A DNA stretch of 61,155 nt, filler included, from Sphacelaria rigidula (lineage: Eukaryota), in the NCBI GenBank assembly GCA_964200075.2. It is 9 parts of 9 records of this genome, joined end to end, with 100 filler letters (N's around TTAATTAATTAA, not from the genome) between each part and the next. Parts side by side here need not be neighbours in the genome. Positions count along the whole stretch, not along the records: positions 47,645 to 54,350 come from CAXNAA020018496.1; 8 more parts are not named here. One strand, given 5' to 3'. Both the position numbers and the translations under genes were made by a program. Positions 1 to 61,155 of the stretch are shown here, one piece after another (the stretch's first letter is position 1; the number at the start of each line of letters is the position of its first letter). The notes under the pieces are model-generated. The model was not told the origin of the DNA, ran no database searches, and worked only from the letters and a program-made list of their open reading frames with translations.

Positions 1-670
1 AGTGCCGACAGGCGAAGGGTGCGGCACTACAGTGGGCGAACAAATAAATCTGCTGCTCGATGTGGTGGTAGTGCCGACTGGCGAAGAAAGAGTCTTAACA
101 GAGGAAGGAAGACTCCTCGACGTCGCGACGTGAAGTAGGGTTACAACTAGACTTGTCAGCGCCACGCGCGGTAGCCATACTGGTTGGCGAGGGAGATGAA
201 GGGGTGGTGACTGTCGGTGCCACAATACGGCCATGTGTGGGGGGGAAGGTGGGCGGCTAATCGCGATGACAATCGCAAACTACGATCAAAACGTAGTATC
301 CCATGAAATGAATGTATCTCGTTGATTTCGGATGATATTCACTTGCCTCTTTTGCACGCGGTGCAATGAGAAAGCTGAACTGGATACCTTGTAGTATCGC
401 ATACGTATACATCTGTCAACTCGATACACAAATCTGTGGAGGGAGCATCGCAGTGATATCCGTCGGAGATCGCATGCGAGATCTCATTTTCAGACTAGCT
501 GCTGCCTTCACCGGAAATGTGGTTTCATATCCAACAATTAAAGTTTCGTTACTACCTTGAGGAGGGTGGGCGGGGGCGGATCGGAAATATTTTGCATGCT
601 CCCGGTCATGTAATGTGACATCCCCGTGTCTACTGTCCACTCCTCGGTTCGGTTGTTCAAACCAGGAATG

Positions 671-1020
671 AACAAAGGGTTTAATAAAATAAGGCTGATC
701 AATGAAATGACGTTTGAGGAGGCTAGCTAGTATGCGACAAATTCCCGAGGGAAGTACCGTCCGCAAGTGCCTTCAATCATTTTCGGGGGGGGGGCGTACT
801 CATTTGTTGCTGCCTTAGCCGATTGACTATTGACCTTTCGAGAGGGGGCGTGGTCAATGTTCAAACGACCTAAGGCAAGCAACAAATGAGTACGCCCCAC
901 CCCCCCGAAAATGATCGAAGGCACTTGCGGACGGTACTTCCCTCGGGTTTTTGTCGCATACTGGCTAGCCTCCTCAAAGCTCTTTCCATTGATCAACCTA
1001 ATTTTATATAACCCCCTCTT
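671..1020. mobile_element. Foldback MITE, family A (older, diverged copy)
   Basis: Two long inverted arms; same sequence as 59722-60075; ends AACA.../...TCTT; flanks AATG / AGTG resemble a 4-bp TSD with one mismatch. Confidence 0.85.
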
Positions 1021-1839
1021 AGTGGATGTTTCCTTTTGAAACAATGTATACGCTCCCAAACCAATACCACCAAACCGAAACATGAACTCGCCGGTTTATA
1101 TAGACCTCTTCATGCCTAGCTGGATATGCTCCGAAAATGTGGCATCAGCGGGCGGCGTCTCGGTAGATTGCGGAGCACGAGGGCATTCACGTGAGTGATG
1201 GTCGTGAGGATCAAGTGTAGATGGACATTAGTAGGGTTGGTGGTAATGTCAGTAAGGTTTGTAGCATGTCGGGGTCGGTTGAGGGTAGAGTGAAACTGGG
1301 TATTGGGGTTGATATCGTTTGTGGGGGTATGGGTATGGGAAAGAGTATTGAATTTGCGGTGGTTGGTTTTGAAGTTCATGTTGAGGTGGAGGCGACTGCT
1401 GGGATTCATGTGTGGGCGAGGATGGAGATTGCTGCACACAGTGAGCAAACCCGGCGCCGTCGAAGGCGTGATCGTCGTTGGAGATGAGAACATCGCAGTC
1501 GTCGCTATAGTTTGCGGTCGGTTGAGCGGAGTTGGCGTGGGCGCATGATGATGAAGAATCGTCAGGGTGGGGGTATCCTCCGTGAAGTGCTGCGGCATAT
1601 GTGTTTGCCGTGCGTCTGAAATCTCGATCGCCTTTCGGCGACCGACAATTCTGCGCCCATTTCACGTTAGTGGGCATATGGGTGACCATCACTACAGGCA
1701 GAACATCCACCTGTACCGCGAGATGAGGGTGGTGTCAAAGGTGGTGGGGGTGTTCCCAGTGGCGCTGCAGCAGACACAAACGACCAGAAAAGCGGCACCA
1801 AAACAGTAGGCAAGAAGTACGACGGCATGCGAAACGAGT

Positions 1840-2931
1840 GTCATCGTTGCTTAGAGCCAGGGCACCGATGGTTTGACTGTACCACACACGTCATTCCAGC
1901 CCCGAAGAGATGACAGGGTTGCTCTGGTGATATCACAGCGTTTTGGCGACCGGTATGCAAGAAAATATGGAGGATAAGGTGGAAGAGCGTAATAGCAGTA
2001 ATGACGTTATTGGACGGTGGATAGCTTATAGTGGAGCAACATGTCATATGACTGAATGAGTTGAATTGCTCCGTGACCTGCAACCATCAGAGGAAACATT
2101 TCAGATCGGTAATGATATTCTCATCGGTGTTGAGTGTTGTGGATCGTTCACTGTAGTTTACAGACACCCAATCGCGAGCAGCACGAACTCTCGTGCTTCA
2201 CAAAAACTAGGAAGAGGTTGTGTTGATCTTAGCGGTCCCGAGATAACTTCTGCATTACTGGGGGAAAAGTATGTAATGATACTGAAGGAAAATTCTACCC
2301 GGTACGCCTGCGTATATTTTCTCGAGCGTAAGTCCGATACCGCTGACGCTTTCAGGAAGTGTATCGTTGATGTACGTGCGGATGGTGTACCTTCGGAAGT
2401 GATAACAGTTAGTTCTGACGACTGAGGGGGGGCGTTCTCATGTGTTGCTTGCCTTAGTCGTTCGACCATCTGACGACGGAGGGCGGGGGGTTGGTGGTGG
2501 TTTTGAAGGCGTGTGGAGGCACGATTATATCAAGCAGGAATTCACCAACGCGAGGTCCGGAACTGAACGGCCAGCTCTAGGTATCATTCAAAATGCCGCA
2601 CTTGCTGCTCGCATCCACGCCCCCATCCTCTTTCCACATGTCGAGCGGCCACCATCGGAGACCCTTTGGGCTGAGGCGATATATTGGGCGTGTGACGCCC
2701 TGAATCGCACCGCGACGACGTCCAACCCAGGCAACCAACGCCGAGCGAGATGTGGTACGGTAAGGCAACACCTGCCTCACTACATCCATTTCTTCGTTCG
2801 GGCTAGTGCCGCTGGACCCGACCGTCAAAGAAGTTCCCCGAGTGCGAGAGAAGCTTCTACCTCGGGCCCGGCATCGACCACCCCCGCGGTTCATTGCGGA
2901 TGCTGACGCGAGAAAAACGTAGTGGAGACAA
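1840..2931 (+). mobile_element. Decayed Ty1/copia LTR retrotransposon, integrase region
   Basis: ORFs 2066-2425 and 2442-2906 give VDLSGP...KYVMILKENSTRYACVYFLERKSD...VSSDD and LWAEAIYWACDALNRTATTSNPG, typical of copia integrase; internal deletions and frameshifts. Confidence 0.85.
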
Positions 2932-5700
2932 CACACGTGGACAGATAGCACCCTATGGGGCGCACTGTGCAGGTCCGTACAGGGTCCTCCACACTCTTTG
3001 AGAAAAAACCCTGACAGTGAAATGAAAAATCTGTACCCCTCGTAGTGTTTTGATAGGGTTTTCCCCAGGGTTGGATTTGCAGCCCTGTGTAGGCACGTCA
3101 GCAAAGCCCTGCACACTCATGTGGTAGTCGTTTGGTGGAAACACATCAAGTTTTTCTTTTGAAAATTTCAAATATTTTGGTACAAAATCTGTAAATTGAT
3201 ATATCTTCAATAGCTTGTCCTCCTGTCCGAGGTAAATTCCTCTCCACCCGATTTGAATCGAGCGAAAAGGAATTTATTTTGGACAGCAGGACAAGCTCTT
3301 CAAAACAGTCCTTTTCTCGCCCAAATAATTTCGGCAAAGTAGAGGATTTATTTAGAACAGCAGAAGAAGCTGTTCAAGATCGATCCCTTTCTCGCCCATT
3401 TTCGAGATGAGCAAAAAAAGGATCTATTTCGAAAAGCTCTTTTTGCTGCGCAAATCCCATGCACACTGGCAGATTCGGAATTTGACTGGCAGAAGAAGCT
3501 CGAAATAAATATTCACTTTTTCCTCGAATTCATCCAGAGATTGGAGGAAAAGAGATTTATGGCGAGCAGCGTCAGCTGTTGGGCAAATCCCGCATACTGC
3601 ATCCTTACCAGCGCATGGGATCCGACACGCAGAAAACGTTACTGAAAGGTATTCATCCTTTTGCCGCCCAGTCCATGTGTACATGGGCTAAAGGATGAAT
3701 AGCTCTCAACCGCTTTCCCTGAATAGAGATCCCACACGTTGGATACGTGTGTATGTCCACACCTGTGCTTCGTCTGAAGCTCCTGGGAAGGTGGGAAGAT
3801 GCCAGATGATCGGGTATACCTCGTCAATGTATTTACATTTTTCGAAAACCCCCGTCTTCCGTCCTCTACCAACACGAACCATTTTTAGAAAATATCACTT
3901 AGTCAATCGTATATGAATAGTATATGTGGACCATCACTCCGTATATTTATCACCGCACACAAATCGAACATCAATAAACGCACCCGCCCGCACAACTGTG
4001 TTATTATTCCGCCCAGCTATACCACCACAACCCGATACACACAAAACGAACATCAATGAATGCACCCGCCCACAACAGTATTATTCCGCCCAGCTATACC
4101 ACCACAACCCCGCAGCAAAGAACACGGGTTGGGCACAGGGATATAGACACATACACACTCCCGTGCGGGTGGATACGATGTATTTCTCGTTGGTGGAAAC
4201 TTGAGCACCTACTTCTGACATACGCGGGGTGCGTACACAGGCGCGGGTGCGAGGAACAATAATCGACCGGCCGCCTATGTTATGCATATACACACTCACA
4301 ATCATATGCATGCTGCGGATCGAGGACGCACCGCGATATAACATATACTGTAGTGCAGCATACAGGCCGCGCGTACGATATGCTGCACGTTGTTCAAGTC
4401 CTTTTCACGTCGCACTGTAGGTAGAGAACATACATATACATATTGTCCTGCGCTGTCTGTACAATATACTTTTCCCCTTCCTTTTCACGCCCTACTTACT
4501 GTGCTGCAGCAGTTGTGCGCGCAAATATGATGTGGAACGGGCGTGAAAAACTGAAGTTCGTGACGGTATATAACACCCGCCCCATATATCAAAATAAGCT
4601 GCAGGCATCTACATTGTATTTATAGCCAGCCATCTGCAGTACATGGCGCCGCACGTATAAGCACGGCGGTATAGCGCACTGTCCCGCATGCAATGGTATT
4701 GTACAGTCCAGTATAGTTTATTGTTGTGAATATATATCCCGATTACGCAGTATGCGATAAGATCGATGTTTCATTATCCCCTGTATATTGTTTTAGTTTC
4801 GTCGACGCGGGCCTACGGGGTTTTCATCAGGTGTATGCATCTATCAGCGAGGTCAATTGCGATCTGTTGTCATGACATCAGCTGCAACAAAAGCTCAAGT
4901 GCAGTATATAGGACTTGAACAGCTGATGCTGCTCGCGAGCAAGTTCTTTCTCCACCCAAGTTCAGGTGTTCTTGGTGGTGTAAAAATTCCATCTGCTATA
5001 TACAGTGTATATGGGATCATCTGTACAGCTGAAGCTCTTCGGAATGAATCCTTTCCCCCCTATATTCCAAGTTTGTAATTAGGATTTATTTCGAATGGAT
5101 CCTTTTTGCCCTATTCCAAGTTTGGAATCAGGATTTATTTCGAACAGCAGCGGCTGTCCAAATTTCAGGTTTTCATGACACTTGTGTCTCTAGAAACAAT
5201 TCGGGGGATTTCAGTGTTAGAGACACGAACCTTCGAGGACCCCAAAATACAGGAGTACAAAACACTTGTCCAATCCTTAACAACTACCACGCGTAGCTCC
5301 GTGTGTAAGACAGTGACTGTACAATGGTGAAGGTCAGGGATCGATTCCCCGTCCAAGCTAATCAGTTCTTTTTTCCGCCAGTACCTTGCGCCCGCAGCTG
5401 CATGTGGAGAGTAGTGTTTGTGCGTAAACACACTACACAGCATCACAGCATTCCCAGCAGCGATGAACTCTTCACGGGGCGACGGAACCCTGTGATGCAC
5501 ACTATTCATGACCACTGTAGAGAAACCCTGTGGAAAGGAACCCTGTGATGGACACTATTCATGACCACTGTAGGGAAACACTGTGGAGCGTCCTGTGCTA
5601 CGCTGGAAAACACTGTACAGTAAAATTCCCGCCAGAAACACTGCGCAGGGTACGCAAACCTTGTAGACCCCCTCCACAGGGTGCTATCTGTCCACGTGTG
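2932..5700. mobile_element. Probable non-autonomous DNA transposon bounded by 23-bp TIRs
   Basis: CACACGTGGACAGATAGCACCCT at 2932 and its exact reverse complement ending at 5700; internal tandem duplications (~3955-4110, ~5045-5145, ~5483-5587); no TSD recognisable. Confidence 0.65.
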
Positions 5701-6049
5701 CAGTAACACACAGCAAAACCATCTTTGCCCCCGAGACTCTGCAACTGTGAATCACTAGTTGTGGCTAAATGCACCGAACGACTGAGGTGTACACGCGTGT
5801 CGATGACGATGTCACCAGAGAGAGAAGCAACAACAGAGAGGAAGCTCCTCGCCCGTGCCCTTTGTGTGCCCTCGCTGGGCAATCACCAGTCGCTCGAGAG
5901 ACTGGCATCATGTATGTTACCAGCACATACCGATTTTTTCATGTGCCGGTAGGTATCCCCTGTGACGCCAGCAGGTTGCTAGAGAGCATCAACCGACAAG
6001 CTCACACTGCGACTGGCCAAAAAAGCAAGCGTCTCGACACTCGAACCGA

Positions 6050-6700
6050 GCGACGGCATTTGCGTTCTTGGGGATTCCAACAACCGATCATACGGATCGA
6101 CTCCGAGTCCCCGAAGCGTCGGTAGACCCAACGGAACGACACCATCCGTCCCCCGCATGATCGCAAACGATATTGGGGGTCATTTTGCTGGCCCCCAAGT
6201 AGTCAGGAACGCCAACTGTAGGGGAATCGTACGCTCTGTAACATTTATACGTTGCCCCGATGCGGTGATGGCCTGCCGCGCCCCGACCGAAAATGGAATT
6301 CGGATTTGCTCACCGGGGAGTAGGCGCTCCAGCATCTCCACAGTTAGCACCGACATACTCGTGAAGTGAGCGCCTGAATCCAACACCGCTTTGACCGATA
6401 TAGCTCCCCGCGCCCGTTGATCGGGCAGATATAACTCGGCAGGGACATAATTGTCTTGGTCCTCGACCGGCACCTGCTCCGCCGACTGAATGTTCGTAAT
6501 CCCCACTTGGCGCCATGGCTGCGCGCGCGGCGCAGGCAGAGACGCCCCCGCTGGGGTCACCGCCACCGCCGGCGGGTACGGAGCCCCGCCCGCAGCACCA
6601 AATTGCAGCGGTACCCCGGCCGACGCAGCAGCCGATCCAAATTGCAGGCGGATACAATACACATGGGGGCCCGGAGAAGTTTCTTTCCATCAAAATCTGT
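6050..6700 (-). mobile_element. Ty3/gypsy-like gag-protease remnant
   Basis: ORF 6180-6662 contains the retropepsin motif VKAVLDSGAHFTSMS; continues after a frameshift as ...GVVPLGLPTLRGLGVDPY. Confidence 0.75.
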
Positions 6701-6707
6701 CTTTTCC

Positions 6708-6807
6708 NNNNNNNNNNNNNNNNNNNNNNNNNNNNNNNNNNNNNNNNNNNNTTAATTAATTAANNNNNNNNNNNNNNNNNNNNNNNNNNNNNNNNNNNNN
6801 NNNNNNN
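6708..6807. other. Artificial 100-nt contig linker (also 13515-13614, 20321-20420, 27127-27226, 33933-34032, 40739-40838, 47545-47644, 54351-54450)
   Basis: Identical N44-TTAATTAATTAA-N44 blocks, which place stop codons in all six frames. Confidence 0.99.
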
Positions 6808-7118
6808 AAAAAAGGACAACTACAGATTCTGAAAATTTCTGATGCTGACTACTATAAAAGCTCCAAAAAGGCACTTTTCCAGATTTTTTTTTGTCTGTTA
6901 CAAGGAGCGGCCTCAAGGGAGTGTGAGACGACGATACTGTTCCGAGTCGACGTTACAACGGTCACGACAGGCCCAAACAGTCGACCTCATAACATGCAGC
7001 TAGAATAGTGAATTTTTCGTCTCATGAGACACTGCGTTAGATGGACGATGGCTATCCTGAGTGAGGTACGATGGAGTTGCATCTCCACACTAGGCAAGTT
7101 ATCGCCATCTCGACTCAC

Positions 7119-7475
7119 CAGCCTGCGTTGCGTAATGAAGTTGAGGTAGTAGCAGTCCAAAAACTTCGCAAAGCCCACAATGCCCCAGCCCTTGGCGATT
7201 AGGCATAGGCCGCCCCCAGCACGATTGCCTTCGTGGATCATATCCAACATATCAATCATGTCTAGTGGAGTGTATACCACAGGATCCTCCTGACAAATAT
7301 CTGCCAGGAAAGCTGGATGAGTAACGCGCCGATCGATCTTGAGAACACGATACTGCGTCTCCAGCTTGTCGGACGCGGTCACATACAAGTGCGATGTGGT
7401 TTGGTAAAGCACGAATCGCTCTAGCTTGGACACAACAGGTTCCAGGGTAGCTGCTTTTCCTGGGGCGTCCCTCAT
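7119..7475 (-). CDS. FIG4: Phosphoinositide phosphatase FIG4/SAC family, first coding exon (gene truncated by contig end)
   Basis: LERFVLYQTTSHLYVTASDKLETQYRVLKIDR...GIVGFAKFLDCYYLNFITQRRL matches the FIG4/SAC N-terminus; ATG at 7475; GTGAGT donor at 7118. Confidence 0.85.
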
Positions 7476-9744
7476 GTTGTGATTTCGCAGCACAAACAGG
7501 CACGCCGACCGCCTACGTCCGGTTGAAGGTCAGAACTGCAACTGCACTGAGGATGACACTGTACGTTCAGCGAGAGAGCGAGAGAGCCAGCCCACTTGCT
7601 ACCTGCCAAGTACAGAACAACTAGTTGTGCGTACTTTATCCCACTTTTTTTATGGGATATGTATCTAACCGAATCCCTTGCGCTGCAGTGATTGGCTTGG
7701 GGCTGGCTATCAGCGCATACGCACAACCAGAACCCCGATGCGACTTACACTTGTCACCTGTTCAGGGAGTGGGTACAACGAAATGAATTTGACTGTGGGT
7801 CTGATCACACAAAACATGCGAAGGTGGTGTCTGTGTTGTGGTACCGGCAATCGCATCTGCACCATCCCGAAGTCAAGCAGCAGGTCAGAAAGTAGAGAGA
7901 ACATTCGATCATGTACATGATGGGATTGAGAGCTTTGATATACACATTTAAAGATTGGCTATATAGTGTCGAAGCGCTTTCTTGCTGACTTGCACGCATT
8001 CTACACACACCTACACCTACAATTACCTGGGAATGTATATAGGACGAGACCCGAGCACACAAGCAGCAGCACTCCTTGTCCTTCAGTCCCGAAGTCCTCT
8101 GGATGTACGACTGTACAGCCAGTTTCACTGTACTGATATGTGCAGTACTATACATGTTCGGGTTGTACATTTTACTGTCGGCAAGTGTCACGTCAAGCTA
8201 TTACAGTGCAGTGCCGTTGCCGGAGGCAATATACCCGTACTGTACGAGTACCACCTCCGCTGTAGAATCCATCAAGCGGAGTAAACCTAGCCTCGATTTT
8301 TCGAAACCTATAATAGATGGTAGGCCGACAACGGTTGCGTCGAGGGATGTTACGGGAGCGTGGGGGCTTGTCTGCACAAGAAACCGTTTCTTCTTTCATG
8401 ATCATAACCCAAGATAACCTCAAGTGATGAGAGTTCGTAACTCACGCTACACGACATGATCATTTTGAAATGAGACTCGAGTATCAACTATAATAATCAG
8501 AGCCATCGGAGACGGTATACATTACACGAGCTGTACCCCCAAAAGTAGCGTGCTAGCGGCCAGCGAGCAACTCTCCTGCTCGGTTCACCGTGCACCGATG
8601 CACCGGAGAAACATCTGCCTTACTGCTCCACTTGGACCATACTGCAGGCAGTACCATCGTGGAATTTTCGCTGGACCAGGCAAGCTCTGGTGGCCGCAGT
8701 TTACATAACCAACGGTATTTTCGCGTACGGTGTATCGACCGCTGGGTGAAGACCTGGAAAGACTGCGAGAAAGCTGCGCTTTTGTAGTGTTTCCCCTGAT
8801 GTACTTAGTTTTGACACCCAACTGTTGGCAAAAGCCCAGCAGAGCAGTTGTAGATTGCTGCCCCAACAACAAATGCGTAAGCATACCTGCCGTTGTTGGA
8901 CCTGGAAGGAGCTATGCGCTTCGTTCGTATTGGCGGTGTCACTTTCTTGGTGATGATGTGCTGGTAGACACCATCTGTGTGATAAAAGGTGTATCATGGG
9001 GATACCACCATATTGCACATAAGTTGTAATACAGTATGGCAACATAGAGGACCTGCCGGTATGTTATGTAAGCTGCCCTCACGAAGAACAGGCCCTGAGT
9101 TGATTGATTTTTTCTCTGTAGCCATGAAACACTCCCAATATCAATGATGGCAACATTGCGGTTGTGTTTCACACCATGCCCTAGTACTTGGTATGCTGCT
9201 CCAGTATTTCGGCGAAACGTTGAGCAGAAGAGCTGACTGGAATCGTCGCCATTTTTGGTGAAATTTCATCTGTTATACAAATGCTGCTATGACACGATGG
9301 GATGAAGAACGAGAAATTGTCGCGTGAGTGGGTTGTATTTCATGTTCATTAATCCGATCGAGAAAGAAAGAACGCATTCCTGTATTAACCGGCCTCAGGC
9401 TTGAGTTTTACTGTGTGATGAACATAGCACCGTGAAGTATATTAAGTATATATTGAGGCTAGGCACTACCATGCTCATGTTAGGTCCACCTTTTGTGCGA
9501 TTTTCATAAGATGCTTCGAAGATGAGTGACGGAAAGAACTTGCCGTGTGTATATCCTTCTCGCCCGTCCACGTATGCTACAGAAAGAGCATTCCATATTC
9601 AACATGTGACGTGATCACACTAGCAAGTGTTGCTGATCTCTCTACTTACTTTTCGCGTATGCTGGCGTTTTTTGTGTATTTTCAAAAAAACGTACGGCAT
9701 TCTTCCTAGGTTTCGGACGAAATTGGCTCTGGACTACATATCCA

Positions 9745-10521
9745 ATGCGCTCCCCCGCCGCCCTGCGTAACTTGCCGACGCAACTCGCTGTTGCTACCAA
9801 GTCACCGTGGGTGTACACAGTCCAGGGGGTGAACCCCGACTCCATCCTTCACCCCCGTGGGCGCTTGAGCTCCTTGCGCGCGGAATTCACGACTCCTGCT
9901 TCTTTGAACTACGAACTACCCAGGGACGGCCGACCTGAGTTGGCATTTGCAGGGCGATCGAACGCCGGGAAGTCTACGCTTATCGGAAAGTTGGTTGGGA
10001 CGTCGAAGCTTGTCAGGACCTCGAAGACACCGGGATGCACAAAGACGATTAATCTTTTTGCCTTGCGGGGGGGTGGCCCTGGGCCGCCACAGTCATATCT
10101 TGTTGATCTTCCTGGGTATGGCTTCGCGAACGAACGGAGAGAAGCTGTGCGGGAATGGACTACTATCGTGAGAGATTACTTGGAACACAGGCCGTTTGAC
10201 CTGCTGCGTCGGGCGTTTGTTCTAGTAGACAGCCGACATGGCCTGCAGCGTGGCGACGAGAATATCCTCTCGATTCTCGATAGAGCAGGTGTATCAACCC
10301 AAGTAATACTGACGAAAGTCGATAAGGTACGGCCTGCTGAGCTCTTGAAAGCAGTGGAAGGCGTGTGTCAAAGTTTTTTGGTTCACGGATCGTGTTATCC
10401 GGTCGTGCACTGCGTCAGTGCTCGAACAGGACTCGGCATGGTTGAACTCGCCGATACCATTTGGCACTTGTCGACAGAGTCAACACGAAAGACACGCCAC
10501 CACCCTCAGCGGCGGAGGTAG
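9745..10521 (+). CDS. engB: EngB/YihA (YsxC) ribosome-biogenesis GTPase, probably organellar; true 5' end uncertain
   Basis: G1 AFAGRSNAGKSTL, G2 SKTPGCT, G3 DLPGYG, G4 TKVD, G5 VSA; possible acceptor TTCCTAG at 9703-9709 suggests an upstream exon. Confidence 0.92.
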   Translation: MRSPAALRNLPTQLAVATKSPWVYTVQGVNPDSILHPRGRLSSLRAEFTTPASLNYELPRDGRPELAFAGRSNAGKSTLIGKLVGTSKLVRTSKTPGCTKTINLFALRGGGPGPPQSYLVDLPGYGFANERREAVREWTTIVRDYLEHRPFDLLRRAFVLVDSRHGLQRGDENILSILDRAGVSTQVILTKVDKVRPAELLKAVEGVCQSFLVHGSCYPVVHCVSARTGLGMVELADTIWHLSTESTRKTRHHPQRRR

Positions 10522-10904
10522 GAATAAACGTAGGTACAACAATGGTTTTGCGACAAAGATTTTTAATATTGTGAAGCACTTTGCGTAGCATACTTGCACT
10601 TGCATTGATGGAGCAAAGGACTATATTGTCGTATGGGGCAAGTCCAGGCAGGGTGCGCCTTGTGGTCAAGGTGCATATCGCGTTGGGAAAATTCGTGGTC
10701 TACTTGTAGTGAACGTCTACGTTGGTGTGTCATTTTGACTTGTGTTTCCAGCCCAGCGTGATGCGTGTACCATCGAGACGAAATCTGGCATAACACTCAA
10801 CATTAGGACACGTCATCATGGTAAGGTTCGAGGACTCTACTTGCACGAAGCACACAAACACGATCACCCGAAACCGCGCTATAGCAAAAGAGAAAGGGGC
10901 GATA

Positions 10905-11255
10905 TCATGCATTGTCCAAGGCTGCCACACCCGGAAGCTCTTTGCCCTCGAGAAGCTCTAAGCTTGCTCCTCCTCCCGTAGAAATGTGGCTTATCTGGCT
11001 ACTTACGCCGGCCTTTTCCACTGCAGCAACACAATCGCCACCCCCGACAATTGTCGTGGCGCCTTGTGCTGTGCGTGAAGCCAATGCCTTCGCGATTTCG
11101 TTTGTTCCGGCAGCGAAAGATTCCCACTCAAACACTCCCAAGGGACCGTTCCACAATACTGTCTGAGCTGTTGCCATCTCATCCTTGAAGTCCATCACGG
11201 CGTCTGTGCCGATGTCGAGGCCCATCCATCCGTCAGGAATCTCGCCGGCAGCCAC
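10905..11255 (-). CDS. PGK: Phosphoglycerate kinase, last exon
   Basis: [48 protein letters not shown] acceptor before 11255; TGA stop. Confidence 0.97.
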
Positions 11256-12146
11256 CTATAGAGAACAGCAGAGTTGCGGATGAAGGGTGCAACAGCCCTT
11301 TAGCAATCGCGGCCTGCGAACAACCAACAAGCCTGAATGACGGTGATCGCTAGCTACTACACGGCGACATCGTGAGAAATCACCAGCAAGCAAGACCGTC
11401 TGCCTGACGCTATGAGCTGGGCCAGCCTAACTGAATGGCTTGGGTGGGCAGCCAAACCGCTCTTCTGACGTGTATGTATGGTCACTACGGGGTCCGGCCC
11501 ATGCCTGGCTACTTTGAAAACACAAAATACGACCAGAGAGTGGCAGAAACGAATTCTCGCATGCGCCAAGGGCAGCAGTCACCACCGACTGTAAAGATGG
11601 CCGTTAGGTACGTTGCCATTGTCGGTTGCCCGGGGTCTGTTCTAGATAAAGACATTGCTGTGTCAGCCGATTTTCGCGTACTTGCTAGACTCCCTCTTAG
11701 CTGGTGTAGGTGTTGATTTCGTGGGTCAGCATATCTGTGTAGGTTCACTCGCCGCCCCCTTTTGGGGGCTTAGATGGGTCCGGTGTTGACCCATTCTTTC
11801 GCCGTACTAAAATCAGATGGTTCATAAAAAAAATATACTGCGTCAGCAACCAATGTGCTCTATGTCGACACACGGTACACAACAGTTGCATAACGTGGGC
11901 GGAACGCTTTTTCCTTTCTTCGTTGTTCATATTTTGGCGCTTTTGGTCGTTCAAGCTTGGACATGAGCAATGTGCCCATGAAATTGGTTCAGTCTCCGCC
12001 ATGTAATGATGAAATTGTATGGCCTGTGTGTACACAAGCGGTAATTTTCGCCCTAGTCGCCGAAGAGGAAAGCAATGTATATTTAACCTCGCATGATGGT
12101 GATTGCATGCATCCAACATGTCTGGACAATTCGGACGAATGCTCAC

Positions 12147-12383
12147 CACTTTGGTCGCCGCATCCGCAGCGAAACGGTCAGCAACAACGACGTCTTTTGG
12201 CAGTAGTAGCTTGACTCCTCTGGCTTCCGCTTTGTCCATGAGGTCTCGCGCCATATCAACGAAGTCTTCTTCTACCATTGAAGCGCCCGTAGATAATCCA
12301 AGGGCTCGATAGAACGTAAAGATCATCCCACCGCCTAGAAGGATGCTGTCACACTTGCCGAGTAGCGAGTCTAAAACAGGGAT
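12147..12383 (-). CDS. PGK: Phosphoglycerate kinase, penultimate exon
   Basis: [29 protein letters not shown]...[15 protein letters not shown] acceptor and GTGAGC donor; 237 nt, phase 0/0; GGGMIFTF resembles plastid/cyanobacterial-type PGK. Confidence 0.95.
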
Positions 12384-12491
12384 CTGTAGGAATCACAAAC
12401 GAGAACACGAAACGTCCAGGATTCTGAGCATCATCTTCTCGTACACCAACGAAAACACGAGAGATCACACCCCTCGGCAGGAATACCGTAC

Positions 12492-12698
12492 CTTAGTGGA
12501 CACCTTAGCACCACCTATGATAGCCATGAACGGCCGGGAAGGAGCGTCCACGGTACCCTTGAGGTAGTTGAGCTCCTTTTCCATCAAAAAGCCAGCCACG
12601 GAATGCTCCATGAAATTGGTCACGCCGACCGTCGACGCATGTGCGCGGTGAGCAGCACCGAACGCATCGTTCACGAATATGGTCGCCAAAGCAGCAAG
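12492..12698 (-). CDS. PGK: Phosphoglycerate kinase, internal exon (upstream exons not on this contig)
   Basis: [15 protein letters not shown]...[14 protein letters not shown] acceptor and GTACGG donor; 207 nt, in frame. Confidence 0.96.
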
Positions 12699-26174: not shown

Positions 26175-26740
26175 CTTGACGTCAAAGCACAGAAGACACA
26201 CGCATCATTATCTTCATTAACAACAACGACAGCAACAACACTGAATCAACACCTCATATGTCGTAGGAGAAAATTAACGAAACTCTCTTGAGGGATTCGT
26301 GAACCTCCAGTACAATTACCTTGGGTTCAAGTACGGCGGTAAATGTCGCTTTTCCGAGCAAACGCTCGACCCGCGTGAGTTTTCGCCATCGAATAGTTTG
26401 GGGAGAAAAAAAAAATGTGATCCTCGCCCCAAAGTCAGTCTGCGCTGAAAATTTTGGTTAAAATTTCCCCCTTCAAGCTTGCCAAAGGTTAGAGACGTCC
26501 CAATCCAGGTGTCGAGCTCCATACACCACGTTTACCCTGCAGCGCTGTAGATACAATAGCCAGGGACAGTGTCCGATAATTCGTTTGTATATCGTACCAT
26601 ATGCTCTTCACGCGCATTGCGCCACGATTCTATCGTCGGCAATGCATGCAAAGCTTGTTGAACCGACTCTTACAGCACAAATTTCGTCTGTAAAAGAAAA
26701 TACAGGGGAAATGGATGATGGTTAAGCACAACTGAAACAC

Positions 26741-26742
<2 letters not shown>

Positions 26743-26801
<59 letters not shown>
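26743..26801. repeat. (TG)n microsatellite (others at 43028-43066 and 56181-56250; (TACATA)n at ~30277-30322)
   Basis: Directly visible. Confidence 0.97.
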
Positions 26802-26803
<2 letters not shown>

Positions 26804-27785
26804 CCACGACATGATCGCTCTCCACTGTTATGGGTGGGGCTGGGGCCCGATTTTGGGTACTGCATTTCGGGAAAATGGATCACGAACGCTATATGCGTAA
26901 GAACTGGATCGTAATCAGACGAATCATATCAATCAAAAATACATGCGTCACCTAGAAACAACGACCTGGCTCATATGAAATTTACTATAAACATGGTACA
27001 TATCTTCAAGCCTGTGGGTGCTCGGTGTTGAGATGATTTTGTTCCTCCGCATCGAGGCTGGGCCAGCCTACAAGCGGATTTGTACTTTGCAGGCGAATTC
27101 GCAATTTTTTTCTTCGAGTTGGAAAGNNNNNNNNNNNNNNNNNNNNNNNNNNNNNNNNNNNNNNNNNNNNTTAATTAATTAANNNNNNNNNNNNNNNNNN
27201 NNNNNNNNNNNNNNNNNNNNNNNNNNGGTTGTTGTGGGGTGACAGTTTGTACTTTTGTTTGGTTTTGGGGGGTTTTTTTTACGGCGCCGTGCCCCCCCGC
27301 CGCCAACCCAAGGGGGGGGGGGGGGGAGGGCTACGTGCCCGAAGCCCTCCTCCACGCTGCCCCCTGCAGTAACATCCAGTTACATCCCATCCATCCCAGA
27401 TAATATCCAGAATGAGCCTGCGTTTATTGCGCCGCGTTCAGTTCGGTTTACGGTTGGGGATATCCTCCAGCAGTCATGTATATAACCATCAATTTTACCT
27501 GTCTGTATGAAACACGTGACAGACATGTGCGTGTCGTTGTCGCTGGATTGGCGGTCTGCGCGTGTTAACGAATAATCTGTGCAAGATGAAACGTGCACGC
27601 ACATACTTGCCGACTGGTCGCACCGTCAGAACCGCTCATCATCAAAATTGAGGATGGAGCATTCTATTGATGATGATCACCCGAAAAAAACAAAAAACAA
27701 TTATCCACAACAATTCATTGAACTATGATTTCATTCCTCCACCTCAGGTAGCTACCTCTCGGTAACTGATACACACCATGCAAGT

Positions 27786-29035
27786 GTGATTGATTGATTG
27801 ATTGGTTGATTGATTGTCGCATTTTAATTGACCCCCCAGGGGTCCAGCCATGGTCTCATGATAGACGTACCCAGAAAAACTAAACTGAAACACGCTTTGA
27901 AGACAAGAAGGAACAGGGGAAACGAAGAGTCGAACAGAACGACATAGCAGACTAAGTCGTGACAGAAAGATTTTTATAAAATAGGTCAACACAAGCAAAG
28001 CGCAGAAAAAAATGACCGACCTCTATGAAAAAAGAAGAGGAAAGTAAAGAGCAAAAAACAAACACACACGATAAAATGATGAAAAAAGGAAAAGGCCCGA
28101 GGGATTCCGGGCAGCAGAGTAGATACAGACACACACCAGTGGGCACCGCAGAGCCACAGACTGAAGACATACTCAACAACCGATATGAGCAGACGGGATT
28201 ATCCGATTGGCAGCTCTCGACGCAGCACCCTCTCGCTTCTGACGGCTGTGTGATTCTCGCTTGTCCGCGCGTCGCTACGTGCCCTCAAACTCTTCCGCTT
28301 CCTTTTCGACTCCAATATGCCATTTGCCCATGTTCTTCGCCGCAGTGACCCGATCATATGCATCGTTAACCTCTGCACCGTAGACGAACGACTTTCGTCG
28401 GGCTCCTTCGTGCGGGGCAGCCCCTAGCGCACGCAGGTTCTCCTCGAGGGTATCCTCCCATTGCTTGGGAAGGCGGCCGAATCCCTCGGGTCCTCGTGTG
28501 GAAAGCCGACCGTTCATGACACGCTTGGGAAGGCATGTGTCCTTCTGGCAAGGGTCCCGCGAACCAGAGTTGACGTTTGTGGACAGTCGTCTCGACACGT
28601 TCGCAGTTGTTGGTCATTTCGAGCACCGCTCTGTACCAAAGAGTCTTGTAGCCATTTTGATCGTTCCTGCGGAATCCAAGCACTCGCAGCAAGAGCTTGT
28701 GATGGGTAGCGCGCAGACTGTCGAAGTCCTCAGAAGGTAGCGTCCATGTGGCACACCCATACAACAGAGCTTCTACCACCTCCGCTTTGAGCAGTCGAAC
28801 TGTCAAGGATAGCTCGGCGTTGGGTCGGTCGTACAGTTGGGAGCTTTTTTGTCGGATACGCGCCCACGCCGCGCTGATACGGCGGTTGATTTCGATGAAT
28901 ATTTTTGCATCCGCGCTGACAGCTCCACCAAGGTAGATGAACTTCCCCGTCTGCTTATACCGTTGACCGGCAGCTTTGATATCCAGGGTTGCCTCCGTGA
29001 GACTGATTTCTGACCAAAGGCGCATGGACTCGTCG
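27786..29035 (-). mobile_element. 5'-truncated RTE-like LINE: end of reverse transcriptase ORF, 3' UTR and (CAAT)n tail
   Basis: FIYLGG...EINRRISAAWAR...ALLYGCATWTL...RQLWFAG, then LPKRVM...KQWED after a frameshift; tail of CAAT repeats ends near 27786. Confidence 0.88.
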
Positions 29036-29125
29036 AATCGGATAACCGAAATTTTGGGGTTCATGTGAAGAGATCATTTGTGGGGAGTTTTGGTGACTTC
29101 GTCGCGTAGATTCTTTGGATTTTTT

Positions 29126-30279
29126 CACACCCTCAACAAAACAATATGTAATATATATTGCCCGCTCAATATATCAACGCGTCGGGTGGTCAACATATAT
29201 TGGGCGAGCAATATGATGACACGAGAGAGGGTCAATATATATTGTGCCATACAATATATCAAGGCTCGAGACATGCAATATACATCGACCGAACAATATA
29301 TCACGACACGCGCCACCTCAATATATATTGGCCTAGAAATATGTTGGGGCGAGAAGGCACCAATATATATTTGTTAAGTAACATATTGGCTGCCACCCGA
29401 GGTCAATACATTTTGACGATTCAATATACTCGACACCCGAAGCGCCAATATATATTGCCGCCCCAATATGTCGTGCGTCGATGCGTCCAAAACATATTGG
29501 GCAGACAATGCACGAGGGACACAATACATGTTGGTGCAGCAAAATATATTGATTTTCAACATATAGAGTGGAAAGGAGTTTGGAATTAGTATGATGGGCA
29601 GTTCTATGTTCACGGGCGTCATTCAACGACGTATTTTACATGCCGAAAACGCTCAGTGTATTCCTCCGCAAGTGTGTTCAATATATATTGGCTGCACAAT
29701 AGCTATCCGATCAGCGTGTGCAATATAATTTGGGAAACCAATACTGCTGCATGGTTTTCGTTCAATATATATTGTGGTAACAATATTATGCTGCGCATCG
29801 CCTCGACTCAATATATATGTATTGACACTTCAATACACACACGGCGGGCATGCACAATATATGTAGAATGTTTTATTCTCGGAGCAACTGCATGTTCAAT
29901 ATATATTGTCATACATTACTTCATGATCATGTCACGAGCAATATATGTTGTTGCTTCAATATCTCCGAGGACATCTCAACACAATATATATATATGTTGA
30001 AAGGACAATAGTTGCGCTGGCTCCAATACGAAGTATTGTTATCATATTGGAACATATTATATTGTCCAGGGTATAAGCAACACAGCCCCGGTGACCACCG
30101 GGGTACCGAAAGTCGCATACCGACCCGCGTTCTCTGTCTTCGTGATGTTTAGCCAAGATATTTATATTACATGCTGGAAAGGGGATGGGCGGCCCCGCAC
30201 CGGTGGCCAGATAGGTATCAGGAGGCATACATACCGGGTCGCCTCTTCTGTCACCATTTGTTCTGACCGGAATACACAC

Positions 30280-30321
<42 letters not shown>

Positions 30322-30810
30322 GTATATCAAACGCATTCGACAACTTTCCGGAGGGATGCACGCGAACTTCTGCGGCTCCCTTTGAAGCTTTTCCCAATAT
30401 GCACGGGCTCCGGCATCCATCGCGTCTAGATCTCTCTTAAAGCGTACACCACACTTGAAATATCCAATACATATTGACCGGCCAATACATTATCACCCAC
30501 GCAGACCCAAAATATATTGACCGGTCAATATGTTCTAATTAATGCGACCCTAATATATATTGGTCGTGCAATATACTGTCGCCCACGCTGCCCCAATGTA
30601 TATTGATGGGACAATATGTGTTCAACCCAATAGTACCAATATATATTGGGCGGGCAATATGTATGCAATCCCACGACATCAATATATATTGGGTGCGCAG
30701 TACATGTGCAGTCTAAGGGTACCAATATATATTGCACCGGCAATATATCACAAAATTCCAATATGATCGGCTAATATATAATGAAAACATATTGTATTGT
30801 CCAGGGTGTG
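29126..30810. mobile_element. Non-autonomous TIR element (possibly composite) filled with CAATATATATTG-like motifs
   Basis: CACACCCTCAACAAAACAATATG versus CATATTGTATTGTCCAGGGTGTG; flanks GATTTTTT / GAATTTTT; a second right-end copy at ~30052-30074. Confidence 0.7.
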
Positions 30811-31047
30811 GAATTTTTATTTTACATAGGGCCCCAAGTATGCGGTTACCGGATCCAAGTATGAATGGCGTGGGGTGAATAAGGTTTGCTTCCAGCGTAT
30901 AAAGAACTGTTGCCATATTTCGAAGAGATAGCATACATACGAAAATTAATGTTTTCCGTTTTTTCATCATCAATGCGAAGCTCCATCCTCAAATGTTGTG
31001 TTCGAGTATCGGCGAGACCGTAACGTTTCGGAATCAAAAGGGTGATA

Positions 31048-31490
31048 AACACGCGATCTTACAAATTGGGGATTGATCTTTTATTGGGGATGAGAAACCC
31101 GGAGGATTAAATCTTCGTATCCACACTAAATCTCCGAAATATGGTCCCATTTTTTCACCTACTGATAGCTACTGACAAGTGCAACACGTCATAAAAATTT
31201 GGATTTCGATCACCGAAATGTTGGGATCCTAGGTGAAAAAACAATTTTGGGGGATTCCGGGTGTCCGAACAGACGCCAAAATGTGTCCGAAATTAGTTTT
31301 TCACCTAGGACCCCAACATTTCGGTGATCGAAATCCAAATTTCTATGACGGGTAGCAGTTGTCAATAGCTATCAGTAAGTGAAAAAATGGAACCATATTT
31401 CGGAGATTTAGTGTGGATACGAATATTTTAATCCTCCAGGTTTCTCATCCCCAATGAAAGGCCCATCCCCAATTTGTAAAATCCCGTGTT
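31048..31490. mobile_element. 443-bp foldback MITE, family C
   Basis: ~200-bp inverted arms; ends AACACG...CGTGTT; TSD GATA on both sides. Confidence 0.92.
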
Positions 31491-34400
31491 GATACGCCGT
31501 TGAGAGGGTGGATGTTTGTTGCCGGGGGCATATGGTTACATCGACCGCCCAAATCGGTGCAGGGAGGAGTTCAGGAGGAAGCATGTGGAGGAAAGAGGCG
31601 GGAACAAATTACTCAACGCATTTCTTCGAGTGTTCAGCATATGATCCATGTCACCGGTTCTTGGCAGGTCGCAGGCATAGGAGGATGCCATCGGAACCAA
31701 CCAACGTGCAGAGGTTATCCGCGTGCGGTTATCATGCTGCACAATATTTTATTTCAAAATGTCAACTTCAGGATCATCCTTCGCTGCGAATTCATCTTTG
31801 CCGGCGACACACTCGTGCGATTCAAATATAAAAAACAGTATTGCGAAATCGATGTTTCGGCCGAGGGCGTCGCCACACTACTCGCCATACGCTTGTGCAT
31901 CCAGGGCCGCGTCGCACCATGCACTGAACATCTTCACTTTGCACACCAGGAACAGTATATGACTACGGATTAGCAGAGGACAGCATCGGCTATTACATAT
32001 CTGGGCGTGCACAATGTTTCTACAGAAAGCATACCTTCAAATCATCCGACAGAGTATCCACTATTATGGATCTAGGCGTGCAACGCATCTACAGAAAATA
32101 TGCCTCAAAACTAATCAACTGACTCAATCAAAACGCGGAATCATCATCATGGCCATAATCGTTTCCGATTCCAAATCCTCCTTCTCAAACCCAGTGCACT
32201 CTGAGTTTGAATCTCCAATCCAGATCTCAGCTGAAAGCTCACACCCGCCCTGTCTGTCTATCTGGCCCGCCATGGGTTCACGCATCCGATCCCTCTCCCC
32301 CCCCCCCCCCGCCGTGGCGCCGACATGACTCCCTACCATAACCCACCCTTCTGGTGAGGTTTCTTCTCCGGCTCCACATTCCATTCCCGTCCGTTGAAGT
32401 TCACTGCGTACATTTCAACCCCAAAGCACCCCCCGCCAGTGTTCGGAACCTGCATCAGACTGTTGCACGTGCTTCCTACAGGCATCCAAGTCCGGGCAGC
32501 AGCGGAAAGGCATGTGCCCATGTACTGTGGTGATACAAAGGGAGTCTCGCCCACGCGTGGTGAATAGAAGGCCCGGGGCGGCAGCGACCTGCTCGAAGGC
32601 GTTTTCATACTCGAAAAAAACATCGTGGCGGGCAGCTTCACGCCGTCGTCGAGATTTGCCTTCGGGCTTTTGCCTTTTAACTCCACTCTCGGTTTTGTGA
32701 AGAGTCTTTGGAGATTGCACGGCCTTCAGAACGAACTCCCACATTCTCAGGAAGGGAATCCCGGACACGCGCGGCAGGAGATCACAGCTAGTCAACCTGT
32801 AGGTGAAACCAAACAAGGCCACCTTCACAGGTGGCGTCAGCCAAACATACTGCCCGTCGGGAGTCGCCCGAACCCCCGCATCAACATCCACGCGTGGCAT
32901 CGTCATCACCGCGGCCGCCCCGTCGCGTCCTTCCCCACCAGTCTCGGCTTCAAGATATATCCGCATGGGCGCCCCTGCCACAGTACTGTCGTCGAAAATT
33001 CCGCCGACCGCAATTATCAACGCAGCTCCCGATACCGGCGGCATCGCCGGTCCTCCCTTCCCTCGCCCACCTGGCGCCGCCGCAAAATTCGACGGGTAGA
33101 TCGCCGCCGCCAGCCCGCAGCCCAAACCACTCGCGCCTGACACAGCTCCTTCCGTCCCCGTCGCCACCGCCCCCCCCCCCGGTAGCTCGGCCATACTCAC
33201 GGGTGGCTCCCTCATCGCAGCGACCGATCCCTCATCGCCGCGACCGCTCCCTCGCGTTCCTTCGCACCAGTCAACGCCTCAAGATATGTCCGCATGGGCA
33301 TCCCTGCTACAGCACTACCGCCGATAACCCCGCCCGCCGCAATTCCTGCCGCAGCTCCCGACACCCGCGGCACCGCCGGTCAACCTTCCCCCTGCCCGCC
33401 TGCTGCCACCGCTGAAGTCAACCCGTAGACCGCCCCCGCTAGTCCGTCGCCGGAAACACTCGTGTCTCATACTGCTAACTGCGCCTCCGTCGCCATCGCC
33501 CCCCCCCGGTACCTCGGCCATCACCACTTCCGCGTTCCATGGCCGGCTCGCACTATCCCACCCGCGGTCATCCGCACCGTCGAATCCCTCTTCTTCTGCC
33601 ATAACCGCCGCTGCTGTGTCACCTGCTCTCGTTGCTTCTTCTGCCACATGTGTCGGTGTGTAACCACTTAGGGTTGGCGGTATCCTGCTCCCATCAGGTA
33701 CGATCAATGGCCAGTCGTGGTTCTCGACTACTACTCGTTCGAACGTACCTTTGGCAAGGTAGTTCCGTACCTGTTTGTTTTTTTCAGAAGCAAGCTTTGG
33801 AAGCCTGACCCCCTGGGAATGGCCGCGGTTGATGTCGGATGGAACGTTCTGACGTCATTTTGAGTCGTCCTACGATAGGGGGGGGGGTATTTGGTTGCAC
33901 GAAAAAAGAGGCTCATAAGTGTGCGACACATCNNNNNNNNNNNNNNNNNNNNNNNNNNNNNNNNNNNNNNNNNNNNTTAATTAATTAANNNNNNNNNNNN
34001 NNNNNNNNNNNNNNNNNNNNNNNNNNNNNNNNGTTGGTGTTGTGTGTGGTGTTGGTGGTGTAGTTCGGGGTCGGGTGGTTTGTGGTGGTGTGTGGTGGTG
34101 GGGGGCATACTCATTTGCCGCTTGCCTTAGTCATGTGGCCATTGATCACGCATCCCTTTCGAGACGAAGCGCCGTTCCTACTCCTAATAGATTCAACAGT
34201 TCAATTGTGACAGGGGTGGGTATCGAACTCGAACTTTAGTGGTCGGGAAAAGAACGCACTAAGCATTCAACCACTCTTGGGGGGAGGAGGGGGGGTTCAA
34301 AACTGGAGTTGGAGAACTTTAGGTGGTACAACGCATCACGCAGCGCAAGCTCTACGCAGTAGGTACAAGGGGATCATTCGAACCGGCGTACGGACCCATG

Positions 34401-36480
34401 ACTACGTAAGATGCCGCCAAATGCTCAGCTGCGGAGACTTTTCATAACAACTGGGTAATGCGTTCTCTGCCTGCTTTTTTCATCGTACTTTCGTCTGACG
34501 ATATTAATCCACTACGCGACGCTGTTCGTACGACACACACACATGCGTCCGAATGTTTCAATCCTCGTGATTACCACGATCAGCAAAAACGGTATCAGGA
34601 GTTCCTGAGCAGTTATGATCCCGCTTTACTCGTAGCGCTCACCGTGAAATGGGTAGCTAGGGGGTATGGTCAGCAAGAAGTAGAACGTTGCACCTTCGTA
34701 TAAGCCAGCAGTAATGGAGACACCGACCTGTTCAAACAAACAACCGAAGGACGCAGTCACAACACAGCACAGCAGCAGCAAGCACAGCGGGGTTCACTGA
34801 CAGCAACTCACCACAGAGGGCAATTAACGAGTACACCGACGGAGACGCCTTCTATCGCACACATAGTACAATCAGCGTCGGCCTGCAAAAGCAGTCAGGC
34901 ACGTCTGGAGACAGCGTTGAAACGCAACAACACAAAAACTCGATGTCAAGATCCTGCTGCCCATGTCACCTTAGCTCAGCTCAACTCAACTCCTTGTTCT
35001 ACTTCCAAGTACTTGAATACCGTTACTGCAGGGGGGCGGTCGCACACCACAACGCGAGTGATGAGAAAGGCTGCAGTCGACCACACGGGACGCAAACGGA
35101 CCGGGAAGACTCCGCACGTCGAAGGGTAGACCCGGCAAAGCAAGCCGGACGAACGGATAGCACTCGATTTTGCCATCTCCTTGAACAAAATTACCATCAA
35201 TCAGTCACGACAGTCGGCAGAACACGCCCCATGATGCCCTTCGAAAAAAGCCCGGTTTCATCCGCGGAGACCCTACTGCGAGCCCCCTTCTCCCCCATCC
35301 CTGACTGATGGCCTTTTCACCTTGAGTTTGAGCACATTTCGAGTGCCATCTGGGAAGTCTATGCTGGTGGACGCGTGCGAAGCATTAAATCGTTGTCGCG
35401 ACAGCTGCGGAGACATTCGGCGAATCATTTGTTGGCGAGGAGAAACCAGAGATCAGCACGCACAGCACACGGTCGGCAGGGGCGAACGGAGAGGGGGTTC
35501 TGTCAAAAGCTGAGCCTTTTGGTCTGAGGCTCGGCAAAAGGTGTGCATACATCAGCATACATGGAACAGAATACCAGTCCCACATATTGGGCACATTCAG
35601 GTGGTCAAATGAGTGAGGCTTTAGCTTCATACGCACATGATGACCTACATGGGGGAAAAAAACATGACAACTTATGCGAACGCATATGCGAGTCAACCAA
35701 GACACAAGCTATGCGCGCGAAGGGTGGGACCTGCAAAAATGCAAGTCTTGGAGGGATGCAGGCTCAGGCAGCAAGTAATGGTGGGTGTTCAAAGGTGCGT
35801 CTTGGAGTGAAGACACGCATCCGGCAGAAAGGTGGATGATTGCCTCGTTAGCTCCCGTGCAGGTCCCTGGTGTTACGTGTGCAACACAGCATGCATTTGA
35901 CGGTCACGGGCGGTCTGGTGTAGCATGCATGCCCAAGCAGCCCTCCAGTGCAGACCACAGTTTCACCGCGTACTGTAGCAGCTACCAGCTCGCTGCACCA
36001 CACCGTGCCGTATCGTCTGCACTGTCATGCTCTCTCTGCTCTTTGGCTTCTCTACACCGACAGTGCGCACGAGACCATCCCCTCACACAGAAGCCCGACC
36101 GAATCCCGATACTGGCACAGGGAACCGGGGGCAAACATGAGTCGCGAACGTACGTGAAAATTGTTGTCCATCGTGTAAGCGGCGCGATCAGCCCATCTAT
36201 GCTATATCATACAAGTAAAATATCCAATCTGTAATTATCCTGAACATGTTGAGGCTCCTGTCCCACAAGGACAAATCAATCGCATCCCCTACCCAAGAAG
36301 TTCCGCGAACTGTCAGCCGGTGATATTTTGAGAGAGGGTGTCGCGATGAAGGGGTCAAGACCATTTTTTATGGCAACCACTCCGTCTTTGTACGAACATT
36401 GGGATTTCAGCCTGTCTACAGCCGATTTTCTCACGTGGATTTTTTTTCGGACCCCGGTCCGTTGGGCGATGTTCAATATT

Positions 36481-36603
36481 CTTTTGGTTCATCACCTTTC
36501 TGCTCAGATCGGGAGACTCTCGCATCACTCCCGATTTGGGCCCCCCGATTTGGGGGAGATGCGGGAGTCTCCCGATCTGAGCAGAAAGGTGATAAACCAA
36601 AAG
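36481..36603. repeat. 46-bp inverted repeat with 31-nt loop
   Basis: 36481-36526 versus 36558-36603, two mismatches. Confidence 0.9.
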
Positions 36604-36939
36604 TCAACGTCCAGAGAATCGGAGAATTGATTGGTTTCCTTGGTCTAAGCAGAAAATCACTTCCGAGAGAAACAGCGACAAAAAATTGTCAAAATGCGAA
36701 TGTTGAAGAGGGAGGGGGGGGGGGGGGTGTTATCATAGTGACCAGCCACGGAGCTTTCCCAGAAAGTGTTTCTCGGGAGGTGTCCTTCTCCGGCCCTCCA
36801 AGACACGAGCTAGGCGCCAATAACGTCATCATACGAGTGACCGGCCGACAAACTACACCCACAGTTTGTATTGTAATACTGAATCAGGAGTCAACTTTTT
36901 GCGGAATATGTATCTATATTTAACGATGGTACAAACTTT

Positions 36940-37190
36940 CACACGCCGTACGAGCACGAGTATGACTCATGGCACTCGCACTCGTTGGGCTGCTCGTTGG
37001 CTGTAAAAATTAATAGAGCGAGCACTCGAGTCATTGCTCGTTGTGGAAAAAAAATAATGGGGCGAGCACTCGAGTCATTGCTCGTTGTAAAAAAAGTAAT
37101 GATCCGAGCACACGAATCATGCTCGTTGTGTTTTCAAAAAATATCCACGAGTGCCCTCGCTTCGACCAGCAATGACTCGTCCGACGTGTG
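36940..37190. mobile_element. 251-bp MITE with internal ~45-bp subrepeats (related copy in opposite orientation at ~41180-41433)
   Basis: CACACGCCGTACGAG...CTCGTCCGACGTGTG; flanks CAAACTTT / CAAACTTC (8-bp TSD, one mismatch). Confidence 0.8.
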
Positions 37191-37732
37191 CAAACTTCTT
37201 GCCCTCTGTGAGGCTTTCCTGCTAAATACAGGAGAAAACTTGATCGTTACAGGTACAACAACAGCCGGGTAATCGTTTGTCATTGAGGCAGACAGATGAG
37301 GGCGATAGTAAATTCTAAAACCAAACACATTCTGTTGTACCTACTGGTGTGTTGTCTGTCCCAGCTGGCAAACTTATGCGGTACTTCCTTTTCATTCTTT
37401 CAATACAATACATCGATACGAATACGGTATATGTAGAACATGTCAGGGTCATTCACTCTGACGCATGATACGTATACCGCAAAGAGTTGTGCAACGGGGG
37501 CTCAAAGAAGGTTGAAGGTTGTGGCCCGCCGTCGGAGGAGGGGTGAGTCCGTAACTTTTCTAGTTCTCATATTGCTCAGTACGTCGCTCCTGTCCCCACG
37601 TAAAAATGCCGACCATGCGACTGCAATGCGATATTTTCACCAGATCTCAAGATACGCAATAAGGCTGCCGCCCATGCTTCATTTCACGCGAAAACACATT
37701 CCAATATTGTTATAGCGTTTCAGTTGCCGCCG

Positions 37733-37812
37733 CACCCCGGTGGTGTAATGGCCCGACTGTCACCATTAGGGTGGAGAGAACGAGGGTTCAATTCCCGATG
37801 TGTTGGTTTTTT
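37733..37812 (+). mobile_element. tRNA-derived SINE-like head or tRNA pseudogene
   Basis: A box TGGTGTAATGG (37741), B box GGTTCAATTCC (37785), T-run after; no acceptable cloverleaf. Confidence 0.55.
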
Positions 37813-39771
37813 TCTTCGTAGTGTGTGATTTCCACCGTGGCAAGCGTGAGAACTTGAGTAACCAAAGTAGTCGACTGAGTTCGTGTGACGTGCGTTGACG
37901 CGGTGCGTGAGTGGTGGTCATGATCCAATCCGCGAGACCAAAATGCAAGGCGTGCACCGGGGAGACATGGGTTAATCTCTCGAGACCACAGACTCGAGGC
38001 CACGGACTCGAGACCACAGACTTGTCCCGAGGAAGAGGAGAAGTCCGAAGTGCGACAAAAATTAATAACTACTCTGTGAATGATGTACAGTCCAGTACAC
38101 AGCGCATCGACATTTCTGTTTCTCACTTCAACAAGCTTGTGTGACTTCACCAACCCCTCCCTCACGAGACTGATTTGCGACTGCTTTGGTTCAATACTAT
38201 CGTAATTAACCATTGCTTCGTAAAGGGCAGGATTGGCCGTAATTTGTATCGATGAAGGGTTTGGCCGTCACCTCGACAAATCAGGGGGATACGCGAGTAT
38301 GCTGGACTGCCCGACTTGGCCCTGGACACCGCGGCGTGAGGAAACCGCTCCGGTCTTTAGCGTGTGTGTGGCGGTACAATTCCGCACTTCACCGCGAAAG
38401 GGTTACAATACTCTGACCTTTCCGTGGGCGATCAGGCAGGCGGCTTCGCGGCTTAATTGGGTAGTCAGGAAGGATACGAGTACAAGTTTCAAGTTCGGGA
38501 ACACGGTTCGAATTACGAGCATATGGGGCGCACTGTTCCCACTGCAGGAGAAGGCGTACGTTGCAAACAGTACTACAGTACAGAGCGTATGCGTGAATTG
38601 AAAAGTCGGGCAGCATACAACAGGTGGGTCCCCGAGGCGAGGTACATCTTCCAAAGGCCGCAACCACCAGTCTACCCATCTTGATGTAAACCACATGGTA
38701 CTCTTGTCGTGTAATGCATTGTCCTGTACAACTGTCGCGTTAGGTGTGTGCAGACTGCACGCGGTTGAAATCCCGCCGCACGGTCGCGGGTGTCCTAAAC
38801 GGCAGCTCATGCCCTGCCCGAGAGCACTTGTCAGAATCCTCCTCTACACGTACGAGATAAAAGTTTGCGTTGGAGCATTTGCTTCGCCGAGTGCCGAGTT
38901 TACTCACAAAATCTGGCTCGTGTACTCGTAGCGCGGACGGTGGTCATTTTCAAGGGCGAAAGGAAACGAAGCTACTCTACTGCTACACTACTATGATGCG
39001 AAGTGTTTCCGGCCGAGTGTACGGAAATCATGGAAATCTCCCTTGGTTAGATGCTTAATATATAGTTGTAGTAGCGTGCGGTTACCCCCTGAACTAGTAC
39101 ACAACGTAATTTTTGGGCCGCGCCCCAAAATCCAAGTCCCGATTTTAAGCCCTCACAACTAGCATATCTGATTCCACGGCTCTAACTAACAACATACAGC
39201 AATAAGGGAGGGTGGTGCAGCACAGAGTGGTATTTTATGCGGCAAAGTGGACATCACCTCCATAAAATCGATAGTGGCCCGGCATACGAGACTGGAGAGG
39301 GATTGGGTACAAGTACCTACGTTGGATGCGCAACATAGCAAGTTCCCCTCTTTCGACTGTTGGAAAGAAGACACACGGTATATGTCGGATTTTTTGCGTA
39401 TTTTCCTGTCGAAAGGCTCACCTCAGCTATGTCCTTCTTGACCCTGAGGGATGCTAGGTTGGCCTTCGTGTACATGTTCGCTCACTTCTCCCGCTTCAGC
39501 CCACTGGTGGGTCAAGTACTCTAGCTGGTGAGGAAGCTCGCTCGGGAAGTTGGTCGTTCGTGGTACTAATTCGCCCTTTCTTCTATTTTTCACCATGTGT
39601 ATTCGATCTCGTCTTTGGTAAGTTCCCGTGAGCCGAATGCAACAAGGTCGTACTGACTGCAGTGTGCTGGTGCTCGGTAAGGCTTGATAGGTTACAGACT
39701 GGGAGGGCAGTGGTGCTTTAGTGCTGCCAAGCTTGGGCTATTGCAGTGGAAATCTATAGAAAGTGTCCACG

Positions 39772-39849
39772 ATGTCTACGACACGGAGATTCTGCTGTGA
39801 TGACCTGCTCAAGTTCAATAACATCAACCTCGATGTTCTTACAGAGACG
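39772..39849 (+). CDS. NAA20: N-terminal acetyltransferase B catalytic subunit, first coding exon
   Basis: MSTTRRFCCDDLLKFNNINLDVLTET then GTGAGT; matches the conserved NAA20/Nat3 N-terminus (MTTLR.F.CDDL..FNNINLD.LTET). Confidence 0.9.
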
Positions 39850-41502
39850 GTGAGTACAGCACAACAACAGGTGCGCGAAGGTGATGTGGTATAACACCCC
39901 CTGCATGGGTGATGAGTTGTGAGTTGTTCAAGGCGTTCAACTGCGATTTGCACAAAATACAAGTTAAGACACCAACCACACTTCCACAACACCCCCTTAA
40001 AAAAGAATCAGCGACATCAACACAGCAACACGATTCCGGACGACGTTGTCATACGGCATGCCGCAGTTACCGCGAAACATCAACGTCAAGGCTCCATCGT
40101 CGCACACAACAGTTACCGCACATGCATTTGCCGTATGTCCACCATACTTTTTTCATGTGTGCTACATGTAACGATATTGTGCTATTTGATGGGTTCTATG
40201 GTAGTCTAGTACAATACTGTAGTTGGTCTACCGACTGCAAGCTTGTTGCCGTCTAGATGGACAGTGAAGATACTGTAGTTCCAAAGCCGGGTACGCAGTC
40301 CAAATGTCCAATACGGCCCGCTAAGATCTGTGAACCGTCCACTCCTAACGGGGTTGGTTGGTTGGGGGATGGTCATGAAATTATTTCGAGACTACGGCTT
40401 CTGACGTGGGGGCTACAACCTTAAACTTTTGACCTTAAACCTTATGAATCACGGATCAGGCCACCAGGAATCGGCTGTGCATTCCACCTTGTGTGTGTGG
40501 ATACGGGGGAACAGACACAGTCCCGCGCGAAATAAAAGATGATAAAAAAATATATGTGCCTGAGTGCTCGGCCTGGTGTTGGATATCGAACCATTTGGTA
40601 CTTCGATACGATATCGACTTTTTTAGCTTTCGATAACGATAATTTTCGAAAAATTTCGGCGAAGCCTAACCTCGGGAAGCGCATCGCTCGCTGTGCCAGC
40701 CCCAAACACCCCCCCAACCCCAATAACCACAACCCACCNNNNNNNNNNNNNNNNNNNNNNNNNNNNNNNNNNNNNNNNNNNNTTAATTAATTAANNNNNN
40801 NNNNNNNNNNNNNNNNNNNNNNNNNNNNNNNNNNNNNNGTTCTTGTGTTTGCTGGGTGCAGTTGGTGTGTCGTGGGGGTCTGGGTTGGGACGTGTGGGGG
40901 GACGGAGGACTGCTCGGATAGAATGAAAGCGAGATTTGGAGCTTGACGCTTGTGTATGTGCAGATATGCATATGAACTTGAAGATTCCAGGTTCAAGATC
41001 GTCGAAGAGCTCACTATAATTATTTTCTCGTCGGATTGCTGCACACGCGGCCATTTGGCCACCCCCAAAATTCCTCCAGAGCGGTCAACTTCCTAGCCTC
41101 CCAAGCGTTTGAGCGCCTCCAGAGGAATTTGGGGGGTAGACAATTAACCACGTGTGTGACTCCTCCACTCAACTCGTTCATCACGAGAAATGACTCGTGA
41201 GCAATGACTCGTGAGCAATGACTCGTGTGCCGGGGTCATTAACTTCTCCACCGCGAGCACGAGTACTCGCCCCCTTAATTTTTTCTAGCACGGGCAGTGA
41301 CTCGAGTGCTCGCCCTACTGATTATTTCTACAACGAGAAATGACTTGGGTACTCGCCCTATTATTTTTTACGGTCAACGAGCAGCCCAACGAGTGCGAGT
41401 GCCACGAGTCATACTCATGCTCGTCGGACGAGCACAAACTTTCAAAAAAAAAATCAATGTATCCCAACTCCCTGTTTCAATCAACCAATTGCTACAAGTT
41501 CA

Positions 41503-42050
41503 AACACAAGAGGACTACACGGAGTACAAAGGGATGTCGCTGGTGAAGAATACAGTACCACAGAGGAGGATCGGTTGGTATAATCGTCACCAGGGACTCT
41601 TTTTCCCCCCCTGTTCCCTCGTTTTTTTCAGAGCGTGGTTCAGTTCCGTTTTTGTTGGGTACGTCCATCATGAGACCACGGCTGGATCCCTGGGGGGTCA
41701 GTTCAAGTGCGAAAACCAATCCATCAATCAATCGAGGCAACGCACTTTGCGCGGCGTAGAGGTTGACTGATGGATGGCAGGACATACTCCTGGTGCGTCA
41801 AAATCGACCAGGCGGGATGCTGTTCCTTTGGCATCACTCCAACTGCGTCATACCCCCAGCAAATGTCCAACGGCCGCCTCCAACGGCTGCTTCCATCGTG
41901 AGAACTTGAGGTGTTTCCTGGCATCGAATCGTCTGTCACCCTCTACGTCGCGCGGAGACCATCGCTCGGTGATCATACCAACTCATCCTCCTCCGTGGCA
42001 CTGTAATTCATCAGCGACACCCCTCTGTGCTCCGTGCCGTCCTCTTGCAA
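41503..42050. mobile_element. MITE with ~85-bp inverted arms carrying an inserted RTE 3'-tail fragment (~41592-41733)
   Basis: CAAGAGGACTACACGGAG...GGTATAATC is mirrored by GATCATACC...CTCCGTGCCGTCCTCTTG; insert matches the 3' end of the LINE at 27786. Confidence 0.65.
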
Positions 42051-43025
42051 AAAGAGGGCGTTGATCAGCGACTGGTGTAAATTTTGCAACCACGTAGCAG
42101 TGACTCAAACCCGTTACACTCATGATATACCCTGCTGCACCAGACTCTCTTCTTGTAGGTACCGGGCCAAGCGCGCGGATGGATTCTCATCTGGCGAGAT
42201 ACTTGAACAAGTTTTGTGAAAGACGGACCCACGGCTGGCGGGTACACTCTCGCGTTAGGCAAGACTGTGGGTATCCGAACAGGACGTGCGTGAAAAAACG
42301 AGCTGGTCCACGTCCATCGCCCAAAATTGTGTCATCAGCAAATGCCTTCCGCAATACCCACCCGATAGTGGCACAATCAGCGACATCATATTGATCGCAA
42401 TGAACAAAGAGGGTGACATGTCCAGATTCTTGTTCAAGACCATAGTTGTGGCGCCAAGGGCGAAAAGGTATCTCAACCAATCAGCGACCTCATATTACTC
42501 TGAAATCAAAAATACGATTTCTCAACCCATTCTTGAACCAAATTTCCACAAGCTTCAAAGCGCAGGAACAGCCATCCGCTCCGGAATCTAACGGAAAAAG
42601 TAGATTTGACTCCACTACTACAGGATCGAATCATCCTAAAGACCGTGGTCATTCGGAGATGCGGGGTTTCGGCGTCATAGCATTTCCCCTGCTATGTACC
42701 GATGATACAGAAAGCCTCCCTACACTTTCTCTGGTATCTGTCGCTGAAAAGCTCCGATCGCCCACAAACTTAGCAGTTTGATAGGTGTTGGTGCACGAAA
42801 TTGTAAAGTGTATTGGTGAACATTATGAAGCTTCTCCGTCCTTTACCAGCTCCCGGGGGGTTTCCACCCCTAGACCCCCGGAAGCCGGTACAGAATGTTC
42901 TAAAGCAAAAAAAATGTACTCGTCCTGGAGAAGTCCAAGGAAAAATTGTACAATTTTTTGGTGCGAAACACGAATTTTTATTCAGTTTGTCTAGTTTTAA
43001 CGTTCAAATATATTTCTACGTAGCA

Positions 43026-43067
<42 letters not shown>

Positions 43068-43423
43068 AATTTCCTAGAGTCCGAATTCAAGAACGGGCGT
43101 GAAATTTGCGGATGAATAAATTGCGGGTGATGAGCGTGAGCCAGCTCGTACGTCGCATGGATCAGACTTGGACCAGTCTTGCTAGAAGGCACGGCTTGAC
43201 GTTTAGAGGCAATTGCCTCATTGACTGTGGGGGTGAGGGCCCCGTCGATCAAGTAACGAATTTGACAATTGACCAGGATAAGTATGGGCAATAACAACTC
43301 AATACGAACCAGTCTCGGGGTTTGTGACATTAGTAGGCGTATCGGGTATCAAGAGATTTAGTAAATACAACTGCATATTATCATGTTCTTTTAAGCTCTA
43401 CCCCGTATTTTTTCTCCCCTCAC

Positions 43424-43588
43424 CTCCTGTGGGTCGTCGGTGAAAAAGAGAGAGTCCACGTCGTCCTGAGCGATGGTGCCAAAGTCGACCAAGGCCTGCC
43501 AGTTGACCACGGTCTGCCAGTAGTCCTTGCCGAACAGGATGACAGGGAGGTTGCCCTGCACCTTGCCTGTTTGCTTCAGAGTCAGCAC
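43424..43588 (-). CDS. LOG-family (TIGR00730-like, lysine-decarboxylase fold) protein, internal exon
   Basis: VLTLKQTGKVQGNLPVILFGKDYWQTVVNWQALVDFGTIAQDDVDSLFFTDDPQE; CAG acceptor and GTGAGG donor; in phase with the 46196-46332 exon. Confidence 0.9.
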
Positions 43589-46195
43589 CTGTCCGATTGA
43601 TCCATCAAAAAAATTCGCGAAAACGTGGTTCAGCGGAAGAGGTAAAGGCAACACGAAGCCGTCCCTGTCTCATCCTCTCGGTTGTCAACCTTCTTTCCTT
43701 GGGCATACGACGCTTCAACAGCGATGTTAACTGGGTTCCAACACCTATTAATGGTACAAGTTTCGCTCATATCGTGGCTTGTGGGTTATATATATATATA
43801 TATATATATCTTCATCATCTTCTTCGTTTACATTGGGCACGGCACGTCTGTATCGTGCACACGACTGTATTACCAGAGGATCATTTAATGTGCGTCATCT
43901 GAGTCGTTCTGTTCGACTTTTCCTGTTCCTTCTTTTTCTTCAGCGAGTGTCTTCGTCTTGTTTTGTCTTGGGTACGTCCATCATGTGACCACGGTTGTAT
44001 CCGTGGAGGGTCAGTCAAAGTGCGACAATCAATCAATCAATCGTTCAATCAATCATTGGTGAGAACCGCGGCTTTCATCCACACCACAAAGCACCAACTC
44101 GCACGCATTGAGATTTTGTTTCTTCCCCCCGGTTCGACTCCGGGAATGTTCATCTGTCACAGGTGTTCCATCTTCTCGAGTCATCTTCTATTCCGTCACC
44201 GAAACAATGCCCTTGTTACCCTCTGCCGATTCCTGGTTGTTTCACTCGTGTGTCATTGCTCGTGTTTTCATTAAAAGCTGAATGTTTTCAACATTGAGAA
44301 CATTTTCCCGGTCATCACTGCGGTAACCCACCGCCCACCAGATTAGTGATGCTCCTTGACCGCGGTTGCCCGAGAATCTTCCCTTTTCGATCGCGGATCT
44401 GACTAAAAAGGTTGATGCGATGGTTTGAACAAAAAAAAACTAGAAAAAAACGGCGGCAGCTTACAACAGTTTCACTTTCCACATTCTCACCCGAGACTTC
44501 CTTGACCATCCCACACAAGAGAGAACACCCAGTGTCGCCTTCGTTGACATCTGTGACCCACGAGGCCATCGTCTCCACTTCCGAGGGCGGGGGTCTCATA
44601 TTGAAACATCTGAAGCACAAAGGTGAACCAATCTCAACAATAAAGCGGAGCTATGCGACTGCATAAAAGTACTGAGGTTTCCATTATTGGAAATCGTCTA
44701 CACTTCCTCGTGCTCGAACAGTGCAGCCATCTTTTTCTCAGTCACACTTTAAACCCCTTTCCTTCTCCAAGACCGTAGTTAGCATCGGTATTGTTTTCAG
44801 CCACCGGGATGGAGAGGGTGTACTCATCTGTTGCTTGTCCTAGCCGTTTGACCGTTGACAACGCATCCTTTTCGAGACGAAGCACCGTTTCTACTCCTAA
44901 TAGACATCTCTAACATTGAGGTCCTCAACACGTTCCTTCCACATACCACACAAAAACACTTTACACATCTTATCCCCGTCCTGTTTCGCGGTCTCTGGTC
45001 ACCATCGATCTCCTAGTATTGCCATCGTTTTCTCCCTACTGTCTAGTGCATCAAACAATTTCATGCCACCTTCGTTCACGTCCCACATTTCCCCTATCGA
45101 GAGGAGGGGGGAGGGGGGGGAAGGGGGGGGTGGCACGCAGCGCAGTGTACGGAAGGCTTCACATGATGATGGGCAGAGTCACCCGACTGGCGAACCCAGA
45201 GGGCTGGGCGACAGGTCAGCGTATCGATCGTTCATGGACGGAGGGTGTTCGAACCTCCTGCTGAAATGCATATCAATTTTGTTCCGAAAGGGGTATACCC
45301 TGAACGCCAAGGCAACCATACTGTTGTCGTACACTGCCCATGACGGGAGACAGACAGTGACAGCATCAGAAGCTCGTGAAATCATTGTAAGAGCCATGGA
45401 GACGCGCGTGAGAATGTGCTGAGTTGAGCTTTTCCCACTACGGACTTGTACGTGTGTGATGGAAGTGCTCGTAACACGTGATGGTTTTGCTCATGGCTCC
45501 CCCCAGAAAAATGGCTGGTTGGAGGATGCAAAATCCATACGTGAACCAAAATGACAAAAATCCGAGCACACCGGGCAGCTGGGAACTCCCATAATTGTGA
45601 TCGTTCTCGTTCATCTTGCCCATACCATGGCCGTTTTTTTTTCTGGGAGGGGGGGGGGGGGCTGTGGCGGCATCACTCAACTGCTGTACACAAAAAATCA
45701 ACGAAGGCCGGAAGTGAGCTCAATATCCCGATGTAACGGAACTGGAAGCTGGAAGCTGGAAACTACCCGCATTTGTCATGTTCGCACCTGCGTGCCACGA
45801 GAGCCAGCGTGACACGTTTAGACTTTCAGACATGAGCAGAGCAAAGGCACTGACATTGACCTTGACCCCTCGTGCCGTCCATGAACGTGATAGAAACACG
45901 CCTGGCTTCGGAGCCACTCTCAACTACCAGGATTACTGTCTGACGGCAGCAACCTTCAGCAGGTAGAACTGGAGACACATCTTCTTGGGCAGCAATCATC
46001 CTCACTGTGTCCCAAGTTCCAGGCTTGAGCCAATCATGATGAAACTTCTCAAGGTTCCTCTCTCGTGGAAAAGGTGTTTTTACGGAGACCACGGCTGGAC
46101 CCCTGGGGGGGTCACTTAAAATGCGACAATCAATCAATCGATCAATCATCAACGGAAGGGTAATATGCACACTTGTAATCGACTTTGACTTTCAC

Positions 46196-46332
46196 CTCGA
46201 ACAGCTCATCGAGCGTACCGAAGCCACCGGGGGCCACCACAAGAGCCTGGCAGTGGTAGAGCATCCAGAACTTGCGGGTGAAGAAGTAGTGGAACTCGAA
46301 GGCGAGCTCATCCGTTACATACTCGTTTAGTC
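46196..46332 (-). CDS. LOG-family protein, exon with the catalytic motif
   Basis: FEFHYFFTRKFWM...VVAPGGFGTLDELFE (PGGxGTxxE); CAG acceptor and GTGAAA donor. Confidence 0.92.
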
Positions 46333-46626
46333 CTGGAACAAATAGTGCACACATCGGACGGATAACGATCTCTCTGAAACAACTAATCAAAGAAGACTCG
46401 AGTTCGTTGGTCCAAAAACACGAACTATGTGACCGCGGAGTCAGAAACGCCAAAGCGCAGCCTTCGCACGAATCGGCGTGCTCAGGTTCCGGCGCCGTAA
46501 GGAGCGAACCATGGAAAAGGGGGGGTCAAATGATACGGATCATGATCCGGGTCGGTATACTGAGAAGAAGTCATTTTCATACGGATCATAATCCGTCCGA
46601 CGTGTGATAAGAATAACAAAAACAGA

Positions 46627-47470
46627 GGGGGGGGGCGGGGCGTACTCATTTGTTGCTTGCCTTAGTCGTTTGATCATTGACCACGCATCCCTTTCGAGAC
46701 GGAGCACCGTTCCTACTCCTAATAGAGACACCCCCAACATTCTGGCGCTCATTAGAGCGGGGGGCGTTCTCATGTGTTGCTTGTCTCAGTCGTTTGACCA
46801 TTAACCACGCATCCCTTTCGGGACGGAGTATTAGAGGGGGGGGGGGGAGGCGTACTCATTTGTTGCTTGTCTTAGTCGTTTGACCATTAACCATGCATCC
46901 CTTTCGAGACGGACAGAGGGTGTACTCATGATCATGCTTGCCATAGTCATCAGACCATTGACCTCGCATCCCTACAAAAGACGGACAGAGGGGGGGGGGA
47001 GGGGGGGTCAAAACATCAAAATGTAAACATACAGAGCCAAAAGCAACGGCAATACGGACATGGAGAAACATGGATAGGTTTGATCCAAAGTTATGTCGGA
47101 TCTCCATTTATCATCCACAGGAATTTCTTGCGTAATATATTCCAACTGATGACGGCACCACGAGGTGAGCTTACGTCATTTCTGACTATCGCCACCTCGT
47201 CAGTGGTGGCCCATCTTTCTTCTCATTTTCCCTGGCGGGCGTGGGGAAGGTACTCGTGATCTTGCATGCCGTAGAGACCATACCATAGACCTCGCATCCC
47301 TGCAAAGCCGGGACGGAGCACGCTGGGTTTTCGCTGGACTAGGCTCGCATTCAATCCCCAAGAGCGAAGCGCCGTAGAGTGTTCGGCGAGTCGTATGAGG
47401 GGTGAGCTGCATCCTGCTAAGAAGGTTCACTGGTCTGATGACTATGGCATGCATGATCATGAGTACTCCC
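46627..47470. repeat. Cluster of ~65-70-bp G-run-anchored modules
   Basis: Four tandem copies at 46636-46990, a fifth at ~47248 and an inverted partial copy at ~47430-47468. Confidence 0.85.
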
Positions 47471-49118
47471 CCCCCCCCCCCCCCCCCCCCCCCCGACCCC
47501 CCCCCCCCCTCACACCCCACCCGCCCCCCCCCCCCCCCTGACCCNNNNNNNNNNNNNNNNNNNNNNNNNNNNNNNNNNNNNNNNNNNNTTAATTAATTAA
47601 NNNNNNNNNNNNNNNNNNNNNNNNNNNNNNNNNNNNNNNNNNNNCGAAGGCTGTACAACAACTCCAACCGTTTCCTATTGCCCCGCATAATATCCCGCCT
47701 GTTACTCAGTGAACAATTCAGCTTGATGCTACTGAACGTTGACTCACATATGTTATGCAACGTGAAATTTTTGGCAATGGAGGCCAGTACAAACATGGGG
47801 GAATCTGTGGCCAAGCTTTCGGCGACGAAGGTCTACCCGGGAGAATTAGTGAGGTAGCGACGCATGGTGAACCGTGCACGGAGTGGGGGGAAGTGATGAT
47901 GTATTGGACATCCTGATGTGTTACCATGGCTTTGTGTTATGCGAGCCGTCCTCGGAACTTACACGTGAAATTGACTTCCCTGGAAGAGAGTAGGCACTGC
48001 AGCAGTGGGGCATGAAGATAAAATGTACGATGGCGGGATGGATGGCTGGTTTCCCTTGCAGATCGCAAAGCACAAACGTGGGGTACTTCTGTCAAGGGTT
48101 TTGGACTTGACTCCAGGCTACGAGCCCGTGTTGAAGGCATTCTTATTTCCGGTAAGCCAGCAACAGATTTGAAAGACACCAGACCCTCAACAGGTACTAG
48201 GATTGCGATACCCCGGCACCTTAAACCCCAGAACATGGAGTGCATGCAGTAGGTTCAGTCTTATGCACAATCCCCGATAAGTGCCCACCATCGCCGCACC
48301 CAGTGTGGAGCACCCTTTGCCTACCCAACGCAGGATATAGCGGTGTTTATCAACACACATGACAGTACGCCAAACATGTTGAGAGTCGGTGAATGGTGTT
48401 CACCACTACATCACCTACCTGGTATGAAGAGTTCGCGCCAATCGCTAATTACTGACGGATATCACTTGTATGAACTGGCTGTCCAGCTTGCATGGCCCCC
48501 GATGCGAGGCGCTAAAGTCAGAGTGGTGGCGCGGCGTGTGGAGAACAAATATTACAGGGGTCGGACAAATGAACGATTCGTCTGAAAATTACTTGATTGT
48601 AGTGTGATCGATTTGTACCGAACAAATGAATTCATGGCCTTTGTTTTCAGGCGACGCGCGCCCCAGGCACGCGGAATGGCGCAAATATTACGTGGAGACT
48701 CTCTTTACCAGCATTCAACTTTTTCCCATCTTTCCAGCAATCGGGCCTCAAAAATCGTGGATTTCGTCATTCCAAGCGGTGATGATTTGTCCGAAACTTC
48801 AAATATTACAAGTAGAGAAACCATACCAGCGCCGTCGACACAAGACTTTGGTGCATGTTCAGTGTTCAACACCACTTCCTTCGTTTAGTCGCCCGAGCAT
48901 GGCAGCAACAATCTCGAGATTACGATTCTCATCATGACGTCGTTCCCGCTGTGGCGATCGTATTCAATTGCTATTATTGTCGCCTGCGCACTTCGCGGTA
49001 GGGCTTACGAGTCCACTCTAGTCCACGTGCCTGTTTTTGACCGGGATATCAAAATGACGGTTCACTTACATTTTTTCGGTCGTGATACACGCTTGTCTTC
49101 GCTGCTTGATTGGTGCAG

Positions 49119-52100
49119 GCTCGTGCTGGATTGGTGAGCTGTGTGGTCAGGGGGGTTCCCCGAAACGACCATTTTTCGGTGCAGCCGGTGGCAGAAAGGC
49201 GGAGTTCTGCGTCATACAAGCCCCAGCTGGTATGGTCAATGTACCAAGCAAGCGGTGCGGCAAGGAGGGATGTTCCAAACAACCACCTTCCGGTGCCGCC
49301 GGTGGCAAAAAGGCGGAGTTCTGTGCCATGCACGCCCCAGCGGGTACGGTCAATGTACCAAGCAAGCGGTGCGGCAAGGAGGGATGCTCTAAACAACCAT
49401 CTTTCGGTGCCGCCGGTGGCAGAAAGGCGGAGCTCTGTGCCATGCACGCCCCAGCGGGCATGGTCAATGTATCGAGCAAGCGGTGCGGCAAGGAGGGATG
49501 CTTCGAACAACCATCTTTCGGTGCCGCCGGTAAGAGGAAGGGAGAATTCTGCGCCGTGCATGCCTCAGAGGGCATGGTCAGCGTTATCCGCAAGCGGTGC
49601 GGCAAGGAGGGATGCCCGAAACGACCGTCTTTCGGTGTAGCTGGTGGGAGGAAGGCCGAGTTCTGCGCCACACACGCCCCAGAGGGCATGATCGACGTGA
49701 ACCGCAAGCACTGCGGCGAGGAGGGATGCTTCACACGAGCATCGTTCGGTACAGCCGGTGGCAAAAACGCAGAGTTCTGCGCCACACACGCCCCAGCGGG
49801 CATGGTTGATGTATCAAGCAAGCGGTGCGGCAAGGAGGGATGCTCCAAACAACCATCTTTCGGTGCAGCCGGAGGCGGGAAGGCAGAGTTCTGCGCCACA
49901 CACGCCCCAGCGGGTATGGTTGCCGTACGAACCAAGCAGTGCGACGAGGAGGGATGCTCTAAATATCCATCTTTCGGTACAGCCGGTATCAGAAAGGCAG
50001 CGTTCTGCGCCACACACGCCCCAGCGGGCATGGTCAATGTATCAAGCAAGCTGTGCAGCAAGGAGGGATGCTCGAAACGGCCGTCTTTCGGTGTAGCCGG
50101 TGGCAGAAAGACAGAGTTCTGCGCCACACATGCCCCAGCGGGCATGATCAACTTGAACCGCAAGCAGTGCGGCGAGGAGGGATGCTCCAAACAACCATAT
50201 TTTGGTGTAGCCGGTGGGAGGAAGGCCGAGTTCTGCCCAATGCATGCCGCAGCGGGCATGGTGGACGTAGTTCGCAAGCTGTGCGGCGAGGAGGGATGCT
50301 CTAAACAACCATCTTTCGGTACAGTCGGTGGGAAGAAGGCAGAATTCTGCGCCACACACGCCCCAGCGGGCATGGTTGCCGTACGAACCAAGCAGTGCGA
50401 CGAGGAGGGATGCTCTAAACAACCATCTTTCGGTGCACCCGGTGGAAAAAACGCAGAGTTCTGTGTCACACACGCCCCAGCGGGCATGGTTGCCATACGA
50501 ACCAAGCAGTGCGACGAGGAGGGATGCTCTAAACAACCATCTTTCGGTGCACCCGGTAGCAGGAAGGCAGCTTTCTGCGCCACACACGCCCCAGCGGGCA
50601 TAGTTGCCATACGAACCAAGCAGTGCGACGAGGAGGGATGCTCTAAATATCCATCCTTCGGTGCACCCGGTAGCAGAAAGGCAGAGTTCTGCGCCACACA
50701 CGCCCCAGCGGGCATGGTCAATGTATCGAGCAGCCGCTGCGGTGAGGAGGGATGCTCTAAACAACCATCTTTCGGTGTAGCTGGTGGCAGAAAGGCAGAG
50801 TTCTGCGCCACACACGCCCCAGCGGGCATGGTCAATGTACCAAGCAAGCGGTGCGGCAAGGAGGGATGCTCTAAACTACCATCTTTCGGTGCCGCCGGTG
50901 GCAGAAAGGCAGAGTTCTGCGCCACACACGCCCCAGCGGGCATGGTCAATGTATCGAGCAGCCGTTGCGGCGAGGAGGGATGCTCTAAACAACCATCTTT
51001 CGGTGCCGCCGGTGGCAGAAAGGCAGAGTTCTGCGCCACACACGCCCCAGCGGGCATGATAAACGTGAGAGGCAAGCGGTGCGGCATGGAGGGATGCTCT
51101 AAACATCCATCTTTCGGTACAGCCGGTGGCAGAAAGGCAGAGTTCTGCGCCACACACGCCCCAGCAGGCATGATTGCCGTACGAACCATGGAGTGCGGCA
51201 AGGAGGGATGCTCTAAACATCCATCTTCCCGTGCAGTCGGTGGCAGGAAGGCAGAGTTCTGCGCCGCGCACGCCCCAAAGGACATGGTCAGCGAAATCCG
51301 CAAGCGATGCGGCAAGGAGGGACGTTCCAAACAAGCATATTTCGGTGTAGCCGGTGTCAGAAAGACAGAGTTATGTGCCGTGCACGCCCCAGCGGGCATG
51401 GTCAATGTATCGAGCAGCCGCTGCGACAAGGAGGGATGCTCCGAACGACCATATTTCGGTGCAACCGGTAGCAAAAAGGCGAAGTTCTACGCCATACGCT
51501 CCCGAGCAGGCATTGCTCACTTCACAAGCAAGCGTTGCGGCAAAGAAGACTCTAAACATCCGTCGATCGGTGCGGCCGGTGGTAGAGAGACGAAGTTCTG
51601 TGCCACACCCGCCCGCGCAGGACTGATATCCATGAACGACAATGAACGTGTCCCGCAGCGTTGTTCCAAACGGGTGCGGAAGCACCAGTATACGTGCCGT
51701 GATGCTGCACACTGTCTGGCCATGGCGTCTGATGTACCACATGTCCAAGCAAAGAACCGCCCGAACGATAGCCCAGTCGTGGGAAAAAGTGGTGTCGATA
51801 TCGATGAACGTGATGGAAGACCCACCCACCCATCGGATGCCGGTCCCAACGCAAACGATGGTTGTTGTAACACCAACTTTAGTCGTAGCTCACGTGTCAT
51901 GTGTTCCAGGAGACGGGGTGCGGACTCTACGACCACGTTGCCTGTCGCCTCAAGACAACCCCCTGGCACGGCGACCGCAGATGGAGTTTCTCCGGATGGG
52001 TCACAGTCACGCATGAAAACGAAAATAGAGACGACTGTTGCGCCCCCGCGAGGTTTCTACGGAAAAAGAACTAGTGGCGAACTGGTAACTACACAATCCA

Positions 52101-52351
52101 GCACTTGCGACAGCATGAGCGATGGCGGCTCCAGCGGCACCACTACAAATAGGAGCTGCTATAGCAGCATCGCCAGCGGAAGGAACACAAAGTGGCTACG
52201 CCGGACGGTGCGAGGGAAGTCGGTATTTGATGTGGCAGCGGGGAATGATGAAACGTTTGAGGGAGAGGGGGGTGACGTAAAGCGAGAGTTGGACGTGTCT
52301 GCCCCCTCTTGTTACGTGTCTGCGGCCTCATCCCGCACGCGCGAGAGGTAG
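49119..52351 (+). CDS. EsV-1-7 domain (cysteine-rich, zinc-finger-like) tandem-repeat protein, main exon
   Basis: Uninterrupted 3.2-kb frame with 22 repeats of 38 aa (114 nt) at 49142-~51646, consensus CGKEGCSKQPSFGAAGGRKAEFCATHAPAGMVNVSSKR, then a ~235-aa low-complexity tail. Start is either ATG 49232 or a spliced exon at 48934-48997. Confidence 0.9.
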
Positions 52352-53576
52352 GTCGATGAGAGGGCCCATGCACGCCCCTTTCCGGGCTGGTACCTGGTAT
52401 GGTGCTGTTCCACTATATCTGTTTATTGCGTCGGTCATGATTCCGTACAAACCTCCGCGAGAGGTGTCAACTTGGCTGTTTCCGGGTCGTATGGTGCCGC
52501 TGTGTTTGAATCGTAGCTGGAGGGAGGCCACGTGGTCATGGTGGATTATCGTGTGCTTCCGGATATTTTAAAAGTGTTTCCCGTACGAGCTGGGCCAGCC
52601 TCCAGGCGGATTTGAAGTTTGCAGGCCCATGCTCCCTCCAATATTTAGAGTTGGACCCTTGAATTTGGTATGGACAGTGAATAGGGCATGGAGAAAAAAA
52701 TTACGTCGGCACCATTTATTTTTTTCAGGGTACAACTCTAAATATTGGCGGGAGCGTGGTCCTTGAAAAACCGGGTCGGTAGAAATTCGGAACAGTATTT
52801 CGAAGGCCACTCACCGGCCCATGTTTGTTTTTCGTGTAATGAAATTTTGTGTGGGCGCTCTCTGAGGCATAATTAACAACACTCAGAGGGTCAGCTTTTT
52901 TTCAATTATTTTTTTCACTGCTTCATGGCGTTCTTGTTTGGTGAAGACCATTTCTTCACGAGAACGCCCTAACCTCTGTTGAAAAACATGAAAAATGAAG
53001 GCCCATTTGTTTTTGCACACTTTTGTGGTTCTTCCTTCTAATTTTCAAATCACACAAATCTAAAAATTGAGCTAAAACATTGAGATGAGGCCTACGAGCA
53101 ACGTTCATTTCTCCTCGATACTCCAATAAAAACACGAAAAAAATGGGAAAAAAATGAACAAAAGGTAACAAGTTGTTTTTACTTTTTTTATTATGCACTA
53201 GCAGCTCACCACACGAAATTCAATGGAACAACTCTCAAGAACTGAGGGGTGACATCCAGATTTAGGGCATCTAGTGCCTCTGCTCGTAATATATTGGTTT
53301 TAGTATAGGAACTTATGTGCGCCATATCTCGGGACAGATAAGGAATCAGGTAAGGGTATCTATCGTCTCCCCCTGCTCCGGAGAATGTCCACACCAAACT
53401 TTGTCGTCATCCGCTGAATGCATCGATCGGGGGTTTCATAGAGATTTTAGTGTGGATACCATCTCCGTTAAGTTTAGGAATCACTAGACATGGGGTTTAA
53501 TTAACGAGAAGATTTGGGCCCAAACTTTCAAGCAGATGGGCACCTTCGCCTTGGTTGGACGATTAATACGATACTA

Positions 53577-53870
53577 AACAAGGTGTTCGTGAGATTGAGA
53601 GTTGGGTGCGGAGTGAGAGTGACTTTGGTCGTTTGCTTTAACTTGGCCAATTTTTCATTCCTGGTGTGCTTTTCGTCGTCTCATCACTGCCATGTGCTCA
53701 CAGCTACACGTTGATATCCTACTCGGGTATCGAGGGCCTCAGTGGCAAGCTACTACAGAAAGAATATTTGGCCTGGTGGAGATGCATTTCGGAACTGAAA
53801 CGTTTTCAGTAGTTGACCGCTTTTCACTCTCAATCGTACCTTCAACTCTCAATTTCACGAAAACGTTGTT
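53577..53870 (+). mobile_element. MITE family B
   Basis: AACAAGGTGTTCGTGAGATTGAGAGT...ACTCTCAATTTCACGAAAACGTTGTT; TSD ACTA. Confidence 0.93.
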
Positions 53871-54677
53871 ACTAGTGGTGAGCCACGGCTGACGCGCGTG
53901 GCAGTAGTGCTGCAGGTATCAGCGGCACAAGTCTGGCACGCGTGGAGCTTTTGAACAAAATGACGAAAACAAATGACCCCGACAATCACCGTAATTCATC
54001 AGGAGAAGCAGAAAGGGACTTCCAACCCCACGGCTACCCGTAGCCACTACAAAAGAAAGGAAGCCTGACCGTGTTGGCGCCAACCTGACAGCGCTACATT
54101 CATGGAGAACCTATCCCGAAGAAGCAAGGAATAAACGGAGTAGAATAGCGCTCCGTCTCTCATCCCCCCACCGCAGGTACAGTAGTATCTCGTCAAGGCG
54201 TGCCTTGGACCATTGATGTTAAGGTGATAACCTACCAGATTCTTTTTTTTCCCCACCGCAAGCTTGCCAGACACGGAACAAAACAACAAATTGTGCGAAT
54301 TGAGGTTTAACTCTGAGATGAGGTTCAAGCCTAAAACAGTGCTTTCCCCANNNNNNNNNNNNNNNNNNNNNNNNNNNNNNNNNNNNNNNNNNNNTTAATT
54401 AATTAANNNNNNNNNNNNNNNNNNNNNNNNNNNNNNNNNNNNNNNNNNNNTGCTTCGGATGTTTAGGAGGACCCGAAGCGGCCACCTTCCCCGTCGTTTT
54501 CCGAACCGTTTCGATTTCGTCGACTGCTGCGGGCATTTGGGGGGGGAGATGGCTTCGCTCGGTCGTAGGTGTTTCGCGTGATCCCTGCAGAAAAGAAATG
54601 CTACTTCAACCTCATTTTTGGGATGTACCCCATTTTTTAGGATCCGCTGTTTCATGATGACAGGAGGATGGACGTGT

Positions 54678-54980
54678 AACTCTGTTTTCGTGAGATTGAG
54701 AGTATAGCGTTGATTTGAGAGTGCGTTTTGTCATTCGCTTTAACGTGAACAGTTTTACATTCTGTATGTGTCTTCTTTGCCTGCAATGCTGGCGGGTGCT
54801 TACAGCTACACGTCCATTTCCTACTCGGGGATATCAAGGGCTTCAGTGGCAAGCCACTACAGAAAGCGTACTGACTTTGTGGAGAAGCATTTCGGAACTG
54901 GAACTTTTCCTTCATTGGTTGACCCCGTCTCATTCTCAATTGTATCTTCTACTCTCCCCATTTCACGAAAAATTGTATTT
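54678..54980 (+). mobile_element. MITE family B, diverged copy (short degenerate copy also at ~57016-57150)
   Basis: Internal sequence colinear with the 53577 copy; ends eroded. Confidence 0.8.
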
Positions 54981-54999
54981 GGGTCTGGCCCAAAGGCTA

Positions 55000-55593
55000 C
55001 GAGCTGGGCCAGCCAAGAGTACGTGTGAATCTCGCTCAGGCGACGCACGGCGCGATGTTAGGAGTTGGGAGCTGAAATTTAGACAGCAGCTATTCATGAT
55101 CAAAATTCAGAAGATACCAACAAATAAAAAAATGAAAAAAATAAAAAGTCATGGGCATTTGAAATTTCAGCATAAACAAAATAATGTCATGAGTTCAGGA
55201 AAAAAAGGAGAAACTGCAGCTGGACACGTGAAGTATCAGTTCATGGGGTGCAGAAGACCTTCCTGAAATTTCAGCTCAAGAATCTTGATATTGGGCCGGG
55301 CGTCCAACATTTTCCGTGACGCTACTGCACCCCTAAAGATCTAGTGATGGGAGACTCCAATTATGGAGGTCATGAGTTCGAATCCCGACATTTTCTCTTT
55401 TTTTTTCGTCCGTCGTTAAGGTTCTACATCATGCAGTACCTTCGTTTTCATTTATTTTTCATTCGGCGGCGATGGCGTGTGTCACGAGATTGGTCTACAC
55501 TTCACAGTGATATGCTTACATCGGGTTCATTCGGGTAACTGGGGAAGCTGTGGTGTGAGCAAGTTTCACCAGCTTTTAATCTGACCCAGCTCG
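55000..55593. mobile_element. Tc1/mariner-type MITE
   Basis: TA|CGAGCTGGGCCAG...CTGACCCAGCTCG|TA; the same left end recurs at ~52586, ~17315 and ~11413. Confidence 0.65.
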
Positions 55594-55822
55594 TATGACA
55601 TACAGGCACATCCTTTGGTCTGGTCTTACATTTTCACGTTGACTTTTATTCTTCACATCCGACGTGTGTCCTATAGTGTCATCATCCGCTCTCGGTTGTC
55701 TCTAGGGTGTGTGGGAGTACATGATTACTTATCCATTGGGTTTACAGATGATGAGGGGAAGGCGGAAGCATTTGGATTTGGCTTCTTATTTTCACGTTTC
55801 TTTTTTTTCCCTTCTCAAATAT

Positions 55823-56121
55823 AACAACGTTTTCGTGAAATTGAGAGTTGAAGGTAGAACTAAGAGTTAAAAGCGGTCAATTAGGGACTGAGCCGTTTCA
55901 GTTCCGAAATGCACCCCCACCAGGCCCAACATTCTCTCTGTAGCAGCTTGCCACTGAAGCCCTCGATACCCCTGAGTAGGATATCAACGTGTAGCTGTAA
56001 GTACATTACAGTGATGAGACGAAGAAAAGCACACACGGAATGGGAAATTGGCCAAGATAAAGCGAATGATCAAAGCCACTCTCAATCCGCACCCAACTCT
56101 CAATCTCACGAAAACCTTGTT
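55823..56121 (-). mobile_element. MITE family B
   Basis: AACA...TGTT ends; TSD ATAT. Confidence 0.93.
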
Positions 56122-56176
56122 ATATGCGGTCAGGGCACCGTATGATGTGGTGAAAGTCTCGAGGAGAAATTAGGAC

Positions 56177-56239
<63 letters not shown>

Positions 56240-56477
56240 TGTGTATGTGTTGTCATCCCATCTATTCCAGACGCCGGTCTGCACCGTTCGGTTTATGTCG
56301 GCGCATCAGCCGGGGTCACAGAGAAGAAGATCAGCACAAGAGTTTCTTCTTTCGTATTTGTTTTAGTACTCCACCTTGCTTCTGCGGTGCTTGTCTTCAT
56401 TTATTTTCGCGAAAGGGGTTCAGCAGTCCCTTTCCCTTGTCGACCGTTAAGTCGAATTTTGTGTACCCACGACATAG

Positions 56478-56775
56478 AACAAGGTTTTCGTGAGATTGAG
56501 AGTTGGGTGCGGATTGAGAGTGAATTTGATCATTCGCTTTAACTTGGCCAATTTCTCATTCCGTGTGTTCTTTTCTTCGTCTCATCACTGCCATGTGCTT
56601 ACAGCTACACGTTGATATCCTATCAGGGGTATAGAGGGCCTCAGTGGCAAGCTAATCCAGAGAGAATATTGGGCCTGGTGGGGGTGCATTTCGGAACTGA
56701 CACGGCTTACTCACAAATTGCCCGCTTTTCACTCTCAATCATATCTTCAACTCTCAATTTCACACAAACGCTGTT
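56478..56775 (+). mobile_element. MITE family B
   Basis: AACA...TGTT ends; TSD ATAG. Confidence 0.93.
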
Positions 56776-56814
56776 ATAGTCGCTCTCCACTGTTGGGCAT
56801 TGTGCGACGAAAAA

Positions 56815-56893
56815 TCTCAGATCGCTCCGAGATTCGAACCCACGACCCAACCGTCAGAGAGGTTCGAGATTCCCAACGGAGCCACCGGGGCGA
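56815..56893 (-). mobile_element. tRNA-derived SINE-like head
   Basis: Minus strand GCCCCGG-TGGCTCCGTTGG (A box) ... GGTTCGAATCT (B box); weak T-arm; similar B boxes near 34225 (-) and 55377 (+). Confidence 0.55.
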
Positions 56894-58529
56894 CCCGTTG
56901 TACGAGTGTGTGCAACGAACATATCAGCAACCCCACAACGTCTGTCCAGCAACCTCATTGAAGTATAGTACGTCGCACGTTCAGAATCCATGCGATCGTG
57001 GGATCATCCAAACTCAACGATGTTTTCGTGAGACAGAGTCCACGATACGATCGAGAGTCAGAAGTAGTCAACTGATGAAATGGATTCAATTCCGAAGTTC
57101 TCCTGTAGGCCTTATACGAGACTCTCAACCTCAATCCTACGAAAACATAGCCTTTTGTGCGTTTGCACGTTATGTTTAACCCTTTGACCGCCAACGTGAG
57201 TGATTTGCTGAAGCAACATCACCATTACTTACAACAAATGTGCGTGACCCACATGACCTACCCTGGCGGCCAAGGTTTAAGGGCATTCTTGAGGCGCGTT
57301 CTTATCGAAGGTGATAATCCTTACACCAAAATCTCCTTCAGAAGAAACGGCCGCCGATTGCTCTTAGCTGCGATACCACCCCCAAACAACGCGCCCCCCA
57401 ATCCCCTTTGCAAACGTAATTTTTAGGAAGCGGTATCAGCTAAAATAATTATGGGTATCGTATTGAAATGGGGTTACGGTGCTATTATGGCAAGCACAGG
57501 CTCACTAGGCAAGGCAAGGGGGTCAGTCCTCAGACTGAACGGCCACGCCACAACAAGGCACCATCTCACACACGAAGTGTCCGACAAATACCAGTTATCT
57601 CACGTGCAGTTATATCTCCTTCTTTATTGCTTGGTCTCGACCTTCCAGTAGCCACTCAATCAATCTAATCTCACGCTCAGTATATCAGCCTCACCAGCGG
57701 TAGACCTCTTGCTGAGAGAGGGGCAGTAGATGGTAGTGTCAGAGGGTGACTCTCGCTTGCCAAAAGCACGCTTATGCCATCAACGTCTCTGCCATATACA
57801 AATTCACACTCGTACCTGACCAACTCTGAACAGACCTACAGTCTTGGGTCTTAGAATACCCTAATTGCAAATATAAAGGCAGACTCATCAACGGGTCTGG
57901 GGCGGCATGATACCAGACTAATATGCGTCCTCATGACACTAACCCACCCAGGCGAACCTTTATTGCAGCTGCGAGGATCTATCCTCAAAGCAGTGAAAAC
58001 TAAGGTTTTTCTTAGCCCGTAAAGTCATGAGCGGCTAATAAAGCACACCTAAGGAAACACTCCCGGACCCAACACTCTCGTACGCACTCCCACACCTCAA
58101 AAGAAGGGAAGCATAGACTGCTTCGAGGAACAGAAAAACTGCTTCGAAACGCGGAAGCACCAACTGCTTTTGCGTGCTAGTGATCAACGAAGAAGCACAA
58201 ATTGCTTCGGCGTCCTAGCAGAACGAAGCGGGAAAACAGGGAGGTACAACAGGGAGCAGAACTTCAACCCGGGAGAATCCAAAGGTACAACAGGGAGCAG
58301 AGCTTCAACCTGGTGAAATCCAAAGGTAAAAAATTGCAAGATCAGAAATCTGAAAATCGGTGATGCAACGAGATCGAGCGCCGGCCGAAAGGGGTTACTA
58401 TAGCTCCAGCAGCCGTAGATGGTGGTTGTCTTCGGTGATTCTTCGATCGTCGTCCGATGTAGGTGGTCCTGTCGTGACGTCGTAGAAGAGGGTCCTAGTA
58501 AAGAAGGGAGTGCAAACAATGCTACAAAA

Positions 58530-61155
58530 GGGGGGGGGGAACAGTTGCGGCGAAGGAGCGTGGTTCAAAGCGGGGCGTGGACGTCGTGGGTGTAGTCGAT
58601 GTTGCGCTGGTGACCGCGGCAAAGTCCTTTGGACCCAAGGCGCTGGAGGCACCAGGATCCGCGAGGTGCAGATGGGCTGGTGGTGTGTAGTGCTGGCCAG
58701 AGCTTGAGCTGTATGGGTCCAGGGTCATCGATGAAGCGCACGATGTGTGTGTCGGCAGAATCCAGGTTAGCGGAGCGGGTCTGATCCAGCCACCAGAGGT
58801 TATCGCTGCCTTTGAACCAACGGTCGCTGCCCTTGGGCAGTAATCGCTGGTTTGCGAAGAACTCTCTCTTACAAGTCTTGGTGGGTACAAGTTCGTAACC
58901 ATCGGCGACGGAGCGTAGTCCCTAATTGCGGTGAAGTTCGCGAGCTGCTGTGCCACAACGCATGTTGCGATATTTCTTGTTGCGAGTAAGATGCTGATGA
59001 TGGGATTGCGTCCAGTATAGGAGGATTGCACGGTGGTGCAGTTGAAGGTCGGATTCGCGTTCCCGAGACGCTCTCCGGAGGCCGTGCCAGTGGGTCTTAT
59101 ACATGACAGCGATTTTTTCACCTCGACCACGGTTTATCTGGTGGCCGGAGATGGAGGAAACGGTCAATCGGAGGGACTCTTCCGTCACGTCGTCCGTGGT
59201 AACGTGGTAGGACGGTGATTTGGTCGAGTAGCTGTTGAGAACATACTGTGTTAGTCCGGCAGGCAGGTACTTGGGCATGTCGCTTGTATCATGCGGGTTC
59301 GTGCAGGGTTTGCATCTGTGCACGGAGACGCGGGGTTTGGTGACCTTGCCCTGGAAGTCGCGAGACAAGTCGAGATAGAGCAGCTTGTCATCAGCGGGTT
59401 TATCATCCGGTGATGGTGGCGATGGTCCGACTGTCGGGATCTTGAATGGCCCTGTCCAATTGAGGGACAACTTTGTCTTCAAATGTTTTTCGTTGGCTGC
59501 CTTGCTGGTGCCTTGGCGGATGGTCGACAAACTGTTGTAGATCGAAACCTAATCCCCAACTTTCCAGTTGGGGCGTTTGTGCATGAGGTTGTAGAGAGCA
59601 GTGTTAAATCTCGTTAGGCGCGAGGCATTAATAGCGTGTTGTTCGCGCACGAGGGTAAATGCTTTGCGTTGTCGTGCATGCGCTAGCTCGTGGTAGGATA
59701 TCTGATCCTGATTCAACCCTTAACAGGGGATTCTATAAAATGAGGTTGGTCAATGAAATGAGGTTTGAGGAGGCTAGCCAGTATGCGACAAAAACCCGAG
59801 GGAAGTACCGTCCGCAAGTGCCTTCGATCATTTTCGGGGTGGGTAGGGCGTACTCATTTGTTGCTTGTCTTAATCGTTCGACTATTGACCTTTCGAGACG
59901 GGGCGTGGTCAACGGTCAAACGACTAAGACAAGCAACAAATGAGTGCGCCCCCCCCTCCCCGAAAATGATCGAAGGCACTTGCGGACGGTACTTCCCTCG
60001 GGTTGTTGTCGCATACTGGCTAGCCTCGTCGAACCTCATTTCATTGATCAACCTCATTTTATAGAATCCCCTGTTCCTTGGTGGCCGTCGAACGTGTGTC
60101 GCTCAAACACGGTGATGGGCAGCCGAGGGTAAGGTCCAAGATGGAGTTCGTTCGGAGAAAGGCCTGTGGCGGCGTTGACCGAGTTGTTGTAGGCAACATG
60201 ATTTGCGAGAGATATAGGTCCCAGTAATTTTGGCGGTCATTGACAATCATAGAGAGCATCTGGGCCATGGTGTGACTAACTCTTTCGGTACCACCGTTAC
60301 CGTTCGGGTGGTAGGCGCTCTTGGCAATTTTGCGGATGCCCAGGAGCTTGTAAAGCTCATCAAAGAGATCTGAGCAAAATCGCTGACCGTTGTCTGAAAG
60401 GAGTCGCTTTGGGCAACCGTAGTGCTTAATATAGCCGTGGACCAATATGCCGGCCGTTCCGGCGGCAGTGGAATATGCGGCGGTTACCGCGTACATGGAC
60501 GCGTGGCGGCTGAAGCGGTCAGTGAAGATTAAGATGTAGGTGTTGCCGCGACCTGTGGTCGGTAGAGGGCCAAAGTAGTCAAAAGACACATAGTGGCCTG
60601 ACTCGTTGGGGAGTCCCATAGAGATGAGGGGCCAGCGTACTGTCTGCCATGAAGTCTTTCGGGCTTGGTATTTTAAGCGTCGCCGAATCCAGAAGCGGGT
60701 GAAAACTTCCATGCCAACCCGCCAGTAGAAGCGTTCCAAGAGCGCCAGGGTGCGGGTGACGCCAAGGTGACATGGCAAGTCTGTGTGGCAGCCTTTCATG
60801 ACCCAGGGGCGTATTAATAATGGGAGATATATACGTGTTGATTCGTCATCGGGTAGTCGTGCGTGGCGTCCCGTGGTGGAGACGGAAATTGCGCCTGTCA
60901 AGGGCGTGGCGCGACGCACGAGTAGTTGTACACCTTCATTCGTAGTAAAAAGGATGCCTTTACGCACGAGCTCGTATACGTCAGAAATAACTGGTGGCGG
61001 CAGTGTGCCAACCGGGGCCAGAAGGGCGGATGGAAAAGGGACTGGACAGTCGAGTTGTAAGTATCGCATGGCTGCGCGACATAGCGGTTCCGCGTTTTGT
61101 TTGCGAGCCCAATCGTGTTAATAGTAGCTGGGAGGCATCCTACGATAGGGGGGGG
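58530..61155 (-). mobile_element. Decayed Ty3/gypsy retrotransposon: integrase and chromodomain-like region
   Basis: CHTDLPCHLGVTRT (zinc-binding), DYFGPLP, TDRFSR, LLSDNG, YHPNGNGGTER, NWTGPFKI, and YKTHWHGLRRASRERESDL; stops, frameshifts and a MITE insertion. Confidence 0.93.
59722..60075. mobile_element. 354-bp foldback MITE, family A, inserted in the gypsy pol
   Basis: AACAGGGGATTCTATAAAATGAGG...CCTCATTTTATAGAATCCCCTGTT; TSD CCTT; removing it restores ...GHQGLNQDQ.... Confidence 0.95.

What the first reader, a model, noticed from the sequence alone, without database searches (positions are those of the whole stretch)
49142..51646. 22-unit EsV-1-7 zinc-finger-like array with focused hypervariable positions: candidate programmable recognition protein
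Seen: 22 tandem 38-aa units with C-x4-C-x16-C-x2-H and a nearly fixed scaffold. Units 1 and 20-22 are degenerate, like caps. Variation concentrates at position 9 (R,Q,Q,Q,R,R,Q,Y,R,Q,Q,Q,Q,Y,Q,L,Q,H,H,Q,R,H), position 11 (S/Y/F/P) and the inter-finger linker (NVPSKR, NVSSKR, NVSSSR, AVRTKQ, DVNRKH, NLNRKQ, DVVRKL, SVIRKR, NVRGKR). Established: EsV-1-7 repeats are shared between the phaeovirus EsV-1 and brown algae, where they form an expanded family that includes IMMEDIATE UPRIGHT; I know of no defined ligand. Inference: R/Q/H/Y and N/D/S/R are typical base-contacting residues, so this may be a TALE/PPR/C2H2-like modular nucleic-acid reader. In a genome this transposon-rich it could be a KRAB-ZNF analogue aimed at transposons or viruses.
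Basis: partly seen in the sequence, partly recalled or inferred. Interest (0 to 1): 0.82.

Follow-up and report, generated by a model that had tools for sequence, protein, structure and literature searches.

The report
Long EsV-1-7 zinc-repeat gene, brown alga
This is an unusually long member (22 repeats) of the known EsV-1-7 cysteine-rich repeat family of brown algae and their giant viruses; it is a good test object for the family's unknown function, but nothing here shows a programmable, TALE-like reading code.

Summary
One open frame (49058-52351, +) carries 22 head-to-tail 38-residue units from 49142 to 51649. Pfam EsV_1_7_cys matches at E 3.8e-285 with 21 stretches. Eighteen units (2-19) keep all four putative zinc ligands (C1, C6, C23, H26); units 1 and 20-22 have lost some.

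The gene stands alone among ordinary host genes. It ends in a 233-residue tail found in only 27 of 1.84 billion representative proteins. All named tail-bearing relatives are Sphacelaria rigidula proteins, and they have 0-7 intact units. So this is a large in-gene expansion within a lineage-restricted subfamily.

The claim of focused hypervariability is only partly right. On a tree of the units, the flagged columns (9, 11, 33-38) hold 42 of 128 residue changes. The top two columns hold 15 of 128. Most variable columns change at about the synonymous rate. Column 9 is nevertheless the most unit-variable core column in 51 related arrays; it is only one of several in 36 viral arrays.

AlphaFold2 gives small three-stranded zinc modules with no fixed packing between them and no clear PDB match. 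The array is basic (net +58).

Best reading: a probably nuclear, beads-on-a-string zinc-module protein that binds a polyanion, most likely DNA. The ligand is unproven. This scan noted EsV-1-7 arrays before, on giant-virus DNA.

The parts
49117..49118 (+). Putative splice acceptor AG after a pyrimidine-rich stretch; the exon would begin at 49119 (intron phase 1)
   Evidence: Sequence read and checked. In two runs guessed to be RNA, contigs lie on the window only from 49115 onward and carry 99 and 92 further letters that do not lie on 47645-54350 (records 1 and 9). A contig of run X5 runs straight through 48579-49192 (record 27). This is a hint, not proof.
49058..52351 (+). Open frame of 1097 codons plus the TAG stop (52349-52351). 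It has no in-frame ATG before 49232
   Evidence: 49232 is the first ATG in any frame after the putative acceptor, and it is in frame. It is the Met of the GMVNV motif of unit 1.
49142..49255 (+). Unit 1, degenerate (C6 replaced by S, H26 replaced by Q)
49256..51307 (+). Units 2-19: 18 intact EsV-1-7 units of 38 residues (114 bases) with C1, C6, C23 and H26
51308..51649 (+). Units 20-22, degenerate. Unit 20 lacks C6, unit 21 lacks C23 and H26, and unit 22 lacks C6 and H26 and is one residue short. The same degenerate last unit is kept in paralogue P0041
51650..52348 (+). C-terminal tail of 233 residues. It is rich in S, R, T and G, has pI 9.4 and no Pfam domain, and defines a lineage-restricted subfamily
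52190..52204 (+). KWLRR, within the subfamily motif [TA]-K-R-L-R-R (K invariant in 14 of 14 sequences; R, L, R at 90% or more). It looks like a nuclear localisation signal; that reading is an inference
   Evidence: Alignment A2; coordinates checked
52277..52288 (+). VKRE, within the motif D-V-K-x-E-L (K and E invariant in 14 of 14). It fits the hydrophobic-K-x-E sumoylation consensus, which is recalled knowledge and an inference
   Evidence: Alignment A2; coordinates checked
52352..52633 (+). Probable 3' untranslated region, up to the point where a high-copy repeat begins
   Evidence: Contigs of runs X1-X3 cover 51383/51387-52633 with no differences (records 8, 16 and 24)

Best explanation
This is an intact and probably transcribed brown-alga host gene. 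It encodes a very long EsV-1-7 repeat protein with 22 units, 18 of them carrying a full Cys3His ligand set. After the array comes a serine- and arginine-rich tail that marks a subfamily seen, among named proteins, only in Sphacelaria rigidula.

Shown:
- Family membership.
- The repeat anatomy.
- The gene sits alone among housekeeping genes.
- The array is far longer than in its tail-sharing paralogues (18 intact units against 0-7), so it grew by duplication of units inside the gene.

Inferred:
- Each unit folds on its own around one zinc ion, held by C1, C6, C23 and H26, into a small three-stranded sheet.
- The units are joined by short basic linkers (x-x-K-R) without fixed packing, like beads on a string.
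- The protein enters the nucleus through the conserved KRLRR motif.
- Its strongly basic array lies along a polyanion, most likely DNA, with many weak module contacts adding up.
- The residues that differ between units are probably the exposed ones: columns 7, 9 and 11 between the second Cys and the first strand, 24 and 25 inside C-x-x-H, and linker columns 35 and 36. They may tune what each unit touches.
- Their pattern is what loosely constrained surface positions give. It is not a one-or-two-residue code.
For: Identity and anatomy:
- Pfam PF19114 at E 3.8e-285 with 21 stretches.
- Period 114 with no indels.
- 18 strict units.

An intact gene under some constraint:
- The frame is open for 1097 codons.
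- Among units 2-20, pN is 0.166 and pS 0.279, a ratio of 0.59.
- Contigs of three runs guessed to be RNA cover 49115-52633 with no differences and carry unlike letters 5' of 49115.

Host setting:
- 68 of the window's other 77 stop-to-stop frames of 120 or more residues were scanned against Pfam; the nine not scanned all overlap the array. They gave GTPase, phosphoglycerate kinase, LOG-like and integrase matches and no EsV-1-7.
- A six-frame pattern scan found 18 hits in the array and one chance hit elsewhere.

Subfamily and expansion:
- The tail is 64-72% identical to P0041 and P0042.
- It is present in 16 of the 155 other proteins then fetched and in 27 of 1.84 billion representatives.
- These paralogues have 0-7 strict units.
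- Tail motifs are conserved.

Modules:
- AlphaFold2 on one unit gives pLDDT 85.1, with strands at unit positions 12-14, 20-22 and 31-33.
- AlphaFold2 on four units gives pLDDT 84.3 but pTM 0.47.

Polyanion binding:
- Net charge is +58 over 836 residues, pI 9.3.
- K or R occupies column 37 in 154 of 190 related units and column 38 in 144 of 190.
- A published Tc1/mariner transposase of Ectocarpus carries an N-terminal EsV-1-7 domain (passage read in PMC12477816). DNA-binding domains usually sit at that place in such transposases; this last point is recalled.

Variable face:
- Within-array entropy per column tracks that of related arrays (Spearman 0.73).
- Column 9 is the top column in 19 of 51 arrays.
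- In viral arrays columns 11, 9, 24, 25, 29, 7 and 4 lead.
Against: - No experiment or computation here shows zinc binding, nuclear location or any ligand.
- The runs that cover the gene are only guessed to be RNA and come from one study.
- The 5' end is unresolved. No upstream coding exon was found in the window, so the protein may simply start at the ATG at 49232.
- None of 59 giant-virus EsV-1-7 proteins carried a DNA-acting Pfam domain at E 1e-5 or better, and none of the 32 re-scanned at lenient thresholds did. The transposase fusion is therefore the only architectural pointer to DNA.
- The only fold matches are weak, to RING and B-box zinc domains (best 5zi6_A: Z 3.1, rmsd 2.5 A, 38 residues aligned). 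Those are protein-binding modules.
It was not measured.
Confidence: 0.5

Rival explanations
1. Programmable reader. Each unit reads one short stretch of DNA or RNA through a few specificity residues (column 9 plus linker residues). The 22-unit array would then spell out a long target such as a transposon or viral sequence, as TALE, PPR or C2H2/KRAB proteins do.
For: - In 51 related arrays (315 units) column 9 differs between units of one array as often as between arrays (0.81 against 0.86, ratio 0.94). Other free columns give 0.62-0.68 against 0.82-0.90.
- Column 9 uses mainly Q, R, H and K, 199 of 315 units.
- Column 9 has the most inferred changes in this array, 8.
- On a tree built from scaffold columns only, linker types and column-9 states do not follow the tree: 17 changes against a shuffle mean of 16.95, and 9 against 9.25. 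This could mean they are decoupled from the scaffold.
- The array is basic.
- A transposase fusion has been published.
Against: - Variation is spread out. The top two columns hold 15 of 128 changes, eight columns have 6-8 changes each, and the dispersion index is 1.43 with p 0.042.
- In the variable columns pN is about equal to the mean pS of 0.279: column 9 at 0.35, 14 at 0.38, 25 at 0.38, 38 at 0.40. Only column 35 (0.74) is clearly higher.
- Ten of the 21 column-9 codons are non-Q. Five are R (CGA or CGG), one transition from the Q codon CAA at a CpG; only those five of the ten can be put down to CpG mutation.
- In 36 viral arrays column 9 is not singled out.
- The scaffold-only tree rests on 87 bases and is poorly supported, so one search is inconclusive.
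- No solenoid packing is predicted.
- There is no effector domain in the tail.
Confidence: 0.12
2. Protein-binding scaffold. The zinc modules are protein-protein interaction units, as in LIM, RING or B-box proteins, and the long array is a multivalent adaptor.
For: - The only structural neighbours of the single-unit model are RING and B-box domains: nine chains with Z of 2 or more among 48,161 (eight entries listed), the best at Z 3.1, rmsd 2.5 A, 38 residues aligned.
- None of 59 viral family members is fused to a DNA-acting Pfam domain.
- The Ectocarpus family members carry no other Pfam domain (methods passage read in 10.64898/2026.04.27.720984).
Against: - Z of 2-3 is within the range the tool calls uninformative.
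- RING and B-box domains bind two zinc ions in a cross-brace, whereas this unit has four ligands only.
- The strong net positive charge and the transposase fusion fit nucleic acid better.
Confidence: 0.2
3. Runaway repeat expansion with little or no function. Unequal crossing-over inflated the array in a fast-turning-over gene family, and the units are drifting towards decay.
For: - 18 intact units against 0-7 in the paralogues.
- Four end units are already degenerate.
- The overall pN/pS of 0.59 is high.
- The N-terminus is unclear.
- The family is known for rapid, lineage-specific expansion (passage read).
Against: - 1097 codons run without a stop, and there are no indels in 21.5 copies.
- All four ligand columns, and also E4, G5, G16 and A27, are invariant or nearly so in units 2-20, although the units differ at 8-33% of bases.
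- The degenerate last unit and the tail motifs are conserved in paralogues.
- The gene is covered by contigs of runs guessed to be RNA.
Confidence: 0.1

Closest known systems
EsV-1-7 domain family (Pfam PF19114, InterPro IPR043822), including Ectocarpus IMMEDIATE UPRIGHT and the gene EsV-1-7 of Ectocarpus siliculosus virus 1
   Same: The repeat is the same (C-x4-C-x16-C-x2-H, period about 38 residues), in tandem arrays and with no other Pfam domain. The setting is a brown alga. The closest named relatives are Sphacelaria rigidula and Ectocarpus proteins.
   Different: The array is far longer: 22 units. The largest strict counts seen were 11 in 36 long relatives and 17 in viral frames. These are not a census, because proteins over 1920 residues were not searched and both protein searches scored only the 8000 best candidates. 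IMM has five repeats and its own N-terminal domain (passage read), and no such domain was found here. The tail is specific to a small subfamily.
Tail-sharing Sphacelaria rigidula paralogues (P0041, P0042, P0044, P0045, P0043, P0048, P0039, P0066, P0040, P0051 and others)
   Same: They share the C-terminal tail (38-72% identity), with the KRLRR and VKxE motifs, and P0041 keeps the same degenerate last unit.
   Different: They have 0-7 intact units against 18 here. Nearly all their gene models start at the internal Met of a G-M-V-x-V motif, so their true 5' ends are as uncertain as this one's.
C2H2 zinc-finger arrays (including KRAB-ZNF proteins)
   Same: Both are tandem small single-zinc modules with Cys and His ligands, form basic beads-on-a-string arrays, and belong to large, lineage-specific, fast-turning-over gene families.
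   Different: No beta-beta-alpha fold or recognition helix is predicted. There is no Pfam zf-C2H2 match. The linker is the most variable part rather than a conserved TGEKP. No KRAB-like domain is present.
TALE and PPR repeat proteins
   Same: Both have many tandem repeats of about 35 residues, and one repeat position (here column 9) recurrently differs between repeats.
   Different: The modules are all-beta zinc modules rather than helical solenoids. Variation is spread over at least 8-10 columns rather than 1-2. No code is known.
TcMar-2_Ec32 transposase of Ectocarpus with an N-terminal EsV-1-7 domain (PMC12477816, passage read)
   Same: It has the same domain type. It is the only published architecture I found that places the domain where a DNA-binding domain is expected.
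   Different: It is a transposase fusion, whereas this protein is a pure array with a tail. I did not see its sequence.

Membership tests
EsV-1-7 cysteine-rich repeat family (PF19114) | Match to the Pfam model above its gathering score | tested here: met
   919.7 bits against a cut-off of 25, E 3.8e-285, 21 stretches
EsV-1-7 cysteine-rich repeat family (PF19114) | Ligand pattern C-x4-C-x16-C-x2-H in tandem units of about 38 residues | tested here: met
   18 of 22 units are strict, all 38 residues apart. Units 1 and 20-22 are degenerate.
EsV-1-7 cysteine-rich repeat family (PF19114) | Occurrence in brown algae, related stramenopiles or giant viruses | tested here: met
   The closest named proteins are from Sphacelaria rigidula, Ectocarpus, Pylaiella, Scytosiphon, Ascophyllum and Laminaria. 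59 of 59 scanned frames from viral contigs carry the domain.
EsV-1-7 cysteine-rich repeat family (PF19114) | Zinc binding by the Cys3His set | not testable with these tools
   The ligand columns are conserved, but no metal can be shown here. [quoted passage not shown]
IMMEDIATE UPRIGHT orthologue | IMM-specific N-terminal domain followed by five repeats | tested here: inconclusive
   There are 22 repeats, not five, and the N-terminus was not located. IMM itself was not compared directly.
TALE-like programmable repeat protein | Near-identical repeats whose differences are confined to one or two positions | tested here: not met
   The top two columns hold 15 of 128 changes. Eight columns have 6-8 changes each. 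Units are 67-92% identical in DNA.
TALE-like programmable repeat protein | Repeats pack into a regular helical solenoid | tested here: not met
   The AlphaFold2 model has no helices. Local confidence is 84.3 but pTM is 0.47. This is a prediction only.
TALE-like programmable repeat protein | One repeat reads one base or short word by a residue code | not testable with these tools
   This needs binding assays.
C2H2 / KRAB zinc-finger protein | C2H2 beta-beta-alpha finger (Pfam zf-C2H2) with a conserved linker | tested here: not met
   No zf-C2H2 match at E 0.01 or better. No helix is predicted. The linker holds four of the five most variable columns (35, 33, 38 and 36, alongside core column 9).
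C2H2 / KRAB zinc-finger protein | Repressor domain (KRAB or similar) beside the array | tested here: not met
   No Pfam family in the tail. The tail matches only 27 representatives, and all the named ones are EsV-1-7 proteins.
RING / B-box zinc domains | Cross-brace fold binding two zinc ions through eight ligands | tested here: inconclusive
   Weak fold matches only (5zi6_A: Z 3.1, rmsd 2.5 A, 38 residues aligned). The unit has four conserved ligands, not eight.

The most novel reading that the evidence does not exclude
EsV-1-7 arrays could be a further natural class of modular, unit-per-site nucleic-acid readers. A short exposed stretch (columns 7, 9 and 11) plus the C-x-x-H insert (24, 25) and linker residues (35, 36) would set what each zinc module contacts. 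This 22-unit protein would then recognise a long or repeated genomic target such as a transposon, satellite or viral sequence, and the family's lineage-specific expansions would reflect an arms race like that of KRAB zinc-finger genes.
Probability: 0.1. Interest if true: 0.85.

Novelty: new member of a known kind. Interest (0 to 1): 0.35.

Why it matters
EsV-1-7 genes form one of the largest gene-family expansions in brown algae: 2018 proteins in 31 genomes, by a passage read in 10.1101/2024.02.19.579948. The family includes a developmental regulator, yet the papers I saw report no ligand, structure or mechanism.

This gene does not change that picture. It does offer a clean natural substrate: 18 intact, closely related units in one exon. 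It also gives a concrete, testable shortlist of unit-specific positions, namely column 9 first, then 7, 11, 24, 25, 35 and 36. If binding assays on such arrays showed sequence-specific recognition, the family would become a new class of modular binders. If not, the idea can be dropped for the whole family.

Tried and rejected
- **Whole genome:** none is held for this window.
- **Cover by sequencing runs:** no listed holder is on record as RNA. Runs X1-X3 are only guessed to be RNA. They gave no cover over 48093-48988 and next to none over 47869-48092, where X5 has cover. I do not count this as evidence.
- **Upstream exon:** a scan of 40001-49114 for a donor ending GCAG|GT in the right phase found one site (45962), with only 6 open codons before it. 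I rejected it.
- **Ancestral states for a per-site selection test:** I did not seek them elsewhere and used the offered count of fewest changes on a tree.
- **Scaffold-only tree:** I asked whether linker types follow unit descent. The tree rests on 87 bases with weak support, so the result is inconclusive.
- **Tail search among proteins of 603-1920 residues:** no hit. Shorter proteins did hit.
- **Solved structures by sequence:** one chance hit at E 0.54.
- **Foldseek against the PDB:** no match at E 0.001 or better for either the four-unit or the one-unit model.
- **VIA-align:** one chain at Z 2.4 for four units. Nine chains reached Z of 2 or more (best 3.1) for one unit. Both results are too weak to name a fold.
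- **ESM Atlas:** no usable hit.
- **The search for related loci with the four-unit alignment:** I replaced it with a degenerate DNA pattern scan of viral contigs.
- **Nuclease fusions noted earlier in this scan:** 0 of 59 viral EsV-1-7 frames had any DNA-acting Pfam family at E 1e-5 or better. None of the 32 re-scanned did either: 10 at E up to 1 and 22 at E up to 0.05. So the fusions were not reproduced in this sample; the earlier notes concern other loci.
- **Weak summed Pfam matches:** zf-primase (43.1 bits, no single stretch passing) and CoV_NSP13_ZBD, and Zf_WRKY19 or Phe_ZIP in relatives, are sums of many weak repeat matches. I rejected them as evidence of kinship.
- **The 2017 IMM paper (10.1242/dev.141523):** not held. 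What I say of it comes from other papers' passages.
- **Supplementary tables:** It lists family members and may already include this gene or longer arrays.
Full report
**What is there.** The + strand frame 49058-52351 is open for 1097 codons. Tandem Repeats Finder reports a 114-base period with 21.5 copies, 82% matches, no indels and score 2740 at 49163-51614. Cutting the translation every 38 residues from 49142 gives 22 units ending at 51649. Pfam EsV_1_7_cys (PF19114) matches with 919.7 bits, E 3.8e-285 and 21 stretches.

Units 2-19 all carry C1, C6, C23 and H26. Unit 1 lacks C6 and H26. Unit 20 lacks C6. Unit 21 lacks C23 and H26. Unit 22 lacks C6 and H26 and is one residue short.

**Setting.** 68 of the window's other 77 stop-to-stop frames of 120 or more residues were scanned against Pfam; the nine left out all overlap the array. 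They gave:
- a GTPase (9637-10518);
- phosphoglycerate kinase pieces (11748-12833, minus strand);
- a LOG-like piece (46145-46525, minus strand);
- a retroelement integrase (60062-61117, minus strand);
- weak zinc-knuckle and proteasome matches;
- no further EsV-1-7 gene.

A six-frame pattern scan found 18 hits in the array and one chance hit elsewhere. So the gene is a single copy in a host chromosomal region. It is not part of a tandem gene cluster within these 61 kb. No whole genome is held.

**Gene structure and expression.** The frame has no ATG before residue 59. A pyrimidine-rich stretch ends in AG at 49117-49118. Contigs of three runs of one study, which the tool only guesses to be RNA, lie on 49115-52633 without any difference. 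Two of them continue 5' of 49115 with 99 and 92 letters that do not lie on 47645-54350. A contig of a fourth run goes straight through 48579-49192. That pattern fits a spliced transcript whose second exon starts at 49119, but it is a hint only.

I found no fitting upstream coding exon in 40001-49114. The first ATG after the acceptor in any frame is at 49232 and is in frame. So either an unseen coding exon lies further upstream or in a withheld stretch, or translation starts inside degenerate unit 1. Nearly all annotated paralogues also start at the Met of a G-M-V-x-V motif. That may be the gene caller's habit rather than independent support.

**Relatives.**
- Among proteins of 603-1920 residues, 36 matched at E 1e-10 or better. 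The best was 48% identical over 39% of the query, and none had more than 11 strict units.
- Among shorter proteins, 305 matched at E 1e-8 or better. The top named ones are from Sphacelaria rigidula.
- P0041 and P0042 are 64-65% identical over the last units and the whole tail.
- By BLAST, the tail (from residue 865) matches 16 of the 155 other proteins then fetched.
- By phmmer, the tail (residues 866-1097) matches 27 of 1.84 billion representatives at E 0.001 or better.
- An alignment of 14 tail-bearing sequences has an invariant K in a [TA]-K-R-L-R-R motif (window 52190-52204) and invariant K and E in a D-V-K-x-E-L motif (52277-52288).

I read the first motif as like a nuclear localisation signal and the second as fitting the sumoylation consensus. 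Both are recalled consensus patterns and inferences. The tail-sharing paralogues have 0-7 strict units against 18 here, so this gene has undergone a large expansion of units inside the gene.

The longest arrays I saw elsewhere were 17 strict units in a viral frame (L027) and 11 in cellular hits. I cannot a record. Proteins over 1920 residues were not searched, and both protein searches scored only the 8000 best candidates.

**Is the variation focused?**

Within units 2-20, entropy is highest at column 35 (2.30 bits), then 9, 33 and 38 (1.78), 36 (1.76), 14 (1.47), 25 (1.36), 17 (1.34) and 3 (1.24). Column 11 has 0.77.

On a maximum-likelihood tree of units 1-21, the fewest residue changes sum to 128 over 38 columns. 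Column 9 has 8. Columns 3, 14, 25 and 35 have 7 each. Columns 18, 33 and 38 have 6 each. The dispersion index is 1.43 (chi-square p 0.042). A uniform rate would give about 2.1 columns with 7 or more changes, against 5 seen. The binomial p is 0.0013, or 0.011 if the four ligand columns are left out of the denominator. These changes are not independent events. So there is a modest enrichment, not a TALE-like concentration: the two top columns hold 15 of 128 changes.

Overall pN is 0.166 and pS 0.279, a ratio of 0.59. The variable columns have pN of 0.35-0.43, close to or a little above the mean pS. Only column 35 (0.74) is clearly higher. The data are too few to exclude selection.

Column-9 codons are CAA (11), CGA (4), CGG (1), TAT (2), CAT (2) and CTA (1). 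The five R codons (CGA, CGG) are one transition from CAA at a CpG; H, Y and L need other changes.

**Family-wide view.** I cut strict units out of all fetched proteins. This gave 51 other arrays with five or more units, 315 units in total. The sample is biased towards relatives of the query, and the ligand columns are invariant by construction. In this set:
- Column 9 has the highest mean within-array entropy (1.84 bits).
- It ranks first in 19 of 51 arrays.
- It has the highest within-array mismatch (0.81; next 0.68), almost equal to its between-array mismatch (0.86).
- Its residues are mostly Q (80), R (75), H (25) and K (19) of 315.
- This array's entropy profile follows the family's (Spearman 0.73 with mean within-array entropy; 0.62 with the pooled entropy of 57 units).

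In an independent set of 36 distinct giant-virus arrays (213 units), the leading columns are 11 (0.80), 9 (0.74), 24 and 25 (0.73), 29 (0.72), and 7 and 4 (0.71).

The common picture is a variable set at 7, 9 and 11 that alternates with conserved K8, P10 and F12. It also includes the two residues inside C-x-x-H, columns 28 and 29, and linker columns 35 and 36. That is what exposed positions of a tiny zinc module would show. It gives a shortlist of candidate contact residues, not a code.

A tree built from scaffold columns alone did not group units by linker type or by column-9 state. It rests on 87 bases with weak support, so I draw nothing from it.

**Fold.**
- AlphaFold2 on four units with a 24-row alignment gave mean pLDDT 84.3 but pTM 0.47, with no helices.
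- On one unit with 78 rows it gave pLDDT 85.1, with three short strands at unit positions 12-14, 20-22 and 31-33.
- The profile found no solved relative by sequence: one hit at E 0.54.
- Foldseek found nothing at E 0.001 or better.
- VIA-align found only weak matches: Z 2.4 for four units. For one unit, nine chains reached Z of 2 or more (best 3.1), and all but one of the eight listed are RING or B-box domains.

I infer independent single-zinc modules on flexible basic linkers. That is nearer in layout to C2H2 arrays than to TALE/PPR solenoids, and the fold is not yet tied to any solved class. I could not read the model's coordinates, so burial of individual columns was not measured.

**What it binds.** The array carries 125 K+R against 67 D+E, net +58 with pI 9.3. 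In related units, K or R occupies linker column 37 in 154 of 190 and column 38 in 144 of 190.

[quoted passage not shown] Earlier notes of this scan report giant-virus genes that join EsV-1-7 repeats to a Vsr-like nuclease. I could not reproduce such a fusion. None of 59 viral frames had a DNA-acting Pfam family at E 1e-5 or better, and none of the 32 re-scanned at lenient thresholds did.

The papers I saw call the domain a possible new class of zinc finger of unknown function (passages). My searches for 'EsV-1-7' (11 papers) and for 'PF19114', 'IPR043822' or 'EsV_1_7_cys' (2 papers) brought up no paper that reports a ligand, a structure or a residue code in the listings and passages I read. 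I therefore commit to polyanion binding, most likely DNA, in the nucleus as the most likely mode, at roughly one chance in two including its vaguer forms. Protein scaffolding and functionless expansion are the live rivals.

**Verdict.** This is a real, well-defined and unusually long member of a known family, sitting in a small lineage-restricted subfamily. The idea of focused hypervariability is weakened to a modest enrichment plus a family-wide variable face led by column 9. The programmable-reader idea remains an untested possibility, at about 0.1. The novelty class is a new member of a known kind, and interest is moderate.

Noticed in passing
window 50147-50159 (unit 9, columns 32-36): Contigs of runs X2 and X3 differ from the window, X1 and X5 by nine letters within 13 bases and by nothing else over 185 and 303 bases. 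This changes the linker from M-I-N-L-N-R-K-Q to M-V-D-V-R-S-K-Q. No other unit of this gene is an exact donor; the closest, unit 11, differs by 2 letters. It could be a short conversion tract in an allele or a very recent paralogue, or an assembly chimera.
   Followed up: partly
window 52573-54350: Directly after the gene's 3' end, contig depth in run X5 rises from about 70 to between 1e5 and 8e5 in most bins, with many short internal joints. This indicates very high-copy interspersed repeats, possibly MITE-like.
   Followed up: no
window 47468-47538: A 71-base run of mostly C (81% matches) lies about 1.6 kb upstream of the array, next to a withheld stretch.
   Followed up: no
window 49147-51486 (minus strand): The antisense strand of the array is also open for 779 codons. 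This is a by-product of the stop-free repeat; Pfam support is for the + frame only.
   Followed up: no
window 60062-61117 (minus strand) and 18082-18543 (+): A retroelement integrase frame (rve, E 2.1e-8, plus Integrase_H2C2) and a weak CCHC zinc-knuckle frame. Transposon remnants therefore lie in the same window as the housekeeping genes.
   Followed up: no
P0052, P0068, P0125 and L064:1923-3236: In some relatives the first dozen residues of the EsV-1-7 unit add up to a whole-protein match to Pfam Zf_WRKY19 (34-79 bits against a cut-off of 27, with no single stretch passing). This may hint at a distant link to a land-plant zinc motif, or be a mere sum of weak repeats.
   Followed up: no
window, every 6806 bases (e.g. 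47545-47588 and 47601-47644): Pairs of 44-base runs of N recur at a fixed spacing. They are withheld stretches rather than assembly gaps. One pair lies in the likely promoter or first-exon region of this gene.
   Followed up: no
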